A DNA stretch of 64,000 bases from a virus. Taxonomy: Duplodnaviria > Heunggongvirae > Uroviricota > Caudoviricetes. The stretch spans positions 21,296 through 85,295 of the IMG/VR virus record IMGVR_UViG_3300020046_006452. The stretch is one strand, 5' to 3'. How positions within the stretch are numbered: position 1 is the stretch's first letter; every line of letters begins with the position of its first letter. Shown one piece after another: positions 1 to 64,000 of the stretch. The position numbers and the translations under genes were made by a program. The notes beneath the pieces are model-generated. The model saw only the letters and a list, made by a program, of their open reading frames with translations. It was not told the origin of the DNA and ran no database searches.

Positions 1-313
1 GTCCTGAGGTGTAGCCTAGGCTAGTTAGTACTTGCTCAACCTCCACACTCACCAAACCAGAGCGGTTGGAGTAGGAGTTTATGCGAAAATCACTCTCTAG
101 GTACCTGTCGACCGCATTGTAGACGTCAACCTGAATGACGTCGTTAGGATACTGATTGAATATGTCCGGGTAGGTACCAAAAGAGGGTACCAAATTCGAT
201 CCTGGTGGAGGTGGAGTTGATTGGGTCGGAACAAAATCTAAGAAGCTACCCGAACCTCTACCAGAGGTCACCAATCCATTCCTAAAGTCCAACCTAGATG
301 TGTCTCGATTCAT
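1..313 (-). CDS. 5' part of a gene running off the window (104 codons, no stop); probable distal tail/structural protein
   Basis: ATG at 311-313 (minus strand), open frame to window edge; follows the Ig-domain fibre gene; CTATTTATA motif 3 nt upstream. Confidence 0.4.
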   Translation of the reverse strand, partial: MNRDTSRLDFRNGLVTSGRGSGSFLDFVPTQSTPPPPGSNLVPSFGTYPDIFNQYPNDVIQVDVYNAVDRYLESDFRINSYSNRSGLVSVEVEQVLTSLGYTSG

Positions 314-337
314 CCTCTATAAATAGAGACAGATCAA

Positions 338-2755
338 TTACCTAGTCCTAGCTCCAGGATCCGCCCGAAATAAATCCTGCCCGGTTTCTTCGGCAGTATT
401 AGTGTCCTGGTTGAGTTGACCTAGGGTTGATTGAGCCACTTGATCTTCTAACTCTAGGTTGTTTTGTTGCTGGGCAATTAGGAACAGAGCCTCTGTGTTG
501 GTCAGGAATGGGTTATTGGATGAGGGCCTCAATGGAACTGCTAGTGGGAACTTATCAGTAGCAGTATCAACATCAAAATAAGGGAATATCTCTGGATCCG
601 CTGAGTTATGTACGTTTTGGTTCAACCTCTGCACTCGATAACCTACTACGGTATTTTGTGGTGGAGGTAACTTGTAGCTTGGGAACTTAGTACTGACTGA
701 GAAGTTGTTGGGTACAACGAGAAACTTCATCTTTGTGATGCCACAACGAGGGTAGCTATAGTCCACCACCCTCCTACTGGTACCTGAGGATTGCCCTAGA
801 ACATCGTAGTAGATGGTTTGCTCCGGCCACTTTTTAGCTTTGGGGTCATTATCTAGGATCACATCGGAGGTGTGTGTGAACCGCACAGTAATTCGCGCGG
901 ATCGTGTTCCACGTGGAATGATGCGGGTTTTTTCAACACCGAACATAGCTGCAGCACCTCCCTCCTTCAATGCTCTACTCTTTCTATCTGGCTTGAGATT
1001 GTAGCCAATTGGGATAGGAGATCCAAACTGCATCCAGTTCAACTTACTTAGAGTAAACTTGGCTTGGGCATCAGTCAACTCACCTAATTTGTTTTGATCA
1101 CCTCCCCACGCTGCAAACCTACCAGCTGGTGAGTCCCCATCAGGAACCTCCCAGTACTGCTGTGGATACGGAGTTGCATCTTCAAACAGAGGCTTAAGTG
1201 CTTCAGTAGTGGTGTAAGTCTGGCCAAACACCTTGATTGGGTTGTTACTGGCTATCAGAAACTCAAATAGCGGATACAAGTTAAGTGGAAGGAAGGTGTG
1301 ATCCTTGATGGCAAATACTTCCCGCTCACTGGGACCATCAACTAAATCTTTAGAGAGCTGCCTACCCTGTTGATCTAAGTAGGCAATCTCCACCTGTGTA
1401 ATATCCTCTACTAGAGGTATAATCTCTATTGGGGTGTTTGGTACTAGAACAACCTTCCCAGTGACTAGATCATCCTCCAATCGAGCCATGAAGTCATCAT
1501 AGTTGGCTATGAACCAGTTGAAGGTTTGGTTTGTAGTTCTACCCTGACCAGCAACCTGGGCTCTTATCTTATACCGAGTCAGTCCAGCTCCCACGTAAGC
1601 AAAGAATTGTGAGGTGGCGTGAGCAACCCCATATACATTACCGTCAATGAAGTCAGCCAAGTCCAGCAGATCCACTACCTGAGTCATCTGGGATGTTGCC
1701 TTTCCTCCGTACTTAGTGAACTTGAGCTTATCGCGAGTGAAGTAACTCAACCGCTGATCTTCAGACTCCTTCTTCAGACCAATCACCGGAGTTTCTGTAT
1801 CATCGTGATTGAGGTTGTACTGGTCGATATACTTCATCGCAGGGAAGAAACCTCCAAAAGGCTCACCTGGATCCATCGCCTCATTGTCTATGATTTGAGG
1901 CGTTACACCGGTGATTACCCACCTTCTCCACGCCGCTAGAGGTTGATCAACAGATTGATCCGGCTTAACCTGCATCCACTCTGGATCGACGTTTTGCCAT
2001 CCTGGACCACTCTGGATCCATGGAAAGAATGCTCGGTATAGAGTATCGGAGTGGTTTTGACTGAACACAAACTCAACGCCCGAATTGTACTTTAAGCCAT
2101 CCTTAGTACTAAGCATCTCATACAGCTTAGGCATACTCCCAAACCCATTACTCAAGAAGAGACTACTAGCAAACTCCTTACTCAGTATGTCCGGATCAAC
2201 TGACCACCCATCTAGCTGAGAGTCAGCATTCCCGTTGATTAGTAGGTTAGAGTAGAGTTTGGGATACTGATCTAAGTCGATCACCTGCAGGTTTAGTCCT
2301 TCACTTTCAGTGCGGCCGATCTGATTACTAACCTCACACACATACACACCACTTGCTTCGGGAGTGCACTGTGGTTCAGTTAGTAGTAGATTATCACTGC
2401 CTCGATAGGAGTTACTGTTATTGATATCAACTAACAATACCCCATCACGTCGCCAAACAAAGCTCAATGTAGCGTCGCTATTTGGAGCAGCGAGGTTGGT
2501 TGGATCAGAAGCAAACACATTCCACGTTAGTCGAGTACCTCGAACTACCTTGAATATGCCATCAATTGGCTTGATCTTCTGGTAGATTATGTTGTTGTTT
2601 TCAACAGAGGCAATCCAAGTAGTTTGTGCTATGTTACTAGACGGTTGTGATCCTATGATGGGGTTGATCGACAGCTTGGGTAGCAGAGCAAAATCTCCCA
2701 CCCTAAGAGCAGGATCAGATGGAAATTGGATGGTGTTGATGTTGGATGTACTCAT
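338..2755 (-). CDS. large tail fibre / distal tail protein with Ig-like (I-set) domain
   Basis: 805 aa; motif GVYVCEVSNQIGRTESEG typical of Ig-like domains; sits in tail module next to baseplate genes. Confidence 0.55.
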   Translation of the reverse strand: MSTSNINTIQFPSDPALRVGDFALLPKLSINPIIGSQPSSNIAQTTWIASVENNNIIYQKIKPIDGIFKVVRGTRLTWNVFASDPTNLAAPNSDATLSFVWRRDGVLLVDINNSNSYRGSDNLLLTEPQCTPEASGVYVCEVSNQIGRTESEGLNLQVIDLDQYPKLYSNLLINGNADSQLDGWSVDPDILSKEFASSLFLSNGFGSMPKLYEMLSTKDGLKYNSGVEFVFSQNHSDTLYRAFFPWIQSGPGWQNVDPEWMQVKPDQSVDQPLAAWRRWVITGVTPQIIDNEAMDPGEPFGGFFPAMKYIDQYNLNHDDTETPVIGLKKESEDQRLSYFTRDKLKFTKYGGKATSQMTQVVDLLDLADFIDGNVYGVAHATSQFFAYVGAGLTRYKIRAQVAGQGRTTNQTFNWFIANYDDFMARLEDDLVTGKVVLVPNTPIEIIPLVEDITQVEIAYLDQQGRQLSKDLVDGPSEREVFAIKDHTFLPLNLYPLFEFLIASNNPIKVFGQTYTTTEALKPLFEDATPYPQQYWEVPDGDSPAGRFAAWGGDQNKLGELTDAQAKFTLSKLNWMQFGSPIPIGYNLKPDRKSRALKEGGAAAMFGVEKTRIIPRGTRSARITVRFTHTSDVILDNDPKAKKWPEQTIYYDVLGQSSGTSRRVVDYSYPRCGITKMKFLVVPNNFSVSTKFPSYKLPPPQNTVVGYRVQRLNQNVHNSADPEIFPYFDVDTATDKFPLAVPLRPSSNNPFLTNTEALFLIAQQQNNLELEDQVAQSTLGQLNQDTNTAEETGQDLFRADPGARTR

Positions 2756-5688
2756 TGCTCAAGGTTGAGTGGGAAGGTACCCTCGTGGATAATGTTATCC
2801 TGTATGGCTCTAATCTCAACCTGGTAATAACTACCTCCTGTGTCATAACCTAACACAGGAGTACCACCAAAATCACTACCACTTACAGCTCCATAACCCA
2901 CAGCCTGTACGGCGTAGAGGCTAACTGCTTTATCTGGATTCCTATTAGGAAGGCTGCTGCTCAAGGAGAGTATATCATCCTCAGTAATGGATCGCCCAAA
3001 CAAAGCTAGACCCAACCCACCTTGATCGGGGTTGTTGTATAGTACTTCATTAGGCAGCTTGAAGTAGAAGTCCCCCTGCGAATTGATACCATGCTCAACC
3101 TCGATAGGATCAAGTGATCCGGAACCAACCATCTCGGTAGTACGTGATAGGGTTACGATAGAATCTGTATCACGAGTGGTGGTGGGGTGTTTGATCTCTA
3201 GTAGGTAGCTGTTATAGACTAACGGCTCATTTGAGGATATAACCTCATCATTGTAGTTCTGGTTGGAATTGTAGGAGGTGTTTACCGTCAGTATTAGGTT
3301 ACTCTCTGCATTATCAACTCCCTTGTCACGTACGACGTAATGTAGGATGTACCTAGCCTTACCATTCCACTCATTTGGTATTGACTGTGATCCATTTTCA
3401 TCGAACACCATCCCACCTGCAGGTCCATCGGTAGCCTTTGCAAATAGATTTGAACTCAGGTTAGCAGCTGCTAGGTTCCTTGTAATAGTACTGACTTCAG
3501 TATATGTGCTCCATGAGGTACCTAGATTAGTACTGCCAGTGCGCGCAAGCAAGCTTCCCCAATCCCCAGCAGAAACCAAATCCCCCCTTCGAGTAGATAC
3601 CACTCTCCAGTTTAGTAGATTGAAGTCATCCTCGGTACTACCTCCTATGTGAAAATCAACAGGTAGGCCGGTGGTAAATGGGAATAGTCGTTGATCTAAG
3701 ATTGGAAGTTGGTAGGGTATTCCTTGGTTAGGCTCAACCTGGAAGTTGATAGCTGTTATGTCTGCAGACGAGCTTGAGAAGCTAGATTGGTGTGAAAAGG
3801 TAGTGTATAGTCTCTTGAGGCGCCTTTCAAATGGATCAAAGGGTACCTCCAATAGCTGAGAGGTTACCTCCGATTGCTGTACATTGTTGGTTGATAGTGC
3901 TTGGTTTGTATAGAAGCTAGTTAGATTGGGCTTCTCATTTAGAATCGGCACCAATCCCAAAACCAAACCAGTGATTATTGGTCGTGGATCTGGTTGAGTG
4001 AGAAACTTCTCCGTAGCTGGAATCTGATCAGATGTGTTCAGTCGATCAAAAATGGAATCGGTATTCGATGGAAGCTCACCAAAGGTATTCTTCTTCGCAG
4101 GCCTGCTCCATCCACTGAAGTCCCAAACCTCATCAGACCCTAGCTCCGATAGAGTCCCTGGTTCTATCAGCTTATAGTCTTCACAGAAGAAGTTGAGCGC
4201 TACCCTAATCTTGTTAGTTTTAGGATTCAACTTGTCCAGGATCACCCTGTTGAACTCCACGTACTGGCCAAACGTAAATCGATCCTCGTAGTTAGGCATC
4301 AAGCTATCTGCAGCGTGGAGGATTCGATCTACTCTCTCACCAGGACTAGTAAAACCCAGCTCATACTGATCGGTTGGAAACCTCGTTGAACCAGGATAGT
4401 AAGGTGTTGATGGTGCTTGATTGATGGCTTTAGTGTAGGGGTCGTGTAGAGTGATTACTCTAGTTTCTAGGGTAGATTGTCCAGATTGGTTGAGTAACCT
4501 ACTAGCTAGTCTTGTCTCATCTTGGAACTCCTCAATAGTGACGTACGCACGGTCAATCAACTCAGGTTGCCCTGCAGCCAACCAATTCTCAACGCTCAAC
4601 CTAGGTGCACCGAAGAAGTGCTCTCGCCTATTCTTACGGTTGTTTATAGGTGTCAGTTCCTCGGTAGGAGCATAGTTTGATATGCCAGTACCAATATAGC
4701 ATCCAAAGATGCCCCGCAAACCACCTATACCATAGACCCCTCCAGCAATCAAATCAACTAGGTCAGACAGATCAATATCTTGGTAGGCCTTAACGTAAGT
4801 ACTACCTCCGCGAGCAAGGAACTTATATGGTGCTCTACTGAAGTATGTTCCTCGCCTGGTTAAGTTGCTAGCTAGGTCAACGCCCCTTATCACACCAGGG
4901 TTTAGCTGGTAGGGTCTTGGATGCATCATGTCAGCCGTATACCCAAACACGTTGATGTTATTGACTACCTTGAACTGTTCAGCTGAGGTAGTGGACATCT
5001 CCTTGGTTACAAACTCCGAGGTACTGGCATTCCAACCATCTACGCCGTCTTGGCCGTAGGGGTTGGTTATTAGGTTTGAGTGTAGCTTAGGGTCGGCATC
5101 TGGATTGTATACCTCAATTACCACAGCCTCACTTAGGACTGAGCCAATATCATTCGACACCTCACACTGGTAGGTTCCACTATGAGTGATTTGGATATTG
5201 GTGATCACACACTCACCTCGATCCACCATCAAGGAACTTCGAAGCCTACCTAGCTGAAAATCTGCTAGTGGTATATCATTGACCTTCCAGGTGTACACTA
5301 GATCTGTTTGATCCGGTATCATAACCAGGAGGCCATTCTCAACGTTGAGCTTGTCGGGTTGTTGAGCTGCAAATCGTAAGGTTATGCTTGTGCCTATGCA
5401 TACCCTAACTACCCCACTTGCATTAACGTACATACTTTGCCCACTCCCATCTACTAAGTGAATTGACTTGATTGGAGGTGTGGATCCATCAACCACTGTC
5501 GCTACTACAGTGGGAGTTTTGTTCACAATTACAGGAAGTAGGTCGTAGCTTGTTAGATTCTCGTTGAGACTAGAGGTCACTAGGGGTGATAGGCTTACAG
5601 ACGAAGTTGCCTGGAAGTTATCATTTGCATCACCAACTAACGCTCCATCCGGATACCTCATGTAGCCCTTAGTACTTTGAACACCCAA
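2752..5688 (-). CDS. large tail fibre / baseplate-distal protein with Ig-like domain
   Basis: 978 aa; motif GTYQCEVSNDIGSVLSEAVVIEV; 4-nt overlap with downstream gene; alternative start MRYPDG about 5661. Confidence 0.55.
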   Translation of the reverse strand: MGVQSTKGYMRYPDGALVGDANDNFQATSSVSLSPLVTSSLNENLTSYDLLPVIVNKTPTVVATVVDGSTPPIKSIHLVDGSGQSMYVNASGVVRVCIGTSITLRFAAQQPDKLNVENGLLVMIPDQTDLVYTWKVNDIPLADFQLGRLRSSLMVDRGECVITNIQITHSGTYQCEVSNDIGSVLSEAVVIEVYNPDADPKLHSNLITNPYGQDGVDGWNASTSEFVTKEMSTTSAEQFKVVNNINVFGYTADMMHPRPYQLNPGVIRGVDLASNLTRRGTYFSRAPYKFLARGGSTYVKAYQDIDLSDLVDLIAGGVYGIGGLRGIFGCYIGTGISNYAPTEELTPINNRKNRREHFFGAPRLSVENWLAAGQPELIDRAYVTIEEFQDETRLASRLLNQSGQSTLETRVITLHDPYTKAINQAPSTPYYPGSTRFPTDQYELGFTSPGERVDRILHAADSLMPNYEDRFTFGQYVEFNRVILDKLNPKTNKIRVALNFFCEDYKLIEPGTLSELGSDEVWDFSGWSRPAKKNTFGELPSNTDSIFDRLNTSDQIPATEKFLTQPDPRPIITGLVLGLVPILNEKPNLTSFYTNQALSTNNVQQSEVTSQLLEVPFDPFERRLKRLYTTFSHQSSFSSSSADITAINFQVEPNQGIPYQLPILDQRLFPFTTGLPVDFHIGGSTEDDFNLLNWRVVSTRRGDLVSAGDWGSLLARTGSTNLGTSWSTYTEVSTITRNLAAANLSSNLFAKATDGPAGGMVFDENGSQSIPNEWNGKARYILHYVVRDKGVDNAESNLILTVNTSYNSNQNYNDEVISSNEPLVYNSYLLEIKHPTTTRDTDSIVTLSRTTEMVGSGSLDPIEVEHGINSQGDFYFKLPNEVLYNNPDQGGLGLALFGRSITEDDILSLSSSLPNRNPDKAVSLYAVQAVGYGAVSGSDFGGTPVLGYDTGGSYYQVEIRAIQDNIIHEGTFPLNLEQ

Positions 5689-6761
5689 TTGTAATCAAAC
5701 ACCTGATGGCCGTAAGATCCAGAATTAGGCACTCTAAGCAGTATCTTATAGAACCTTTCTGGTTGAAAACTAGCCATGTGTAGCTTGATGTAGTTTCCAC
5801 TGGAGTCCTCACTCACCTTAGTATAGGGGCTGAAGTCAATAATCATATCATCACTTTGAGCACTCTGTATTGCATACTGTGATCCCGAGACGATAAAGCG
5901 ATCTAGGTAGGCAGAGGATGTAGCAAATGATCTAGCAGGATACCTAGGTCGAGCAGCAAATCTAACGATCGGAGTTGCTAGCTCGCTATACGTTGACTGC
6001 AGGTTTACCGGTACGATGTTGAATATGCTAGAGGGATCAATCGATTGGAGACTTCCCGTAAAGGTGCTATCATCATAACGTGCCTCCAAGGTGGGTAGAA
6101 ATACGGTTGAGGTATCCTTGCTGAAGAACTTCAGACTAGAAAAGGTCATCGCAGAGGCCTCATCTTCAGCACTCTTCATGATGATAACTCCAGCAAAGGG
6201 TATAGAGCCTGACTGCACCTCGTGAATGATATCGTTGAGGTCAAAACTAAAGTCAGCAGTGGTGTAAGTGAAGGAGTGACTAGCGGCACTGGAGGTATAC
6301 CAGGTACCGCCTCCGGGATTGGTAGTGTAGGATCCTGTGGTGTTTACCTCGAACGACTGAGTCAACCACGCAGATCCGGTATTAGTCAATCCAGTGCGGT
6401 AGTTCCAACTAACCCCTTCCGTTGTCGAGGGACTATTTGCATACTTCCCAATGCCCATAGTCCAACTCTGAGAAATGGGATAGCAGTATAGATTGAAGTC
6501 TGCAGGGATCTCACTAACCTCTGAGGCATATAGACGCAACTTCCAATCAAATTGGTTGGGATCTAAGCCCATATCCACTATACTGGCTGATATGGCACTG
6601 TAGTTGAAGTCCAACAACGCCCTTGAGTTATACAGGCTGGAAGATAGTGTGGTACCGGTCTTTTGCTTAGCTATCTCGAGGCTGGCATCTAGGCCAGTAT
6701 TCCTACTAGGATAGCGCTCGTAGATGGTTGCATCTTTGGAGGGGTAGAACTTTAATACCAT
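5658..6761 (-). CDS. baseplate / tail structural protein
   Basis: 367 aa ORF in the co-directional tail gene block; no recognisable motif. Confidence 0.45.
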   Translation of the reverse strand: MVLKFYPSKDATIYERYPSRNTGLDASLEIAKQKTGTTLSSSLYNSRALLDFNYSAISASIVDMGLDPNQFDWKLRLYASEVSEIPADFNLYCYPISQSWTMGIGKYANSPSTTEGVSWNYRTGLTNTGSAWLTQSFEVNTTGSYTTNPGGGTWYTSSAASHSFTYTTADFSFDLNDIIHEVQSGSIPFAGVIIMKSAEDEASAMTFSSLKFFSKDTSTVFLPTLEARYDDSTFTGSLQSIDPSSIFNIVPVNLQSTYSELATPIVRFAARPRYPARSFATSSAYLDRFIVSGSQYAIQSAQSDDMIIDFSPYTKVSEDSSGNYIKLHMASFQPERFYKILLRVPNSGSYGHQVFDYNWVFKVLRAT

Positions 6762-6762
6762 C

Positions 6763-8655
6763 TTAGTAGCTTGCTATACGACCTTTAATGTCGGAGTTGG
6801 GGTATTTTACTTCAAAGATACACGGATCGATACTAGGGTACACAATACCATTGCGAGTAGCCTCAGCGATGTTGTAGGCTACATTACTATATCCATCTGA
6901 TTGGTTGTAGAGGTTCTTTATTTGCACCTTAGCAACACTCTGTACACCAGGAACATCATTCAACACACCCGCAATATCCCCATACACAATTGGTTGGTTA
7001 ATCTGCCAACGATCGATATCAAAGAAGTCCTTCATGGCCTGTATTGATAGGGCCAGCACTTCATTTAGATTGTAATCTGGTAGGGGTACGATATCGAACT
7101 CAACTGCAATGTTGACGATAAAGGCATCACGAAGATTGATACTATCCGTCAGCATTCTGTACTGAGAGAGATAGGTTTTGAGATTCTCTTTGATAGCCCT
7201 ATTAGCCTGGGTCAGGTTCTTGTTATTGTCGTACCCAAGTAGGTACATATTGAGAGCGAGAGGATTGGCAACAGTATCATTGACTTCACTGGTTGCAAGA
7301 TTAGCTTGCTCATCCGGAGTAATGTACACCTTAGCGACGCTACCAAACATAGCAGGCATTGCATATGCTCGCACAATGTAGTCTTCCCTAGTAACTGCCC
7401 TATTCTGAGATGTCAGCTGTGCAAGAGCCTTCTGTCTAATCTCATCGATTGGCTCTAATGACATACCACCACCAGCTGCGGTATGGTTGTTAACAGCTAC
7501 GGAGCTTGCAATTAGGTTAGTGAGCTCAGGAGAGGTCGATGGAAAGTTAGAGATGTCCGTTGACATCTCCACAATGTCTGTTATTGTGTTGCTTGGTGAG
7601 TTAGCTTCCACCCCACCTCCTACTAAGTAGGTTACAGTTAGTGTGGTATTTGAAGGTGCAACACCGTAGGCTGATGTAATGATTGGAGCTTGAGGATCTA
7701 CAGAGATGTCAAGATTCTCAATTCCGGTAGGAAGGGAGATACCAAAATTCTCTGGGAGAGCCAGTAGCTCTTCGTCAGGAGCAGAACTAATACCAGCTCC
7801 AAATTGAATCTCCAACCCATCCTCAACTACACGAGTAACAAACCTTCTAGGCACTCTCTTTAACTTGAGTAGATATGGAGTGTCCTCGCTATACACTGCA
7901 GCGTCAGGATCATTGTAGGCTGTGTTGGTCACCTTTTCGAAGATGGTATCTTGAGCGAGGTATGGTACCTCGTACCAAGTGTTACCATCGGAGTCAACAA
8001 TACTCTCGATTCCAATTACTTTAGTATCAGCCAATTTGTACTTGAGGAACTTCTTGACTGAGGTTACTTCCACCTCCGCTACCTTACGAGAGGCAGATAT
8101 TGCCCTGCGTACCTTCTTTGCTAAGTAGTAGTTTGGTGCGCCCGCTCCATCAACACTGTATACTGTAATCTCTGTTGGATCTTCGAGCGTGTTATTTGCA
8201 AAGTCAACAGCCTCACGTACAATAAACTCAGTTCTACCCACAGTAGATCGTACTTTCATTCCAGATCCAATCTGAATGGCGTACGCCAAATCAGGAGCTA
8301 CACCAACACCACTACCTGAGGAAGGTAGTAGTTGAAAGATGTCTAGATCCACTTCTGCAGGAGTGCTCAGCTTTGGCTTATAACCAAAAGCAGTAGCTAT
8401 ATTCAGTACACTCCTCCTCTCAGTGGCATGTAGAAGTAAACTCTCCTTGAGTTGACTATCCACGTAGTAGCTTAACACATCACCAACATACGCAGCCATC
8501 TCAAGGAACATCATTCCAGGAGAGGCTTCATTGAAGTCGTTATAGGTGTTGGGGTAGTAGTTCTTAGTGAACTCTATCAACCCAGCCTTAAGGCTGTTGA
8601 AATCCCTGCCCAAGTAAGGGACACTCTTTGCGCGGTGAGTGTTGTTGTTAGCCAT
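6763..8655 (-). CDS. baseplate wedge protein, J/gp6-like (putative)
   Basis: 630 aa immediately downstream of the gp25/W-like gene (conserved W-J synteny); start overlaps gp25-like gene. Confidence 0.45.
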   Translation of the reverse strand: MANNNTHRAKSVPYLGRDFNSLKAGLIEFTKNYYPNTYNDFNEASPGMMFLEMAAYVGDVLSYYVDSQLKESLLLHATERRSVLNIATAFGYKPKLSTPAEVDLDIFQLLPSSGSGVGVAPDLAYAIQIGSGMKVRSTVGRTEFIVREAVDFANNTLEDPTEITVYSVDGAGAPNYYLAKKVRRAISASRKVAEVEVTSVKKFLKYKLADTKVIGIESIVDSDGNTWYEVPYLAQDTIFEKVTNTAYNDPDAAVYSEDTPYLLKLKRVPRRFVTRVVEDGLEIQFGAGISSAPDEELLALPENFGISLPTGIENLDISVDPQAPIITSAYGVAPSNTTLTVTYLVGGGVEANSPSNTITDIVEMSTDISNFPSTSPELTNLIASSVAVNNHTAAGGGMSLEPIDEIRQKALAQLTSQNRAVTREDYIVRAYAMPAMFGSVAKVYITPDEQANLATSEVNDTVANPLALNMYLLGYDNNKNLTQANRAIKENLKTYLSQYRMLTDSINLRDAFIVNIAVEFDIVPLPDYNLNEVLALSIQAMKDFFDIDRWQINQPIVYGDIAGVLNDVPGVQSVAKVQIKNLYNQSDGYSNVAYNIAEATRNGIVYPSIDPCIFEVKYPNSDIKGRIASY

Positions 8656-9067
8656 CTACACTCAAGGTTAGTATTATGGATCTGGTGTCAAACATATTGC
8701 CCTTAAGGCTGATTACTAGGGTAAGCCCAACTGTATTTGAGTCTTGGGGGATGAGCTCTAATTTATTGATTGCAATGTAGGGTAGCCAGTAAGCAAAGGC
8801 TTCCCTGATCCTAGAGTCCATCTTGGTCAAGAGGCTGGGTGTGACCTGTTCAAACAATGACTTACGTAAATCGCAGCCGAACTCGGGATGCATTAAGCGC
8901 TCACCTCTATCTGTTAGCAGTAGATTGCGCGCGTTTGCACTTGCCTGATCTAGGGTGGTATAGTTCAGTTTTAAGGTAGTGCCAGTGGATCCAATCATAG
9001 GTAGATCAATCCCCACAGCAACATCTAGCTCTAGGTCAATGGGATTGATTCGGATTGGAGTTGCCAC
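8648..9067 (-). CDS. baseplate wedge protein gp25/GPW-like (lysozyme-like fold)
   Basis: 139 aa; LLLTDRGERLMHPEFGCDL matches the (T/R)xxGERxMxPxFG signature of the GPW/gp25 family. Confidence 0.6.
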   Translation of the reverse strand: MATPIRINPIDLELDVAVGIDLPMIGSTGTTLKLNYTTLDQASANARNLLLTDRGERLMHPEFGCDLRKSLFEQVTPSLLTKMDSRIREAFAYWLPYIAINKLELIPQDSNTVGLTLVISLKGNMFDTRSIILTLSVDG

Positions 9068-9516
9068 TAGTACTTGCTATTATGGATTGCTTCTGCACTC
9101 TTTACTACAGCCCTGTAATCCTTCACAAAAGCCATCGTTGGATCTCCACTAGGATTGTAGTTAGGAGTAGCTGCCTGATGGATTGGGGCGACACCTTCCT
9201 CGATCATACCGTAATCGCTATCAGAATACTCCCCAGTGTCGGGAATAGGACTAGGGTGAGACATCATTGCCATTGCTGTCTCATTTAGGATGTCTCCTAC
9301 AGCACCAGGGATCTGAAACCTCCTTGGTGTGGGGGTCGCTGTTACGGGACGGGGCTTTGGTGTCAAAGCCTGTGCCAATAGCCCGGGCTTCTGGGCAGTC
9401 CTCGGTTGTGAAGCCTTTGATTCAACTAACGCAGTACGTAATTCTTCGCGAACTGCCTGCCTAACCTCCTCTCTAATTAGCTTTGCTAGGACCTTGAGGA
9501 ACTGTTTGCTGTCCAT
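9067..9516 (-). CDS. hypothetical tail/baseplate protein
   Basis: 149 aa ORF between tape-measure-like and gp25-like genes. Confidence 0.4.
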   Translation of the reverse strand: MDSKQFLKVLAKLIREEVRQAVREELRTALVESKASQPRTAQKPGLLAQALTPKPRPVTATPTPRRFQIPGAVGDILNETAMAMMSHPSPIPDTGEYSDSDYGMIEEGVAPIHQAATPNYNPSGDPTMAFVKDYRAVVKSAEAIHNSKY

Positions 9517-9551
9517 ATGTGTACACTTTGTAATACATAGTGGAACGGTGT

Positions 9552-12497
9552 TTAATTATAGCCTACAAACTGTAAAGGAGGGATTCCAGTTACGGGTGGA
9601 GGGGTAACTACACCCTTCATTAGACGTAGTTGATTCTGAAAACCACGAGCCATCTCTCGAACAAAACCTGTTGCACCATCCTCAACCTTAGCACGCATCT
9701 TGGGTGCAAAACCTCCTATGCTTGAACAGGTGTGGGTACTACCAGTTGGTCCGGTCCAGGTTGCTCCAGTCCATAGAGCGCGTGCAGATAGGCCTAATAC
9801 TGCACTCATAATAGTACCATCTAGATTAAGACCCTTACCAGCACGGTGCTTGGCGTCCTTACGAGCACCCTTGTGTATCTTATCGAGCTTTGCTTTAAGA
9901 GCTTTGATGGCACTATCAACCAGCTTTTTAACACTCCTACCAATCCAATTGATCAGTTGACCCACCAACTTTGCAAGAGCTTTCATACACATTAAGATTA
10001 GGGACTGTTGCTTCAGTAGACCTGCAGAAATCTTTTTCAGCTCGGTGTAAGCGGAGAAGAACAGTCCACAAGTATCCCCATCAGCTAATGCTTGCTGGTA
10101 CCTTCGCTTGAGATTTCGATCCTCCAGTATTGTCTGTATCAGTTGGCGAGTAGTTCGTAGCACTCTCTTCTCCACATCCACCAATCGGTTAGTAGCTGAT
10201 ATATCCTGCATCACTGATGAAGTGGCAACTTGTCCAGCCTGTTTAAGCTCCTTAAGAGTGCGGGGTGGTGTTTTTGTGAATTGGCGGATCGCCTCAACAC
10301 TTCTAGACTCAGCTGGAGAGATGGGCGTTGTAACTCCTTTTATGGAATCGAGCGCGCGATCAAATTCAGCACGGGCTTGGCCACGTAGGGTGCTAGATGT
10401 TTGTACTAGAGTTGAAGCAATTGACTCAATCACCATCAGAGATTGGAAGTTACTGTTGAACTTACCTTGTTCAGCAACCAATTGTTGTTGAGCTGCAGGC
10501 GATTTCCCTTGCCTTTTGTAACCGTATAAGGCATTGGATAGCTTAGTGATTGAGCTTTGATTCTCGGATAGCTTAAACCTACCTTGAGCTATGTTAGCTG
10601 TTAGAGCAACTAATGCTGGAGTTGCTTGAGCTAGACTAGCAAGCTTCTTGGTGGTACTTTTGATTCGAGCGAGCTTCTCCTTTGCTGCGCGGGCCTTTGC
10701 TTGACGTGCGTTCTTCTTACTGATTGGGTCGCGCGAGGCACTTGGGACAGGTATTAAATTCAAAGCAAGATTGCTTAACGCCTTGCCCACCTTCCTTAGT
10801 GTGTTTTTGATCAGAGATTCTAGCTGGGCGACAAACTTCTTTAGCCAAGCAGCTATCTTGGCCAGCTTTGGCTTAAGCCACCTAACAATACGCTCAAGTA
10901 GACACTTTATTGAAGCAGTTCTCTCAGACAACCACAGACGCACTCCGGTTCTCTTAGGTCGAGCCTTACCCCCAAAAAGAGTATTGACATCCCCCTGAGC
11001 CGCGGCTACCTCAGCTCCTAGGGTTTCAATCTCCAACCCGTAGTTCTTGTATCGAGCCCTCCTCCTTTCAAGCAAAGTAATCACCTCCTTAGCACTAGAT
11101 CCTGTCTCTACTACTAACTTTGCAGTTAGTTGGTAGAATGGACCCAACCCATTACCCTCCATGTAATCACTCAACTTATCTAGCTCTATCTTGGTACTAT
11201 TACCATCTGCTCTAGCTTGATCCAGATCATCGACAGTATTCTGCAGGGATGCCACTCTGGCGCGCTGCCTAATCAAATCAGACTTGAGTTGAGGAATCTC
11301 CTGCTGTACAGCCAAGGTAAGTGCTGTAATTTTAGTTCCAATAGAGACTGTTCTCTTGATCAAACTCTTACCAGCCTTGGCACGTGCAGTCTGCTTAGCA
11401 ATCTGATCAGAGTTGCTCTTCTTAGCCCTCTTGACTGTCTTATTAGCGCGCTTGAACAAACCACTCCTCTTACCTTCCTCTGACTTAGTATTATAGGTCT
11501 TAACCTTAGCTGACAGCTTGTTCTGTAGCTTAATGATCTTAGGTTGTAGCTTGTTGTGTAGGTTAGTCCTTAGATCCCGCATTGAAGCCTTCAACCTAAC
11601 CAACTTAGGACGAATGAATCGCTCTATGAACGCTATTTGGCGGATTGCTCGTGCAAACCTATTGAACTTAGCGGACTGTCTCTCTAGATTGTTGGCATAG
11701 TCTATGAATAGGTTGGGTTGCAGTGGTATCTGTACGAAAGTCAGGACTTCCTTTACCGCTTTGGTTAACCTCTTAGTTAGGTGTTGCTTGATTAGAGCTT
11801 CACGTCTACTTGAATCTAGAACCCTATCTGAGTCCCGAGTCTGCTGAACTAGGAAGGAAGATAATCGCGCTAGGCCAGCCTTATCTGTGACCGAGAAACT
11901 ACGAAGGGTCTCCATCATCCTAAGTTCACTCGCAAATAGTTGATTGAAATCCTGAGAGGACATACTAGCTGCGAATTCGGTTGTTCGGATGCTCTCTAGT
12001 AGATTATCAATCTGATTAACCTGATCCTTAATGAACAACTTAACCCCATCATCTAGATCTTTAAGGAAGGTGGGTAGTTGAGCTAGCTCCGCGGTTACTG
12101 ATTTGATCTGATCATTTATGGTCTTGATGCGCGCAGTAGTTGCCCTAACCTTTCTTAGCAACTGCTTAATTGTAGAGATCGTAGACTCGATTGAACCCCG
12201 CTGCAGCTTCAACTCCTTAACAGCGAAATAGGCGTGTATCACATTATACATGGGCTGTCTCCTAGCCTCAGCTGTAGTGAATGGAACTACACCTATGGTA
12301 AATGGGGGAGGTGGACCTCCAGGATTTAATCCAGGTGCGGGTAGTACAGGTGCAACACCACTAGGCATTCCCAGCTTAATGGTATTGAGGTAGTTGGTTG
12401 TTATGGCATTTGCCCAACTTCGAGCATCACTTATACCACCAGCATCTAGTTGTGCAAGTAGAGGTTGTGTGAAGGTAGCTTCAAAGTTGTAAGGCAT
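9552..12497 (-). CDS. tape measure-like protein (coiled-coil, K/A/L/R-rich)
   Basis: 981 aa, largely predicted helix/coiled coil, Pro/Gly-rich N-terminus; position upstream of baseplate genes. Confidence 0.45.
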   Translation of the reverse strand: MPYNFEATFTQPLLAQLDAGGISDARSWANAITTNYLNTIKLGMPSGVAPVLPAPGLNPGGPPPPFTIGVVPFTTAEARRQPMYNVIHAYFAVKELKLQRGSIESTISTIKQLLRKVRATTARIKTINDQIKSVTAELAQLPTFLKDLDDGVKLFIKDQVNQIDNLLESIRTTEFAASMSSQDFNQLFASELRMMETLRSFSVTDKAGLARLSSFLVQQTRDSDRVLDSSRREALIKQHLTKRLTKAVKEVLTFVQIPLQPNLFIDYANNLERQSAKFNRFARAIRQIAFIERFIRPKLVRLKASMRDLRTNLHNKLQPKIIKLQNKLSAKVKTYNTKSEEGKRSGLFKRANKTVKRAKKSNSDQIAKQTARAKAGKSLIKRTVSIGTKITALTLAVQQEIPQLKSDLIRQRARVASLQNTVDDLDQARADGNSTKIELDKLSDYMEGNGLGPFYQLTAKLVVETGSSAKEVITLLERRRARYKNYGLEIETLGAEVAAAQGDVNTLFGGKARPKRTGVRLWLSERTASIKCLLERIVRWLKPKLAKIAAWLKKFVAQLESLIKNTLRKVGKALSNLALNLIPVPSASRDPISKKNARQAKARAAKEKLARIKSTTKKLASLAQATPALVALTANIAQGRFKLSENQSSITKLSNALYGYKRQGKSPAAQQQLVAEQGKFNSNFQSLMVIESIASTLVQTSSTLRGQARAEFDRALDSIKGVTTPISPAESRSVEAIRQFTKTPPRTLKELKQAGQVATSSVMQDISATNRLVDVEKRVLRTTRQLIQTILEDRNLKRRYQQALADGDTCGLFFSAYTELKKISAGLLKQQSLILMCMKALAKLVGQLINWIGRSVKKLVDSAIKALKAKLDKIHKGARKDAKHRAGKGLNLDGTIMSAVLGLSARALWTGATWTGPTGSTHTCSSIGGFAPKMRAKVEDGATGFVREMARGFQNQLRLMKGVVTPPPVTGIPPLQFVGYN

Positions 12498-12499
12498 AA

Positions 12500-13774
12500 C
12501 TATGCAGGTAACCCAGAGAGTCCTAAATCAGAGTAAAAGCGATTGGCATTGGTATCTGCCAATACTGCATAGGGCCCGGCTGGGGCTCGATCTGGAAGAT
12601 ACTCAAAATGCCACTCCTCGCTGGCCACCGTACGTACGAATCCAAACCTATGTGCATTGTTAACCAACCAAACGTAGACACTAGTGTTGAGGTGCGGTCG
12701 AGAGCTGGTGTTTAGATCTAAAGCCAATCCAGAACCGTGCTTGGAGCTGCCAGGGCGGGCTGCTGTTGGTTGGAATCGATTGGAAGGAGCATTCATGATA
12801 AAGTCCTGATCATTACCTGGCCAGGTCGATCTGTTACGCCAAGTAGAGCGCTTGCTGCGGATACCTTCCTGGGTGGTAATAGCGATCTGACGGCCTTTAG
12901 TAGATTCCGCACTAGTGTTCGGACCGAATGCCGGGCGGAAGCCTGAGACTATCTGAAGAGTAACTCCCTGCTGCTTTGCAGCGTCTCTCAAAGCAAAGTA
13001 AGCCTCAGCTAAACCTTCAGTGATTATCTTGTCATTGATAACGAGTAACCTAGGGCGGTTGCCATTGTTATCCTGTACAGGAGTGCCAATCAAGTACTCT
13101 GCGTCTGTTGGTATTCCTGTGGAGGAAGGTCCTATATCTCCTAGTACCATTTGGTTTGTGGTGGTGATGGGTTGAGTTGGAACGCTAGCCTGATAGGTAG
13201 ACACAACATCTACGATGGAAGTACCAGCCTGGATTTGCTGCTTTATCTTACCTAGACCCACGTAGTACAATCCCACATCACCATACAGCAAGAATCCATA
13301 CAGCAGGCTATTATTGAGCAACCAACCCTGCACCTCCATCGATTTGATTGATTGAGGTGGATCTGGGATAACGAAGCGGCCTGTTCTACGAGGATCGCGA
13401 TCGGGTAGATTAGGTGGGTAGTATATCGACGTCGAGGAGTTTGTTACAGATATCTGATCCTGCGGTAGGGGTGGTTCAAACTGAGTAGATCTAAGGTCCT
13501 TAAGATAATCCTCAAACTCACGGTACTCAGCTGATCCAGATATCTGCCTATTGAGTAGATCCGAGAACCTTGTGTCTGGTGGATTCTTGTCCTTGACAAG
13601 CAGCTTCAATTCCTCCAGTACCTCATATCGTGAGCGATATCCCTCAGACAACCCAATCGTCACTCCAGTGTCTTCCAACAACTCTGCGGCCAGTATCTTA
13701 AACTGACTTAACACCTCGTTAACAGTGATCACACTGTTACCAACTTCCACTACCCTAGAACGTATATCGGACAT
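12500..13774 (-). CDS. tail-associated peptidoglycan hydrolase, C-terminal peptidase M15 (VanY/L-Ala-D-Glu peptidase-like) domain
   Basis: 424 aa; C-terminus has SKHGSGLALDL and EEWHFEY resembling the SxHxxGxAxD / ExxH zinc-binding motifs of M15 peptidases. Confidence 0.5.
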   Translation of the reverse strand: MSDIRSRVVEVGNSVITVNEVLSQFKILAAELLEDTGVTIGLSEGYRSRYEVLEELKLLVKDKNPPDTRFSDLLNRQISGSAEYREFEDYLKDLRSTQFEPPLPQDQISVTNSSTSIYYPPNLPDRDPRRTGRFVIPDPPQSIKSMEVQGWLLNNSLLYGFLLYGDVGLYYVGLGKIKQQIQAGTSIVDVVSTYQASVPTQPITTTNQMVLGDIGPSSTGIPTDAEYLIGTPVQDNNGNRPRLLVINDKIITEGLAEAYFALRDAAKQQGVTLQIVSGFRPAFGPNTSAESTKGRQIAITTQEGIRSKRSTWRNRSTWPGNDQDFIMNAPSNRFQPTAARPGSSKHGSGLALDLNTSSRPHLNTSVYVWLVNNAHRFGFVRTVASEEWHFEYLPDRAPAGPYAVLADTNANRFYSDLGLSGLPA

Positions 13775-15423
13775 TAGACTGGATCGTTGTAAAGTGGATT
13801 GGTCTGGTAAAAGTCGTCCATATCTGTTAGAGGAGTGGTCGGGGCAGCAGAGGCTTCTCCTACAGCAGTTGCGGAGCGTTCATCAGGTGGAGGTGTACTA
13901 GATGGTGCTGGACCTGGTGACGGATCGCTAGATTCATGACTGACTCCGTCAACGTAAGCAAAGGTACTCTTTATCTCAGGTAAGCGTGCTTGAAGTACAG
14001 CCAGCTCATGCAAGGTATCCTCACTAAAGTAAGCTGATCCAACTGAGCTTAGTATGGTCGAATTCCGAATCGTTAGAATCAGGTCCTCGAGGATATCAAC
14101 CAACTTACTACCCAACACCATTGGTTCATATTCCAGATCACGAGTACTACTTGGTATCGCCTCTCCTTTATTGGGTAGACCTAGGAATACACCATCTTCA
14201 CCATACAAGGTTACTGTGGAGTCAGACTCAACGTTAATCGGGTTGGGTGAAGAGATTGCTACTCCTGCACCACCAAACAACATCAGATAGTCCGTACGAG
14301 TGTTGAGTATGATCCTATCACTATTCAGTATTAACTGACTGCCACCAAAGGTATTGACCTTACCTCCCTCACCATTTCTTAGTGACAGCAGTTGATCTAG
14401 ATTGCTTGGTGCACCTCCATCCCCTTGGGTTTGGTTGGATGTAGGTACTGCAGCTTGATCTACTTCAGGTACGAGGGCGGCAGCCGAGAAAGTGTCTTGG
14501 TAGGTTTTACCGAGAGCTTTGAGGTTGTTATCTTCATTGGGATCAACTCTAGAGTAGGAACCATCCTCGTTGAGATTGAACTTACTGTTGATCTGAGTTA
14601 GGGTAGCTAGTTGAGAATCGCTGTCTGATAATAGTCGATCGGTCCAGTTCTGCTGCCAAACACCCAGCGGATTAGAATCCACTGGAGTGGTGATAGATTT
14701 GATCCACTGCTCTCGGACCTTGATTGCATTAGCAGAGAATCGAGCACCACCTCCCTCTACAACGGCAGTTGAATTTGCAGTCCAGGAAGTAGCATAAGTA
14801 CTGGGAAATGGACTTGGTGCTCCTGTGGGAGTTTGCACTGAGGATAGCTCGGTAGCATTGAATGATCCATCCTGAGGATTGGTCTCGAAGGCCCATTGTG
14901 CTAACAGATACCCAGCACAAGGGTCTACGGTCATGATTTGAACCGGGTAGAATGCCTGTGAGGAGCACGCAAGAGCAAGATAAAAGAGAGAGCTTATTCT
15001 ACTACTGGTACACAGTGAGAATAGTAGGTGTTTCTTCAATGACTCATCAGTCCTCCAATCGAATTGATTGATGGCATGGGCCTCGTAGGCCACACTACCA
15101 AACGCAGTGGTGATGAAAATTAGATCGAAGAAGCTCTCAAGAGTTTGCGTACTAACTCCGTTCATAGTACCACCACTAGTAGAGCTTCCTGGGCTCATTG
15201 GTGTATCCTGCCAACCCCTATCCCTCTGTGTGTTTGAAGGAAGTATGATGGTGTCTAATAGTGATACAAGTGACTCGCGGCTGAGGTAACCTCTACTTTG
15301 CTGCAATCCCTGATCTAGCAGTCTATTGTATATTGTACTATAGGCAGTGGGATCGAGATCGATCAACGTCACCAGATCCTGAATGGTCTGCTCTAGTACC
15401 GGGTTGATTGCTGTCTCTGCCAC
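13774..15423 (-). CDS. tail/baseplate structural protein (hub or spike candidate)
   Basis: 549 aa, S/T/G-rich, start overlaps stop of upstream gene. Confidence 0.45.
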   Translation of the reverse strand: MAETAINPVLEQTIQDLVTLIDLDPTAYSTIYNRLLDQGLQQSRGYLSRESLVSLLDTIILPSNTQRDRGWQDTPMSPGSSTSGGTMNGVSTQTLESFFDLIFITTAFGSVAYEAHAINQFDWRTDESLKKHLLFSLCTSSRISSLFYLALACSSQAFYPVQIMTVDPCAGYLLAQWAFETNPQDGSFNATELSSVQTPTGAPSPFPSTYATSWTANSTAVVEGGGARFSANAIKVREQWIKSITTPVDSNPLGVWQQNWTDRLLSDSDSQLATLTQINSKFNLNEDGSYSRVDPNEDNNLKALGKTYQDTFSAAALVPEVDQAAVPTSNQTQGDGGAPSNLDQLLSLRNGEGGKVNTFGGSQLILNSDRIILNTRTDYLMLFGGAGVAISSPNPINVESDSTVTLYGEDGVFLGLPNKGEAIPSSTRDLEYEPMVLGSKLVDILEDLILTIRNSTILSSVGSAYFSEDTLHELAVLQARLPEIKSTFAYVDGVSHESSDPSPGPAPSSTPPPDERSATAVGEASAAPTTPLTDMDDFYQTNPLYNDPV

Positions 15424-15431
15424 AAGTATAA

Positions 15432-16334
15432 CTAAGGTTGTAGTGAATTGACAATGCCCTCAGCAGCTAGCTTAGTCTTATCCTCCACTCCCAAAACATG
15501 GGACCAGGTCTTCATCCTCGAGGCGCACGATAGATTAACCTCAACTCGTTGACTTGAGCACATATAAATAGAGCTATCATCCGTGTTTGGATCTTCCTTG
15601 ATGAACATCTGGTTCGCGCTAGTTGTGTTGTTACGATCAACTCGGAGTACTAAAATGGGATCACCAGACATTCCCGGGGCCCCTGTACCAACTGCCGACC
15701 ATGGAGCATCTGTAACTGCAGAGGTTGATCCAAATCGTACCGTGTTACCAAAGCGACCTTGAAGGATGAAGTCCCCCTCATAAGGCCTAAGTTGCTTGAA
15801 GATCTTGACTTGGTTATCTGAGTCCTTGAACATGGACAAGTCTCCCACCTTCTGATCGAATCGTGCTTGGGCTTCTTGCACAGGAACAACTCTACCCTTT
15901 TCTAGTACCTTTTCATTGTGGCCCATGAAAGGGTGACTGTTGTAGGTAATGTTCATCTGGGATGAAACTACCATACTGTAGAACGGGATCGAGCTCAGTT
16001 GGTCCTTATCAGCACTCCTACGTTGCTGATCTCCAATTGCCGAGTAGATCATCACCTGCTCTCCTGGCAGCGGATACCGACTAATCGATCGATCTAGGGG
16101 ATAGGCAATGGTAGTGACCTCATTCTCGAAGTTCCTACCGTAGGCCTCACCAATACCAACTAGACGAAATCGGATTACTCCTATGTCACTAGGATCTTTG
16201 TATAGTGGTGAACTCTCATCCATACACACATCCAGAACCTGGGCTGGAGAGACAGCTAGCTGCTGTCTTGCACTCGCATTACCATTAGGGGCCCCAGATT
16301 TGTAGTTATCCCCTAGGCCTAGGAACAAGCTCAT
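15432..16334 (-). CDS. tail/baseplate structural protein
   Basis: 300 aa ORF in tail block. Confidence 0.45.
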   Translation of the reverse strand: MSLFLGLGDNYKSGAPNGNASARQQLAVSPAQVLDVCMDESSPLYKDPSDIGVIRFRLVGIGEAYGRNFENEVTTIAYPLDRSISRYPLPGEQVMIYSAIGDQQRRSADKDQLSSIPFYSMVVSSQMNITYNSHPFMGHNEKVLEKGRVVPVQEAQARFDQKVGDLSMFKDSDNQVKIFKQLRPYEGDFILQGRFGNTVRFGSTSAVTDAPWSAVGTGAPGMSGDPILVLRVDRNNTTSANQMFIKEDPNTDDSSIYMCSSQRVEVNLSCASRMKTWSHVLGVEDKTKLAAEGIVNSLQP

Positions 16335-16705
16335 TTAGAGCGATCCATTAGGTCTTGGGCCTCGTGTAGCAGCTGATCTCTCTCGGTCTTATCTTGAGCA
16401 AGAAGCTGCTGCCTCTCCTCCTCAGTTAGCCCCAATTCCTCGGTTTTTCCCCGATCTGCGGTGACCAACAAGCGTTGGATGATGCCTGTCAGCCTAACTA
16501 AGTTATCGTCGTTCTTAACCGATATTTCGAGGTACTCTTTGATCAAAGGGACCATCATGGAAGCTTCACTTAGGGTATTGACCATGCCACTAAGCTGATC
16601 CACTAGACCCTTGATTTGGCTCTCCTTCTTCTTAGTGTTGGTGTACACATCCCTCATCAAATCTGCGAAGGACTTGTCATCAAATAGTAGCGAATCTTTG
16701 TCCAT
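16331..16705 (-). CDS. hypothetical coiled-coil protein (first gene of tail block)
   Basis: 124 aa; preceded by 145-bp intergenic region. Confidence 0.4.
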   Translation of the reverse strand: MDKDSLLFDDKSFADLMRDVYTNTKKKESQIKGLVDQLSGMVNTLSEASMMVPLIKEYLEISVKNDDNLVRLTGIIQRLLVTADRGKTEELGLTEEERQQLLAQDKTERDQLLHEAQDLMDRSK

Positions 16706-16849
16706 ACCTAGGCTGTTTACCTATAGGTAGGAGGCTACCCGATTACCTAGGCTATGCCACTAGGACGGGCGATAACTCAAGGTGATCCTGCTCTATTTGA
16801 TCAAGCTGATCTTGCTCCTGCCCTAATAGAGGAGTGTGAAAACTATAGC

Positions 16850-17092
16850 TCATATGCAGGTAGGTAGATTATCTAGTTGTTCAATATACTCCTCAAGGAC
16901 CTTGATTTGAACGCCTGCCACCCACGCATCTCTATTATCGTAGAAGCCAAGACGTTTCAACTCCTCTGGGTCTGTGGTGGCAGGATCAAATTGATAAGCA
17001 TCTGGATTAGCTCCACCACCAACACTTCTCCAGGCCTGGACCTGAGCTCCTAGCATGGCAGCTAAACTCTCCTTACTGATCTCTATAATCAT
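16850..17092 (-). CDS. hypothetical protein
   Basis: 80 aa, ATGA overlap with sigma-like gene. Confidence 0.35.
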   Translation of the reverse strand: MIIEISKESLAAMLGAQVQAWRSVGGGANPDAYQFDPATTDPEELKRLGFYDNRDAWVAGVQIKVLEEYIEQLDNLPTCI

Positions 17093-17859
17093 CAGTACAC
17101 TCTGTTGTGGAGCAGATGACCGTGCGTTAGGTAGTCCTTATACATCTCCTTGTACTTTCCCTTGATTACCTTAACGATCTTGGTGATTTGAGGGGTAGTT
17201 GTTGGTTTAGGGGAACCACTGATGTCTGATATCTCCCTCACATAGATGTACAGGGCCTTCTTGTTGAACAGCTCCAAGGTATCCCTTCGACGGAATAGTT
17301 CTAAAACGGCAGCAGCTATGTACTTGTCTCCCTTTTTGGGACACAGCCTATCTAGGTTAGCATCCCAGTACTCCACAAAGGTGTTCTGAAACTGTTGTAT
17401 AGCATACTGGCTTTCATCAAATGAATCAGCCACCAACCTATTCTCAAGGCTTGAATCTCCTATGCTGGATAGAGTGTGATGAGAGGTTAGCTTTTTGTAA
17501 TTGGCCTTGTTGCGTTGGATACAGAAGTGCTTGGCTACCATACTGAAGTAGCTGAAGGCCTTTCCACTCTCTGGCTTGAACTTACCTAACTTCTCTACCA
17601 GGAAGCCTACAACCTCCTGCTGTGCTTGTTGGGGAGTTTGATCACCAAAGCGATAGTACTTGAATGTGTTGATGATAAACTCAACCAACTTCTCAAACGG
17701 GGCTCGAATATCCTGTTGATAGATCAAACTACGATCATAAGGATCTTCTGTCGCATTGTAGCGCACAATTGCATCATCCACTGCACTAGTAAAGTAGTAT
17801 CGATCCTTACTAGCGTCCTTACTCTTCCTCCTGGTTCTCTTTGGTTTGGCTGTCTGCAT
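17092..17859 (-). CDS. late-transcription sigma factor, T4 gp55-like
   Basis: 255 aa; QEVVGFLVEKLGKFKPESGKAFSYFSMVAKHFCIQRNKANYKK aligns by eye with the T4 gp55 segment [47 protein letters not shown] (recalled from memory). Confidence 0.5.
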   Translation of the reverse strand: MQTAKPKRTRRKSKDASKDRYYFTSAVDDAIVRYNATEDPYDRSLIYQQDIRAPFEKLVEFIINTFKYYRFGDQTPQQAQQEVVGFLVEKLGKFKPESGKAFSYFSMVAKHFCIQRNKANYKKLTSHHTLSSIGDSSLENRLVADSFDESQYAIQQFQNTFVEYWDANLDRLCPKKGDKYIAAAVLELFRRRDTLELFNKKALYIYVREISDISGSPKPTTTPQITKIVKVIKGKYKEMYKDYLTHGHLLHNRVY

Positions 17860-18133
17860 TGACGTACTTAGTTATGAATAAGTGAAGGTCGTTCACTGCA
17901 CTGTTGATTTCTGTAAACACAAACCCTACCTCATCATCAGCTTTGAATGCTCCGAGGCGATCAACTTCTTGTAACCTCTCTTGAACATCCTTGACTCTAA
18001 AGTACATCGCTGAGATAAAACTCACGTACGCCTCACAGAACAGTTCAAGCTTATCTACCTTACGAGTGTTTATGTACAGGAGATAGCTCAGCCCGCCAAT
18101 CAGTAGGATGCAGAGTAGGAGAATCCAAATCAT
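17819..18133 (-). CDS. small membrane protein
   Basis: 104 aa, N-terminal TM helix. Confidence 0.4.
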   Translation of the reverse strand: MIWILLLCILLIGGLSYLLYINTRKVDKLELFCEAYVSFISAMYFRVKDVQERLQEVDRLGAFKADDEVGFVFTEINSAVNDLHLFITKYVNADSQTKENQEEE

Positions 18134-18882
18134 GGTTTGAACATCTGATTGAATACGCCTTGTAGATCCTTCTTAGTTTCCTCAGTCATAGCCATTGTTG
18201 TGGCTGTACGTTTTTTCTTGTCTGAGGTTGATGATGATTGCTCCCTAACCCAAGCCTCATACTCTACACGAGCTGAGAGCATGTCAGCTTGGTGCAGCAC
18301 ATATGGTAGGTTGGTGCGCAGCCGACTGGTAGGATCGTAGCTAATGTAGTAGCTCTTATTAGCCTCCTCATACAACCCATCATGCAGCTTGATTCCAAAC
18401 CATTCCTGCTCACTGACAGGAATACCCCGATCAGCCAACAACTTCAACGAGCGATCTGGTACAGTCATGAAGCTATTGACTGGATTGTTCTTGTAGTGTT
18501 TGCCTTGATTCTTACGGTGCCACTCTGAATCGTTGATGATATACTGCTCAGCATCCTCAGTACCAATCTTACCTAGATCGTGATTGAGAGCTGCAAATAC
18601 CAGCTCCTCCTTGGTATAGTTGATCGTAGCTCCGAACTCTGCCCACAGATCGAACAAGCGCAACGAGGTCTCAATCACTCGAATTACGTGGTCGACGTAG
18701 CCTCCAGGAAAGCAGTTATGATAGTGCTCAGTACCACTGGCAGGCATAGTGGCAATCCTATCCTCGTGATCTTGATACAGCTTGATCACCAACTCCTTGC
18801 GAGGGCTAGCAATGTAGGTGTTGATGTAACCAAGGAGAGTGTTGTAGTTGTCTTGGATTTGCTCGGGTACTAAGGTCTTCAT
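18130..18882 (-). CDS. HD-domain phosphohydrolase
   Basis: 250 aa; H..HD (ALNHDLGK) ... H ... D (HQADM) pattern of the HD superfamily. Confidence 0.55.
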   Translation of the reverse strand: MKTLVPEQIQDNYNTLLGYINTYIASPRKELVIKLYQDHEDRIATMPASGTEHYHNCFPGGYVDHVIRVIETSLRLFDLWAEFGATINYTKEELVFAALNHDLGKIGTEDAEQYIINDSEWHRKNQGKHYKNNPVNSFMTVPDRSLKLLADRGIPVSEQEWFGIKLHDGLYEEANKSYYISYDPTSRLRTNLPYVLHQADMLSARVEYEAWVREQSSSTSDKKKRTATTMAMTEETKKDLQGVFNQMFKP

Positions 18883-19292
18883 AGCAATTTCTTTTGTAGT
18901 TTCTTGATTTGTGAGTTCAACTTCTTCTGCTTCATTTTCCCAGTCTCCTTCTTGAGTTGGGCTTTGAGTTTGCCTAGGTTTACAAGATCAGCCTCCCGCT
19001 CACGGGCCCGATCTACTTTACTCTTCTTATCAACTGGTACCTTGGGTGGAGTGGCTTCCAAGGTGCCTTTGAGTTTGGGTTGCTCCACACCTCTATGGTA
19101 GACAGTACCATCGGCATGCACGAATTGCTTCATGAACCTCCATCCTCGTGCATAGCCAGTAGTTTTCTTTTTGTAGGCTTGTGGCTCATCGACCATCCCA
19201 GCTACACACTCCCAGCAGGTGACAGCTCCGGCGTTATCACTAACATCGTGCACTATCTGTCCACACAACTTACAACCTAAGATCTTACTCAT
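18879..19292 (-). CDS. zinc-ribbon protein with Lys-rich C-terminus
   Basis: 137 aa; CKLCG...CWEC, basic tail. Confidence 0.4.
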   Translation of the reverse strand: MSKILGCKLCGQIVHDVSDNAGAVTCWECVAGMVDEPQAYKKKTTGYARGWRFMKQFVHADGTVYHRGVEQPKLKGTLEATPPKVPVDKKSKVDRAREREADLVNLGKLKAQLKKETGKMKQKKLNSQIKKLQKKLL

Positions 19293-19329
19293 TTCAACAC
19301 AATACGAAGAAAAAACCGACTTAGCAAAC

Positions 19330-19746
19330 CTAGTTTGGAGAATGAGGTACCATCGAGAAACGGATGTCGATCAACACGGTATAGAACATTCTACCATTGA
19401 TTAGGTGTTGTGTTCTGTAGTATGGAATGTCTCCATTGACCTTGTAACTGTGATCGCACGCATTGTCGATATGGGCCTTCTTGCCGCTAAAGGCAAATAG
19501 CAAATGATCTACCTTAATGTAGTGTAGATCGCGGTAGAATTCATCGGAGACCTCAGCTGGATAAGTTAGTAGCTCGTAGTACTCCATGTACTTGTTGTAC
19601 ACTACCCTCTTTACGCGCTTACCTAATCCGTAGGAGTGAGTGAGAGGCTTTGGTGCAGACAGTCCAAGTGCAGTGCGCGCCTGTTGGAGCTCCTTAGGAG
19701 CATTCCCAATGAACTTAGATTGAACTAGCTTGTGGTAGCAGCTCAT
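19330..19746 (-). CDS. hypothetical protein
   Basis: 138 aa ORF. Confidence 0.4.
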   Translation of the reverse strand: MSCYHKLVQSKFIGNAPKELQQARTALGLSAPKPLTHSYGLGKRVKRVVYNKYMEYYELLTYPAEVSDEFYRDLHYIKVDHLLFAFSGKKAHIDNACDHSYKVNGDIPYYRTQHLINGRMFYTVLIDIRFSMVPHSPN

Positions 19747-20024
19747 TCACTCGCTTGCTTCAGTTTAGCGTTCTTGTGGCTAGGAGGAGGGGTTGTACTT
19801 GACTTGGCGGTGGTTGCCTCTTTGAGAGTAACTACCTCAGCAGATATAGCGTTATTGGCTGCGGTAAGCTGCGCATTGGTCTTCGCAGCATATTCAGCAT
19901 AGTCCTGAGCTACTTTGAACTTCTCCTGCAACTCCTTGCGTTCCTTAAGGAGTTTTGCACGAGATATTAGCAGAGCGGCAACAAAAGCGCCTAGGCAGAC
20001 AGTTGCGATAATGGTGATTATCAT
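19743..20024 (-). CDS. membrane-anchored coiled-coil protein
   Basis: 93 aa, N-terminal TM. Confidence 0.4.
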   Translation of the reverse strand: MIITIIATVCLGAFVAALLISRAKLLKERKELQEKFKVAQDYAEYAAKTNAQLTAANNAISAEVVTLKEATTAKSSTTPPPSHKNAKLKQASE

Positions 20025-20280
20025 GGGTGGTATGTTGTTGTTTGTATACGAACATGATACGCCCTTTTTTGCAGTAAGTCAACGCAGACTATCCTTGTCC
20101 TGCGTATGGCTTGCTATAATTTTTAGAGCGACGGTTTTTCGATGTCTTAGACTTAGCGTGCACCCCTGGCCTCTTCCTTCGAGACTTCACCATCAACACT
20201 CCACTTGAAGATACCTTTGCCATTGTCTGCCGGGTTACTTTATCCCCTTATACGTAGGGCTACCCTCGAAAAAGATGCAA

Positions 20281-20592
20281 CTAAACGATCCTAGTCCTCC
20301 GAGTGCCAGGCATAGGTATGATCCTCTTAATCCTGTACCTCTCCACCAACTTCTTGTCATTTAGCTCCTCGATTGACAAGATGCGAGCTCGGTCCGATTT
20401 GGTTATGTTGTACTGGATATTGGTACCTTCGTAGAACACTGGCCCTCGGTAAGGTTGGTTGTCGATCCTACGCTGGCCAACAAACGATCTGAACCAGTTG
20501 GCTGTCACCCTATTCCACACCCCTGGAAGGTACTCAATCTCCAAGTTGGATGCTGTGTTAAACGGATGCTCCAGTTTGAGCAATCTCGACAT
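20281..20592 (-). CDS. hypothetical protein
   Basis: 103 aa ORF. Confidence 0.4.
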   Translation of the reverse strand: MSRLLKLEHPFNTASNLEIEYLPGVWNRVTANWFRSFVGQRRIDNQPYRGPVFYEGTNIQYNITKSDRARILSIEELNDKKLVERYRIKRIIPMPGTRRTRIV

Positions 20593-20710
20593 TGCTAAAG
20601 GCGGATGTTTTTAGCGGTGAAATCTTGGATTTGCCACGTTTTTTTGGCTTCACGGGTAGGAGACACCAGGTTGGAGCGATCGTCGCTTAAAACCAGGATT
20701 TTGGATCTAT

Positions 20711-20757
20711 AACCTGTTGATTCTCAGGGAGTTACCGTAATCACCTGAGAATCAAGG
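20711..20757 (-). terminator. 11-bp inverted repeat TTGATTCTCAG / CTGAGAATCAA with 16-nt loop at the 3' end of the metallopeptidase gene
   Basis: perfect stem seen directly; no U-tract. Confidence 0.3.
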
Positions 20758-21262
20758 AGTTAGTGCCGTGCAGTGCATGGAACACTTTAACATCCAAGTC
20801 TACTTGCTGAGGGGTAGCTCCAATCCAATCTAACACGTATGGTTTGATCCTCTCGGTCTTCAGATTGTAGAACAGCCTATTCTGAATGATGTGCATCCAA
20901 ACATAGCGCTTGGCATCCTCCTGATAGGCTAGGTCGACTATACCGTGGAATTTTTCAGCTCGTTTAATTGCCCACTGCTCAGCCACATACTCATCTAGAT
21001 AAGAGAACACTCGCTCTCCCATACTAATGTGTCCTATCTCATGCAAGCACACCATGAAGCTCCAAGTGTCAACTGGTATAGGGAGAAGTACCTGGCGAGT
21101 GTCTCGAAAGGCCTCATAACGACAGCTATCAGGATCCCATGGCATCCACTTACGCACTCGAACCCCTACTAGGTTGAGGTGCTCTCGGACATAGCCTACG
21201 TAGGGTTGTGTTGCTTCTGCTTGTTTTAGGAGTGCCTTAGTGCTCTTCATTGAAACAAACAT
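20741..21262 (-). CDS. putative zinc metallopeptidase (HExxH)
   Basis: 173 aa; MVCLHEIGHISMGE contains an HExxH motif. Confidence 0.45.
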   Translation of the reverse strand: MFVSMKSTKALLKQAEATQPYVGYVREHLNLVGVRVRKWMPWDPDSCRYEAFRDTRQVLLPIPVDTWSFMVCLHEIGHISMGERVFSYLDEYVAEQWAIKRAEKFHGIVDLAYQEDAKRYVWMHIIQNRLFYNLKTERIKPYVLDWIGATPQQVDLDVKVFHALHGTNSLILR

Positions 21263-21482
21263 AGCCCAGCCATTATGTTGGCTGCAACCCCAAACTTAAA
21301 CTGACTTCGAGCGGACAGACCAGATCATTGAAAGCATGCCGAGTACCGATCCAGTGATGATGGTCCAGTTGGACTCATCGATCGTACCCTTAGCTACTAG
21401 AATTGTTCCTACGATGGTCAGTCCGTGGCGGACTAGACCTACCCACTGCTCATATGATAGACTTTTCATGTTGGTGCTGTTG

Positions 21483-22598
21483 TTAGATTAGAGTTAATGA
21501 TACCTTGGATCCTAGATCCTTAACTATGGCTGTGGCATCTGAAAAGCAAAGTACAATTGTCTTTGCTTTGGCCACTTGATGGCTATCAAGTTGGTGCTGT
21601 ACGTTGGTGGAGCGCTTTGCAGGGTCGATTACGTAAAGCTCTCCCGTTAGCTCCATATCCATACCTCGTTCAAGGCTCTCTAGAAATTCTATCAGGCTAT
21701 CGCTTTCGTTAGCTGCTTCGAGTGCATTGAGAGGATCTCCTCCTGGCTCACCATTTGCAGCTTCATCACGATCTAAAACAAAGGACGCTACATCAGCATC
21801 TTGTGCAAGTCCAATCACCATATACTCCCCCTTAGTGAAAGACAGTCCCTTAAGGTTGTACCCTAACTTTCGAAGTTGAGTGGAAGGTCTGACTGAGGCA
21901 ATAAAGCCAGATAGGGCCGACTCAGCAAAGGCCTTAGATTGAGCCTCCTGTGTGGTTATTGCAATTGGAAGTGAGTAGTCTTCTCCTTTGATCCAAGAGA
22001 TGGGAAGTAAGCCTCCGTACCAGGTTGAGATTGAGGGAAGGTAGTTAGTCCACAGACCGTAGCTTCCCTTAAACAGTATAGTGTCACTATACAAAGTCCC
22101 CTCCTTCTCTAGTACTGCTTTGTAGATCAGCTTGCCATATCCCTTACCGCGGAACTGATCAGCGACTCCAGACCAGTGCACCTCTAAGGCTGGAAGGTTG
22201 AAGGCTGTGCTAGGACTGTAACCCATGCCTAGCGATCGCCTATCACCCTCTAAGGTTGCAATCACTAAATCCTTGATCACAGTAGCGTTGAAGTTGAGTA
22301 GGTAGTAGAATGGTCTATCGTATAGTTGATTAGACCACAAGTGTAGTCCTGGCTGCCCATCAACAGGCTCAGCTTGAGCCTTCAACTGTTCAATTGGTAG
22401 CTCTACAGACGGTAGTACACCAATCGCCCTAGCACGGGCATCACCCTCAAGACCTCGAACGTAGAGAGATGGTTTGATATCAAACCCCAACTTATCGAGG
22501 CGGCTAACAAAACTTCCCACATCAACTACCGTATCCTTTGTGCCGGCGTGTCCGGAACCTAAGGTTATCTCACCAATCAGACTCTTCAGTTTGATCAT
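21483..22598 (-). CDS. GNAT-family N-acetyltransferase domain protein
   Basis: 371 aa; FRGKGYGKLIYKAVLE matches the GNAT acetyl-CoA motif (R/Q)xxGxG/A. Confidence 0.5.
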   Translation of the reverse strand: MIKLKSLIGEITLGSGHAGTKDTVVDVGSFVSRLDKLGFDIKPSLYVRGLEGDARARAIGVLPSVELPIEQLKAQAEPVDGQPGLHLWSNQLYDRPFYYLLNFNATVIKDLVIATLEGDRRSLGMGYSPSTAFNLPALEVHWSGVADQFRGKGYGKLIYKAVLEKEGTLYSDTILFKGSYGLWTNYLPSISTWYGGLLPISWIKGEDYSLPIAITTQEAQSKAFAESALSGFIASVRPSTQLRKLGYNLKGLSFTKGEYMVIGLAQDADVASFVLDRDEAANGEPGGDPLNALEAANESDSLIEFLESLERGMDMELTGELYVIDPAKRSTNVQHQLDSHQVAKAKTIVLCFSDATAIVKDLGSKVSLTLI

Positions 22599-23209
22599 CG
22601 CCTTAGGTATAATTCCTGGTCCAACCTAGTTTGATAGCGAGAGGGATACAGTCTGACAAAGTCGACAAAGCTCCTATACTCAGGATCAAATTCGTTAGCT
22701 ATGTTGATGTACTTCCAGTCTGGATAGGCAACTAAGTGTAGGTTGGCTTTTGCCCTTTGAGGATCACTCATCGAAGTTAGAAAGATAGTACCCTTACTAA
22801 AGACATCCACAGTATAGTACTTCAAGTCTACGAAGAACACCTCACTACTGTCGTTAACCTTATATAGCAGAGCCATGTCGGACCCTAGTTTGTCAATCAA
22901 CGAGTCATTGTACTTGTTGGTTCTTGCCAACTCCACTCTACAGTCTTCGAAGTTCTGCAACAGGTTGAAGTGATTGACCTTAAGGCGATCGTACTTCTGC
23001 TTGAGCTCTTTGATGTAGTTAGCCTGGACCTGCAACCCTCGATTGAGTTGATCCGCCTGGCCCTTAGTCATGATGACCAAGGTATCACCTTGTTCAATTA
23101 TCTTCTGTACCGGGTAGCTCGACTGGCTCCATCCGGTAAGGGATAGTATTGTAAGGGCTAATAATACTATTGCGCTTCTCATATTCAAGTTGTTGCTTGG
23201 TGCTATCAA
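22595..23209 (-). CDS. secreted protein (signal peptide)
   Basis: 204 aa; MRSAIVLLALTILSLTGWSQS. Confidence 0.4.
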   Translation of the reverse strand: MIAPSNNLNMRSAIVLLALTILSLTGWSQSSYPVQKIIEQGDTLVIMTKGQADQLNRGLQVQANYIKELKQKYDRLKVNHFNLLQNFEDCRVELARTNKYNDSLIDKLGSDMALLYKVNDSSEVFFVDLKYYTVDVFSKGTIFLTSMSDPQRAKANLHLVAYPDWKYINIANEFDPEYRSFVDFVRLYPSRYQTRLDQELYLRR

Positions 23210-23483
23210 GCTGATCGGTCATAGTTTGCACAAGGAGCTCCTTAGCTGCTGATTCCTTGGCTAGGGAGTCGATGGTTTGAGTGTCAGTTGTGTCAATTAC
23301 CTGCTGCAGCTTAGCAACCTGGTACTTGAGGCTGTCATTCTGCTCAACTAGGATGATGTTGTTGACGACTACATCGACGTGCCTGATCCCCGTATCAACA
23401 ATACCCAGTACAACCAAGCCGATGAATACGATCACAGCTGCTAGTAGTACTTTAGTGTTGACTAACTTACTAGGTAGCATCAT
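23094..23483 (-). CDS. membrane-anchored coiled-coil protein
   Basis: 129 aa; overlaps downstream ORF. Confidence 0.35.
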   Translation of the reverse strand: MMLPSKLVNTKVLLAAVIVFIGLVVLGIVDTGIRHVDVVVNNIILVEQNDSLKYQVAKLQQVIDTTDTQTIDSLAKESAAKELLVQTMTDQLDSTKQQLEYEKRNSIISPYNTIPYRMEPVELPGTEDN

Positions 23484-23746
23484 CGCTTAGAGTTAAGAGT
23501 TTCCCTCAGGTTGTTTAGAGCTTCGGTGTTGTTGTTGAGAGCGGTAGTAACCCTATCCCTATCATCCTTGATGTAGTTGGTTAGCTCCTTTTGTAGCTCA
23601 TCAGCATGCAACCACACTCGATCATCCAATGCCAAAGCACGACGTAGTAGGTACCACACCACGAAGCCTAACGCTAGGGTAACTAGACCAAGTACACCAT
23701 ACTCGGCTAGGTGTTCAAATACTCCTACGTCGACTTGCAATAGCAT
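23480..23746 (-). CDS. small membrane protein
   Basis: 88 aa with TM helix. Confidence 0.35.
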   Translation of the reverse strand: MLLQVDVGVFEHLAEYGVLGLVTLALGFVVWYLLRRALALDDRVWLHADELQKELTNYIKDDRDRVTTALNNNTEALNNLRETLNSKR

Positions 23747-23748
23747 TA

Positions 23749-24174
23749 CTACTGTTGGGTTGAAGGTGTTTTGGACTTCTCACGAACGAACTGTCTGCTC
23801 TGATAGTATTTGCTTTTACCTTTTTCAGCAGCGGTGGGGTCTTGTGAAGGCACCAGTGATGACCCAGTAGGCTGATCATCAGGAGCTTCAACCTGATCGA
23901 AGGCTGCAGCACGGGCCTCTTCCATATCGGAAGTGATCACCACAATTTCTTCAGGCTTCAACCCACCTCGGATCTGATTGGCAAATCCAATTGGATCAAC
24001 CTTGAAGAAGATGTCACCTATCTCAGAATTTGGAGATGCCTTAGTCACTACGTAAAAGTAGACATCATTAGTTACCCTAAGGCGGGCAGCTGACCCTGGA
24101 CCCTTGGTCATATCACCCAACTCATGTTGCTCCTTGAGCTTAGCTTTTGGGGCTAGAAGGCTCTTCAATTTCAT
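23749..24174 (-). CDS. hypothetical protein
   Basis: 141 aa. Confidence 0.4.
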   Translation of the reverse strand: MKLKSLLAPKAKLKEQHELGDMTKGPGSAARLRVTNDVYFYVVTKASPNSEIGDIFFKVDPIGFANQIRGGLKPEEIVVITSDMEEARAAAFDQVEAPDDQPTGSSLVPSQDPTAAEKGKSKYYQSRQFVREKSKTPSTQQ

Positions 24175-24659
24175 CGCTTAATCTGGTTAGAGGTTGGTGC
24201 GGGTGGTAGGTTGGGGGCTAGAGGTTGTGTGTTTGTACCACTCAACCATGCTTTCAGTTTTTCAGGAGTGACATTGATGATTCGCTTTGTATCCAATTGG
24301 TCTGGACTTGATACTACTCGACTTCTCATATCGGTGTGAGGCTCTCCTGTTAGCTTGTAGGCTGCACCGCTTCCTCCTGCCTGTGAGATGACGTAAGCGG
24401 GTTGTCCATCCCAGTTATCTGACATATCAACTAGTACATTTGCAGGACCTTCTAAGTTGTTGTTAACATAGTCCTGTAAGGCTTTAACCAAGCCTCTAGA
24501 GTCTTTAGTACCATCATCAAAGCTGGTCTCCTCTTTCAACTTAGTCCACTCCTCCCTGATCAAGGTTCTGAGTATCTTACCGGTCAACTTTGTCATGTTA
24601 GTAGCGTGGAGTGGTTGTACATTGGTAATAAGTAGTGCACACCTCAATGAAGTGCACAC
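24171..24659 (-). CDS. hypothetical protein
   Basis: 162 aa. Confidence 0.4.
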   Translation of the reverse strand: MCTSLRCALLITNVQPLHATNMTKLTGKILRTLIREEWTKLKEETSFDDGTKDSRGLVKALQDYVNNNLEGPANVLVDMSDNWDGQPAYVISQAGGSGAAYKLTGEPHTDMRSRVVSSPDQLDTKRIINVTPEKLKAWLSGTNTQPLAPNLPPAPTSNQIKR

Positions 24660-24680
24660 TACAATCTTGAGCGGAGGGAG

Positions 24681-24947
24681 TTAAAACAACTCAGCCGACA
24701 GGCCCTGCAGGAACTTCAAACCCTTCTCAAACTTCTCCAGCTTGGCGAACTGATCAGCCAATTCTTGTGGGTTGAGTGGAAAGGTAGCTTTCATCGACTC
24801 CAATTCCTGCTTGGCCTCCTCGATAGCAGATTGAGTCTCCAAGATTGTGGACTCCAACTGCAATTTGGTTTTTGCAGCCTGGTACGTAAACTGCTTGAGC
24901 TGTTCCTTCTCCGTTCCTTGTGCCTTCAGTAGATCGAGATACTTCAT
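24681..24947 (-). CDS. coiled-coil protein
   Basis: 88 aa, convincing heptad pattern; overlaps 3' end of the next ORF in another frame. Confidence 0.4.
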   Translation of the reverse strand: MKYLDLLKAQGTEKEQLKQFTYQAAKTKLQLESTILETQSAIEEAKQELESMKATFPLNPQELADQFAKLEKFEKGLKFLQGLSAELF

Positions 24948-25758
24948 TGTTGTTGTTTGTTGTTTGTTGTTTGATAGTTAGGATGGCCTTAATCAGGTTG
25001 GGTAGGGTCTGTCCCGGAAGGCCTTCTGTAAATTGGTATAGGAGGCTTCTTGGGGGATTAGGATAGTAGCTTAGCTGTAGAGCAATCACCCCATCTAGAG
25101 ACCGGTCATAAGTTTGCCCACCTCGTCTTAATTGTACTATAGTCCCATAGTTCTGCCGACGAACATAACCAACCACACCTACACGACTGCAAGCTAAGTC
25201 GTATACGAGGTCACCCCTTTGATACTCACTCGGCGTTGGCCTGAAGAAGCACATTAACTTATCAAGGTCCTCGATCCGTGTGAGATCAATTTGAGCTTGG
25301 ATAGGAGGGATGGACAGAACTTGGCAACCTTGCTCATAGGAGATCACCGTGCAGGTAGATGGTAGGTCCTTCTTATGACAAAACGCTAACCCTTCCCGCT
25401 CTCTGTAGTATAGTACTATATTACCAACATTGGTGTCCTTGGAGGTTTTACAAATGTACTCTAGGAATCTCTCCAACACAGGAGTGGTTGGGTCAGAGTG
25501 TGTGTGAGGACTCTCCAACCTCGCTACTGGCCAGCCATGTTGTAGGGCAAGTGTGAGTAGCGTATGAGCTCTTGTCCTGAGTTCAGGATTGTACATTGCA
25601 ACATGCTCTGCTGGGTCCCACAACTGGATCACGGATCCTGGTCCAAAGTTAGATCTTATTCTTATCACAGGCGGGTGCACGATATGGGTTGGACACCTAT
25701 GATCATCGCCGTTCGGCGTGAAGCAGTTCGGGCAGTATGTAGCTAACTCAGGCATCAA
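24754..25758 (-). CDS. hypothetical protein with N-terminal Cys/His zinc-binding motif
   Basis: 334 aa; CPNCFTPNGDDHRCPTH; the last ~60 codons are low-complexity and overlap the 88-aa ORF. Confidence 0.4.
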   Translation of the reverse strand: MMPELATYCPNCFTPNGDDHRCPTHIVHPPVIRIRSNFGPGSVIQLWDPAEHVAMYNPELRTRAHTLLTLALQHGWPVARLESPHTHSDPTTPVLERFLEYICKTSKDTNVGNIVLYYREREGLAFCHKKDLPSTCTVISYEQGCQVLSIPPIQAQIDLTRIEDLDKLMCFFRPTPSEYQRGDLVYDLACSRVGVVGYVRRQNYGTIVQLRRGGQTYDRSLDGVIALQLSYYPNPPRSLLYQFTEGLPGQTLPNLIKAILTIKQQTTNNNNEVSRSTEGTRNGEGTAQAVYVPGCKNQIAVGVHNLGDSICYRGGQAGIGVDESYLSTQPTRIG

Positions 25759-25783
25759 TCAAATATAAGCAATCCAGATAGAA

Positions 25784-25999
25784 CTAAGCAACAGCCTCTT
25801 TAGGCCTCCACCAGCACCACGACTTAGTCATTCCACTATTAGTCAACTGCAGCAGCATACGCTTGTTGCACTTAGAGCACACTCGTTCCTGATCACGATC
25901 CCCATACACCCAATCATGCCCCAGCCAGCAACGCCAGTAGTGAAGTAGCATAATCTCGCAGCCATCTCCGATCGGGAGTATCAGTCCGCGCTCTTTCAT
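25784..25999 (-). CDS. small Cys-rich protein
   Basis: 71 aa. Confidence 0.3.
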   Translation of the reverse strand: MKERGLILPIGDGCEIMLLHYWRCWLGHDWVYGDRDQERVCSKCNKRMLLQLTNSGMTKSWCWWRPKEAVA

Positions 26000-26209
26000 T
26001 TGTTAGGGCTTAGCGTACACATACACAGTATCCACTTGGTTGTCTCTTATGATCAACTCAATCGAAGGCTCAATTGGTTGCTCCACCCTTATAGTACCAT
26101 CTTGGCCAGTTAATCTATCATAGGCCTCGTTGATGCCAAACATAAGCAAGGCACCAACTAATACTAGAAACAAGATTAGAGGACCAAAGTTAAAGTCTAG
26201 TTGCATTGC

Positions 26210-26431
26210 TTAGTCATTGTTCATTTCATGTTCCATCCCAATCATCCAATCAGGGCCTTCCATCGAATCAGCAAGACAATCAAACACTAGCTTGACATTG
26301 ATGTCCAGTATGTTGTTGTCGGTGAGCCAAATGATGTACGAAGGGTCTTGGTCAGCAATGTCATCTAGAGTCTGGCCCTTGTACTTGCCAAACGTCATAA
26401 CGTGATTGCTCTTTAGCTTGGGTTGACTCAT
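26210..26431 (-). CDS. hypothetical protein
   Basis: 73 aa. Confidence 0.35.
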   Translation of the reverse strand: MSQPKLKSNHVMTFGKYKGQTLDDIADQDPSYIIWLTDNNILDINVKLVFDCLADSMEGPDWMIGMEHEMNND

Positions 26432-26614
26432 CTACTGAATATGTTATAGCCGTTCCACAAGATAGCAAACACTACAAGCCCAAATCCAACCAGGATCATA
26501 GTAGTACTTTGGCGATCTCCTATCGTGAAGCATCTGTACCAATGAGAGAGGTGGTACTCACTCTTCTTCAAGAACAGTCTATCGACCCATCCGTGATCTT
26601 GCAAGTAGCTCATC

Positions 26615-26878
26615 TTACAGAGAGTCTTTTTTTTGAGTACTACCAAACACAAACTTACAAGAGTCCCCAGGTTGAATATCACAAGGGCAGGCTACACTCA
26701 CCTTGGCCGTACTACCATCCTGCATCCTCATTGAGACCCCACAATAACACTGTCCGCCGTACCCCATCCTATTAGAGTACACCCAGCCTGATGTATAGCC
26801 ATTGATCTCAAAGATCTCACATGACGTAATACAAAGCATCATTAGTACTACAGCAGAGGTTGTTATCGCTTTTCTCAT
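26615..26878 (-). CDS. Cys-rich lipoprotein/secreted protein
   Basis: 87 aa; signal peptide with LCITSC lipobox-like. Confidence 0.35.
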   Translation of the reverse strand: MRKAITTSAVVLMMLCITSCEIFEINGYTSGWVYSNRMGYGGQCYCGVSMRMQDGSTAKVSVACPCDIQPGDSCKFVFGSTQKKDSL

Positions 26879-27104
26879 AGTGTGACAAACATAACCCTTC
26901 TAATGCGTACCAACCAACTCTTCGGGCAGGGGGTAAGAGAGGCTAGTGAGGGAGGAGGAGGACTATGGGAGGGGAGGGCAGACACCCACGCAGTGGGGCC
27001 CAGAGTGTATGGTCTCTATACAAGAAAAAAATGGCATCGGAAAGAAAATAGGCCTCACCCGCCCTCCATACAGCCCTACCCCATGCATTTTCACGTATCT
27101 ATCA

Positions 27105-27201
27105 GGGGGGTACCCCCCCCTATATCCCCCCTAAAAACACGCTAAAACAGGGGGGGACCCCCCCGCGATAACACCCCCTATTAACAGGGGGGGGGCCCCC
27201 C
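27105..27201. repeat. three G(6-9)/C(6-8) homopolymer palindromes spaced about 40 bp apart in a 360-bp intergenic region
   Basis: GGGGGGTACCCCCCCC (27105-27120), GGGGGGGACCCCCCC (27150-27164), GGGGGGGGGCCCCCC (27187-27201); C5-7 runs between. Confidence 0.6.
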
Positions 27202-27239
27202 TGCTAGGAAGCCCCCCTCATACCCCCTCTGTTACCCCT

Positions 27240-29546
27240 CTATGCCTGGTGGGAAGACATCAGCATGGCATTCAAGGTAGTGGCAATCTGAGTTACGTTC
27301 TTAGTATCAATTGCCTTGGCACCACTACCATACATCTGAGTGAATGCACTTGAGCACTTCAGTGGTTCATTGTTGTAGGACTCCCTGATGAAGTAGCTAA
27401 GGGTCTTAATACCCAGGGCACCAATCCGCTCTACTTGCTTGCGGGTGTGATGCACTGCTACATTACCATAGTAGTTCATTGGGCCTGCAGGTTCACCATC
27501 AGAGAGGTTGATGAAGTAGCTGTCCAGTGTAGGTGACCCCGGGGTCAAGTGCTTGCCAGTAATCAGAGCATCGAAGCACAATCCCTCTGGTGTGCCTCCA
27601 TCTGGGCTAATGCACCCCAGGGTGGACACCAGGTGGTGGAACTTGTTGCGGCGGCTATCGTAGATGATCATGGTCCTTACTTGCTCGTTGAGGTTCTTGC
27701 GGACATCTACCGACACTGAGATCTTCTGAGCCTTGGAAGCTGCCTTGGCAATTGCAATGGTCATCTTGATGGTCTCGATCCAACGTGATCCACTCATTGA
27801 CCCCGATGCATCCAGTGAGAGGTGAATGTGTGAAGGCTTGCACTGTACGATGTTAGTCTGTGAGAAGATACTCTCAATCCCATACCCTACGTGTGGGATC
27901 CTACGAGGATCAACCTTACCGCTCCTCAGCCTGTTGGTAACTGTTACCCGCTGTTCGGCATGTTGCACCAGCTTACGGCTCAGCAGACCACCCAGCTCAA
28001 TCCCCTGAGTGATTGCTGCAGTGTAGCGACTAAGCCCTACTGCATAGAAGTCTTCACGATTGACACCAAAGTTGTTGGCCTCAGCCAGCTGCTTGTCAAT
28101 CTCGTGCCGCTGATCAGTGGTAGCGTTGACCTTAGCTTGAGCGAGTTTGATGTAGTTCAGTACGTTGGCACTGGTGTAGTCTTGCACAACAGCAACTACC
28201 CCATTGAACTGAGTGGTCTGTAGTTCGAGGTCCTGGGTGGAAAGGCTCTCCAGCTGCTTCTGCATATTCTTCTTAGCCTCCTTCTTCATCCCCTTTCCGT
28301 TGAGGAAGTTGCGCTGTGCATCAAGAGCCCTACGCGCCGCATCCGCTGCCGCAGAAGAGGTGTCCGCAGGTGTGGGTTGATCTTGTGCTGTATCTTGCTC
28401 TTGCTGCTCCTCGGTGTCTTGCTCTTCCAGCTCCTCCTCTTGCTGCTGGCCGAACAAGCTGTTGATCTCCATCTGCTTGCGCATGTTGTCCAACTGCTGC
28501 TCAGTGGGTTGTGGCAGCTCTGGTTGCTCCTCCTCAGGCTCATCCCGATCTTCTTCCTCCTCTTGATCGGCCTCCGGTGGTACACTGGTACCAATGGTAG
28601 GCAGTGGATCTTCACCCCCCAAGAACGAAGGTGGGGGTGGAATGATTGGGTCTTCTACATCCTTCAGCGCTGGTGGTATAGCAGCAGCATTAGCCAGGAT
28701 CACCTCCATCACTTGCAAGGTAGTCTCGATGGTATCCTCAACACTAGTCCAGCGCTGGGGGTTGTTGAGGTCAATTGCTGCGTACACCTCCTTCAGCCCC
28801 TTGAGAGCATTGAGGTCAATAGCTGGGCTGAGGAAGTTGTAGATGTGGAACTCCCAGCTGTACAGGTTACTAGAGTCGCGGTAACGGCTACTACGGATCC
28901 CTCGGATCACATCCTTGGTGTTCCAATAGTGATCGTACAGCTTGTGGTAGTAAGCCTTGTATCCTGGGGAGGTGGAGAACACAAAGTGGTCAATCCTCCG
29001 GTCTTCAATCCAGTTGTGGATATCGTGGATGAAGTGTGTAGCCGACCACACACTAGTAGCAAAGTGCTTGTCAATCTTGATGGCCATCTCCTTGACCTTG
29101 TCGGCCAGGGGAGTCATTGCAAAGGGCTTAGGCTTGAATGTACTGTTGAGTACCTCAAAGTCAGTCAGCAATACGTGTGAAGCTTCGTGCAAGGCCAAGC
29201 CCACCACCACATCGAAGTTCTTGGCACTGATGTCGGAGCTCAAGCAAATGGCCTTACCGTTGGTGAAAGACTGATCACCATACCACACTACCGGTATGTC
29301 CTTCTTGGAGATGATCTTGACAAAGTTGACCACTGCCTTACGGTAGGCATTCAGTTTGATCAGCTCAACTAGGCTGGCACCCTTCTTACCGTACGATCGT
29401 TCAGGCAATGAGGTACCCCAATCATCCTTGTCCATCCAGAACGAAGAGAAGCTTCGATCATCCTTCAGCCCCCTCACAGCCTTGCTACGGGTCCTGGACT
29501 CGATCAGCTTGCGGAGGTCTGCGGTATTTGAGTTTGTGGTCGTCAT
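27240..29546 (-). CDS. CobT-like von Willebrand factor A (vWA) domain protein with acidic linker; N-terminal region carries an HExxH motif
   Basis: MIDAS motif LSLDASGSMSG; ~90-aa D/E-rich linker; VVGLALHEASHVL; ATG at 29546 preferred over the TTG start (29582) in the ORF track. Confidence 0.6.
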   Translation of the reverse strand: MTTTNSNTADLRKLIESRTRSKAVRGLKDDRSFSSFWMDKDDWGTSLPERSYGKKGASLVELIKLNAYRKAVVNFVKIISKKDIPVVWYGDQSFTNGKAICLSSDISAKNFDVVVGLALHEASHVLLTDFEVLNSTFKPKPFAMTPLADKVKEMAIKIDKHFATSVWSATHFIHDIHNWIEDRRIDHFVFSTSPGYKAYYHKLYDHYWNTKDVIRGIRSSRYRDSSNLYSWEFHIYNFLSPAIDLNALKGLKEVYAAIDLNNPQRWTSVEDTIETTLQVMEVILANAAAIPPALKDVEDPIIPPPPSFLGGEDPLPTIGTSVPPEADQEEEEDRDEPEEEQPELPQPTEQQLDNMRKQMEINSLFGQQQEEELEEQDTEEQQEQDTAQDQPTPADTSSAAADAARRALDAQRNFLNGKGMKKEAKKNMQKQLESLSTQDLELQTTQFNGVVAVVQDYTSANVLNYIKLAQAKVNATTDQRHEIDKQLAEANNFGVNREDFYAVGLSRYTAAITQGIELGGLLSRKLVQHAEQRVTVTNRLRSGKVDPRRIPHVGYGIESIFSQTNIVQCKPSHIHLSLDASGSMSGSRWIETIKMTIAIAKAASKAQKISVSVDVRKNLNEQVRTMIIYDSRRNKFHHLVSTLGCISPDGGTPEGLCFDALITGKHLTPGSPTLDSYFINLSDGEPAGPMNYYGNVAVHHTRKQVERIGALGIKTLSYFIRESYNNEPLKCSSAFTQMYGSGAKAIDTKNVTQIATTLNAMLMSSHQA

Positions 29547-29574
29547 GCTTGGTATAGAGCTCGTGCTTTTTGTG

Positions 29575-29690
29575 TAGGGCAAAGGTCCCCCTTCTTGGAG
29601 GCTTGGGCAACAGTAAGTTATGAACCGATAGCTAACTCCCTGAGGCTCAGGGGGAATAAAGTTAATCCGCTGAGCCTCAGTAAGTTAGTC
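29575..29690 (-). promoter_or_regulatory. early promoter/operator cassette upstream of the vWA gene: GGTTCATAAC element, -33 TGTTG, -7 TAnnTTTG-like box, two CTGAG-N-CTCAG palindromes
   Basis: minus-strand read: CCCTGAGCCTCAG ... CCCTGAGGCTCAGGG ... GGTTCATAACTTACTGTTGCC-N19-GGACCTTTGCCC ... ATG. Confidence 0.5.
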
Positions 29691-29778
29691 AAAATCCCGG
29701 TTCTAAGGCACGATCGTCCTCTGGCTGCACCCTGATGCCACCCACAAGGAGATCGTGCCGCAGATCCAAGATTTCACG
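29691..29778 (-). terminator. conserved about 88-nt stem-loop element, copy 1 (3' of the 106-aa gene)
   Basis: AAATCCCGGTTCTAAG-GCACGATCGTCCTC...GGAGATCGTGCC-GCAGATCCAAGATTT; 13-bp stem with one bulge. Confidence 0.45.
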
Positions 29779-29779
29779 C

Positions 29780-30100
29780 CTAATCATCCCCTCCACGCTC
29801 CTTTGCAATACTGCGGAAGATCTTCTCGTCACAGAACGCAGCATTGGACTTTCGGATCATGTTGGAGAACCACGCACAGTACTTTGCTTGCTCCCAAGCC
29901 TCTCGTACTGAGCGGGCTGGAGGTATTAGGAGATCAGGGTCCACAATAGGCTGGCCTTTGCCATCGATCAATGCATACCACATCTGATCTCCTACTTGCC
30001 TTGCTTGCACGTGCGCACCTGGGGCTCGCTTGTCAACGTACTTCTTCAGCTTAGCGAATTCCTTCTGCTGGGGGGTCATTGTTGCTTGCTTCGTCATCAT
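29780..30100 (-). CDS. hypothetical protein between the vWA and AAA+ genes
   Basis: 106 aa. Confidence 0.4.
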   Translation of the reverse strand: MMTKQATMTPQQKEFAKLKKYVDKRAPGAHVQARQVGDQMWYALIDGKGQPIVDPDLLIPPARSVREAWEQAKYCAWFSNMIRKSNAAFCDEKIFRSIAKERGGDD

Positions 30101-30108
30101 GGTGTCGT

Positions 30109-31341
30109 TCAGAATTCAAAGTCTTCAGTAACCGCAGGAGTGCCCATCAGGTTGTCCGCCGTACCATCATTGATGTACTTTTGGATCAACTGCTTGATGA
30201 AGGTACGCTCACTCTGCATCCCACCCTCCTGGGAGTACAGAGGATAGATCAGCACTTCGGCACACTCACTCAAAGTGAAGCCATCGGTGATCAATCCAGC
30301 CATCTCCAGCACACTGCGGGTGGACACTGGAGTAGTGATCCGAGCACTATCACCCATCACCTCAGCCCTGGTGGCCGTAGCGATCTCGGCAAGGTTCTGT
30401 GCTTGCTCCTGCTCGATTGCTGGGAACAGCTGACGCACAAGACCACTCTCCTGGGCAGTGTTGAGGAAGGGGATCTCAATGATCGAGAAGCGATCGATCA
30501 GAGCTCGGTCCAGTACACGTGTTGCAGTGTACTCCGATCCGATGTTGGCAGTGGCAATGAATGACACTGTAGGGTCCACTTTGATCGTTGGAGTCCCCAC
30601 TTGCTCGTCCATGCGCAGGTACCGTTGGTTAGGGTCCAATACGGTCATCAGGATGTTGGCAGCCTCAGGGTGCGCCCTCGAGATCTCGTCCAGCACCACA
30701 CAGGTGTTGGGAGTTTGGATCGCAGTGACGAACGCACTTTGATTGAAGAACGTACCAGCGTCCTTGGCAAAGTGGGTGTTGCCGATCAGTGCTCCCCGTG
30801 GGTCCTGCGTAGCACCTAGGTTGATATAGAACACCTCCTTGCCCATCGCCTTGGCCGCAGCAAAGGCAGTTTGGGACTTACCTGTCCCCGTAGGGCCAGT
30901 CAGCATGATGTTACGCCCCCGGATCACACTGCGGCATATCATCTTCCAGGTCAAGTCAGCGCAGATCAAGCTCTCTGGCCGCTGCTGGGGTGAGGAGTGG
31001 ATCAGCTTCAAGATCGGATCGTTCTCAGCCTTGGCTGCAGCCTTCTTGGCATCCAGCTCCCCCTGTATTGGGGATGCACTTTGGGCCTTGCCAGTGGGGG
31101 TGGAGATCGTGCCTACCTCGGCAAGAGTAGTGCCGGAAGGTACTCGCATCCAGCGGTCGACCTCGGAGACCTTCAACAGCCACTCCTTGCTCTTGAACGC
31201 CCCCTGTATGGTGACGTATACGATCTCCCGGGTGATGTCGCCCCCAGTGCGGACATCGTAGGCTCGGACGGTCAGCTTGCCACCCTTACCAGGTGCTTGC
31301 TTGATCTCGGCCAGAAGGGGGTACTGTTGTACTGTACTCAT
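30109..31341 (-). CDS. CobS-like MoxR-family AAA+ ATPase
   Basis: Walker A GPTGTGKS, Walker B VVLDEISRA, sensor ATAN; ATG at 31341 preferred (the ORF-track GTG start lies inside the promoter motif). Confidence 0.65.
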   Translation of the reverse strand: MSTVQQYPLLAEIKQAPGKGGKLTVRAYDVRTGGDITREIVYVTIQGAFKSKEWLLKVSEVDRWMRVPSGTTLAEVGTISTPTGKAQSASPIQGELDAKKAAAKAENDPILKLIHSSPQQRPESLICADLTWKMICRSVIRGRNIMLTGPTGTGKSQTAFAAAKAMGKEVFYINLGATQDPRGALIGNTHFAKDAGTFFNQSAFVTAIQTPNTCVVLDEISRAHPEAANILMTVLDPNQRYLRMDEQVGTPTIKVDPTVSFIATANIGSEYTATRVLDRALIDRFSIIEIPFLNTAQESGLVRQLFPAIEQEQAQNLAEIATATRAEVMGDSARITTPVSTRSVLEMAGLITDGFTLSECAEVLIYPLYSQEGGMQSERTFIKQLIQKYINDGTADNLMGTPAVTEDFEF

Positions 31342-31417
31342 ATGTGCTTGTGTGTTCGTTTGGACTAGGGCAAAGATCACCCTATTTTGGTTTGGTGCAA
31401 CTGAAAGTTATGAACAA

Positions 31418-31585
31418 GTTATGAACCGCTCCGCTTGTTGCGTTTGCGGAAGTTGACTCGGTCCCTCCACTCCTGGAAGTAGATTGCCGGAATGGCGATG
31501 GCTAGTATTATGACGTACATGGTGCCGAACGCGAGGATGACTGATATGATTGCAGTGAGTGCCTTGATCAGGATAGTTTCCCACA
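31418..31585 (-). CDS. small membrane protein (55 aa; below the ORF-track cutoff)
   Basis: MWETILIKALTAIISVILAFGTMYVIILAIAIPAIYFQEWRDRVNFRKRNKRSGS; ATG 6 nt after upstream stop. Confidence 0.35.
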
Positions 31586-31588
31586 TGC

Positions 31589-32044
31589 TTAGCAGCTTTT
31601 AGCACATTCAGGACCAAGGCGGCTATCGATCGAGGAAGGCACTGTCAGCACCTTACCACATCGAGCGCAGGTAGTTGCCCACATCACCTCGAACCCCTTG
31701 GCAGTGATCGCATCGTGCTGATCACGCAGCAGATTGAGTAGTGCCCACTCCGCAGCGCGGAACTCCACGCTAGTTGTGGCGAACTTACTCTTGGCAGTTG
31801 CCCGCAGGGGCTGGGCTGTACTACCCAGCATCCCGAGGTAGGTGTAGTGACGGGTGTTATCAGGACCGGTCAACACCCCCACTGCATACTGCGCAGCAGG
31901 CGGGGTTTGAAAGGGTCCACCATAACGCCCGGGCATTACGTGGGGCTTGAGCTTGGCCACCTGGAAGGACCACCTGCGACCCTTTGCACCATCGACCAAT
32001 GTGAACCGTGCCTTTCCGGCCTTGAGGATCTCGCTGTGTTTCAT
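31589..32044 (-). CDS. hypothetical early protein with C-terminal zinc ribbon
   Basis: 151 aa; CARCGK..GPEC; own promoter cassette. Confidence 0.45.
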   Translation of the reverse strand: MKHSEILKAGKARFTLVDGAKGRRWSFQVAKLKPHVMPGRYGGPFQTPPAAQYAVGVLTGPDNTRHYTYLGMLGSTAQPLRATAKSKFATTSVEFRAAEWALLNLLRDQHDAITAKGFEVMWATTCARCGKVLTVPSSIDSRLGPECAKSC

Positions 32045-32190
32045 GAAGGCAAAGATCCCCCAACTACAACTAAAGTCAACACCAATTTTCCTCTACTCTT
32101 GGAAGCCTACGGATAAACACCTGAGCCCCAGGAGGATATGTAACCCCCTGAGGCTCAGTCACTTAGTTAACTCGCTGAGGCTCAGCTAGA
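32045..32190 (-). promoter_or_regulatory. early promoter/operator cassette (leaderless; -7 box abuts ATG) with two CTGAGGCTCAG palindromes
   Basis: minus strand: ...TGTTG-N19-GATCTTTGCCTTC-ATG; palindromes at about 32147-32165 and 32173-32190. Confidence 0.5.
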
Positions 32191-32646
32191 TCAGGCCTCC
32201 TGCGCAGGACTCTCCACTTCACTGGTGGCCACTTCGGCTTCCACTTCAGGGGTAGCTTTCGCCTTCTTTGGCGCCTTTGGGGTCTTCACCTTGGCAGCCA
32301 CTGGGGTCTTGGGGACCTTCACCTTGGCGACCTTGACAGGCACCACCTTGGCAGGCTTCTCCGGCAGCTTACCGGTCTCCGCCAGTGCCTTCAAGATCTC
32401 GGCAGTCTCCGCCTTGGAGATCCGCTGCCACTTGGACTCCAGGGTCTCCTTGATCAGGTTGAAGCCGGCCACGTACGCATTGCGCAAGGTCGGGTAGACG
32501 ATCATCTTGCTCAGGTCCTCGACCTCACCCTCGGGGGCTTGGGCATTGAGGGCACGGATTACAGGGTCCTTGCGCTTGGCGCCCATCGCTTGGCAGATGT
32601 TGACGATGCAAGGGTAGGTCAGGGAGGTGTTGTTCTTGGTACTCAT
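32191..32646 (-). CDS. histone H1-like / AKP-repeat basic DNA-binding protein
   Basis: C-terminus KPAKVVPVKVAKVKVPKTPVAAKVKTPKAPKKAKATPE; own promoter with 80-nt leader. Confidence 0.45.
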   Translation of the reverse strand: MSTKNNTSLTYPCIVNICQAMGAKRKDPVIRALNAQAPEGEVEDLSKMIVYPTLRNAYVAGFNLIKETLESKWQRISKAETAEILKALAETGKLPEKPAKVVPVKVAKVKVPKTPVAAKVKTPKAPKKAKATPEVEAEVATSEVESPAQEA

Positions 32647-32763
32647 GGTCTTGTCTTGTTGTTTGTTGTTTTGCTAGCTCCTTAAAGGCTGAGCAGCGTT
32701 TGCCTATGGTTTGTTTGTGTTGAATCAAATATACGCCAACTTTCTCAAGCAGGCAACAGTAAG

Positions 32764-33072
32764 TTATGAACCGATCCGGGTGATCACGATATCGATGTTG
32801 GTAGTGTGGTAGAACCCCGAGGTGTAGACTTTCCACTTCAGTTGATAGCCAGCCACACGCAAGCCCTGGGCGATTCGGTCTTCGAGGTTGAACAGTACGG
32901 AGGCCTTCACCCCCCGGTAGACCCCCCAGAACTTCAGCCTGCGGCCATTAGCGCGGGGTTCGGAGAACGTGCGGTATTCCCCCAGTGATCCATTGCTACG
33001 AAGCTCGATCGCGATGTTGCGCATGATCTTGATCTCCTGCTTATACAGGGGGCAGTCCTTGTTGTGTTTCAT
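32764..33072 (-). CDS. hypothetical early protein
   Basis: 102 aa with own promoter cassette. Confidence 0.4.
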   Translation of the reverse strand: MKHNKDCPLYKQEIKIMRNIAIELRSNGSLGEYRTFSEPRANGRRLKFWGVYRGVKASVLFNLEDRIAQGLRVAGYQLKWKVYTSGFYHTTNIDIVITRIGS

Positions 33073-33165
33073 GAAGGCAAAGATACGGTGTTTTGGCGTT
33101 GAGGCAACAGTTCCAAGGTGAAAAAGTTATGAACCGGTGCTAACTCCCTCAGGCCCAGTGGGTTG
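33073..33165 (-). promoter_or_regulatory. early promoter cassette: GGTTCATAAC, TGTTG-N19-TATCTTTGCCTTC directly abutting ATG, plus degenerate palindrome
   Basis: GCACCGGTTCATAACTTTTTCACCTTGGAACTGTTGCCTCAACGCCAAAACACCGTATCTTTGCCTTCATG. Confidence 0.55.
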
Positions 33166-33399
33166 CATGTAATACGTTGAGTTCCAGTGAGTTCGGGTGT
33201 AGTGCAGGAACTTGGGCACTTTGGCGTTGTCATAGAACGGATCTACCCCCTGGCGCCTCATCTCGCGCGCCAATTGTGGGTGCTCCACCACAAGGGTGTT
33301 CCAAAGGTGCTGTCCCCAGCGGATTCCCTGGCGTTCATAGTGGTCCTTCCAGGTGCAATACGCGGAGGTGAGCCATTGATGTCGTGTTATAGTAGGCAT
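33127..33399 (-). CDS. hypothetical early protein
   Basis: 90 aa. Confidence 0.4.
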   Translation of the reverse strand: MPTITRHQWLTSAYCTWKDHYERQGIRWGQHLWNTLVVEHPQLAREMRRQGVDPFYDNAKVPKFLHYTRTHWNSTYYMQPTGPEGVSTGS

Positions 33400-33404
33400 G
33401 TTGT

Positions 33405-33644
33405 TCAGCAGGTTTCAGGGTGGGGGAACGAACAGAAGTCGCCGTTGGTGCGGGTTACCTGGGCAAGGTACCACTCTCCCCCCTCTTCTTGCTCAACTTT
33501 GGGGACCATAGCCTCGCCTATGTTGCGCAGGCTACGCAGGTCACCATCTTCACACCGCAGCACTCGGGTACGGCCATCGTAGACATTGCGGTACTTGAGG
33601 GTGGAGGGGTACATCGGTTCGGTTTGCAGTTGTGGGCTTATCAT
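33405..33644 (-). CDS. hypothetical protein
   Basis: 79 aa. Confidence 0.35.
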   Translation of the reverse strand: MISPQLQTEPMYPSTLKYRNVYDGRTRVLRCEDGDLRSLRNIGEAMVPKVEQEEGGEWYLAQVTRTNGDFCSFPHPETC

Positions 33645-33647
33645 GTG

Positions 33648-33884
33648 TTACTGGGGGAGTTTGTGTCCTTGATTTGCAGCCGCTTCAAAGGCTGAGTGTA
33701 TGTGCAGGTTGTCAAACAGGTCAGGCTTCTTGCACTGATCGAGGGTCTTAAGCAGGCGTTGGATCAGCTGGGCGTCCTTCTCACGCTCCGTTTCATACAG
33801 GTCGCGCAGTTCGGAAAGGCTCCAAGCGTAGCCCTGCATTTCGGCAAGCCGATCATCGCTGCAAAGGAGGTTAAGGGTGGCCAT
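33648..33884 (-). CDS. hypothetical early protein
   Basis: 78 aa; promoter box 25 nt upstream. Confidence 0.4.
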   Translation of the reverse strand: MATLNLLCSDDRLAEMQGYAWSLSELRDLYETEREKDAQLIQRLLKTLDQCKKPDLFDNLHIHSAFEAAANQGHKLPQ

Positions 33885-34084
33885 GGGATCTCGTTGTGTT
33901 TGTATAAGGCAAAGATACGGTGCTATAGACTAAAGTCAACACCCAAAGTTCGGCATTCGTGGAATCCTAGCTGTAACTTGCTGAGACTGAGGGGGAAAGT
34001 TTTTTCTCTCTGATTGCCAGGCAGTTACGTAGTTGCCCTGAGGATCAGGGGTTTAGCTGTAACTCCCTGAGGCTCAGCACTTAA
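33885..34084 (-). promoter_or_regulatory. early promoter cassette with three CTGAG-N-CTCAG-type palindromes
   Basis: TATCTTTGCC box at about 33897-33915; palindromes about 34002-34012, 34035-34050, 34060-34078. Confidence 0.45.
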
Positions 34085-34175
34085 GGCAAAAAACGGGCTA
34101 TAAACGACGATCGCCCCTTCCCTGGTCTCTGACACCAGGTGGGAGGCGATCGTGCCTTACAATCGAGATTTGAGC
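34085..34175 (-). terminator. conserved stem-loop element, copy 2 (nested hairpin CCTGGT/ACCAGG inside a CGACGATCGCCCC/GGGAGGCGATCGTG stem)
   Basis: same flanks as copies 1 and 3: ...ACGACGATCG...GGCGATCGTGCC...AGATTT. Confidence 0.45.
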
Positions 34176-34181
34176 GGTAGT

Positions 34182-34652
34182 CTACGCTTTTCGCAGCTCC
34201 TTAATAGCATCAGCACATGCCACGATCTCCTTCTCATGGATCCAGCCCATCTTGGCCCCATACAAGTCCAGTACCTTGACCCCAGTCTTGTGCACCCTCA
34301 ACGTACGTACACAGCGGCCGCTGAGCACGGCATCACTATCGATATCGATGTACTTGGGTGCACCCACATAAGCACTCAGCCATTGCAGGGCTTGTTGGAC
34401 CGTTAGTGTAACCCCCGGGGGGGTGGTGGAGATAGAGTCATCCATCTTCTCACCATCCCACACCATGCTGTATATAGGGAATGTGTTGATGTACGTAGGG
34501 AATTGGAAGTGAGGTACCTTACACGCCTCGATCACTGCCTTCAGCATGTCGAAGGTGTCTCGATCATTGGTACTGAGCTTGACGTGCCACTTAGTGGTCT
34601 GATTGGGGATGCTTGTGTTGTTCATCGTGTTGTTTGTGTTTGTTGCGTTCAT
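34182..34652 (-). CDS. hypothetical early protein
   Basis: 156 aa; promoter box abuts ATG. Confidence 0.45.
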   Translation of the reverse strand: MNATNTNNTMNNTSIPNQTTKWHVKLSTNDRDTFDMLKAVIEACKVPHFQFPTYINTFPIYSMVWDGEKMDDSISTTPPGVTLTVQQALQWLSAYVGAPKYIDIDSDAVLSGRCVRTLRVHKTGVKVLDLYGAKMGWIHEKEIVACADAIKELRKA

Positions 34653-34754
34653 GAAGGCAAAGATACGCTAACTGAGTTCAAAGTCAACGACAACTTTCCC
34701 CTACTCTTGGAATCCCAGGTGTAACTTGCTGGGGGTCAGGGGGTTAACTGCCCT

Positions 34755-34788
34755 AAAAAAGGTTACCCCCGCCGTTGACGGGGGGGGG
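34755..34788 (-). terminator. rho-independent terminator (minus strand): GC hairpin CCCCCCCCGTCAACGGCGGGGG followed by T6
   Basis: hairpin 34765-34788, A6 at 34755-34760 on plus strand; downstream of the SPFH gene, upstream of the next promoter. Confidence 0.5.
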
Positions 34789-35088
34789 TTAGCCGGTTCA
34801 TAACTTTATTTTGGTTTGAGTGTGTGATTTCTATAGCTTTTTGTGATCGGGTGTATATGTATGGGATCCGGTTCCTCCCCCCTCCCTCCACTTATCGAGT
34901 GTCTTGTTTTTACCAAGGTGTCTACTATAGAGCTACCTCGTAACAGCGACTAATTTACCTACCTGGGTGTCTTACCTTACGCCGAGTGCAGTTAAGTATA
35001 CCCCCACGACTCAAAGCACTAAAAAAAGGAGGGAGGTCATCTTGTGACCCCCCCCCCTTTGTTATTGTACCTATGCTAACACAAGAGA

Positions 35089-36339
35089 CTACTTACCCCT
35101 CATGTTGAGATCTAGTCCTAGCTGCTTAGCATTGTTGATTGTCATCATGTCAATCAAGTTGTTTACTCCGTTGGGTGAAGCGCTCCCCCCACCACTAAGG
35201 TAAGTCGGGACTACATTAGCTCCATTCTTTGCCCACGCATCTGCCCACGCTTGTTGTACTTTGATGAAGGCATCTAGTTTAGGATTCAAGGCACCGTCGG
35301 CTGCCATCAACAGCTTCTTCTTTTCAGCTTCACCTTCACCTTCTAAGATCAATTGCTTCTTAGTGAACTCAGCTGCCTTCATGTCTTGCTCTGCTACTTC
35401 CTTTCTTTGGATAGCGGCGATCACAGCTTGTTCTTTCTCTGCGTTCATCTTACTCTGTACTTCTGCGATCTTAGTCTTACCTTGAGATGCTGCAGTCTTT
35501 TCATCTTGTTGTGCTACGAGGGCTCTTGCTCTTGAGGTTTGGATCTCCATTGCCATCTTTTGTTGTTGCAGCAATTGGTCTCGCACCACTGGACTGAACA
35601 CTACACTGATAGCTGGTGTCCCGATGCTGATATTGTACTTGGAGAGCTCGCTTGGAGATTGGCGTTTGAATCCTCCTGGAGAGTCTGGATCTGCAATACG
35701 CTCTGCGAACCTCACTACTACACTATCACCAGTAATTGCATCCACTTCGTAAGTCTCTTGGGTACGTGTTAGATACAGTCCGTTCTTGACCATGTCTTCG
35801 GTATATCCAATCAGGTCACTACGCTTCTCTGCACTAGCCTCTTGACTAGTCATGAATGCACCAACTTGCATTACAGCACTCTTCAATTGCTTCTGTACAA
35901 TCTGAGAGTTGAGGCTTTCCCATCCTCCGTGCTTTTCTTGAATGAACCTAATGCTTTGTTCATCAGTGGGCATTTCTACTGGGATGGTGACAAAGAGGAA
36001 GGCCTCACCTCGATCGTAGAATTGCACCTTGACTCCGAACCGTGCTACATTGTTGTCAGTCCAGGCATTGTCATAGCTCAGACTCTCCTTTTGGTCTTCT
36101 GGGATGTCGAAACTGGAGAGATCGAACTTTGGGTAGTCACCTACAAGATCCCCTAGTTGTTGGTTCTGCCAGCCTGGAGTACTGTAGACGTGCATCTTGC
36201 CGCCTGGGGTTTGTACAACATAGATCCGATTGGCTGGTACGTTAATCAGCAGCTTGTTGCCAAGGTAGAATGCTCCGATCAGCAGGAATGCGATGCCGAT
36301 CATCGTAGCGATGCGGCGGAAGGAAAGGGTTTGGTTCAT
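35089..36339 (-). CDS. SPFH/band-7 (flotillin-like) membrane protein
   Basis: 416 aa; N-terminal TM, SPFH-like core, long E/K/A-rich coiled coil. Confidence 0.5.
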   Translation of the reverse strand: MNQTLSFRRIATMIGIAFLLIGAFYLGNKLLINVPANRIYVVQTPGGKMHVYSTPGWQNQQLGDLVGDYPKFDLSSFDIPEDQKESLSYDNAWTDNNVARFGVKVQFYDRGEAFLFVTIPVEMPTDEQSIRFIQEKHGGWESLNSQIVQKQLKSAVMQVGAFMTSQEASAEKRSDLIGYTEDMVKNGLYLTRTQETYEVDAITGDSVVVRFAERIADPDSPGGFKRQSPSELSKYNISIGTPAISVVFSPVVRDQLLQQQKMAMEIQTSRARALVAQQDEKTAASQGKTKIAEVQSKMNAEKEQAVIAAIQRKEVAEQDMKAAEFTKKQLILEGEGEAEKKKLLMAADGALNPKLDAFIKVQQAWADAWAKNGANVVPTYLSGGGSASPNGVNNLIDMMTINNAKQLGLDLNMRGK

Positions 36340-36563
36340 TTGTTTGGGGCTGTTGTGTTTTTGGTTGGTTGTTCAGTATCGCTTTCAGTTTTCTTCTTGC
36401 CGTAGTTCCATGGCCACTCTCCGTAGAGGGCCTTGAAGAACCAGAGGAGCAGGGCCATGATCGTCAGCAGGAAGCCGAAGATCTCAAACAGTCGTAGTAA
36501 TGCCATGTGTTGTTGTTTTGATTTGTTGAGTGAAATGTAAGGCCTTATTTGTGTACCTTGCAA
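36336..36563 (-). CDS. small membrane protein (possible NfeD-like partner of SPFH)
   Basis: 75 aa, 1-2 TM helices, gene directly upstream of and overlapping SPFH gene. Confidence 0.4.
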   Translation of the reverse strand: MQGTQIRPYISLNKSKQQHMALLRLFEIFGFLLTIMALLLWFFKALYGEWPWNYGKKKTESDTEQPTKNTTAPNK

Positions 36564-36575
36564 CTCCTTCCTTTG

Positions 36576-36779
36576 CTAGTGCTTCTTCCACCCGATTGCT
36601 TTGCTGGCAGCTACGTGTCGATCATTGCCGACCTCCTCTCTTCTACGCTGCATTACTTCGGCATAGTATTCACCACAAGCACCTTGGAACATCTGATCTC
36701 CGATCGGGGCCATTCGCCACCGTTCAAGTAGCTGGTAGTAGGTGGCCGTATCGATCCACTTCTTTTGCTCGGCTGTCAT
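36576..36779 (-). CDS. hypothetical protein
   Basis: 67 aa. Confidence 0.35.
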   Translation of the reverse strand: MTAEQKKWIDTATYYQLLERWRMAPIGDQMFQGACGEYYAEVMQRRREEVGNDRHVAASKAIGWKKH

Positions 36780-36790
36780 ATTGTTGTGTA

Positions 36791-38110
36791 TTAAGCCTTA
36801 GTGAGAGGAGGAGCGATGGTGAACTGATATCTCTCGACCCAGCTACAAGCAAGGTCACCTTCCCAGAAAATCATGTGAAACCGTTGTTTGATGTGGCCGA
36901 GGGTGGCCTCTACACGTAGGTAAACTCCTTTACGCTTTGCACCCCCCACTTCTTGTATTGGAGTACCAAATGCAATTGGCTTTGCTAGCTCCTTTACTTT
37001 GTTCTTAGCAACAGTACCTTTAAGGCGCTTGATGAACTCTTGTTCTGTCAGCCGATCATCGCCCCCATCACCACCACTACCTTGGATTGATATAACCTGT
37101 TTATGGTCATCACCATCCACAGCAGCGCAGAGGTATTCGAAGGTCTTTGAATAGTCGGAGTACCATGGGAAGTTAGCATCATTGATCGCTTCGATGATTG
37201 CTGGGGTGCTCTTGACAGTATCATACGGTTGCAAGCAATCAATCTTTGCCCACTTAAGTTGTTTGTTGTGCTGCTCGATCTCTTGTGCAGTTGCTACTCG
37301 GAGGTCTTGTGCACAGTATATGTTGGTTGGTCTAGCCTCAAAACCATCCACTGTAATATCCCATTTGTTAGTCCATGGTGATTGTGCAACCTCAACTACC
37401 TTACCCAGTCCTTGAGGTGGGTGCGTAACAAACGGTCGAGGTCCTGCCCACACTACAGTATCTCCTACTTTGAATGGCGGTACTACCTCCTTTGCTTGAG
37501 CTCCTGCTGTGTCCTTGTCAAGGCCCTCAAGTGCCTCTCTCATCTCCTTATAGGCTGCCAAGGTGTCTAGTTTGGATTCGATCAAGTTGATCTTACGATC
37601 AAGCGTCTCGAGGGTGATCTTCCCATCCTTAGGTTTAGAGATCACTTCAGCCCACTTACCTCCGTTTGAGTCTGTACCATCATTAGCACACAGCAGGTAG
37701 TTCAAAGCACTACCTACGTGCAGTCGTGGAGTGCTCTTGGAGGTAGTAGTTGAAGAGATACCCCACTTGTGTATGGGATCCACTACACCCTCTACATTAG
37801 CGTGGAATGCACTACGGATGGTAACACCAGGTACAATTCCTCGTTTGAGTGCTAGGTCGGTCAAGTGTCGCTTGATGTTGGCCTTGGGTGCATCGTTGTC
37901 CACAAAGTTGGTTTGGCTGTACGCTCTGATCTTGCCTTGATCGTTTCGCACTGCTATTGTGTTATTTGACCTCCACTCAACCTCATATGACTTACCGTGT
38001 GTGAGATGGCGTGAGAGGGGGAAGTGAGCTTTTATGCTACTCTTAGTGTTGTTGTTCATCTTAGTTGGTTGTTGTTGGCACAGTCCACTGCAGGACTGGA
38101 AGAGGTACAT
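36791..38110 (-). CDS. hypothetical protein
   Basis: 439 aa; alternative start MNNNTK about 38059 would remove the overlap with the upstream gene. Confidence 0.45.
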   Translation of the reverse strand: MYLFQSCSGLCQQQPTKMNNNTKSSIKAHFPLSRHLTHGKSYEVEWRSNNTIAVRNDQGKIRAYSQTNFVDNDAPKANIKRHLTDLALKRGIVPGVTIRSAFHANVEGVVDPIHKWGISSTTTSKSTPRLHVGSALNYLLCANDGTDSNGGKWAEVISKPKDGKITLETLDRKINLIESKLDTLAAYKEMREALEGLDKDTAGAQAKEVVPPFKVGDTVVWAGPRPFVTHPPQGLGKVVEVAQSPWTNKWDITVDGFEARPTNIYCAQDLRVATAQEIEQHNKQLKWAKIDCLQPYDTVKSTPAIIEAINDANFPWYSDYSKTFEYLCAAVDGDDHKQVISIQGSGGDGGDDRLTEQEFIKRLKGTVAKNKVKELAKPIAFGTPIQEVGGAKRKGVYLRVEATLGHIKQRFHMIFWEGDLACSWVERYQFTIAPPLTKA

Positions 38111-38324
38111 TAAGCCTCCTACACCATCGACTTTTGAGAGCTGAGACGTATGCCTCTAGTGCTGGATCCACTCCTTCCCACATGCCGTTTTGATCCTTGG
38201 TTATTAGGCCTGCCCGTTGAAGGTATTGGTGCACTTGATCGCTTGCATTACTTGACTCGCTCCACTGATTAGGAGAGTAGTAGTAGTGCATCGCTATTCT
38301 GATCAGAAGAGGTGAGTGTTCCAT
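38061..38324 (-). CDS. hypothetical protein
   Basis: 87 aa. Confidence 0.35.
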   Translation of the reverse strand: MEHSPLLIRIAMHYYYSPNQWSESSNASDQVHQYLQRAGLITKDQNGMWEGVDPALEAYVSALKSRWCRRLNVPLPVLQWTVPTTTN

Positions 38325-38566
38325 TACTGTGGTTTAATGGTATCGCACGGGCAATTGTGGATAGGGTTAGTACAGTCCCCAGCATGTACAAGGGTATGGC
38401 TCCCAGTGTATAGTCCCACATAGTCGCAGTTGCGGATGTGGAACACCTGGGCGCCCTCAAAGAAGGCCTCCTTCACCTCTGGGGAGCCTTGTTGTGCGGC
38501 CTTTGGCACTTCGAAACACCCCATGAGGGGGAGCAGCAGGGCGAGAGTAGTAGTGAGCTTGTTCAT
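38324..38566 (-). CDS. Cys-rich lipoprotein
   Basis: LALLLPLMGC lipobox; TATCTTTGAC box 18 nt upstream. Confidence 0.4.
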   Translation of the reverse strand: MNKLTTTLALLLPLMGCFEVPKAAQQGSPEVKEAFFEGAQVFHIRNCDYVGLYTGSHTLVHAGDCTNPIHNCPCDTIKPQ

Positions 38567-38645
38567 GTTTTGCTATTGAGTCAAAGATAAGGCATCCATT
38601 GTGTACCCAGTAACACTAAGTTATGAACAACGGTGGTGGGTGCTG

Positions 38646-38960
38646 TTAGGATGCTTCGATTGTTACCTTGGTGGCAGGCACGATACGAAGTGTTGGTAGC
38701 TCTCCTGTGTCGAGATTCTCGGATAAGAACTCGGATAAGGCTTCGAGACTTTTATATGGACCCGCCCACCAATGGCCATCAGCTGCACTCACTAACGTAT
38801 ACTGATCTACCCCTGTACGTACACACAAGTACAGATCAAGTTGGTTCCTTCCCAACCAGTACCAGTGTCCTTGTTCGAGTTGAATAGGGGCTTTTGTTGG
38901 TTCCTTTCTATTGATTGTTGCTTTCATGCTTGTTGTTATTGCTTGTTCCGTATCAGCCAC
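38646..38960 (-). CDS. hypothetical protein
   Basis: 104 aa. Confidence 0.35.
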   Translation of the reverse strand: MADTEQAITTSMKATINRKEPTKAPIQLEQGHWYWLGRNQLDLYLCVRTGVDQYTLVSAADGHWWAGPYKSLEALSEFLSENLDTGELPTLRIVPATKVTIEAS

Positions 38961-39099
38961 GCGCTAATCGACGCACCAAAGACCCATGATAGCATCAAAG
39001 CAAGCCACTGAACCCAGCGCACGTCTGTGAGTAGCATCAACCAAACAGCATTGAACCCTATTAGGGTCATGGCCCAGTATAGTACGTGATTTCTCATAC

Positions 39100-39402
39100 T
39101 CATGCTTGTTGAAGGTTAAGTTTACGGGCCTTCTTGATTGCTGCTTTGAGACTCCCAGCCCACACCATTACACCATTGATCTCATAGGGTTGTTGACCTT
39201 TCTGCTGGTCTTGAATTGGAGTCTTGTGTACCCTGTACTCTCCTTTGTGTAGTCCCAGCTTGCTGTGAGGCCTCATCGACCTCAGTACTTGCTCTTTGAG
39301 TTGCTCCAAGTCCTTGTAGTGGTCTTGGATGGTTTGCTCGAATAGAGGCCCTACGACCTCTGTGATGTCTTTGCTGGTGGGTGTCTCTTCTGTCTTTGTC
39401 AT
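39100..39402 (-). CDS. hypothetical protein
   Basis: 100 aa; promoter box abuts ATG. Confidence 0.4.
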   Translation of the reverse strand: MTKTEETPTSKDITEVVGPLFEQTIQDHYKDLEQLKEQVLRSMRPHSKLGLHKGEYRVHKTPIQDQQKGQQPYEINGVMVWAGSLKAAIKKARKLNLQQA

Positions 39403-39467
39403 GAAGGCAAAGATAAGCCATCCCTTGTGTACTCAGCAACACTAAGTTATGAATAGCGTTTAGGAGG

Positions 39468-39767
39468 TCACAACGGAAACCAGTCGATCAGAGATCCATA
39501 ATCATCTCTAGCATCTGTACTACCTGTGGCTTGGCCTAAGGTGGCATTGAGGATCTCTAGCCACGGCTTGTTTAGCTGATCGATGTGCTCGGCTATCTCC
39601 TTAAGTAGCCAACTATCCCAGCAGCCACCCTCCTTATAGAACACTGCGTACCAAAAGCCATCCTCTAGTTGGTCTAGCTCGCAGATCTGATGGTTGTGGT
39701 TATCAGCCTCAACTACTATCTTGGTAGTTTTAGGATGAGCTGGGTGGTCTATGATTGCTGTGTTCAT
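39468..39767 (-). CDS. hypothetical protein
   Basis: 99 aa. Confidence 0.4.
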   Translation of the reverse strand: MNTAIIDHPAHPKTTKIVVEADNHNHQICELDQLEDGFWYAVFYKEGGCWDSWLLKEIAEHIDQLNKPWLEILNATLGQATGSTDARDDYGSLIDWFPL

Positions 39768-39771
39768 TGTG

Positions 39772-40101
39772 TCATAGTACTAGTTTGACTCCAAAGTTAG
39801 AACCCCTCTTCTGAAAGGTCCACCTACCATTGGCTACTCCTCGTGTGATTGTGCCCTTGGTGATCAGATCAACCATATCCTTCATGAACATGGTATACTG
39901 GAATCCAGTCAGTTGATCCTCCAAGTCAAAGTAGGCAGCTGATCTTCCACGTTGAAAGCCCTTGATGGTTAGAGCAGCAGTGAACTCAAAGTTATCTACC
40001 CACTTGACCCCCTCGTAAGTGTACAGGCCATAGCCAGCGTAGTGCATTTGGTGTCCCTTCTCAGAAAAGGGTATTTGATAGAGAGTTGGTTTGCTTGGCA
40101 T
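39772..40101 (-). CDS. hypothetical protein
   Basis: 109 aa. Confidence 0.4.
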   Translation of the reverse strand: MPSKPTLYQIPFSEKGHQMHYAGYGLYTYEGVKWVDNFEFTAALTIKGFQRGRSAAYFDLEDQLTGFQYTMFMKDMVDLITKGTITRGVANGRWTFQKRGSNFGVKLVL

Positions 40102-40285
40102 GATGTTAGTATGAAGGGTCTTGGTAAGCTCGACGATGACCTATTGCGAGACAGGAGCCACTCCTCATGTCAGCCCCTCTTTCAACCCACCTCCCGTTCT
40201 TGCGTAGTGAGTAGTACTTAACCCAACTAGCCTGGAAGGATGATTTTGGATGGTACATATACTTCTGTTGTGTGCAATGCGAATT

Positions 40286-40462
40286 ACCATTTTCCACCTC
40301 GCAACTTCTCGCGCTCTCGAATGATGTCCTCGGTAAGGCTCCACACCTCTTCGAGCTTGTCCGTTCGGTCATCATCTTTTTCAAGCGAAATCGCGTGCTG
40401 AAAGCTGAGGCACGCGGCCACAAGCTGGTCAAGTTCTGCCTCCCATTCCTTTCGTGTCATCG
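40286..40462 (-). CDS. small protein (about 58 aa; below the ORF-track cutoff)
   Basis: MTRKEWEAELDQLVAACLSFQHAISLEKDDDRTDKLEEVWSLTEDIIREREKLRGGKW; the longer minus and plus ORFs listed here look non-protein-like. Confidence 0.3.
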
Positions 40463-40472
40463 TTGTACGTGT

Positions 40473-40715
40473 TTAACTGTGTAACCTCAAATCCCAAAAG
40501 CACTGCACACAACTACGTGCATACGGCATTGCAGAGCCAACGCCGTATGCACTTGTCCGATCCTCACTTAGTCCATTGGCATCGATTCGCTCGTAGTCAT
40601 CCCTGACCACACCCACCAACTTGTCTGTGGCATACACAATGGTCATTGGATAGCGATCCGATCCTACCACTAGTGTAGCTCCCATTAGGGGGGCTGGCTT
40701 GATCTGCTCGTTCAC
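40473..40715 (-). CDS. hypothetical protein
   Basis: 80 aa. Confidence 0.35.
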   Translation of the reverse strand: MNEQIKPAPLMGATLVVGSDRYPMTIVYATDKLVGVVRDDYERIDANGLSEDRTSAYGVGSAMPYARSCVQCFWDLRLHS

Positions 40716-41170
40716 GCTCTGAAGCTCTTAGGTACGAACTTAGCAGTAACGTCCTGGATCTCAATAGGCTCTGGGATGTACTCCACCTTGATGCTCTCCA
40801 ATACTCGGGTAAAGAAGTCACCACCAGTCAGTCCTAGGTCGTAGGCATACTCCAGGTAGACGTCAATATCGCTATCCACATCCTCAAAGACCTCATGTAG
40901 GTCGGAGGATAGAGGAGAGTGCTTGGCAACTACCCTCTTGATAGCTTTATTTAGCCCCTCGATCTCTTGGTCAGATGGCTCATATAAGTTGCCGAACCCC
41001 TCGTCCTTGCCGTTCACGCTCCCAAACAGCAGGGCAAAGTCAACAGTGAACTTAGCGTCTTGTTCACTCAGCCCCTCGATGGTCTCGGTCCTGGAGTTAT
41101 CACCGTCATTCTCCCAGGAGTCTACAGTAATGCGATAGCCTGCTGGTATGATTGTTGCTTTAGTCTTCAT
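40712..41170 (-). CDS. hypothetical acidic protein
   Basis: 152 aa. Confidence 0.4.
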   Translation of the reverse strand: MKTKATIIPAGYRITVDSWENDGDNSRTETIEGLSEQDAKFTVDFALLFGSVNGKDEGFGNLYEPSDQEIEGLNKAIKRVVAKHSPLSSDLHEVFEDVDSDIDVYLEYAYDLGLTGGDFFTRVLESIKVEYIPEPIEIQDVTAKFVPKSFRA

Positions 41171-41454
41171 CGTTCTTTGTTGGGTCTTATCACTTGATCT
41201 GTCAGTAACTGGCGGACCTGCTTTTTCTCGTACTCGAGGTGGTTAAGCAGGATGTCAATGCTTTGTTGAATTCGAGCAGGCTCTCCCTTGAGCACCTCAA
41301 TCAATATCTCGTTACCAGTCAGCTTGGCCATACTGGTCAGGGTCTTAACCATAACCTCAGCTTGGTGCAAGGTAGCTAGTACATTATCAATATCACCTTT
41401 AGTCAGTGCCATCTTGCTGTCGCTTATGCTTGTTGCGGTTGTACTTCTTGGCAT
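41167..41454 (-). CDS. hypothetical protein
   Basis: 95 aa. Confidence 0.4.
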   Translation of the reverse strand: MPRSTTATSISDSKMALTKGDIDNVLATLHQAEVMVKTLTSMAKLTGNEILIEVLKGEPARIQQSIDILLNHLEYEKKQVRQLLTDQVIRPNKER

Positions 41455-41669
41455 CTCCGTGGCTCTTTTGAATCATCTTGCGTCGGATGATCTGAGATAC
41501 GTGCCTTGGTGACAACCCCCTGAGTGGATCCTCGCCTTGAGGAGTCTCGTTGGATGAGATGTTGGAAGTATTGCTGTTCATTGTAGTTGAAGTCTAGGTC
41601 ATCATTGAAGTACTGACCCTCTCGCTCAATCCAGTCTAGGAATTGAGCACTCTCCTTGATGTAGCTCAC
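41424..41669 (-). CDS. hypothetical protein
   Basis: 81 aa; N-terminal half protein-like. Confidence 0.3.
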   Translation of the reverse strand: MSYIKESAQFLDWIEREGQYFNDDLDFNYNEQQYFQHLIQRDSSRRGSTQGVVTKARISDHPTQDDSKEPRRCQEVQPQQA

Positions 41670-41947
41670 GAGGCCTTTGTGTTGGTGGTACGCCAGGCCA
41701 TAACAGCAGCAGCATACTGCTCGATGCTATCTGAACTCCAGTTAGGGGGGTACACAGTGGTCACTTTGATTGGAGGCTTACCAACCAACTTGCAAAATGG
41801 TTTCAGTCGGTACAGTACGTTGGTCAAGTCTTTCATGTTGCTTGTTTTGAAGCTAGTCAAATATAAGCTGAGTATTGTGCGCTGAGCAACAGGCTGTTCA
41901 AAACTTCTCGATGCTTGGCACTGCACCACCGTTGTCATACTGGACAC
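41666..41947 (-). CDS. hypothetical protein
   Basis: 93 aa. Confidence 0.35.
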   Translation of the reverse strand: MSSMTTVVQCQASRSFEQPVAQRTILSLYLTSFKTSNMKDLTNVLYRLKPFCKLVGKPPIKVTTVYPPNWSSDSIEQYAAAVMAWRTTNTKAS

Positions 41948-42305
41948 ACTCCTTACCCTTGGAGGTCAGGAACACCATCTCCTTACCTTGCTCATTCTCG
42001 ATAGTGTTAACTAACCCTTTGTCAATCAGACTCTGCAGTGCAGACTCCATTACACATCGTCGTATAGCATCCTCAGCCTCTTCTTGGTTTACGTTTAACT
42101 CTCCAGTAGAGCACCACTTGTCAAATAAGATCTTGCCAAACACCTTTCGGACTGTGGGGCTATCGGTATCGGGGATGTCTACATAGAAGTTGGTATCTTG
42201 AAGTTCTTGCTCCAACTCATCCAATGCTTGTTCTACTTCTTGTGGGTACATGGTGGTGCTATTTGATTTGGTTTTGTTGAGTGAAATGGTCGGGGGTCGG
42301 GTCAC
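41898..42305 (-). CDS. hypothetical protein
   Basis: 135 aa. Confidence 0.4.
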   Translation of the reverse strand: MTRPPTISLNKTKSNSTTMYPQEVEQALDELEQELQDTNFYVDIPDTDSPTVRKVFGKILFDKWCSTGELNVNQEEAEDAIRRCVMESALQSLIDKGLVNTIENEQGKEMVFLTSKGKECVQYDNGGAVPSIEKF

Positions 42306-42381
42306 TTGGTGGCGGCGTTCAACTCATTGCAAACCGCATTGCGCTCCACCGTGTACGGCCCTACTGCGGTTGTCTCGTTGC

Positions 42382-42993
42382 TCATGGCCTGGGTGTGAGT
42401 TGTTCGATGAGCTTCAGTGCTGCGCCGTAGCGGGCCACCTCTTCCCGTGTGTAGCCTTCCATGCGCCCGACCGCTTCGTATTTGTCCAGCCATCCGGCAA
42501 GCGTGTTGACGTGGCAACCGATGGAGATCACATCGTTGTCGGCCTTGGTGATCGTGTGCTTGCCAAGGCATATCGTCCAAGGGGTGCGTTCAACCCGCGC
42601 ATCCCCGGACACCCGCGCATTCCCGGACACCAGCGCATTCCCGGACACCTGCGCATCCCCGTACACCTGCGCATTCCCGTACACCCGCGCATTCCCGGAC
42701 ACCCGCGCATCCCCGTACACCTGCGCATCCCCGTACACCCGCGCATTCCCGGACACCAGCGCATTCCCGGACACCAGCGCATTCCCGGACACCCGCGCAT
42801 CCCCGTACACCTGCGCATTCCCGTACACCTGCGCATTCCCGTACACCCGCGCATTCCCGGACACTAGTCCTTCGATGCGGGCTGTTTTGTCTACCCTGTC
42901 TGGGTGTTGGACCCATCCGCCACCGTTGGCGTGTTGGAAAAGCTCCGTGTCCTTCATCCACGGGTATTTGGCATTGAGTTCTTCGCGTGTCAT
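42382..42993 (-). CDS. hexapeptide-repeat (left-handed beta-helix-like) protein, about 15 x [G-N/D-A-R/Q/L-V-Y/S]
   Basis: repeat block encoded by near-perfect 18-bp tandem DNA repeats at 42590-42860; unique N- and C-terminal segments; ATG at 42993 (MTREEL) gives ATGA overlap with upstream stop. Confidence 0.55.
42590..42860. repeat. about 15 tandem copies of an 18-bp repeat GCGCAT(T/C)CCCG(G/T)ACACC(C/A/T) (plus-strand reading)
   Basis: near-perfect periodicity of 18 bp; encodes the hexapeptide repeats on the minus strand; explains the open frames on both strands. Confidence 0.7.
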
Positions 42994-43298
42994 GTTGTTG
43001 GTGTGATATTGTGCTTGGTGGCTGCGAGGGAGAGGGCGGCATCGCCATCTATGTATGGGCATTCGTCATAAGTCCTTGCGTATGCACAGGCGCCATCCAG
43101 CGCATCCACCAGCGCCTGAACCGTCGCCCGCAGGCTCTCCAGTTCGGCGTGTGTGGTCTTGCGGTCGGCTTCGTACAGGTCGCGAACCATCACTGCCCCC
43201 GCCACATATCCATGTCCTTTGTCACGGATCAATGGACCGTAAAGGAATGCCTCGCCTATTGCGTCATCGCTCACCAGTAGCTCAAGTGTTGCGCTCAT
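42990..43298 (-). CDS. hypothetical protein
   Basis: 102 aa. Confidence 0.4.
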
Positions 43299-43344
43299 AG
43301 GTAGTGATCAAGATATTCGTAAGAGTCGGGAAGTACGTCGTAGC

Positions 43345-43617
43345 TCATTGGTGGTTAGGGTTACGTGTATTGGAGCAAACAGTACCACCCACCACAATCA
43401 AGGATGCCATATGGCCCTCCTCTGCAGTAGCGAACTTACGCACTAAGGTATGCTTATCGATGTGTTCATCCTCCACCCAAAAGATACCCTCTTGCTCCAA
43501 TTGCTCGGTGGTGGTCTCCAGAGCTAGATAAGTGTCCTGGATACTCCCAGCTACTGAAGTGATTGTCTTCTGAGTCCTCTCGTCGTACGAGATCAGGTTG
43601 AGTACTTCGCGGTCCAT
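43345..43617 (-). CDS. hypothetical protein
   Basis: 90 aa; TATCTTTGAC box about 30 nt upstream. Confidence 0.4.
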   Translation of the reverse strand: MDREVLNLISYDERTQKTITSVAGSIQDTYLALETTTEQLEQEGIFWVEDEHIDKHTLVRKFATAEEGHMASLIVVGGTVCSNTRNPNHQ

Positions 43618-43698
43618 TGTGTTGTTATGCTTTTGCTATTGAGTCAAAGATAAGGCATCGGTTGTGTACTTAGCAACACTAAGTTATGAACACTAATG

Positions 43699-43917
43699 CT
43701 AGCGGTACAGTACTACGAAGTCTCCAAACTCTCGATCAAACACCTCCACTAGGTGCTCGTAGTCCCCAGCTTGCATCTCCTCTATGATTGCCTTAGGGTC
43801 CTTGTCCAGTTGCTTAGCAAGCACCTGAGCGTAACCCATTAGAGCAAAAGCGTTGCCATCAGGTCCAGTGAGGTCAATCTCAATTGGTCCTTGGCGGGGT
43901 TGTTTGTTCTTGATCAT
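43699..43917 (-). CDS. hypothetical protein
   Basis: 72 aa. Confidence 0.4.
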   Translation of the reverse strand: MIKNKQPRQGPIEIDLTGPDGNAFALMGYAQVLAKQLDKDPKAIIEEMQAGDYEHLVEVFDREFGDFVVLYR

Positions 43918-44270
43918 TTGCTCAGGGCCTTTGCTTTGTTTACCTTGGGCTTTGGCATCTCCGAGATCAGCTTGTGATAGAACTGATCCTTACTTAGGGG
44001 TTGACCAAACCTACCAACATCATGGTAATGGCCCCACATATATTCAAAGTTGTCTTTGACTATCTCTTCACTGAGAAAGAGACACCCTGCGTACTGATAC
44101 ACCACTCCCAACTCCAGAGCCAATTGGACATCAAGAGCATTGTTCGTGGTTGGCTCAGGCTCAATATCTAAAGCTAGATCCGGTACCTGGTTTGAGACGT
44201 GTCCCTTGGCCAGGATACACTCCCGATTGAGGTTCAGTGCTACCTCAGCGATTTGCTGCTTTGTCATCAT
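43914..44270 (-). CDS. hypothetical protein
   Basis: start moved to MMTKQQ; the first 33 codons of the listed ORF overlie a tRNA-like element. Confidence 0.4.
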   Translation of the reverse strand: MMTKQQIAEVALNLNRECILAKGHVSNQVPDLALDIEPEPTTNNALDVQLALELGVVYQYAGCLFLSEEIVKDNFEYMWGHYHDVGRFGQPLSKDQFYHKLISEMPKPKVNKAKALSK

Positions 44271-44271
44271 G

Positions 44272-44367
44272 TGAACAAGGTAGGACTCGAACCTACACGC
44301 ACCCTGTGCTTCGCTACCCGAGCTTGCTTCCCTCGGACGATGTGGCTCCCAGTTACACCACTTGCTC
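44272..44367 (-). tRNA. tRNA-like element (about 96 nt) with canonical T-arm GTAGGTTCGAGTCCTAC and GAGCAAG/CTTGTTC acceptor; anticodon region does not fold canonically (9-nt loop)
   Basis: manual fold; acceptor and T-arm clear, D-arm GTGT/ACAT; possibly a type-II or degenerate tRNA. Confidence 0.3.
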
Positions 44368-44416
44368 ATAACGTTATTGACAAATATACAACTTTAACTG
44401 ACTACCTTGCAACCAC

Positions 44417-45142
44417 CTATAACAAGCTGAAGTTTTTACATTCGTCAAGAGAGCGAAGAAAGATTATGTTTGAGTAAGTTGACTTCAAGATCTCGATCTT
44501 ATGTAATTGATTGGCATATGCTGCTGGGTTCTTTGGATCTAGATACAAGTTGTGATCCTCCAAGTAAAAGTCAGGAAAGTAATTATGCTCCAGACCGCTC
44601 TTGTCAACCCACTTGAGTGGAGATGGTCTGCTCCACTTTATGCCCATTTCATCTAATCGGATAGCTAATGCATGCTCCCACGTACTGTCCAGCAACACTC
44701 CTTTGTACTCGATAATGTTTCTGCGAAGTCTTCTATGATCTGATCTCAGGGCCGCGTCGCGCATCCTTTCTATTGACTCAGACTTATGCTTCCTTCCCAG
44801 CTTGTAGCTGTAGTCCACATGAGCGTATTTGCCGTCCGCATGGGCCTTTTTTATAGCGCAACTTCGCTTTTCTATCACTTCCGGCTTCTTATAGGCTGCT
44901 CTACGGTGTGAAAGGAACTCCTCATACTCAACTCGTTTGGGATTTGATTTACACCACCTTGAGTGGTTCATTATCTCAGAGGAAGTAGACACACTCAAAC
45001 TCTTCCACGTAAGCTGACAGTGCTTACAACAGGTTGACTTCCCTCTAGTCAAAGGAGGTTGGCCTGTACAGCAGGCGAAATGCCTTTCGAGGTTGTTATT
45101 AGTGATACTAGCCTTACATCTATCGCACGTGGACTGTCTCAT
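44417..45142 (-). CDS. Zn-finger protein, possible homing endonuclease
   Basis: 241 aa; N-terminal Cys clusters; C-terminal TWEHALAIRLDEMGIKW...YFPDFYLEDHNLYLDPK nuclease-like; sits inside the tRNA region. Confidence 0.35.
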   Translation of the reverse strand: MRQSTCDRCKASITNNNLERHFACCTGQPPLTRGKSTCCKHCQLTWKSLSVSTSSEIMNHSRWCKSNPKRVEYEEFLSHRRAAYKKPEVIEKRSCAIKKAHADGKYAHVDYSYKLGRKHKSESIERMRDAALRSDHRRLRRNIIEYKGVLLDSTWEHALAIRLDEMGIKWSRPSPLKWVDKSGLEHNYFPDFYLEDHNLYLDPKNPAAYANQLHKIEILKSTYSNIIFLRSLDECKNFSLL

Positions 45143-45195
45143 TACCTTTTCTCATAAGTATGGTGAAGGGGATAAAACAGCGATGTTCGGTTTAG

Positions 45196-45268
45196 TAGTC
45201 CTGACAAGATTCGAACTTGTGACCTAGGTGTTAGAAGCACCTTGCTCTGTCCACTGAGCTACAGGACC
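45196..45268 (-). tRNA. tRNA-Arg(TCT): tRNA-Arg (anticodon TCT)
   Basis: GGTCCTG-TA-GCTCAGTGGACAGAGC-A-AGGTG/CTTCTAA/CACCT-AGGTC-ACAAGTTCGAATCTTGT-CAGGACT-A. Confidence 0.7.
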
Positions 45269-45697
45269 AATTTGGAGGACCATGCGCGGGAACGATCCGG
45301 CTGATTTTGTGCTGTCCACAGGGGCTACCTGCAACCTTTCACGAACCATCACCCATGTACTGCAATCTGCTTTTGCTTTTCGTCACGGACTAGCGAAGTC
45401 CATCTCGATCAGCACAGACGCCCACATTGTGAAAGGCCCAAAATACGAGAAGTGAGGTACTTGGTAGGCTGCACCTATATAGCACTATCTATCTCCTTCA
45501 ATGGGGAGCAGCGGCCACAGACCCTTTACCTAGTAGTACTTCGACTCAAGTACTCCACTTCTAACATCATCTAACAGTACTTAATGTGTTGGTGGTGGTC
45601 ATTCCGGGGACTCGGGGACACTAAGGCGTCCATTCCCTCCGATGTGTTTACCTATTGCCACACACCAACACACTAAATCAAAGAACACTACTACCTC

Positions 45698-46117
45698 TCA
45701 TTCGGTAGAGGAGTGTGGCTGACTTGCTGGGGCCGTCTTGTCCCAGCGCTGAAGGCGCCCACAGTACTTACTACCACACTCCTCCCACCTAACCACCGGC
45801 TTCTGCTCACCTATCGCCTGCGAGGGCTTCAGGTATCCGTGGTCGCGGGCGTAGCGCAGTCCGCGCTCAAAGAATGCGCGGGCCATGTCGATTGCGCCGT
45901 CTTGGTCAAGAGCAAGTCCGACATGGGAATCCGCAGGAATGCTGTCCATCGCGGCGCGTCCCACCTCCTCATCGCTCAACTCCATGCCCTGCGCCTCCTG
46001 TGCTTCGGCTTGGGCGATGCAGTCATCCACCAAGTTCATCACGTTAGGCGTGTCCGATTCCTCAGACATCAGTACATCGCGCAGGTCGCGCAGCCTTTGG
46101 CTCAGTGTGGTGCTCAT
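45698..46117 (-). CDS. hypothetical protein
   Basis: 139 aa. Confidence 0.4.
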   Translation of the reverse strand: MSTTLSQRLRDLRDVLMSEESDTPNVMNLVDDCIAQAEAQEAQGMELSDEEVGRAAMDSIPADSHVGLALDQDGAIDMARAFFERGLRYARDHGYLKPSQAIGEQKPVVRWEECGSKYCGRLQRWDKTAPASQPHSSTE

Positions 46118-46129
46118 CGCTGTTCGGGG

Positions 46130-46534
46130 TTAGGGGGTGGCGGGGCGGATGGCATCGCGCCAAGTCTTGATCGGAAACTCTCTGGAGTTGTCCCTGGTAC
46201 ACAGTCCGAACCTGAAATTAGAGCTTTTTATCCATGGAATGCCGTCGCGCAGTTCCAGCACCTTCGTTATGGAACCCAGTCCATCTTCGCGGGCGGCGAG
46301 ACCTCCTGTAATCACCACCCAATCCCCCACCTTCGGCACCCATGCCTCCGCTGGCGCTGATCGGGATTCGAGGGCGGTCAGGCGCTCATGCACAGGCTCT
46401 AACATCTTGCTCACGATGCGCCGGATACGCAGCTCCTCTTCTTCCATCGCAATCTTGCGCAGGTTCAATGCGCGTTCTCCCGCTGCCTTCGGGTTCGGCT
46501 TCTTCGTGGTCTTGGTGGCTGTCTTCTTGCTCAT
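46130..46534 (-). CDS. hypothetical basic protein
   Basis: 134 aa, K-rich N-terminus; long leader carrying promoter cassette. Confidence 0.4.
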   Translation of the reverse strand: MSKKTATKTTKKPNPKAAGERALNLRKIAMEEEELRIRRIVSKMLEPVHERLTALESRSAPAEAWVPKVGDWVVITGGLAAREDGLGSITKVLELRDGIPWIKSSNFRFGLCTRDNSREFPIKTWRDAIRPATP

Positions 46535-46860
46535 GGTCGGTTAAGAGTTGTTGTCGTGATGTTGGTACTCGGGCTTTCCAGGCTCTGGTCCTACTATCTA
46601 TCTTGCTTTTGATCTTCTCTTGCGATCGAGGCAAAGATAGGCTACTTTTGGTTTGTTTGCAACAGTGGTCTCGATAAGTTATGAACCGAGTTATGAACCG
46701 CTGTTGTTGTTGATTGCTTGTTGTTGCTTTTGACGAAGGCAAAGATACGGTGATCTGGCAGGCTGAGCAAACCCTTTTTGGGCTATTGTTGGAAGGCTAC
46801 CGCTAATCCCCTGAGCCTCAGAGAGTTAGCTAACTACCTAGGTATCAGCAAGTTAGCTAC
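46535..46860 (-). promoter_or_regulatory. double promoter cassette: two TATCTTTGCC boxes, tandem GTTATGAAC direct repeat, one CTGAGCCTCAG palindrome
   Basis: boxes about 46625-46640 and 46728-46746 (second lacks an adjacent ATG); GTTATGAACCGAGTTATGAACC at 46676-46699; palindrome about 46807-46822. Confidence 0.45.
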
Positions 46861-46863
46861 CTC

Positions 46864-46948
46864 AAAATCCCGGTTTTAAGCGACGATCTCCTCCTTGGTG
46901 GCACCTTGCCCCAGGCAGGAGGAGATCGTGCCGCAGATCCAGGATTTG
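46864..46948 (-). terminator. conserved stem-loop element, copy 3
   Basis: AAAATCCCGGTTTTAAG-CGACGATCTCCTCC...GGAGGAGATCGTGCC-GCAGATCCAGGATTT; 12-14-bp stem. Confidence 0.45.
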
Positions 46949-46957
46949 GCTATTGGC

Positions 46958-47443
46958 CTACTGGTTATCCAACTCGTCAAACGCGTCCACGAAGGCTTCA
47001 ACCTCAGCTCGTGGGATCCATCCAATAATGGAATGTCGACTATCATCAGATACTACCTGGACTCCAGTCTTAAATACTCGAAACTTATACCAATCCACGT
47101 GCTCACCATCCTTGCTAACCATTGTCTCGTCACTCAACCAGCCACCATTGGTCATCTGAGGTTCAATGAACTTAGGCTTGGGCGGGGTGTTGGTTTCGCG
47201 GAGGATCCGGAGTAGGTTCAACAGGCCAATGGCCCCCGCTGATCCAGATCCGCGGTGGGTCGGCCGAACCTCCACCAATCCTCCATGGGGTGCTACACTG
47301 ACGGTATAAGAGATGGCGTCTTCATCACATTGGTCGGAGATATTGAAGTTGCGGTCCTCGCATACTGCTTGGATAGCTGTGAGTACTGCCTTACCCTCAT
47401 CTCCAACGAAGAGGTGATAGTGTTTAGTTGATTCCTTCTTCAT
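46958..47443 (-). CDS. hypothetical protein
   Basis: 161 aa. Confidence 0.4.
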   Translation of the reverse strand: MKKESTKHYHLFVGDEGKAVLTAIQAVCEDRNFNISDQCDEDAISYTVSVAPHGGLVEVRPTHRGSGSAGAIGLLNLLRILRETNTPPKPKFIEPQMTNGGWLSDETMVSKDGEHVDWYKFRVFKTGVQVVSDDSRHSIIGWIPRAEVEAFVDAFDELDNQ

Positions 47444-47653
47444 TGTGTTGTGTTGTTTGATTTTAATGGGGGTTGAATTGAGCTGTTGCTTTGATTGAGA
47501 GTCGCTCAGACTTTCGGCTTTCTGGAGTGCAACCTACGTGCCTACGAGGTCCTGCACATCCAAATGTGATCAGGATGAGTAGGGCTACTGTAGCTACTCG
47601 GGTTAGTGTATTGGTCTTCATTGTTGTTGTGTTGTTTGGTTGTTATTGTTAAG

Positions 47654-47884
47654 TTATGCAACATGCTCGCTCTCGTATATGTGTTGCACTTCTTCACCTG
47701 TTAAATGGTATGGGTGTGTTCTATCGGGGTAATATTTCCACAAATAACCAACCCAACTATCGTTCATGTCTTGTAAGTTCTGTATGGGTAGTTCGTGCCA
47801 CCAATCTAAAGCACGTTGCATAACATCAGATATACCCAATTTGGGTGTTGTCTGTTTATCCCACTCTTGTTTTTCTTTACTCAT
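47654..47884 (-). CDS. hypothetical protein
   Basis: 76 aa. Confidence 0.35.
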   Translation of the reverse strand: MSKEKQEWDKQTTPKLGISDVMQRALDWWHELPIQNLQDMNDSWVGYLWKYYPDRTHPYHLTGEEVQHIYESEHVA

Positions 47885-47942
47885 TTTGTCTATAATTTAA
47901 AGTTTCTACTATTTAATCCCAAACTGGGCATATCTGTAACCG

Positions 47943-48272
47943 TTAAACGAAGTTCAAGTCGTTGACAACGATTACATCGAAGGTCATGTCTGCAGATCTC
48001 CAGTGCCAATCTAGAATGGCGGACTTGGGTGTTACTGTCTTCTTCAAAAACTGACACCACTTCACCGCCTTGGTTTTTGTACTTGCCAGTGCGATCACCT
48101 TTTCGCGGCATGGACCCTCCTGCATGATTCCCTCATTCTGAAGGGTTGATAGGTTGGTGCTGAAGGTCTTGGACTCAGGGTCCCACAGGAAGTGCCTAGT
48201 TGATAGGATCGTACTTTGGGCAGCTGTCTTACCAAAGCTGCGGCCACCTTGAGTTACAGTTAGCTTATCCAT
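47943..48272 (-). CDS. hypothetical protein
   Basis: 109 aa. Confidence 0.35.
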   Translation of the reverse strand: MDKLTVTQGGRSFGKTAAQSTILSTRHFLWDPESKTFSTNLSTLQNEGIMQEGPCREKVIALASTKTKAVKWCQFLKKTVTPKSAILDWHWRSADMTFDVIVVNDLNFV

Positions 48273-48387
48273 TTGATCACGGTGTGTATTAGTAACAGCA
48301 GAACAGTCAGCCCCAAAGACAGTAGGACAACGAGGTCCACTACTCGCTCAACTAGGCCTTCTGTTGGTTCTCGGCGTGTTGACATGC

Positions 48388-48654
48388 TTACAGTTTATGT
48401 TCGTTCTGGTCCAGGTACTCTATCTGGTCAACCAAGTCGTGATATTGAGCTAGAGTGATCACCTCTTTGAAGCTCTCTCCCTCCCATTTGATCTCAGCGA
48501 GTACACGGGTGACACGTTCTGTAGGATACCCATAAAACTTAGCATCCAAACACCCCAACAAGCAGATGATACCACCGTTAGGGACAAAGGACAGTACAGG
48601 ATGATCAGAGTCCCGGACTTCGTAGTTCTTGCTTTTCTTCTTCTTGTTTGGCAT
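48388..48654 (-). CDS. hypothetical protein
   Basis: 88 aa; TATATTTG box 4 nt upstream of ATG. Confidence 0.4.
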   Translation of the reverse strand: MPNKKKKSKNYEVRDSDHPVLSFVPNGGIICLLGCLDAKFYGYPTERVTRVLAEIKWEGESFKEVITLAQYHDLVDQIEYLDQNEHKL

Positions 48655-48758
48655 ATGTCAAATATAAGGCTGACTATGTGTACCATGCAACAACAAAGAG
48701 CCCCACCCGAAAGTGAGGCCCCATGTCTGTTTGAGAGTCCTACTCCCAACTGTAACGC

Positions 48759-49130
48759 TTACCAGCTATAGTTGCTGTAGTAGCTTGGCTTAGGAGCACT
48801 CTTGCTAGCAGCCTTCTTACCTTTCTTGGTGATCTCGTACTTGCCAGTAGCCACACGCTTCAGCTTGCCTTCGTTGGCAAGATACCTCATCGAGCGACCT
48901 ACTGAGAGGTTGAACTCAAAGTTGTCCATCTCAGTGGTGGGGATGCGCAGCCTTCGGCGAAGAACTGGATTGCTCACAGTGTCCTCTTTTGTAGCAGCAT
49001 TCAGGATACGCTCGGTCCACGGTTTACGATTACTCATACTTGTCTGTTTGTAACTTTGTTTGAAACTGTCAAACTTGCAGCTTCTCATCTTTGATGTGGG
49101 GTGAGAAGGTTTGCCCACTTTGTTGTTCAC
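48759..49130 (-). CDS. putative DNA-binding protein
   Basis: 123 aa, basic, helix-turn-helix-like region. Confidence 0.3.
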   Translation of the reverse strand: MNNKVGKPSHPTSKMRSCKFDSFKQSYKQTSMSNRKPWTERILNAATKEDTVSNPVLRRRLRIPTTEMDNFEFNLSVGRSMRYLANEGKLKRVATGKYEITKKGKKAASKSAPKPSYYSNYSW

Positions 49131-49167
49131 CTGGCCAGTGATTACATCTACAATATACGCCTTATCC

Positions 49168-49680
49168 TCACTTGAGGCAACAGCCTCTCACCATTAGGTG
49201 GATGTAGGGTTCAAAGTTATCAATGTTGTACATCACTGGAGTCCACATTATCATATAGAGGTGAGTATAGCCTAGCTCAGTTAGCTCAGCTTTAAGCTGA
49301 TCGTAATCAACTAGGTGAGGTCCACGATCTGCAGGGTTGTCATAATTGTACTGCATCTGTGTACGCAGCTTTTGAGTCTTGCTGCAAATAGCAATCTCCT
49401 CTCCCTTCCAGTTGACTAATGCACTAGGAAGCTCCATCACCTCAAACCCATCCGGTAGTGGTATTGTGTCTCTGGTGATGTTATCTGCATAGTCCTTTGT
49501 CCTCTCAAGTGCTGCAGCAAGGTTGTCCTTAGGCTTATCTACAGACCCACTCGCAGCAAGTAGCGAGGGGGCAACTGCTGCACCTACTAGCAGGGCACCG
49601 AGCTTACCTAGAAAAGATCTCCTTTCTCCGATGTTAGGTTCATCCTTATCGGATGACAGCATGTCCATTTGTGCACTCAT
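49168..49680 (-). CDS. Tat-signal secreted protein
   Basis: ERRSFLGKLGALLVGAAVAPSLLAASGS = twin-arginine motif (S/T)RRxFLK plus hydrophobic region. Confidence 0.45.
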   Translation of the reverse strand: MSAQMDMLSSDKDEPNIGERRSFLGKLGALLVGAAVAPSLLAASGSVDKPKDNLAAALERTKDYADNITRDTIPLPDGFEVMELPSALVNWKGEEIAICSKTQKLRTQMQYNYDNPADRGPHLVDYDQLKAELTELGYTHLYMIMWTPVMYNIDNFEPYIHLMVRGCCLK

Positions 49681-49698
49681 TTGATTGGGGTTTGTTAG

Positions 49699-50193
49699 TT
49701 ACTGAAAGCTGGTTTGGTAGTCACTCCATACTTGCTCTACATCAGGATCGAATAGCTTACCGAACACTGAGGGCTCATATGGCTTGTTAGTCAACCGCAT
49801 GTTAGCCTCTTCAGGAGTCCTGTCAGCCTTCTTCAAGTTGCAGCTGTAGCAGCAAGTGATTAGGTTGGTCCACGAGTTATCTCCACCTCGTGACTTAGGT
49901 AGAATGTGGTCAATAGTCAAGTGCCTAGTTGATCCGCAGTAGGTACAAGTGTGATGATCACGGTCGTAGATCCTCTTGCGGTTGACCTTCAACTTCTTCA
50001 TCATGAAGCGAACGTACTTCAGCAATCTAATGATCACTGGACGTACGTACTGCACTACCCCAGCAAGGATTGGACTGTCTTCAACAGACTTCAGTATCTC
50101 AGCCTTTCCTTTGTAAACCAACTTGAATCCGTGACGGACCGAGGTGACGTTCAATGGAGAGTAGTCTGAGTTTAGCACCAGTACTCTTTCCAT
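49699..50193 (-). CDS. HNH endonuclease
   Basis: HHTCTYCGSTRHLTIDHILPKSRGGDNSWTNLITCCYSCNLKK. Confidence 0.7.
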   Translation of the reverse strand: MERVLVLNSDYSPLNVTSVRHGFKLVYKGKAEILKSVEDSPILAGVVQYVRPVIIRLLKYVRFMMKKLKVNRKRIYDRDHHTCTYCGSTRHLTIDHILPKSRGGDNSWTNLITCCYSCNLKKADRTPEEANMRLTNKPYEPSVFGKLFDPDVEQVWSDYQTSFQ

Positions 50194-50211
50194 AATAGTA
50201 GCGGTTGATGG

Positions 50212-50544
50212 TTAGTTCTCCACCCAAACAGAGGAGCCAAGGATCATAGCCTCACCTGCAGACAGATGGGGGTACAGCTGCATGTAGTACAGAGCTCGGC
50301 ACACAACATCGGCTTGTGTTCCCAACGCAATACTGTTATCTAGTACGTCCTGAGCAACCTCACGATCGTAGGTGGTAGTTGCATTAGGCTGACGAGCTTG
50401 CCTCTGGCCATTGACTAGATCCTGAAACCAGGAACGTAGTTGAGCGATCTTGGTTGGAGGGTTAAGGCTTATAGTACTGTTGCTTTCCATACTGTAGTAA
50501 CTGTTTGATTGTGTTATCTGCGTTTCCTTGATGTAATATACCAA
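50212..50544 (-). CDS. hypothetical protein
   Basis: 110 aa; probable later start (MESNST). Confidence 0.3.
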   Translation of the reverse strand: MVYYIKETQITQSNSYYSMESNSTISLNPPTKIAQLRSWFQDLVNGQRQARQPNATTTYDREVAQDVLDNSIALGTQADVVCRALYYMQLYPHLSAGEAMILGSSVWVEN

Positions 50545-51121
50545 ATCCTCCCCGACTTTGCCACTGTGTTACGTTTTTATGGTAGTCGTCGATTAGGATC
50601 GCTGAGGGTGAGCTCAGTTGGGACTTATGCTCAGACCTCTTAAATACATAGGGCGGTGTGATTGGACCGAGGTGTTTTGTGATCCACTCTATCTTACCCT
50701 TACGGCCTGCAGTACCCTCATTAGGTGGAGCACTTAGGATGGTTGGGTTGTATAGCCTGACGTGATTCCAAATAGTTGGGCCTTCAGGTAGCCATGGCAT
50801 CTCACTCCAGAACTCTATAGGTGCATCGCTAAGCTGCTTGTGGAAGGCATCACTCCCGTGCTGCTTACGATAGGCTGAAGGGTCTAGTTGATAGTAGTCT
50901 ACCCACTGCTTAACGAAGTCTGCTAGCACTCCATCCAGGTCACAGTATACTTTGTGATCCTCCTGTATTGCTTGTATTGATCGAAGGTCATCCAGATCTC
51001 TACCACACTCACCACAAACACTTCCAGCTCGATCTAGATTACCATAATCTAAGTACCACATACAACCTAGACAAAAGTTACTGATGAGAGGGTTGCTGTA
51101 GTTAAGGAGAGGAGATTTCAT
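50462..51121 (-). CDS. 5'(3')-deoxyribonucleotidase-like HAD-superfamily hydrolase
   Basis: VYCDLDGVLADF (DxDGVLADF motif of the NT5C family), ILIDDY motif III. Confidence 0.55.
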   Translation of the reverse strand: MKSPLLNYSNPLISNFCLGCMWYLDYGNLDRAGSVCGECGRDLDDLRSIQAIQEDHKVYCDLDGVLADFVKQWVDYYQLDPSAYRKQHGSDAFHKQLSDAPIEFWSEMPWLPEGPTIWNHVRLYNPTILSAPPNEGTAGRKGKIEWITKHLGPITPPYVFKRSEHKSQLSSPSAILIDDYHKNVTQWQSRGGFGILHQGNADNTIKQLLQYGKQQYYKP

Positions 51122-51618
51122 AGGTCAAGGCTACCTGACATCAGGCGCTGCTTTTTGAAGATGTCCCCATTAGCCCAGTGCTCCACCAACCAACCCTCCT
51201 TGTCCATGTAGATCATAGGAAAGCCTTTGTCCCAAGTATCTTTCTTGACCTGTGCAGCGAAGTCTTTAGTGAATTGATCTGAACGCAGATATCCAGCTAG
51301 GGCATCCTCATCTAGATCTTCCTTCTGGTGTAGAGGTTTGATGGTCTGGTCTGGATGGCTCTTGATTCTATTAGCTGCCCATTGCATGTCCTGTTGGTCA
51401 GGAGGAGGATCAATACCCTTTAGTACGTGGATGTAAGCTACTAGGTAGTTGACTAGACCTAAGGTACCTGGAACCCCATAGGAGTCCCCGTCGACCCACT
51501 TATCGTTGAGCACCAAGCGAGCATACTCCTCCACCCTTTGATCGGTGTCACAAGTGTCTTCTAGCAAGTGCTTGTAGCTCTTGAAGTAGTCCTTGTTGGG
51601 GTCTTTAGTTATGGGCAT
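51118..51618 (-). CDS. hypothetical protein
   Basis: 166 aa. Confidence 0.4.
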   Translation of the reverse strand: MPITKDPNKDYFKSYKHLLEDTCDTDQRVEEYARLVLNDKWVDGDSYGVPGTLGLVNYLVAYIHVLKGIDPPPDQQDMQWAANRIKSHPDQTIKPLHQKEDLDEDALAGYLRSDQFTKDFAAQVKKDTWDKGFPMIYMDKEGWLVEHWANGDIFKKQRLMSGSLDL

Positions 51619-51772
51619 TTGGCAACTTGGATGTAGTGGCGGGTGGGGACATCTCTGTTACCAGTGTCCTCCCAGGTTATGATGTAGAACCTATAGCTCT
51701 CAGTATCGAAGTATACTTGGTTGTCGCGATCAGCGATCATTCCTTTTGGCAGTCCTTCCATGTTAGTTGTGA

Positions 51773-52267
51773 TTAAAATACTCCGTGTTCAATCCTACCA
51801 ATCTCCGCTAAGATCTCCTTCTCGTCCATGTCCATCACCCGAGTGTAGCTGCTGCCTAGTTTAGTCAGTCCCCACTTCATTGAGTGTAGTGTAGGTTGAC
51901 CGAGCCAAGTTAGAAGCTTCGTTGAATCTTCCCACAACCCCATGCCAGCCTCTTTAACTTTAGGATGGCTGTGCAACCATACAGCTGCATCTGCTTGATC
52001 GAACGTCTCCTTAAGCTTACCTAGATCATCTGGACTTATGATCATACCATCGTAGTCACCGAACCTAGGTCTCTTCCCTGCAATGTAGCCAAGAGCTCTC
52101 CAGATCCGTTGTAGCACGTTTTTGTGATTAGGTGGAGTCACATGCCACCATAGCTCTCCTTCCTCAGGATCGAACCAAAACGAGTAGACGTGTCCTAGAG
52201 ATTGGCACTCACATACGAATACTTGTTGCTTATCGTTTGTCATCACACTGAAGTTAGAGTTATCCAA
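51773..52267 (-). CDS. hypothetical protein
   Basis: 164 aa. Confidence 0.4.
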   Translation of the reverse strand: MDNSNFSVMTNDKQQVFVCECQSLGHVYSFWFDPEEGELWWHVTPPNHKNVLQRIWRALGYIAGKRPRFGDYDGMIISPDDLGKLKETFDQADAAVWLHSHPKVKEAGMGLWEDSTKLLTWLGQPTLHSMKWGLTKLGSSYTRVMDMDEKEILAEIGRIEHGVF

Positions 52268-52452
52268 GCAGCAGCTGTAGCTGCAACAACTAGGAGAGCA
52301 ATCACAATCACTACCCTACCAGCTAGTACAGTTAGCTTAGCTGAGTCTAGGTCGGCATCATCGGCTCGGCCCGTCTTTATTAGCACCACTATGGCAGCTA
52401 GTAAGATCAAGGCTATTAGTGCACCTACTACTATCCAACCAATGTTGATCAT
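52243..52452 (-). CDS. two-TM small membrane protein (holin-like topology)
   Basis: 69 aa. Confidence 0.35.
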   Translation of the reverse strand: MINIGWIVVGALIALILLAAIVVLIKTGRADDADLDSAKLTVLAGRVVIVIALLVVAATAAAWITLTSV

Positions 52453-52721
52453 TTCAACTCCTGTATTACAGAGAGGATGTCATCTAAGGCCTTACTAAGC
52501 AACTCAGCCTGGGACTCACTTATCTCACCAACAAGTTCCATACCCTCGAACAAAGCAGAGTGCTCAGTGAAGTGTGATGGTGAGTATAGATCATTAGTAG
52601 TGATCCAGTAGTCTGCTGCAGTACGAATGATCTCAGCGACCTCTATTTGAAGGGGGTTAGGCTTACGGCTTTGCATCTTCATATAGCTTTGATTTGATCC
52701 ACTACGTCTGACGGCACCCAC
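52449..52721 (-). CDS. hypothetical protein
   Basis: 90 aa. Confidence 0.35.
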   Translation of the reverse strand: MGAVRRSGSNQSYMKMQSRKPNPLQIEVAEIIRTAADYWITTNDLYSPSHFTEHSALFEGMELVGEISESQAELLSKALDDILSVIQELK

Positions 52722-53047
52722 CTCACAAAATCAGCTTGCTGTTCGATCTCCTTTAACCTCTCGATGACCGCGGTCCTAGACTCCTCAACCACTTGAGCGT
52801 ACTCCTCCTTAAGGTGATATATTTGTGAGGCCAGCTCCAAGTAAGATCCTGTTGGTCTAGCCTCGAAGCCAGGCCTGTCAACCAATCTGATATAGTCATC
52901 ATAATCCAGAGTGAACTTGCCAGGTTCGTAGGACCTCAAATCATTCCACTGCTCTAATGACATTGGAACGTACACCTCGTTGGGGTCCCTGTACTTTTTG
53001 GCCAGGTAAAAGACGATGCCAGTCTTAGGTAGTTTGCTGTTTGTCAT
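52679..53047 (-). CDS. hypothetical protein
   Basis: 122 aa. Confidence 0.35.
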   Translation of the reverse strand: MTNSKLPKTGIVFYLAKKYRDPNEVYVPMSLEQWNDLRSYEPGKFTLDYDDYIRLVDRPGFEARPTGSYLELASQIYHLKEEYAQVVEESRTAVIERLKEIEQQADFVRWVPSDVVDQIKAI

Positions 53048-53561
53048 TGTCGAGTAGTTTATTGCCTTTGTGTATGAACTGCCTACCTCCTACACAGGAT
53101 AGGGGTACCACCTTAGTCATCGCAGCGATGGAACCAATCTCACTCCTATTATTATCTAGGTGCCACACAAAGTCATGACCGAACTGTTGAAACCAGTAAG
53201 CTTTGATCTGCCCATTAGTGAACACAATCCGATCTCTTGGGATCCCTAGTACATCAGCCATAGGGTATAGGTCCTCGTTATTAGTCCAGATCTGGTGATC
53301 ACCCCACGTCTCAGCAAACTCTTCAGGAGTGCATCGAGCTCGGAAGAATGCTTCGGGGTCCTTAGGTCTAGATGTCACTATCCACACCTCAACATCAGGG
53401 CGCAGTAGGAGCTGCTTGCAGTAGTCTTGCACTATGGCAAGATCCTTCAGACAGTCGTCAAAGTCGAAGCTAACTTTCTTAACCATAGATGAACTTGCTA
53501 TAGGGTATGTGCCTAGAACCGTGAACCCAACCAGCGAACTCCTCTGCTGAGTGAAGATCAA
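53025..53561 (-). CDS. possible HAD-like phosphatase
   Basis: VSFDFDDCL (DxD-type motif I) and VWIVTSRP (motif II-like); weak. Confidence 0.3.
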   Translation of the reverse strand: MIFTQQRSSLVGFTVLGTYPIASSSMVKKVSFDFDDCLKDLAIVQDYCKQLLLRPDVEVWIVTSRPKDPEAFFRARCTPEEFAETWGDHQIWTNNEDLYPMADVLGIPRDRIVFTNGQIKAYWFQQFGHDFVWHLDNNRSEIGSIAAMTKVVPLSCVGGRQFIHKGNKLLDNDKQQTT

Positions 53562-53904
53562 ATGCTTGAGGGTGTCCCTCCAGGATCAACTGAGCTGCAA
53601 TAGGCACCTTGTCAACTACCACAGTCTTCAGAGGTGAGGAAAGAGTTGACTTCTGAACCTTGATCCAAATGCGATAAGGATCCCTGTGAGGTGATGTATA
53701 GATCTTCTGATCAGTAATACTACCATCGGTCACTTCAATCGTAGCACTTTGGTAGAAGATTGTAATCCTTCTAGCCTTCAGCTTATCACCTACGATTTGA
53801 TCAACCTTATACAAGATCATTCCGTATTCGGCCTTCTTATTGCCAGCACCAGGGTACGCTACGTAGCAGCCCTCTGCGATCTCTTGTCCTATGAAGTCTT
53901 TCAT
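53479..53904 (-). CDS. hypothetical protein
   Basis: 141 aa. Confidence 0.35.
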   Translation of the reverse strand: MKDFIGQEIAEGCYVAYPGAGNKKAEYGMILYKVDQIVGDKLKARRITIFYQSATIEVTDGSITDQKIYTSPHRDPYRIWIKVQKSTLSSPLKTVVVDKVPIAAQLILEGHPQAFDLHSAEEFAGWVHGSRHIPYSKFIYG

Positions 53905-53943
53905 GCCAGCAAGATAGGCCTACCTTAGTGTACCTTGCAACTC

Positions 53944-54468
53944 CTAATTCAATAAACCGCCCTCGGTGAACAGCCTATAGGACCTCATCTCAGAGAAGTC
54001 AGTAACAGTAACCTTCTGCACTTGGATTCCCCAGGTCTTAGCCTCCGGTTTAGCTAACTTAGTCAACTCAGCATCGAGGTCGATAGCTCGCAGTTGCTCA
54101 AATGTTCGAGTCCTGATCGCATTGTAGATGATCCCTCCAGTCATGTCAGAAAGGGCATCAGGTGCATCCCACACCTCAACAGCAAAGATCGAGAGATCTT
54201 GCACCTTATACTTGATCTGAGCTCTGATCACAATTGACTTACCATCCTGGGTGATCACACTCTGAGGAGGTAGAGTGATCGTAGTGACCACCACCGTGTA
54301 GACGTCTATCTCATCACCGAATGGAATCTTGAAGTGGATCCCTGGTAGCTTAACTCCTCTAAACCTACCGAATCTGAACAACGCTCCGTTCTGGTACTCC
54401 TTGACTATCTTGACCGGGAGTATCTGCTCAATGATGTTGAGCAGGAATTCGATTAGTTTGTCCAGCAT
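53944..54468 (-). CDS. SPFH/band-7 (stomatin/HflC-like) domain protein
   Basis: 174 aa; KIPFGDEIDVYTVVVTTITLPPQSVITQDGKSIVIRAQIKYKV resembles the SPFH core. Confidence 0.45.
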   Translation of the reverse strand: MLDKLIEFLLNIIEQILPVKIVKEYQNGALFRFGRFRGVKLPGIHFKIPFGDEIDVYTVVVTTITLPPQSVITQDGKSIVIRAQIKYKVQDLSIFAVEVWDAPDALSDMTGGIIYNAIRTRTFEQLRAIDLDAELTKLAKPEAKTWGIQVQKVTVTDFSEMRSYRLFTEGGLLN

Positions 54469-54488
54469 TTGGTGACTATACGCAATTA

Positions 54489-54854
54489 TTACACACTAGG
54501 CAACGTGGTGGCCTTATTGAGAGCCTCCACTACCTTTACACCCCGAGTAATCAGCTGTTCAGTCCTCTGAGTTTGGTATTGGTGGTGTGCGTGCACCATC
54601 TCCAATACGTGTTGAATCTCGGCAGGGTCTTCTAGCAGGTAGGATCTTTCACGACCTTTATGCCCTACCCACATCTCATATAGACCTTTGTGATTAGGTT
54701 GATGGTCCTGAGTAACTTCGAACCTACGGCCTGAGCTATCTAGACCGTCATAACCCCAGCAAATAACTGCTAGGGTGCCTCCATCCCTATAGGTGTCTAG
54801 GCGTTCAATTGAAACAATACGGAACTTAGGTTTGTTGGTATCACTCATCTTCAT
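54489..54854 (-). CDS. hypothetical protein
   Basis: 121 aa. Confidence 0.4.
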   Translation of the reverse strand: MKMSDTNKPKFRIVSIERLDTYRDGGTLAVICWGYDGLDSSGRRFEVTQDHQPNHKGLYEMWVGHKGRERSYLLEDPAEIQHVLEMVHAHHQYQTQRTEQLITRGVKVVEALNKATTLPSV

Positions 54855-55209
54855 CGTGTAGTTTAACTGTTAGTCCACATCCGGGGCATGCCCAAGTTAG
54901 GGGAGGTACTCCAAAGTAGCTCTCACGCCTGTTTGAGTTGAAGTAAGGGTTTTGAGAGCAGCACTTGGTGACCAATATACCAAAGCTATCGTCCCTTAGT
55001 CTCATAGGATCCTTATACCACTCCATCCACACTTCTTCAGGAACTGAGGGGTGATGGACTTCGACCTTGTTGACTATCTTTAGCTTGCCGCTGGTGATCT
55101 TGGCCTCATAGAAGTCACGAACTGCCTCTGCTGTGCGCACCTCCCGCTCGTCGTTAGGATTGCCTACACAAGCTATCCAATCCCTGTATGCTAGTAGTGG
55201 CGTACCCAT
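54841..55209 (-). CDS. hypothetical protein with CxxC pair
   Basis: 122 aa; promoter-like TATCTTTGGC just upstream. Confidence 0.4.
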   Translation of the reverse strand: MGTPLLAYRDWIACVGNPNDEREVRTAEAVRDFYEAKITSGKLKIVNKVEVHHPSVPEEVWMEWYKDPMRLRDDSFGILVTKCCSQNPYFNSNRRESYFGVPPLTWACPGCGLTVKLHDEDE

Positions 55210-55272
55210 ATTGATGCCTTATGTGTTGAGCCAAAGATACACCCTACCTAGTGTACTTAGCAACTTTACTAT

Positions 55273-55348
55273 TGGAGCAAATGATCGGACTCGAACCGAC
55301 AGCCTTCACGTTGGCAACGTAGTGCTCTACCAATTGAGCTACATTTGC
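55273..55348 (-). tRNA. tRNA-Gly(GCC): tRNA-Gly (anticodon GCC), CCA encoded
   Basis: GCAAATG-TA-GCTCAATTGGTAGAGC-A-CTACG/TTGCCAA/CGTGA-AGGCT-GTCGGTTCGAGTCCGAT-CATTTGC-T-CCA. Confidence 0.65.
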
Positions 55349-55415
55349 ATTTACCTGTCTTTCCAGGTTGTCAACCAGTGCACCTGTGGCCGTCGCCTAG
55401 CGTGTTGGGTTTGTC

Positions 55416-55472
55416 GTGGAGCCGTTAGGAGTTGAACCTAAAACCGGAAGCTCTCCGTCGAGCTACGGCCCC
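55416..55472 (-). pseudogene. truncated tRNA-like remnant (about 57 nt): acceptor + D-arm + T-arm, anticodon arm missing (tRNA-Ala-like halves)
   Basis: GGGGCCG-TA-GCTCGACGGAGAGC-TTCCGGTTT-TAGGTTCAACTCCTAA-CGGCTCC-A; lies 4 nt from the tRNA-Val 3' end. Confidence 0.35.
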
Positions 55473-55476
55473 ATTG

Positions 55477-55555
55477 TGGTAGTTCCTCTCAGATTTGAAC
55501 TGAGGACCTTCGCTTTGTAGGAGCGCTGCTCTTAACCAGACTGAGCTAAGGAACT
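55477..55555 (-). tRNA. tRNA-Val(TAC): tRNA-Val (anticodon TAC), CCA encoded; C at position 33
   Basis: AGTTCCT-TA-GCTCAGTCTGGTTAAGAGC-A-GCGCT/CCTACAA/AGCGA-AGGTC-CTCAGTTCAAATCTGAG-AGGAACT-A-CCA. Confidence 0.55.
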
Positions 55556-56039
55556 GTGTGTAGAAGGCCTAGTCTCAAGTTCCCTCCTATATGACTAGAG
55601 GGTCCATCACGGCCGTGAATGCTGGCAAGCTCTAAGGAACTATTAGCTCACCGGGGACCTCCTCTAAGAGGACACTTCTACAGTAACAAAAAAGATGTAG
55701 GGAGTCTAATGTAAAACCCTCCTCGATTAGAAGCGAACCATGATCGTCGGATTACAAGACCATGAAGTTGACTGAGTCGCTAAACCCCATCCCTACAATA
55801 ACAATACAGCAGCAGCGAGTGTGAAGGACTGGACGGCTAAACCCAGTTGCGTTTTGAGGACGCCTCAGCCTGACTACATGGGGGATCAATCCCACTTATC
55901 TACTAGCTTGCCCTTTTCGAAAATCAAAGTGTGTACACCGCTATAAGTCGTTTGTGGTTGCTTTGCTGGCATCCAACGACTCACTTACCACACCGCTCTT
56001 CACCTCTAGCTGCAATAATCAAAGAACACCTTTCTCCAG

Positions 56040-56113
56040 TACTCCGGGCAGGGATTGAACCTGCGACCTTGTGCTCATAAGGCACCTGCTACTAACCGCT
56101 GAGCTACCGGAGC
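56040..56113 (-). tRNA. tRNA-Ile(TAT): tRNA-Ile (anticodon TAT; alternatively a Met/Ile2 derivative)
   Basis: GCTCCGG-TA-GCTCAGCGGTTAGTAGC-A-GGTGC/CTTATGA/GCACA-AGGTC-GCAGGTTCAATCCCTGC-CCGGAGT-T. Confidence 0.5.
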
Positions 56114-56208
56114 GTTATTTTGTGAGAGGAAGGGGATTGATACCCTGCAGTGTGACTCACCCACACTGTCACTTGCGCCAAGTAGGTCCTTTCCTACTCC
56201 TCTCTTTT

Positions 56209-56281
56209 GTACCCCCTGCAGGATTCGAACCTGCAGAATTTTGCTCCTAAGGCAAACGCGTATACCTTTCCGCCAAGGGGG
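56209..56281 (-). tRNA. class-I (short variable arm) tRNA with anticodon TAG (formally Leu-CUA)
   Basis: GCCCCCT-TG-GCGGAAAGGTATACGC-G-TTTGC/CTTAGGA/GCAAA-ATTCT-GCAGGTTCGAATCCTGC-AGGGGGT-A; perfect anticodon stem; G1-U72. Confidence 0.55.
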
Positions 56282-56289
56282 CATTACTC

Positions 56290-56428
56290 TCACTTCTCCT
56301 TGAGATCTATACCATACAACTTGACGATCAGATCATTGAACTCTTGCTGCACTATTGGACTCACAAAGCTATCACGCACTGCAACTAACAGCTGCTTAAC
56401 TTGTTGCTTGGTCCAGGTTGGTTGTTCC
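56290..56428 (-). CDS. small protein (about 46 aa)
   Basis: start set at MEQPTWTK because TATATTTG promoter box lies about 21 nt upstream; the longer listed ORF runs into the tRNA. Confidence 0.3.
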
Positions 56429-56464
56429 ATCTCGCTGCTGTTGGATGAATCAAATATACGCCAC

Positions 56465-56734
56465 TTACTCTGTACTCTGCAACTTTTTTCTAGCTGGAAG
56501 AAGGTGGTACTCATCGTACCATGCCGTATGGGGATCGAAGCTCTCAACCTCAAAGCACTCGTGCGCTGGATAGTGTACTCCATTAGTTGACACTATTGCT
56601 TTCTCCTTGTACTGTATCCCCCGTTCAACATCCACCTTTGTGTAGTCGTAGGTTCTCTCTACGATTAGTACTGCTGGTTGATTAGTTGTTGGTGAATACC
56701 GTATCATCACCATTCCCTTCTTGTAGTAAGCCAT
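56465..56734 (-). CDS. hypothetical protein
   Basis: 89 aa. Confidence 0.4.
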   Translation of the reverse strand: MAYYKKGMVMIRYSPTTNQPAVLIVERTYDYTKVDVERGIQYKEKAIVSTNGVHYPAHECFEVESFDPHTAWYDEYHLLPARKKLQSTE

Positions 56735-56746
56735 AACTTGTGAATT

Positions 56747-57157
56747 TTAGAACTCCATGTAAACCATTCGCCTAGAGATCAAGTCCAGCATTCCAGGAGT
56801 AGCATATGCGATCGTATTGAAATCGGCATCTACTAGTCGTACTGGCTTGATGTATAGGTTGAACACTATACAGCTTTCAAATGAAGTAAGCACCAACTTT
56901 TCATTGTGGACCACCTTATTGTTGACCTCAAAGCTGAAGATATATGTACCAGGATCCAATGAGATCATGGTCTTGTTGGTGAATGCCTTGGACTTGACCT
57001 TAAGGGTTAAGTCTGGCATCTGCTTCCAGATGAACACCTCACCTTGTGCTACCTCGGTAGGATGCTCTTTGATCACATTAACGAACACGGTGCTGAGTTG
57101 CGCTTTGCATGATAAGCTAAGCAATGCAACTAGTAACAGTAGTATCAGCTTTCTCAT
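56747..57157 (-). CDS. lipoprotein
   Basis: MRKLILLLLVALLSLSCKAQ signal peptide with lipobox. Confidence 0.4.
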   Translation of the reverse strand: MRKLILLLLVALLSLSCKAQLSTVFVNVIKEHPTEVAQGEVFIWKQMPDLTLKVKSKAFTNKTMISLDPGTYIFSFEVNNKVVHNEKLVLTSFESCIVFNLYIKPVRLVDADFNTIAYATPGMLDLISRRMVYMEF

Positions 57158-57175
57158 AGTGCTGATAAGTAGAAG

Positions 57176-57985
57176 TCAGCGTTGTTTGTTCGCGTATCTT
57201 TGATCCCATAACTTAATGCGATCCAGCAATTGATCTAGGGTGATTGCACTTACCGTGTTCTTGCTGTTGTTATCAGAGTGCTTCATCAGTTGGCAGTTTG
57301 CTGGATGACGAATGATCTCAGGGTCAATGCTCTTTGAAAATCCCTCTCTCACACTGTACAGGTGATCTCTACTAACACCACCTAAGTTGTTCCCTTTGTT
57401 GGTTGGACTATACCAACCAAGTTGGGTGACCAATGTCATGTCAAAGGCATCAGGAAACTTGGAGATATCAAAGTCAAACTCACAGGAGGGTCTATAGAAT
57501 TTGTAGTAGGTGATTCTACACACACTGCATAGTAATCTCTTTCCCTCAAGCTTCTTCCACTCCCCACAAGACTTACACAGTCTCTTTCCATCAACGCACT
57601 TCGTTTTGCGTAATGCAGATCGGCCATCAATCCATAGTGAGCTGTTGGGCCCTTTTCTACTATCAGGAACAGTGCGACCTATCAGTTTGGATCGAATCTT
57701 CTCCTTTGTCTGATCGCTGTGAACTCGTCCTATATTACTATGGGTAGTGGCACAGCTAGCTGAGCAGAACTTTCTAGGGTGTTTACGCCTAATGGAAACC
57801 TTAAAAGGTTCCTTACAGGTTGGGCATTCGCGTTGTGCGTAGTACTCAGTTTTTATTTTAAGCTTACACGTTCGGTTGTTTACCGACAATTTAGTAACTC
57901 CCAACAAAAGGGCAATCTCATTGCGTGACTTCCCTTGTTTGACGAGGTCTGCTAGCTTAGCATCCCCACTATCTGTCCATCTCAT
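57176..57985 (-). CDS. HTH + zinc-finger protein, probable HNH-type homing endonuclease
   Basis: 269 aa; N-terminal sigma-70 region-4-like HTH (NEIALLLGVTKLSV), several CxxC pairs, C-terminal DHLYSV...NCQLMKHSDNNSKN. Confidence 0.4.
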   Translation of the reverse strand: MRWTDSGDAKLADLVKQGKSRNEIALLLGVTKLSVNNRTCKLKIKTEYYAQRECPTCKEPFKVSIRRKHPRKFCSASCATTHSNIGRVHSDQTKEKIRSKLIGRTVPDSRKGPNSSLWIDGRSALRKTKCVDGKRLCKSCGEWKKLEGKRLLCSVCRITYYKFYRPSCEFDFDISKFPDAFDMTLVTQLGWYSPTNKGNNLGGVSRDHLYSVREGFSKSIDPEIIRHPANCQLMKHSDNNSKNTVSAITLDQLLDRIKLWDQRYANKQR

Positions 57986-58049
57986 GCTAATACATAGGAC
58001 TATAAGAGACCAAAGTGGTTTCTGAACCTATAGATGTCATTGAGAGTGG

Positions 58050-58124
58050 AGCGAGAATCCCACTCACCTATCCGGGGTTGCAATCCGGCGCCTAAGTACT
58101 CGGCCACCCACTCTCAATGATACC
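58050..58124 (-). tRNA. tRNA-like (candidate anticodon GCA, Cys) with non-canonical D-loop (no GG) and T-loop (GGATTCT)
   Basis: perfect 7-bp acceptor GAGAGTG/CACTCTC; anticodon arm CCGGA/TTGCAAC/CCCGG with A-C mismatch at 31:39; coordinates approximate. Confidence 0.3.
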
Positions 58125-58140
58125 TAAACCACTCGGACAA

Positions 58141-58215
58141 CTGACTATATGGCACACCCGCCCTGATTCGAACAGGGGACTCTAGTTTTGGAGACTAGCG
58201 CTTTTCCAGCTAAAC
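58141..58215 (-). tRNA. tRNA-Trp(CCA): tRNA-Trp (anticodon CCA), CCA encoded
   Basis: GCATCTG-TA-GTTTAGCTGGAAAAGC-G-CTAGT/CTCCAAA/ACTAG-AGTC-CCCTGTTCGAATCAGGG-CGGGTGT-G-CCA (three G-U pairs in acceptor). Confidence 0.55.
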
Positions 58216-58237
58216 TACAGATGCGTATACTACTAAT

Positions 58238-58364
58238 TCAAGATAGGGGGGCAAGGTTGGATTTGAACCAACGCGCCTACATTACAATCGACTGCAGTGT
58301 AAACATTGCCCTAGCTGTGTCGATCAGCCTCAGGCCCAGTTAAGCCTCTCCTGCACTTGCCCCC
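58238..58364 (-). ncRNA. about 120-nt tRNA-like RNA: 9-bp terminal stem GGGGGCAAG/CTTGCCCCC, canonical T-arm GTTGGTTCAAATCCAAC, internal arm with anticodon-like loop ATCGACA (CGA, Ser)
   Basis: manual fold; too long for a standard type-II tRNA; contains a CCTGAGGCTGATC palindrome-like segment. Confidence 0.3.
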
Positions 58365-58379
58365 TTCTTCTCTCGAATA

Positions 58380-58673
58380 TCAAAACAAGAACTCAACTCC
58401 GGAGTTACCCCATTGTGAGCTCCACTCTTTCTTTCGCAGCGAACGCTTGTACATCCACTGCTTTTTGTTCTTAGAGACAAGCTTCCAGGAAGGGTAGTTG
58501 ATGTAGGTCCTACCATTGTATTGGTTGACGATACCATACCACTTCTTGCCCTTTGCATTGTCTCGTTCGTGCCAGCCACAGTAAGAACACCTAGCGTGTA
58601 TCTCCTTATGCAGTTTGTTGAACACTGATCGGTTAGTGGTCTGGTCATAGTACGTCTTCTTCTTATTGTACAT
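58380..58673 (-). CDS. hypothetical Cys/His-containing protein
   Basis: 97 aa; HARCSYCGWHE. Confidence 0.3.
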   Translation of the reverse strand: MYNKKKTYYDQTTNRSVFNKLHKEIHARCSYCGWHERDNAKGKKWYGIVNQYNGRTYINYPSWKLVSKNKKQWMYKRSLRKKEWSSQWGNSGVEFLF

Positions 58674-58752
58674 TGTTGGTTTGATTTAGGGAATTTACCT
58701 AAATCGTGCCATGCTGTTTTTGATCATCGTGTGTTGTGTTGTTAGTGTATAG

Positions 58753-58827
58753 TAGCCAAGGTGAGAGTCGAACTCACAGAACTCCTGAGTTTGAATCAGG
58801 CGACTTTACCAGTTTGCCCACTTGGCC
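58753..58827 (-). tRNA. class-I tRNA with anticodon CAA (formally Leu-UUG)
   Basis: GGCCAAG-TG-GGCAAACTGGTAAAGTC-G-CCTGA/TTCAAAC/TCAGG-AGTTCT-GTGAGTTCGACTCTCAC-CTTGGCT-A. Confidence 0.5.
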
Positions 58828-58833
58828 TTATCG

Positions 58834-58904
58834 TACTCCCACTGAGAATCGAACTCAGATCTTCACTTTAAAAGAGTGTAGCTCTACCACTGAGCTATAG
58901 GAGT
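58834..58904 (-). tRNA. tRNA-Lys(TTT): tRNA-Lys (anticodon TTT)
   Basis: ACTCCTA-TA-GCTCAGTGGTAGAGC-T-ACACT/CTTTTAA/AGTGA-AGAT-CTGAGTTCGATTCTCAG-TGGGAGT-A. Confidence 0.6.
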
Positions 58905-59166
58905 AAAAGTGACACCCTATTTTACTCAGCTACAGGTGTCGTGGCTGTCCTCCTCGAAGCAATGGTCACGTTGTACGCCCACACCGGCAAGGAGTTAGAG
59001 ATAAGACCTTAAGGCTCGTTCTAGTCGCCTCTTCCCAACATCAGGCTGTGTCTGGCCTACCACTGAGGATTGCAGCCCTCTTCCGACATGGTTATCGGCC
59101 CCTGCAGTAGTCACTCTGCTTCCTCGCTTGGGGGCAAGCTATCTGGGAACAACCCCAGAGCGTTTG

Positions 59167-59358
59167 TTAGTCCTCATCAACATACTCGATATCATCCTTA
59201 AGAATACCATCGGCAATTAAACAAAGCAGATCTAGACCTTCAAGTTGGCCATCATCACTTTGCATGATTGATTCACCAGGTCCATGCTCACTGTAGTACT
59301 TTGTGAGTGCTTCAATTGCTTGAGCCTTCTTGCGCTCAGTCCATTTGATGTTGTACAT
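59167..59358 (-). CDS. hypothetical acidic protein
   Basis: 63 aa. Confidence 0.3.
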   Translation of the reverse strand: MYNIKWTERKKAQAIEALTKYYSEHGPGESIMQSDDGQLEGLDLLCLIADGILKDDIEYVDED

Positions 59359-59624
59359 TACAGTTTGATTATTGTGATAGTTCCATCATCCCAGGCTCTG
59401 AAGCAAGGACCATCTCCCAGCTGCACTTCATACCAGACATACCCACCTTCAGTTTCAATCACCAACTTGACTATGTTCACGTCTGTTGCATTCAGTGCTC
59501 TGAGCTGACTTTCTATTGCCTCACGTGCTTTGGAGTGTTGTATGTACTCCAGTGTGATTCTATTACTCCATGCCATACTGTATTGTGTTGTTTGTGGTAC
59601 CTCCTGAAAGACTCGAACTTTCAA
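59358..59624 (-). CDS. hypothetical protein
   Basis: 88 aa. Confidence 0.35.
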   Translation of the reverse strand: MKVRVFQEVPQTTQYSMAWSNRITLEYIQHSKAREAIESQLRALNATDVNIVKLVIETEGGYVWYEVQLGDGPCFRAWDDGTITIIKL

Positions 59625-59671
59625 CCCCTACGTTCGAAGCGTAGTACTCTATCCAATTGAGCTAAGGAGGC
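59595..59671 (-). tRNA. tRNA-Arg(TCG): tRNA-Arg (anticodon TCG), CCA encoded
   Basis: GCCTCCT-TA-GCTCAATTGGATAGAGT-A-CTACG/CTTCGAA/CGTAG-GGGT-TGAAAGTTCGAGTCTTTCA-GGAGGT-A-CCA; overlaps the 3' end of the 59358..59624 ORF, whose stop I did not check. Confidence 0.65.
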
Positions 59672-59677
59672 ATACTA

Positions 59678-59923
59678 TTACATCCGCTCTATCTCTTCCT
59701 TGGTCTTCTTCTGCACCACCATTAGATCGTATATCTTAGCGTGGTAGTCCTTAAGCAGTTGCATGCTGTGTATGGACCAATCATCTGGTGGTATTGTGTA
59801 GTCAGGAAAGTAAGTGAACCTGATCATACCATTTTGGTTTGGTCCAGATCCTAGGATCCTACCATCATCATCCATATGGCACTCAAAGTTACCATCACCT
59901 ATGTGTTTTATTGTGCACTCCAT
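59678..59923 (-). CDS. hypothetical protein
   Basis: 81 aa. Confidence 0.35.
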   Translation of the reverse strand: MECTIKHIGDGNFECHMDDDGRILGSGPNQNGMIRFTYFPDYTIPPDDWSIHSMQLLKDYHAKIYDLMVVQKKTKEEIERM

Positions 59924-60232
59924 TGCAAAGGCTTAATCGACAGCACTACCTTGGTGGGTATTGCTACTACATATCCAACTACTTGTTCAGTACTATCCTT
60001 CTGGTTGGTGAAGTAACTATCAGTTAGGACTAGCTGATTAGAGTCCTGTTTGAGTACAAAGCCAATTTGCTGTACTGTGTCGGTGTTCCACTCTAGAGCT
60101 TCTTGCAAAGGTCGCCAAGCACCATCACTCGCTACAATATCAACCCAGGTCACTAGCACCGGCTGAGGATTGAACTGTGCTTGTGCTCCCTTTAGTACGA
60201 GGACAAGCAGGGCTGTAGCGATTTGCTTCATC
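59908..60232 (-). CDS. secreted protein
   Basis: start set at MKQIATALLVLVLKGAQA (signal peptide) with TATATTTC box just upstream. Confidence 0.35.
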
Positions 60233-60262
60233 GCTGAAATATACGCCCTTCCTAGTGTACTA

Positions 60263-60436
60263 TCCAAATAACATTGGCCGTTGGGGCACAATATCATAGA
60301 AGTACCATTCAGCAAACTGCTTATTGACCACCTCGGTGATCTGTTCCTTTGTTAGATCGCGATGAACATATATGGTCTGATTCTCTGAGTAGTCTTCTGT
60401 GAGGTAGACTACGACCTCCTTCTCGTTGTTTGGCAT
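60263..60436 (-). CDS. small protein (about 57 aa; below the ORF-track cutoff)
   Basis: MPNNEKEVVVYLTEDYSENQTIYVHRDLTKEQITEVVNKQFAEWYFYDIVPQRPMLFG. Confidence 0.3.
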
Positions 60437-60451
60437 GTCCTATTTGTTTAG

Positions 60452-60525
60452 TACTCCCTAAAAGATTCGAACTTTTAGCCTCAACATTCGTAGTGTTGTG
60501 CTCTATCCAATTGAGCTAAGGGAGT
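60452..60525 (-). tRNA. tRNA-Arg(ACG): tRNA-Arg (anticodon ACG)
   Basis: ACTCCCT-TA-GCTCAATTGGATAGAGC-A-CAACA/CTACGAA/TGTTG-AGGC-TAAAAGTTCGAATCTTTTA-GGGAGT-A. Confidence 0.7.
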
Positions 60526-60741
60526 GTGTTTAATGTGTTCGTGGGGCGACTTCATGGCTTCAGAAGTAGAGTCAGTCCGGCAGAATGCCGCGTTTTTGAC
60601 CTTGCTTCGCTATCCTGGCATCGTGGAGTTAGAGTCCACTACTCCCGCGCATTGCACCATGTTTGCATCCCTTGGACCATTGCCGGATTGCTCCGTCGGA
60701 AGGGTAGCCGCACCCACGAACACATCAATTTTAACCTCAAG

Positions 60742-60815
60742 GGTATGTGATGGGGGTCGAACCCACGATAACTAGCTCCACAAACTAGCGCGTTAACCAC
60801 TTCGCCACACATACC
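60742..60815 (-). tRNA. tRNA-His(GTG): tRNA-His (anticodon GTG) with encoded G-1
   Basis: G-GTATGTG-TG-GCGAAGTGGTTAACGC-G-CTAGT/TTGTGGA/GCTAG-TTATC-GTGGGTTCGACCCCCAT-CACATAC-C; G-1:C73 is the His hallmark. Confidence 0.65.
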
Positions 60816-60836
60816 ATGTACTCTTCTTTTGTGATC

Positions 60837-60908
60837 TCGGCAGGAGTCGAACCTGCATCTACTGTTTAGGAAACGGTGGTTCTCTCCATTGAACTACGAG
60901 ACCAATTG
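60837..60908 (-). tRNA. tRNA-Arg(CCT): tRNA, probable Arg (anticodon CCT); anticodon stem has a C-A mismatch
   Basis: GGTCTCG-TA-GTTCAATGGAGAGAAC-C-ACCGT/TTCCTAA/ACAGT-AGAT-GCAGGTTCGACTCCTGC-CGAGATC-A. Confidence 0.45.
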
Positions 60909-60913
60909 TTGCG

Positions 60914-60985
60914 CAGCCAGGAGTTGAACCTGGATCTCTGGGTTATGAGCCGAGCGTGCTACCATTTACACCACCGCACAATGTA
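60914..60985 (-). tRNA. tRNA-Met(CAT): tRNA-Met (anticodon CAT)
   Basis: TGTGCGG-TG-GTGTAAATGGTAGCAC-G-CTCGG/CTCATAA/CCCAG-AGAT-CCAGGTTCAACTCCTGG-CTGCGCA-A. Confidence 0.55.
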
Positions 60986-61086
60986 CTTTCTATTATTTGA
61001 GTAATTAACCCCACCACACTAGTTGCTTGCACACGACCTCTATTTCAACAGCGGTCCACTAGCTTTACGTGATCATCCTGTCTACC

Positions 61087-61410
61087 TCAGGTGAGGTCAA
61101 TTACCTTAACTGCCTTCTTCTTTACCCAGTCTGGACCCAATTGCTCAGTACCGAACCTACCATCCATCTCTCGAAGGACATACAAGGTAGTGTTGAGCTG
61201 CTTGGCAATTGACTTCAAGTGCCCCATGTCATTAGTCAAGTCTAGGTCTCCGTACCATACTTTGCCTTGGCCTTGTGTGAAGATGTTGGCGTTGAAGTGC
61301 ACCTCGTTGTTGGGGTGTGCTTGTGTGTAAAAGGTCTTACTACCTCCAATCATACGACCCATGATAAGGCCTTGTGTGTCGAATGCTGCTGAGATTTTCG
61401 TTAGTGTCAT
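61087..61410 (-). CDS. hypothetical protein
   Basis: 107 aa; TATATTTGAC box abuts ATG. Confidence 0.4.
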   Translation of the reverse strand: MTLTKISAAFDTQGLIMGRMIGGSKTFYTQAHPNNEVHFNANIFTQGQGKVWYGDLDLTNDMGHLKSIAKQLNTTLYVLREMDGRFGTEQLGPDWVKKKAVKVIDLT

Positions 61411-61463
61411 CGTGTGTCAAATATAACCCCTACTTTGGGGACTTTGCAACTTTACTTGTTAAG

Positions 61464-61542
61464 TACCCCCGACAGGACTCGAACCTGTACTCCTAAGAAC
61501 CTGGTCTTAAATCAGGCGCGGCTACCGTTTCGCCACGGGGGC
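61464..61542 (-). tRNA. tRNA-Leu(TAA): tRNA-Leu (anticodon TAA), class II with about 12-nt variable arm
   Basis: GCCCCCG-TG-GCGAAACGGTAGCCGC-G-CCTGA/TTTAAGA/CCAGG-TTCTTAGGAGTA-CAGGTTCGAGTCCTG-TCGGGGGT-A. Confidence 0.55.
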
Positions 61543-61555
61543 ATTTGTATCTAAG

Positions 61556-61628
61556 TCCTCTCGGCTGGAATCGAACCAACGGCCGCCACAGTATCGGTGT
61601 GGAACTCTAACCACTGAGTTACGAGAGG
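61556..61628 (-). tRNA. tRNA-Ile(GAT): tRNA-Ile (anticodon GAT); C at position 33
   Basis: CCTCTCG-TA-ACTCAGTGGTTAGAGT-T-CCACA/CCGATAC/TGTGG-CGGCC-GTTGGTTCGATTCCAGC-CGAGAGG-A; its 5' 10 nt overlap the stop of the upstream HNH gene. Confidence 0.5.
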
Positions 61629-62242
61629 TGTTTTTGCTTTTCTTGGTATACTGCTTCCTCCTCTTCTCCGTGGCAGTTAGCACAGAGTAGTATGCACTTA
61701 TCAACCTCGGCTTTCATCTTTTCGTAGCTGCATGTACCATATGATAGATCAAAGTCCTTTGTGTTTCGATCGATGTGATGGAACTGTAGGGATCTTATGC
61801 ACCGATCGTATCCGCACGACTGACACTTTCCACCCTTATAATCAACGAGGGTCTTCTTCAACCACCTTCGTCTCTTTTGTGTGTACTCACCTCCTTTCTT
61901 CTTTCTTGTTGGTTCATCCATCTTAGATCGTACACGCTGATTTATGTAGCCAGCTAGTGTTGATCGACACCAACCAAATCTCTTGCATACATCACGTAGT
62001 GGGACACCAGTGTCGTAAAAAAGCTGCATCTCGGTTATTTGCTCCTTTGTTGGAGCACCTTTGTACAGAGGTGATTGTATGCCAGCCTTCTTGCAGTGAT
62101 AGGAGATCAAAGACATCGTACATCCCACCTCTCTCTTTATTGCAGGAAAGCTTAGTCCCTGCTGTCTTAACTTTATTATAGTGGCCTTGAACTGATTACC
62201 CATATCACACTCTATTTGAGTATAAATAGGGACAGGGTTCAA
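61619..62242 (-). CDS. HNH homing endonuclease with N-terminal HTH
   Basis: SLQFHHIDRNTKDFDLSYGTCSYEKMKAEVDKCILLCANCH; stop codon TAA is tRNA positions 8-10 of the adjacent tRNA; CTATTTATA motif upstream. Confidence 0.65.
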   Translation of the reverse strand: MNPVPIYTQIECDMGNQFKATIIKLRQQGLSFPAIKREVGCTMSLISYHCKKAGIQSPLYKGAPTKEQITEMQLFYDTGVPLRDVCKRFGWCRSTLAGYINQRVRSKMDEPTRKKKGGEYTQKRRRWLKKTLVDYKGGKCQSCGYDRCIRSLQFHHIDRNTKDFDLSYGTCSYEKMKAEVDKCILLCANCHGEEEEAVYQEKQKHLS

Positions 62243-62404
62243 GAACCACCCAAAGTGTGGTCATTTTCCCCGTTGGTTCCCTTGATCAGAGGGAGGAGTG
62301 GGTAGAAACAACCAAAACATCATCTCCAGTTGGTGGGCGAGCCGGCATAGCAAGGCTACCACCTCCCTAACGGAGGGGGCTCTTACTAAAGCTTCGCCCA
62401 TGTG

Positions 62405-62481
62405 CGGTCCGTATGGGATTTGAACCCATGCAATCTCCTCAGTGACAGTGAGGCGTCCACTCCAGGCTGGACCGACGGACC
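62405..62481 (-). tRNA. tRNA-Asp(GTC): tRNA-Asp (anticodon GTC)
   Basis: GGTCCGT-CG-GTCCAGCCTGGAGTGGAC-G-CCTCA/CTGTCAC/TGAGG-AGATTGC-ATGGGTTCAAATCCCAT-ACGGACC-G. Confidence 0.65.
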
Positions 62482-62852
62482 AAATATAGTATCATTATCG
62501 GTTGAGATTACACCGTTTCTAACAGACCCTTCGTACCTACATTCCACTGAGGTGCGACCCTCTAGGTTTAGTACTTATCCACTGACTCTTTCGGGTCAGT
62601 CGCCTGCCATCGCTGCCTTTGATTATCCTGAGGGGCATTGCTCAGTATCACAGTAACTTTACTCGACCTTTTGTCTCGTCCTCTGCTTTGCGGGCATTCA
62701 ACTACGCTTCAAACGCTTGTCTAAGGATCTGCCTACTCGATCAAATCTCTCGGCCTTGCGAGCTTTGAGACTCCTGTTCATCCGTAGATGCAGGAATTAA
62801 GCGACTTTTCGTCACTGTGTGTCCCCGGTCTTTGCTTTTAATCATGTTTTAT

Positions 62853-62920
62853 AGCGATGGAATCGAACCACCAACCTATTCCTTAGAAGGGAATCGCTCT
62901 ACCAATTGAGCTAACTTTGT
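62853..62920 (-). tRNA. tRNA-like with D-arm GCTCAATTGGTAGAGC, anticodon arm ATTCC/CTTCTAA/GGAAT (TCT) and T-arm GGTGGTTCGATTCCATC but no pairing acceptor stem found
   Basis: manual fold; acceptor 5' ACAAAGT has no complement 3' of the T-arm; degenerate tRNA or mis-resolved ends. Confidence 0.3.
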
Positions 62921-63806
62921 TGATTGTCTATGTTGAAATGTGCCAGGGACTAGCTGCTCTACTTCCTTTTAGGAAGCAAAATACAACACACTTCTATGCG
63001 TTTCGGCTTGCGGCCTACTGTGCTGATATTGACCAACCCTTTCGGATCAGCTTGTTCAGGTCTACCGAGGTAAGTTTAACCCTACCCTTTATACCCTCAT
63101 TCTGAAGCTTAGCGTTTGACTTGCGGTCTCACACAGAACTCCTGCACCTTATTCATCTCCAGACTGCGTAGATTGGTTGCGTGGTGGTAGGGATGTCCCC
63201 ACCTCAATTAGTACTCACCGATCGGCTCTGTACGTATCCTTACCAAAGGACCATCACTATCTACTTCTGTCTTTCACTCCACTTGGTGGTGAAGTCTAGC
63301 ATTGGTTGCTAGGGAACAGTGCTTGCTTGAATTGACCATATTGCTATGGTGGGTCGCCTTAGACTAGCTTCCCCTTTACAGCCTTGCGACTGCTTATCTT
63401 TCTTCGTGGCTCCTCCTTCCCCGCAGCACTACCCGAAGGTAGGTCCGCAGTACTCAGACTTGCCACAACCGCCTCAAGCAGCGGTAATCTCTTTAAGATC
63501 AATGTGTGTATGGTTTATTACCCGGACCTTGGCCTACTTGCTAGAGGACTTCACCCCTACCCACCATTCCTGCTATCTGAGAGTTTTGCTTTCGCATATC
63601 AGACTCGCATCCAAGGCTCTGTACTACTAACATTACTGCTAGTAGAGCTTTACCGTTTAGGTACTCCTAAATCTAGTGGAGGAGACCACTTACACACACT
63701 ATGTCTTGCTTTTCAAAGAACGTTGATTGCTTTTGCAATCGCTTGACTTTCACAATATACGCCAACCATTTGGTCTTTGCAACTGTTAAGCCAAACTTTC
63801 TTTTTG

Positions 63807-63879
63807 CTGCTCCACTAGGAATCGAACCTAGATAAGTTGGTTAACAGCCAACCGTAATAAGCCTTTATACGATGGAGCA
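63807..63879 (-). tRNA. tRNA-Asn(GTT): tRNA-Asn (anticodon GTT)
   Basis: TGCTCCA-TC-GTATAAAGGCTTATTAC-G-GTTGG/CTGTTAA/CCAAC-TTAT-CTAGGTTCGATTCCTAG-TGGAGCA-G. Confidence 0.65.
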
Positions 63880-64000
63880 ATGATATCATCAGGCCCTCCC
63901 CAGCCTCCGCGGATGGTTCAGTATCTGATCGGCTTTAGTCTCTAGGCTCTAGAACCATAGAAAGATAAGAGGCCCATCTGAATATCCCACACCCACACTC

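Follow-up and report, generated by a model that had tools for sequence, protein, structure and literature searches.

Analysis of the window, by which we mean the whole 64-kb stretch of phage DNA under study, identified on its minus strand a gene for a 203-aa protein whose central array of 18-bp units appears, from its codons, to undergo concerted evolution with lasting polymorphism at three codon positions. Sequence comparisons further support well a unit number that changes faster than point substitutions, with the proviso that copy numbers derived from short reads may err. Judging by its profile matches, the gene belongs to a catalogued but uncharacterised family (PF18836 repeat, PHROG 7964/5070). 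Taken as a whole, the observations are best explained by a cytoplasmic, non-virion protein of three parts, with a concertedly evolving rod, a horizontal origin and a role in host interaction, a combination to which we would give a slightly better than even chance of being correct.

The 203-aa reading frame is, on alignment grounds, a real and intact gene, since more than 6,900 homologues recovered by database protein search align in its frame. Its limits (Table 1) were set by the closest orthologues, which begin at the same methionine (ATG at 42993); a longer ORF extending to 43062 is not conserved. The ATGA overlap between its start codon and the stop codon of the ORF upstream suggests that the two may be translationally coupled. 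That 102-aa ORF has no Pfam or PHROG match above threshold and no homologue beside any of 88 family loci, its counterpart in a related strain is its sole relative in the databases, and it is best regarded, from sequence comparison, as a neighbour and not as a conserved partner of the family. Within the gene, Tandem Repeats Finder reported a period of 18 at 42593-42864 (15.1 copies, 91% matches, score 404), clearly the strongest tandem repeat of the window. The degenerate unit pattern GTGTMCGGGRATGCGCNG matched exactly 15 times without mismatch, contiguously over 42595-42864 (-), and nowhere else when the whole 64 kb was scanned (shuffled sequence gave a mean of 0.23 matches, and at least 15 matches in 0 of 100 shuffles). 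The roughly 15 near-identical tandem repeats of the preliminary description are thus 15 by the pattern match, a count that comes from the assembled sequence, contigs of two related strains both breaking inside the array. The plus-strand unit given there, GCGCATyCCCGkACACCn, could be read in the sequence, and the coding proposed for the minus-strand frame, G-N/D-A-R/Q/L-V-Y/S, is V-[S/Y]-G-[N/D]-A-[R/Q/L] in another register. The array is uninterrupted and made of six unit types. ORFs of 205, 181, 108 and 152 aa cross it in four other frames and are, as had been supposed, spurious by-products of the repeat; in Streptococcus phage Sfi19 an internal ORF (orf129 inside orf229) has been annotated although it is equivalent to such by-products. 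Because an 18-bp unit is six codons long, gain or loss of units stays in frame, and a simple-sequence contingency (phase-variable) locus was rejected on that account.

Table 1 Features of the gene in the window and settings of family members in other phages
Feature or phage	Position	Strand	Description
Complete gene	42382..42993	-	203 codons plus TGA stop at 42382-42384; from ORF list, homologue alignment and PHROG matches
N-terminal segment, aa 1-43	42865..42993	-	Kept in orthologues
15-unit array, aa 44-133	42595..42864	-	GTG-T[C/A]C-GGG-[A/G]AT-GCG-C[G/A/T]G, encoding V-[S/Y]-G-[N/D]-A-[R/Q/L]
C-terminal domain, aa 134-203	42385..42594	-	From AlphaFold2 model and domain profile
ATGA overlap of gene start and upstream ORF stop	42990..42993	-	Sequence read directly; ORF coordinates
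Upstream ORF, 102 aa	42990..43298	-	GC 0.57, moderately GC-rich; overlaps gene start
Streptococcus phage Sfi19			Member between cro and Gam / Sak4 / helicase genes, downstream of AcrIIA6
Mycobacterium phage Boilgate			Member adjoins HNH endonuclease gene, directly upstream of primase/polymerase
Liberibacter phage SC1			Member in operon diverging from repressor
Streptococcus phage Javan246			Member between excisionase and replication genes
Edwardsiella Kafunavirus			Member in first 3.6 kb of genome
Vibrio phages and Bacillus phage phiAGATE			Member among small unassigned genes
Closest metagenomic orthologues			Upstream of DnaB / NinG, or of ERF / YqaJ / SSB

Profile searches matched the protein to Pfam PF18836 (B_solenoid_ydck) over 10 stretches (86 bits against a gathering cut-off of 30, E 4e-25), and a sequence search of the PDB returned YdcK (2f9c, 8.9e-11) as the only solved relative, which together bear out the hexapeptide beta-solenoid periodicity that had been proposed. 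The best PHROG matches, 7964 (2.7e-37, residues 27-198) and 5070 (5.9e-35, residues 22-137), are small proteins without assigned function. The NCBIfam equivalog model of YdcK (NF040481) matched through the repeats only and reached 40.4 of the 350 bits needed, and no defence-system model of PADLOC matched the gene. The family is represented in phages of Firmicutes, Proteobacteria, Actinobacteria, Bacteroidetes and Fusobacteria, the closest full-length orthologues (63-74% identity) being metagenomic. A profile of the C-terminal domain found 2,725 representatives at 50% identity among 1.84 billion clusters; almost all of the 150 representatives listed have the matched domain at the C-terminal end or close to it, and in almost all of the 20 that were fetched it follows a solenoid. 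In one homologue (P0140), the same N- and C-terminal domains enclose five-residue GGVI[RW] repeats. When 41800-43700 was compared by Megablast with 50,697 phage records, no match was returned; a tail-region protein of the window phage had a single distant match, and the phage itself is, as judged by sequence, novel. An exact look-up of the 203-aa protein in the contig collection returned no record, and an exact 25-mer from the C-terminal domain was absent from JGI metagenomes and IMG/VR. In source records, relatives carry such names as ‘polymer-forming cytoskeletal protein’, ‘putative acyltransferase’ and ‘trimeric LpxA-like’, and the repeats of Vibrio phage homologues were recorded by annotators as CRISPR spacers.

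The array had been described as flanked by unique N- and C-terminal segments, and both are indeed present and conserved in orthologues. In the N-terminal segment, the first rung is preceded by a conserved H-x-NGGGW motif, and the G in NGGGW is invariant among the orthologues aligned. AlphaFold2, applied to the full protein with a 38-sequence alignment, gave a pLDDT of about 80 for the N-terminus and of 84-94 for the C-terminus. In the array it returned regular four-residue strands every six residues at low confidence, and because pLDDT was only 36-52 there, the evidence for the solenoid comes from sequence families rather than from the model. Read from that evidence, the array would form a YdcK-type triangular beta-helix rod of ~5 turns if three units make one turn, and rods across the family would span between about one and fourteen turns. 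The hexapeptide model is established for left-handed beta-helices, in which the aliphatic i and small i+4 residues point inwards. Under this standard model the three variable codon positions of each unit would face outwards, and the handedness, oligomeric state and exposed residues of the array are likewise those predicted by the hexapeptide rule.

When modelled alone from its domain alignment, the C-terminal domain gave a pLDDT of 88.9 and a pTM of 0.77, with four beta-strands followed by two helices. Its Gly159-Cys160 pair is invariant (236/236 sequences; Cys codon at 42514-42516), and among the same 236 sequences Tyr189 is found in 95% and Trp168 in 82%. Pfam gave no match for the N-terminal segment, the C-terminal segment or 31 C-domain sequences, a PDB profile search with the C-terminal domain returned nothing significant, and Foldseek comparison of the full-length model (with its low-confidence array) to the PDB gave no meaningful match. 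Neither a signal peptide nor a membrane segment nor a hydrophobic N-terminus was found in the 203-aa protein, which is near neutral as a whole (pI 7.8) and has a basic repeat region (pI 9.2).

To describe the evolution of the array, we compared its codons both within and between genes. All 15 units of the window read GTG-TxC-GGG-xAT-GCG-CxG, with only 3 variable nucleotide positions, all of them nonsynonymous, and with every synonymous site invariant. Orthologues use different codons yet do so uniformly within each gene (GTC/GGC/GCA in L004, GTG/GGC/GCA in L001). Furthermore, a survey that took in 1,446 units of 82 genes, in phages whose GC content spans 30-68%, gave a within-gene entropy of 0.05-0.13 bit at third codon positions and of 0.83-1.01 bit at the four nonsynonymous positions, while the preferred codon varied widely from gene to gene. 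Unit position 2 was filled almost entirely by T-N-C codons (Tyr 849, Ser 481, Phe 77, Cys 25, others 11) and hardly ever by Thr, Ala or His, and unit position 4 mostly by R-A-T codons; the codon pattern at position 2 could fit a site-specific mutational bias at least as well as selection at the protein level.

Comparisons of closely related loci showed how readily unit number shifts. Between the loci L092 and L093, the 351 nt of flanking coding sequence do not differ at a single position, yet the two hold 12 and 5 units, respectively; L094 and L095, with flanks 98% identical, hold 12 and 4. The unit of the first pair is wholly different, V-[E/G/T]-G-[S/F]-A-[R/T/I], in flanks 96-97% identical to those of the second. 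Among five cultured Vibrio breoganii phages whose 500-nt flanks are 98-100% identical, the gene spans 603, 768, 776, 783 and 804 nt, and two of the five records have frame defects inside the array that are either real or assembly errors; the isolates compared were 1.034.O, 1.034.X, 1.139.A, 1.139.B and 1.209.O. Unit number ranged from 3, the number in the 134-aa orthologue P0006, to 42 among the family arrays measured, copy numbers from short-read metagenome contigs possibly including assembly errors, and there was no preference for whole turns (multiples of three units; counts 27, 26, 32, p = 0.69). The recent or ongoing variation in unit number that the preliminary description had put forward is thus well supported, by the uniform synonymous codons and by 12 against 5 units between identical flanks.

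Two strain-level relatives of the window phage, L100 and L101 (from sequencing runs SRR20000430 and SRR20000429), allowed a comparison within its own lineage. L100 is 96.6% identical over 40927-42649, with 0 differences in 42200-42592 as against seven in the last 58 nt of the array (Fisher p = 0.003). L101 is 98.7% identical over 42792-44948, with 0 differences in the 129-nt N-terminal part as against 13 in 72 nt of the array (Fisher p = 5e-13). Both contigs stop within the array, so that the comparison covers array content and not unit number; to judge from these sequences, the array is hypervariable relative to its flanks in this lineage.

The composition of the gene sets it apart from its surroundings: the window has 48% GC and the non-repeat part of the gene 57%, with a GC3 of 0.67 in that part as against 0.47-0.59 in most neighbouring genes. 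The closest orthologues lie on contigs of 56-59% GC, and DNA similarity to them (75-81%) runs from ~10 nt before the ATG to just before the stop. This GC contrast, the GC-rich contigs of the orthologues, the similarity limited to the gene, and the presence of the gene in both L100 and L101 indicate, when taken together, that the gene was acquired singly and before the three strains split. Composition and the gene-limited DNA match thus indicate a horizontal origin, in which phages of about 57% GC would have passed this one gene to the window phage. GC3 climbs to 0.70 in a separate GC-rich island of two genes (45698-46534).

Small unannotated genes surround the gene in the window, where it occupies a stretch bounded by the structural region and a tRNA cluster; relatives of both neighbouring genes were absent from IMG/VR. 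No conserved neighbouring gene was found across 88 family loci, and none of the eight annotated or Pfam-marked phage contexts inspected placed a member next to tail genes (Table 1). Such an early, replication or small-gene setting favours an early cytoplasmic role over that of a fibre or adhesin. A variable-length fibre or adhesin had been suggested initially, and that part of the preliminary description does not hold up well. Hexapeptide-like stretches in some large tail and baseplate PHROGs do give weak local matches (E 1.5e-4 to 0.05), and there is a match to 9cuy, a putative tail fibre chain, at E = 0.5. The tail PHROG matches are, however, confined to the repeats, the top PHROG matches are the small proteins without assigned function, and neither a place in a tail module nor non-repeat similarity to fibre families was found. 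The protein has only 203 aa, has no hydrophobic N-terminus, signal peptide or membrane segment and no conserved neighbour, and in the annotated phages inspected its relatives lie in early, replication, recombination or small-gene regions and never by tail genes. We therefore hold a virion fibre, adhesin or other structural protein to be very improbable. A polymer-forming cytoskeletal protein akin to bactofilins, whose filaments would scaffold a step of infection or disturb host shape or division, has more in its favour. The Pfam bactofilin model (PF04519) scores 32 bits over residues 34-119, just over its cut-off of 27.9, NCBI names some relatives accordingly, and family members in temperate phages sit in the region where cell-division inhibitors such as lambda Kil are found. 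The bactofilin score is nevertheless marginal and far below the 86 bits of the YdcK-repeat model, and bactofilin 6ria is reached by sequence only at E = 0.16. Moreover, conserved folded segments at both ends of the solenoid would block end-to-end stacking, and 3 to 42 units leave no fixed core; in place of the fixed core, free ends and unstructured tails of bactofilin architecture, the protein has confidently modelled segments at both ends. Such a polymer thus seems to us improbable.

Several GenBank annotations would instead make the protein a left-handed beta-helix acyltransferase, and LpxA, LpxD and GlmU are matched weakly in PDB and NCBIfam (E 4e-4 to 0.4). Against this reading stand a Pfam Hexapep (PF00132) score of 10.4 bits (E 0.59) under a cut-off of 27, a perfect unbroken repeat with neither inserted loops nor catalytic residues, and a range of 3 to 42 units that is ill-suited to a defined active site between trimer subunits, so that we give it hardly any credence. 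It is no more probable that the DNA repeat itself is the functional element (such as origin iterons, an array of protein-binding sites or a CRISPR-like array), with the ORF being incidental. Fifteen near-identical 18-bp direct repeats do look like an iteron array, and the CRISPR annotation of Vibrio phage homologues points the same way. Yet the V-x-G-x-A-x pattern and both terminal domains are kept in thousands of homologues, and the reading frame is open in all intact members. The DNA of the unit, for its part, differs from gene to gene (GTG/GGG/GCG in the window, GTC/GGC/GCA in L004, GTG-GAA-GGC-TCC-GCG-AGA in L092), and the annotated origin of Liberibacter phage SC1 lies elsewhere. Targeted hypermutation, as by a diversity-generating retroelement that writes variation at the three codon positions, would account for variation limited to few nucleotide positions, and TAC to TNC and CAG to CNG changes are compatible with adenine-directed mutagenesis. 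However, adenine specificity is lacking in the AAT/GAT and CGG/TGG changes, AAT is invariant at its second A, the 64-kb window contains no second copy of the unit to serve as a template repeat, and the gene travels alone with no conserved neighbour. Because a template copy is missing from the window and the changes are not adenine-specific, a retroelement mechanism is highly unlikely. A role as a pentapeptide-type DNA mimic was rejected as well, because the protein is not acidic (pI 7.8, repeats 9.2), and its period is six. Likewise rejected was the identification of the Liberibacter homologue with the hypervariable hyvI/hyvII genes: the homologue is SC1 gp24, with an 18/72-bp repeat, and hyvI/II are the autotransporters LasAI/II (PMC3708911).

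Comparison with characterised and catalogued systems places the gene more precisely: it is not a YdcK equivalog, a Hexapep acyltransferase or a pentapeptide DNA mimic, and bactofilin architecture does not fit it. YdcK of Salmonella and E. coli (PDB 2f9c, 2pig), itself uncharacterised, has the repeat type in common with the window protein (10 stretches, 86 bits) but is a bacterial protein; it has about 330 aa and irregular rungs, and it lacks both the C-terminal Gly-Cys domain and a DNA-level tandem repeat, whereas the window array consists of near-identical 18-bp units. Members of PHROG 7964/5070, such as Streptococcus phage Sfi19 orf229, Mycobacterium phage Boilgate gp64 and Vibrio phage 1.139.A gp58, share with it the solenoid core, a non-structural position and the homogeneity of the repeat at the DNA level, as well as the C-terminal domain in full-length matches, but are only 35-57% identical to it, mostly in the repeats. 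In bactofilins (PF04519), as in the rod predicted here, each winding of a triangular beta-helix takes about 18 residues; the window protein differs in its folded ends, in the variable winding number of its family and in its perfect hexapeptide repeats.

Pentapeptide-repeat proteins (Qnr, MfpA and phage types) are likewise beta-solenoids of very short tandem repeats, with a period of five as against six here. Those that mimic DNA have an acidic, DNA-like surface. Some phage pentapeptide-repeat proteins appear to end in a fold like the C-terminal domain, the Foldseek matches being weak (E 0.13-0.85, query-normalised TM-score 0.44-0.68). The polysialate O-acetyltransferase NeuO of prophage CUS-3 offers a further point of comparison, its variable repeat being a heptanucleotide that lies outside the beta-helix and switches the frame on and off. 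NeuO (PMC3046976) is a prophage-encoded hexapeptide-repeat protein whose gene carries a variable-number tandem repeat; it is an enzyme, whereas the repeat in the window is 18 bp long, stays in frame and encodes the beta-helix itself. Variable proteins of diversity-generating retroelements, finally, are also products of phage genes in which variation at few codon positions is laid on a constant scaffold. The window differs from them in having neither a template repeat nor an adenine-specific pattern (the variable sites include A/G, C/A, G/A/T and C/T changes), and in showing variation among tandem units, along with changes in array length.

In the mechanism that we propose, the protein would consist of a short N-terminal segment, a rod of 15 YdcK-type hexapeptide rungs and a Gly-Cys domain of four strands and two helices. 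Frequent in-frame gain, loss and exchange of 18-bp units, by replication slippage or unequal recombination, would keep the units near-identical, and rod length would alter faster than point mutations build up. The outward positions on the homogenised rod would then carry Tyr/Ser, Asn/Asp and Arg/Gln/Leu(/Trp) ladders in a mosaic that keeps shifting. A constant C-terminal domain may supply an activity or an anchor, and the variable rod may be a surface under arms-race or other diversifying pressure. Since almost any rod length, and with it any rotational offset between the two ends, is tolerated, a precise enzyme active site is argued against; a spacer or a periodic, evolvable binding surface would fit better. 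Gene position and evolutionary tempo, the two lines that bear on function, make an early role in host interaction, whether takeover or counter-defence, a tentative proposal that we think clearly less probable than even. Alternatives are the binding of nucleic acid or another periodic polymer, and a bactofilin-like assembly.

A broader reading, which we consider rather unlikely, is that the family as a whole would be an RT-free diversification device, in which slippage and recombination reshuffle an alphabet of exposed residues (Tyr/Ser/Phe/Cys, Asn/Asp and Arg/Gln/Trp/Leu) and the length of the rod into a combinatorial binding surface. On its functional side, the same unlikely reading would make the members early proteins that bind or evade fast-evolving host immunity proteins while the Gly-Cys domain does a constant job.

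No paper giving a function to any family member, and no description of the family's repeat dynamics, was found in the literature covered, which was incomplete, and the evolutionary pattern appears to be undescribed so far. The gene is ordinary in itself; the point of interest is the evolutionary signature of the family, which combines homogenised synonymous sites, polymorphic codon positions and array turnover and resembles the kind seen in arms-race proteins. A correct description would also clean many records, the repeats having been mis-annotated as CRISPR arrays, overlapping ORFs, ‘glycerol kinase’, ‘MFS transporter’ and acyltransferases. The size and spread of the family (more than 6,900 homologues, 2,725 C-terminal-domain clusters at 50% identity) add to its importance: if the diversification reading were true, phages would possess a major class of counter-defence or takeover proteins, numbering thousands, that has gone unrecognised.

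For the majority of the large ORFs presumed to be structural within 338-15423 (805, 978, 981 and 549 aa), PHROG comparison returned no match, and a 424-aa tail-region protein encoded in this same interval matched only a single distant phage record. The source of the window is a large phage without a close sequenced relative. Across a broad stretch at 27001-34000, GC content is raised to 0.51-0.56, compared to 0.45-0.48 in the rest of the window. A second compositional island is formed by two adjacent ORFs (139 and 134 aa) with a GC content of 0.58-0.60 and GC3 of 0.70, relative to 48% GC for the phage. Neither of these two ORFs matched a PHROG, and we consider them probably a further horizontally acquired pair.

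Around the acquired hexapeptide-repeat gene, the downstream 135-aa neighbour appeared weakly winged-helix or transcriptional-regulator-like (PHROG 11046 at 2.4e-4; several weak Pfam winged-helix models, 0.002-0.14) and was 97% identical to its counterpart in the related strain represented by contig L100. A 241-aa ORF located 1.4 kb from the acquired gene hits PHROGs of phage endonucleases, the strongest at 2.4e-9, and looks like a homing-type endonuclease. The window carries 19 tRNA genes on the minus strand (44271-63879), most of them clustered within 55-64 kb. The predicted tRNA-Pro(ggg) overlaps an ORF, and may either contain an intron or represent a false call.

Positions of the features discussed (window coordinates unless another phage or contig is named)
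Feature	Location	Strand	Remark
AAA-type ATPase ORF, 423 aa	30109-31380		inside the raised-GC stretch 27001-34000
Downstream neighbour of acquired gene, 135 aa	41898-42305	minus	
ORF overlapped by tRNA-Pro(ggg)	43914-44369		
tRNA-Pro(ggg)	44271-44367	minus	first of the 19; predicted length 97 nt
ORF, 241 aa	44417-45142	minus	flanked by two tRNA genes
ORF pair, 139 and 134 aa	45698-46534	minus	side by side
orf229	Streptococcus phage Sfi19, 3851-4540		family member
orf129	Streptococcus phage Sfi19, 3942-4331		annotated inside orf229 as an overlapping ORF
Family orthologue with different array unit	contig L092, 34-600		
Family orthologue with different array unit	contig L093, 59-499		

Public records annotate members of this family variously. 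Homologues in Javan prophages carry the label "glycerol kinase" and the one in an Aeromonas phage the label "MFS-type transporter", and in the GenBank records of Vibrio phages 1.139.A, 1.139.B, 1.034.X, 1.034.O and 1.209.O "CRISPR spacers" is the annotation given to the DNA that encodes the hexapeptide repeats. In Sfi19, the repeat almost certainly gives rise to orf129 as a spurious ORF in an alternative frame. In two of the Vibrio phage records the reading frame is disrupted, by in-frame stops in 1.139.B and by a frameshift located inside the array in 1.209.O; either the genes are true pseudogenes or the sequences were misassembled.

Unusual architectures were also found among homologues retrieved with the C-terminal-domain profile. 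In one (P0140), five-residue GGVI[RW] repeats are flanked by the same terminal domains as in the family; another (P0148) extends beyond the C-terminal domain with a segment that, by eye, looks helix-turn-helix-type; and in a third (P0160) the C-terminal domain is fused to a long N-terminal region in which intein and homing-endonuclease-like motifs appear upon visual inspection. In the orthologues on contigs L092 and L093, the array has another repeat unit, V-[E/G/T]-G-[S/F]-A-[R/T/I] (GTG-GAA-GGC-TCC-GCG-AGA), and the terminal domains share 96-97% nucleotide identity with those of orthologues bearing the usual V-Y-G-N-A-Q unit. In these two genes, the entire array has been exchanged while the gene is otherwise almost unaltered.

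Follow-up and report, generated by a model that had tools for sequence, protein, structure and literature searches.

A phage tRNA gene array with a predicted GOLLD RNA and putative homing endonuclease genes

Results

tRNA genes and promoters of the island

The stretch of 64,000 nucleotides that was analysed (the window) carried 17 tRNA genes on the minus strand between positions 55273 and 63879 (Table 1). They were called concordantly by ARAGORN and by the Rfam tRNA covariance model, in which the 17 genes scored 37-68 bits (threshold 29). The calls were supported by two independent methods, and the manual count of about 17 tRNAs in the first-pass annotation was borne out, not rejected, by automated calling. 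Every anticodon listed there was recovered. However, the list had omitted Leu-TAG, Leu-CAA and Cys-GCA, and its Arg-TCT inside the island was a pseudo-tRNA, whereas the Arg-TCT gene outside the island was found. The four CCA-encoding genes (Gly, Val, Trp and Arg-TCG) were also confirmed, using the sequence and the ARAGORN/Rfam end offsets. The reported G-1 of tRNA-His was located at 60815, opposite C73.

The window end cut the island. Contig L131, which was 99.9% identical, supplied eight more tRNAs (Glu, Ser, Lys-CTT, Ala, Pro, Gln, Tyr and Phe). From the window and L131 together, the complete array held about 25 tRNA genes plus the outlying Arg-TCT (about 26), covering 19 amino acids. In the stretches examined we found no tRNA-Thr. 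In the relative L134, an array of 26 tRNAs was syntenic with this one and likewise had GOLLD between Asn and Asp; the tRNA-Arg(TCT) of L134 also lay outside and downstream of the array. No close relative of the phage was found in INPHARED.

The promoter motif TTGCAA-N17-TATATT occurred 16 times on the minus strand and 0 times on the plus strand, with 0.28 expected. The array is predicted to be split into several transcription units by this phage-specific, sigma-70-like motif, which also gave the putative start sites.

Table 1. Coordinates of the features of the tRNA array region in the window
Feature	Coordinates	Strand	Evidence or remark
tRNA-Arg (TCT), outside island	45195..45268	-	ARAGORN, Rfam
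Phage promoter motif, island's downstream edge	55234..55263	-	motif scan
tRNA-Gly (GCC), CCA encoded	55273..55348	-	ARAGORN, Rfam
57-nt mini-tRNA	55420..55476	-	MFE = cloverleaf minus one arm, z=-2.95
tRNA-Val (TAC), CCA encoded	55477..55555	-	ARAGORN, Rfam
Element C, ~185-nt structured non-coding RNA	55820..56003	-	between tRNA-Ile(TAT) and tRNA-Val
tRNA-Ile (TAT)	56039..56113	-	ARAGORN, Rfam
~80-nt four-way-junction spacer, closing stem 7 bp	56118..56196	-	z=-3.23
tRNA-Leu (TAG), class-I length	56209..56282	-	ARAGORN, Rfam
Phage promoter motif	56453..56482	-	motif scan
269-aa ORF, probable free-standing homing endonuclease	57176..57985	-	uncharacterised PHROG, 9.5e-39
tRNA-Cys (GCA), T-loop non-canonical	58042..58113	-	ARAGORN, Rfam 37 bits
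tRNA-Trp (CCA), CCA encoded	58150..58224	-	ARAGORN, Rfam
~120-nt tRNA-like RNA	58245..58365	-	7-9-bp acceptor, canonical T arm
tRNA-Leu (CAA), class-I length	58752..58827	-	ARAGORN, Rfam
tRNA-Lys (TTT)	58833..58904	-	ARAGORN, Rfam
Element B, ~250-nt structured non-coding RNA	58905..59150	-	upstream of tRNA-Lys
tRNA-Arg (TCG), CCA encoded	59595..59671	-	ARAGORN, Rfam
tRNA-Arg (ACG)	60451..60525	-	ARAGORN, Rfam
~200-nt spacer RNA, terminal stem ~22 bp	60530..60728	-	z=-3.61
tRNA-His (GTG), encoded G-1 included	60741..60815	-	ARAGORN, Rfam
tRNA-Arg (CCT)	60831..60903	-	ARAGORN, Rfam
tRNA-Met (CAT)	60908..60980	-	ARAGORN, Rfam
Phage promoter motif	61420..61449	-	motif scan
tRNA-Leu (TAA)	61463..61542	-	ARAGORN, Rfam
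tRNA-Ile (GAT)	61555..61628	-	ARAGORN, Rfam
HNH homing-endonuclease gene, 194 aa, N-terminal HTH	61619..62203	-	phrog_2255, 7.7e-26
70-nt stem structure ending ACCA	62331..62399	-	z=-3.22
tRNA-Asp (GTC)	62404..62481	-	ARAGORN, Rfam
GOLLD, whole	62499..63747	-	inferred transcription start ~63747; 3' end 17 nt before tRNA-Asp
GOLLD 3' domain, conserved	62499..62996	-	RF02032 model positions 1-416
Pseudo-tRNA in GOLLD linker	62848..62920	-	D, anticodon and T arms; acceptor unpaired
GOLLD 5' domain	62997..63496	-	88% conserved in L134, compensatory changes
~210-nt closed domain, GOLLD 5' end, lineage-specific	63500..63710	-	fold z=-3.17
Predicted phage promoter for GOLLD transcript	63754..63782	-	conserved in L132, L134
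tRNA-Asn (GTT)	63806..63879	-	ARAGORN, Rfam

A GOLLD RNA between tRNA-Asn and tRNA-Asp

The long non-coding stretch at 62499-63747 was identified by homology as GOLLD, a class of giant cage-forming RNAs. It matched the full RF02032 model with 130.6 bits (E=5e-35; 9.1e-36 in a second run), under the gathering score of 150, as were L132 and L134 with 139-143 bits. tRNA-Asp began 22 nt past the GOLLD 3' motif, and in the usual layout a tRNA often lies 12-22 nt past this motif. The hairpins and the pseudoknot showed compensatory changes compared to the relatives. The 5' domain was homologous to that of the IMG/VR GOLLD loci L021 and L102 (nhmmer E=4.7e-8, matching offsets). The additional ~210-nt domain was closed by a stem at 63700-63685/63515-63502 and was present in L132, not in L134.

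The tRNA without a pairing acceptor in the first-pass annotation did exist. However, it belonged to the linker of GOLLD, which had been overlooked, and this one "broken tRNA" was explained by its site in the linker. It scored 50 bits in Rfam and gave no ARAGORN call. Its anticodon was TCT in the window and CTT in L132 and L134. Of 112 other GOLLD loci, four had a tRNA-like structure nested at this point of the linker.

tRNA-like and other structured RNAs

Fold prediction located both the 57-nt tRNA without an anticodon arm and the ~120-nt tRNA-like RNA that had been described earlier. The mini-tRNA aligned to tRNA-Ala and lay at the Ala-TGC site of L134. By this alignment it was clearly a deletion derivative of tRNA-Ala, so that the earlier label of remnant fitted at least one of the oddities. 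It retained the acceptor with G3:U70, A73, the D arm and the T arm. In the acceptor, A73, the T arm and the lack of an anticodon arm, it was similar to the tRNA-like domain of tmRNA and to AlaRS minihelices. It differed from them in its origin from an ordinary tRNA-Ala gene, and from tmRNA in the lack of an mRNA-like domain. The ARAGORN tmRNA search found none.

The ~120-nt RNA was class-II in shape; its extra arm was long and its "anticodon" arm elongated. It was kept in L139, where all substitutions preserved the structure. The stable RNAs "species 1 and 2" (rnaC/rnaD) of phage T4 are ~120-140 nt long, have a tRNA-like acceptor end and lie within the tRNA cluster. They resembled the ~120-nt RNA in size, acceptor end and location, when set side by side by description only. 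The tRNA with non-canonical D- and T-loops noted earlier was probably tRNA-Cys, with the T-loop UGGGAUU. L134 and L139 both kept this gene, with compensatory changes in the acceptor. It is an odd but probably functional tRNA. The 70-nt element ending in ACCA was an insertion compared to L134 and was also found in L132 and L133. The Rfam tRNA model gave no tRNA-like call for it.

Each element was compared among 2-3 sequences. Element B showed five compensatory pairs and no broken pair against L134, with indels breaking the frame. In element C, 95.5% of cells were paired, and there were 10 two-sided pair changes compared to 5.3 ± 1.5 in shuffles. Both elements were conserved, and neither matched an Rfam family. 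The stem sequence of the ~200-nt spacer was conserved in L133, and L134 had a different self-closing spacer at the site. The sequence of the ~80-nt spacer was not conserved in L134 or L138, both of which had other self-closing spacers there. Closed folds were formed by the spacers in four relatives despite sequence turnover.

These results raised the tentative possibility that the aberrant tRNA-like elements have functions of their own as RNAs and are not debris. AlaRS charges acceptor minihelices carrying G3:U70, and the mini-tRNA, with its G3:U70, A73 and both remaining arms intact, could be such a substrate. The ~120-nt RNA, elements B and C and the spacers could be processing signals, sponges or regulators. 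The structure-preserving changes against L139, the covariation in B and C and the persistent closure of the spacers pointed in this direction. However, the mini-tRNA had no evolutionary depth because, apart from the window, only the near-identical L131 had it. A full tRNA-Ala was present elsewhere in the complete array, which would be expected of a mini copy that is redundant and decaying. In addition, the comparisons comprised just those 2-3 sequences per element, and searches beyond this phage group found no homologues.

Endonuclease genes and tRNA alleles

Interleaved homing endonucleases had been proposed, and the PHROG match of the HNH gene agreed with this, whereas the homing-endonuclease match of the 269-aa ORF was weak (6e-4). 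Searches of this ORF against Pfam and PDB gave nothing, and it had no recognised nuclease domain. It was missing entirely from L139 and L134. The HNH gene was absent from L132 and L133, and its 3' end overlapped tRNA-Ile (GAT), the allele of which differed from that of the HNH-less relatives. At the tRNA-Asn site, L131 carried an unrelated Asn-GTT allele and an HNH gene in place of the window's gene. Free-standing endonuclease genes beside tRNA genes were gained or lost between near-identical genomes (two in the window island, one in L131), and in two cases (Asn and Ile) the neighbouring tRNA allele was swapped too. As judged from this polymorphism, the presence or absence of the genes and the swapped alleles fit homing with co-conversion.

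The tRNAs might chiefly replace host tRNAs that are lost to anticodon nucleases or to other immune systems aimed at tRNAs (PrrC/RloC-type, retron, PARIS, Septu, Schlafen), with the endonuclease genes spreading or amplifying useful tRNA cassettes. Phage tRNAs rescued infection from tRNA-cleaving defences in published cases (PMC10264068, PMC11555353, PMC11464382), and in a T-even tRNA cluster a homing endonuclease amplifies anti-defence tRNA loci (PMC13096335). The swapping of tRNA alleles together with HNH genes agreed with this, as did an RNA ligase gene 3.7 kb downstream of the array of L134. However, we found no tRNA-repair enzymes around the island within the window, and a set for 19 amino acids was wider than the replacement of a few targeted tRNAs requires. 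We considered such a chief role possible but rather unlikely; it is compatible with our preferred explanation below and not exclusive of it.

Codon usage and Arg tRNAs

The main idea of the first-pass annotation was that the array offsets particular codons, Arg above all, that are poorly decoded by the host. AGA/AGG, ATA and CTA are rare codons in many bacteria. In the phage they accounted for 42% of Arg, 22% of Ile and 26% of Leu codons, respectively; each was well used, and the cognate tRNAs were phage-encoded. However, the six Arg codons were used evenly, and the Arg-heavy composition was not retained. One island Arg was the GOLLD pseudo-tRNA, and the other four anticodons (TCT, CCT, ACG and TCG) formed a full decoding set for the six Arg codons. 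The identical four were present in the related arrays L134 and L010. The window showed only part of the array, and because about 26 tRNAs covered 19 amino acids, the array was a near-complete decoding set rather than a supplement for a few codons. Compensation for particular codons was therefore doubtful as the main role. The idea that degenerate tRNA copies are decoys absorbing host tRNA-cleaving nucleases was highly improbable: nothing beyond their presence in the island favoured it, the mini-tRNA cannot decoy an anticodon nuclease because it lacks the anticodon arm that is recognised, the acceptor-less copy was part of GOLLD with a non-conserved anticodon, and the 70-nt element failed the tRNA model.

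Discussion

The cluster is a real phage tRNA array with mobile nuclease genes and is fairly ordinary. Publications have already described tRNA arrays that contain GOLLD, nested pseudo-tRNAs and HNH genes. In the "32-tRNA cluster" of Mycobacterium aubagnense/abscessus, a pseudo-tRNA is nested in GOLLD and an HNH gene is also present (PMC6582537). The GOLLD RNAs of phages form 14-mer nanocages, and their linker sometimes carries tRNAs (PMC12286853). The window GOLLD was similar in the full-length match to the 3'-domain model, the variable 5' domain, the phage context, the tRNAs on both sides, the linker pseudo-tRNA and the HNH gene in the cluster. However, the whole phage group scored below the Rfam gathering score (130-143 compared to 150 bits), the window lineage added the ~210-nt closed 5' domain, and a dedicated predicted promoter lay directly upstream.

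Free-standing homing endonucleases within large tRNA clusters are known from phage T4, with SegB in its tRNA region (PMC2330249, PMC13096335), and from the tRNA regions of T5-type phages (PMC10264068). As in those clusters, tRNA genes on the same strand lay among small ORFs and endonuclease genes, which were polymorphic among relatives and affected the inheritance of adjoining tRNA genes. In contrast, the window enzymes were HNH-type or uncharacterised, not GIY-YIG, and the phage had no close INPHARED relative.

Based on the above results, we consider it very probable that this region makes up the downstream two-thirds of a tRNA array in a large uncultured tailed phage (~132 kb), an array combining a near-complete tRNA set, a GOLLD-led unit, turnover products and homing endonucleases. 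Each transcription unit would be made as one long precursor, in which small ORFs and non-coding RNAs lie among the tRNAs. Cuts at the tRNAs by host RNase P and by 3'-end processing would then free the pieces. GOLLD, ~1,250 nt long, would head one unit from its own promoter. Given its homology with GOLLD RNAs of solved structure, we expect it to form a multimeric RNA cage. The acceptor-less tRNA-shaped module would not be excisable and would remain part of GOLLD. Array turnover or derivation into tRNA-like RNAs probably accounts for the other aberrant tRNAs (the tRNA-Ala without its anticodon arm, the ~120-nt RNA and the odd tRNA-Cys). Through the array, the phage would have its own near-complete decoding set. 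Its function is most likely to keep phage translation going late in infection by phage-made tRNAs, and codon matching and resistance to tRNA-cleaving defences are possible added benefits.

GOLLD RNA between tRNA-Asn and tRNA-Asp

A GOLLD RNA, the giant cage-forming RNA of Rfam family RF02032, was found in the ORF-free 1.3-kb run between tRNA-Asn and tRNA-Asp of the minus-strand tRNA array. The match to the RF02032 model was full-length (positions 1-416 of 416), with 130.6 bits and E = 5e-35. GOLLD was absent from the default Rfam scan because this score was under the curated gathering score of 150 bits, and it had gone unrecognised in the first-pass annotation. Three related contigs also gave scores below 150 bits (L131, 130.2; L132, 142.8; L134, 139.2). 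Compensatory changes were observed when the window was compared with L132 and L134. In the pseudoknot, GAC was changed to ACA together with TA to GT, and in the hairpins CATC/GATG was changed to CACC/GGTG, among others. The conserved core with its less-conserved 5' domain exceeded 800 nt in total, and the 500 nt upstream of the model match were 88% conserved in L134. The 5' domain was homologous by nhmmer to that of two unrelated GOLLD loci from IMG/VR, L021 and L102, at a matching distance from the 3' end (-906 to -605 versus -887 to -561). A closed domain of about 210 nt at the 5' end (z = -3.2) was present in the window and L132 and absent from L134. A promoter conserved in the relatives was located immediately upstream of GOLLD.

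A pattern scan of IMG/VR gave at least 119 GOLLD-like loci, about 50 of which had same-strand tRNAs on their flanks. In many of them a tRNA started 12-22 nt past the GOLLD 3' motif; the distance to tRNA-Asp in the window was 22 nt. In addition to the flanking Asn and Asp tRNAs, a tRNA-like element lay in the unpaired linker of the GOLLD model, and 4 of 112 other GOLLD loci carried one at the same offset. The first-pass annotation had listed a fourth island Arg tRNA (TCT), which corresponded to this element. Its acceptor stem was unpaired (5' ACAAAGU, 3' GCUAUAA), and it was called by the Rfam tRNA model and not by ARAGORN. The anticodon was TCT in the window and CTT in L132 and L134, so the element does not serve as a decoding tRNA. 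A tRNA cluster that harbours GOLLD, a pseudo-tRNA nested in it and an HNH gene has been described (PMC6582537), and the linker of the GOLLD 14-mer cage sometimes carries tRNAs (PMC12286853). The combination of a phage tRNA array, homing endonucleases and a GOLLD RNA with a nested pseudo-tRNA is thus of a known kind. These results add to the GOLLD family a new member that scores under the threshold and comes from a phage lineage not sampled before; some small RNAs near it are candidates for new ones.

GOLLD was not found in four scanned distant loci (L003, L007, L008 and L010); the distant relatives L001-L011 do have tRNA arrays. Rfam showed neither ROOL nor any other large RNA family in the window at E ≤ 5. 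The comparison of L132 with the window was mosaic, with identity of about 99.5% over 64000-63330, about 95.5% over 64000-62254 (Asn, GOLLD and Asp) and 78-85% downstream. This pattern points to a recent recombination around the GOLLD cassette.

Positions of the RNA elements, selected tRNA genes and endonuclease genes in the window
Feature	Position	Strand	Remark
tRNA array (island)	55273-63879	minus	runs past the window end
tRNA-Asn	63806-63879	minus
Promoter upstream of GOLLD	63754-63782
GOLLD RNA	62499-63747	minus
Closed 5' domain of GOLLD	63500-63710
Conserved core of GOLLD	62499-63496
Upstream 500 nt of the core	62997-63496
RF02032 match	62499-62996
Pseudo-tRNA in the linker	62848-62920
tRNA-Asp	62404-62481	minus
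70-nt stem	62331-62399		terminal ACCA
HNH endonuclease ORF	61619-62203
G-1 of tRNA-His	60815	minus
Element B	58905-59150		core >90% conserved with L134
tRNA, Leu anticodon CAA	58752-58827	minus
120-nt tRNA-like element	58245-58365
tRNA-Cys (GCA)	58042-58113	minus
269-aa ORF	57176-57985
tRNA, Leu anticodon TAG	56209-56282	minus
Element C	55820-56003		common to L134 and L138; invariant blocks and a variable hairpin
Mini-tRNA	55420-55476
Island promoter-motif copies	63782, 61449, 56482, 55263	minus
HNH gene outside the island	49699-50193	minus	Pfam HNH, 3e-13
Endonuclease-like ORF	44417-45142		phrog_15137, 2.4e-9
Promoter-motif copy	44383-44412	minus
97-nt tRNA-like element	44272-44367	minus

Content and extent of the tRNA array

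All 19 tRNA genes called by ARAGORN in the window are on the minus strand, 17 of them inside the island. The same 17 were called independently by the Rfam tRNA covariance model (37-68 bits, threshold 29). Apart from the fourth island Arg, the manual calls of the first-pass annotation were upheld by two agreeing methods, and each anticodon on its list was found. Reading of the sequence confirmed an encoded CCA in four genes (Gly, Val, Trp and Arg-TCG) and an encoded G-1 in tRNA-His. The inventory was incomplete: Leu-TAG and Leu-CAA had been overlooked and Cys-GCA was unlisted. The two Leu-anticodon tRNAs were 74-76 nt long without a long variable arm, and L134 and L010 likewise have short tRNAs of this kind. 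As the tRNA-Leu of bacteria normally belongs to class II, the aminoacylation identity of these two tRNAs is uncertain.

A homologue search with a 107-aa island ORF identified L131, a 132.5-kb JGI contig that was 99.9% identical to window positions 63804-51087. The array goes on upstream in this contig with Glu, Ser-GCT, Lys-CTT, Ala, Pro, Gln, Tyr and Phe, giving 25 tRNAs on the contig. With the outlying Arg-TCT, the full array of 25 tRNAs covered 19 amino acids; tRNA-Thr was not found in the array including the L131 extension. L134 (37.9 kb, 75-88% identical) carried a syntenic array of 26 tRNAs. Baseplate and tape-measure genes were present in the window, on the same contig as the array. The phage tRNA array with interleaved endonucleases is real and had been well described at first pass.

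Megablast of the island gave no match among INPHARED phages, and IMG/VR searches with two proteins flanking the island (136 and 122 aa) gave none. The sole link from protein searches was a distant one to an uncultured 462-kb phage. G+C was 0.52-0.56 at 28000-34000 and 42000-44000 of the window versus about 0.46-0.47 elsewhere. In L010, a 193-kb IMG/VR phage contig, an abiF RNA (RF03085; 53 bits, which exceeds its gathering score) was located at 16961-16997 inside a 30-tRNA array.

Endonuclease genes and allele replacement

The ORF between tRNA-Asp and the neighbouring tRNA-Ile encoded an HNH endonuclease (phrog_2255 at 7.7e-26, with several other HNH PHROGs); Pfam recognised an N-terminal HTH only. 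This ORF was absent from L132 and L133, both of which were 90-95% identical to the window up to 62254 and resumed at 61548. At the empty site, the neighbouring tRNA-Ile allele differed from that of the window. In L131, the window tRNA-Asn was swapped exactly for an unrelated Asn-GTT allele with a 192-aa HNH gene. The 269-aa ORF matched phrog_23051, of unknown function (9.5e-39), and weakly a homing-endonuclease PHROG (6e-4), and showed no nuclease domain in Pfam or PDB searches. The whole ORF was missing from L134 and from L139, where the flanks were 87% identical. Homing with co-conversion of a neighbouring tRNA was shown for T4 SegB (PMC2330249). The presence and absence of the ORFs and the allele swaps would fit the same process, by analogy with SegB. 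The HNH gene outside the island is conserved in L134 and thus not polymorphic.

tRNA-like elements in the array

Several elements had been noted at first pass as aberrant tRNAs. The mini-tRNA, 57 nt long, folded as a cloverleaf minus the anticodon arm, with no anticodon loop and no paired anticodon stem. It aligned to tRNA-Ala(TGC), the gene in the corresponding Val-Gly slot of L134, with a 16-column gap at the 3' half of the anticodon arm and the variable region. G3:U70 and A73 were retained, and a full tRNA-Ala was present elsewhere in the array, in the L131 extension. These results indicated that the mini-tRNA is a deletion derivative. The element of about 120 nt combined an acceptor of 7-9 bp and a canonical T arm with an elongated anticodon-like arm and a long extra arm. 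In L139 (87% identical), substitutions kept or improved its pairing with one exception. A different element of about 105 nt occupied this slot in L134 (8437-8558) and L136 (2655-2778), with a shared core, no Rfam match and a covarying stem (CUCAC/GUGAG versus CUUGC/GCAAG).

tRNA-Cys had a non-canonical T-loop and the lowest Rfam score of the island (37 bits), and it was probably the tRNA noted earlier for non-canonical D- and T-loops. Since it was conserved with compensatory acceptor changes, it is probably functional. The 70-nt stem was an insertion relative to L134. No tmRNA was called by ARAGORN or matched by Rfam in the window.

Two further tRNA-like elements were observed. The 97-nt element outside the island was called 'Pro-ggg' by ARAGORN and reached 30.9 bits with the Rfam tRNA model under permissive filters only. 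Its T arm was canonical, G3:U70 and A73 were present, and the 'anticodon' loop was 9 nt long. The element directly follows a promoter-motif copy and is itself directly followed by an ORF. The endonuclease-like ORF is located between the element and tRNA-Arg-TCT. In L133, a 108-nt tRNA-like element with a large insertion (2052-2159; Rfam tRNA, 39.4 bits) was located between tRNA-His and tRNA-Arg-ACG; the corresponding place in the window is taken up only by a 200-nt self-closing spacer.

Structured RNA candidates B and C

In the alignment of element C, 95.5% of cells were paired, and 10 pairs were changed on both sides, versus 5.3 ± 1.5 in shuffles and 0-5 in slid controls. Element B showed five compensatory pairs against L134, none broken, together with frame-breaking indels. 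Structure prediction drew on the same alignments, with only two or three sequences in each. Single-sequence folding was unremarkable (z = -0.19 for 55556-56038 and +0.62 for 58905-59166), and the structure signal of both comes from the comparisons only. Both are therefore given as candidates for structured RNAs.

Neither element had an Rfam match. Pattern scans gave nothing for element C in viral sequences or for element B in viral and genome collections, and a covariance model of element C (R1), run on 1.17 Mb of loci, detected no additional member. Four contigs from the single metagenome pattern scan had the pattern alone in common, without tRNAs and at about the chance number by a rough estimate, and were rejected.

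A wider reading can be offered tentatively. The array may hold at least two undescribed RNA families (B and C), besides the conserved class-II-shaped 120-nt tRNA-like element and an anticodon-less tRNA-Ala with the AlaRS identity pair. Phage tRNA arrays might then serve generally as nurseries of stable non-coding RNAs, with the flanking tRNAs as processing handles and GOLLD only as the largest example.

Promoter motif and spacers

The motif TTGCnn-N16-18-TAT[AC]TT, usually followed by TG, occurred 16 times on the minus strand of the whole window and not once on the plus strand, versus 0.28 expected in shuffles. A generic sigma-70 scan showed no enrichment over shuffles; only the phage-specific extended motif was enriched. 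It probably marks early or middle transcription units of the phage. With four copies in the island, the array would be split into several transcription units, whose products would be freed by tRNA processing.

Spacers of more than about 80 nt tended toward self-closed folds with long terminal stems in the window, L133, L134 and L138, also where their sequences were not alike. Ten spacer elements searched against 130 loci by nhmmer matched close relatives only. MITE-like repeats were rejected as an explanation of the self-closing spacers, none of which recurs elsewhere in the window.

Function of the tRNA array

The near-complete tRNA set fits best with general translational self-sufficiency. 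Codon matching is compatible with the data, as ATA, CTA and AGA/AGG were well used and the cognate phage tRNAs were present. Protection against tRNA-cleaving defences (PMC10264068, PMC11555353, PMC11464382, PMC13096335) is possible, but a Pfam scan of 20 neighbouring ORFs turned up no tRNA-repair gene, be it an RNA ligase, a kinase/phosphatase, a CCA-adding enzyme or any other. The proposal of an Arg-heavy composition failed, because the phage uses the six Arg codons evenly, four Arg tRNAs jointly read all six, and the same four anticodons were present in L134 and L010. Separately, L134 carries an RNA ligase (PF09414; 14464-15504) 3.7 kb downstream of its tRNA array, with no window counterpart at that position; it may bear on tRNA repair or anti-defence.

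Implications for phage tRNA arrays

To our knowledge, GOLLD is among the largest bacterial and phage non-coding RNAs, and its function is still not known. A whole phage lineage carries GOLLD copies under the Rfam gathering score, which are missed in routine annotation. 'Aberrant tRNAs' that adjoin a long stretch free of ORFs in the tRNA island of a phage make a sub-threshold search for GOLLD or ROOL worthwhile. Where near-identical genomes are set apart by nothing but cassettes of an endonuclease gene and a tRNA, they offer a clean natural record of how probable homing events reshaped a tRNA array. The natural GOLLD variants, with or without the 210-nt 5' domain and with a drifting anticodon in the linker pseudo-tRNA, together with a dedicated promoter, provide experimental handles on the role of the cage and its tie to the tRNA array.
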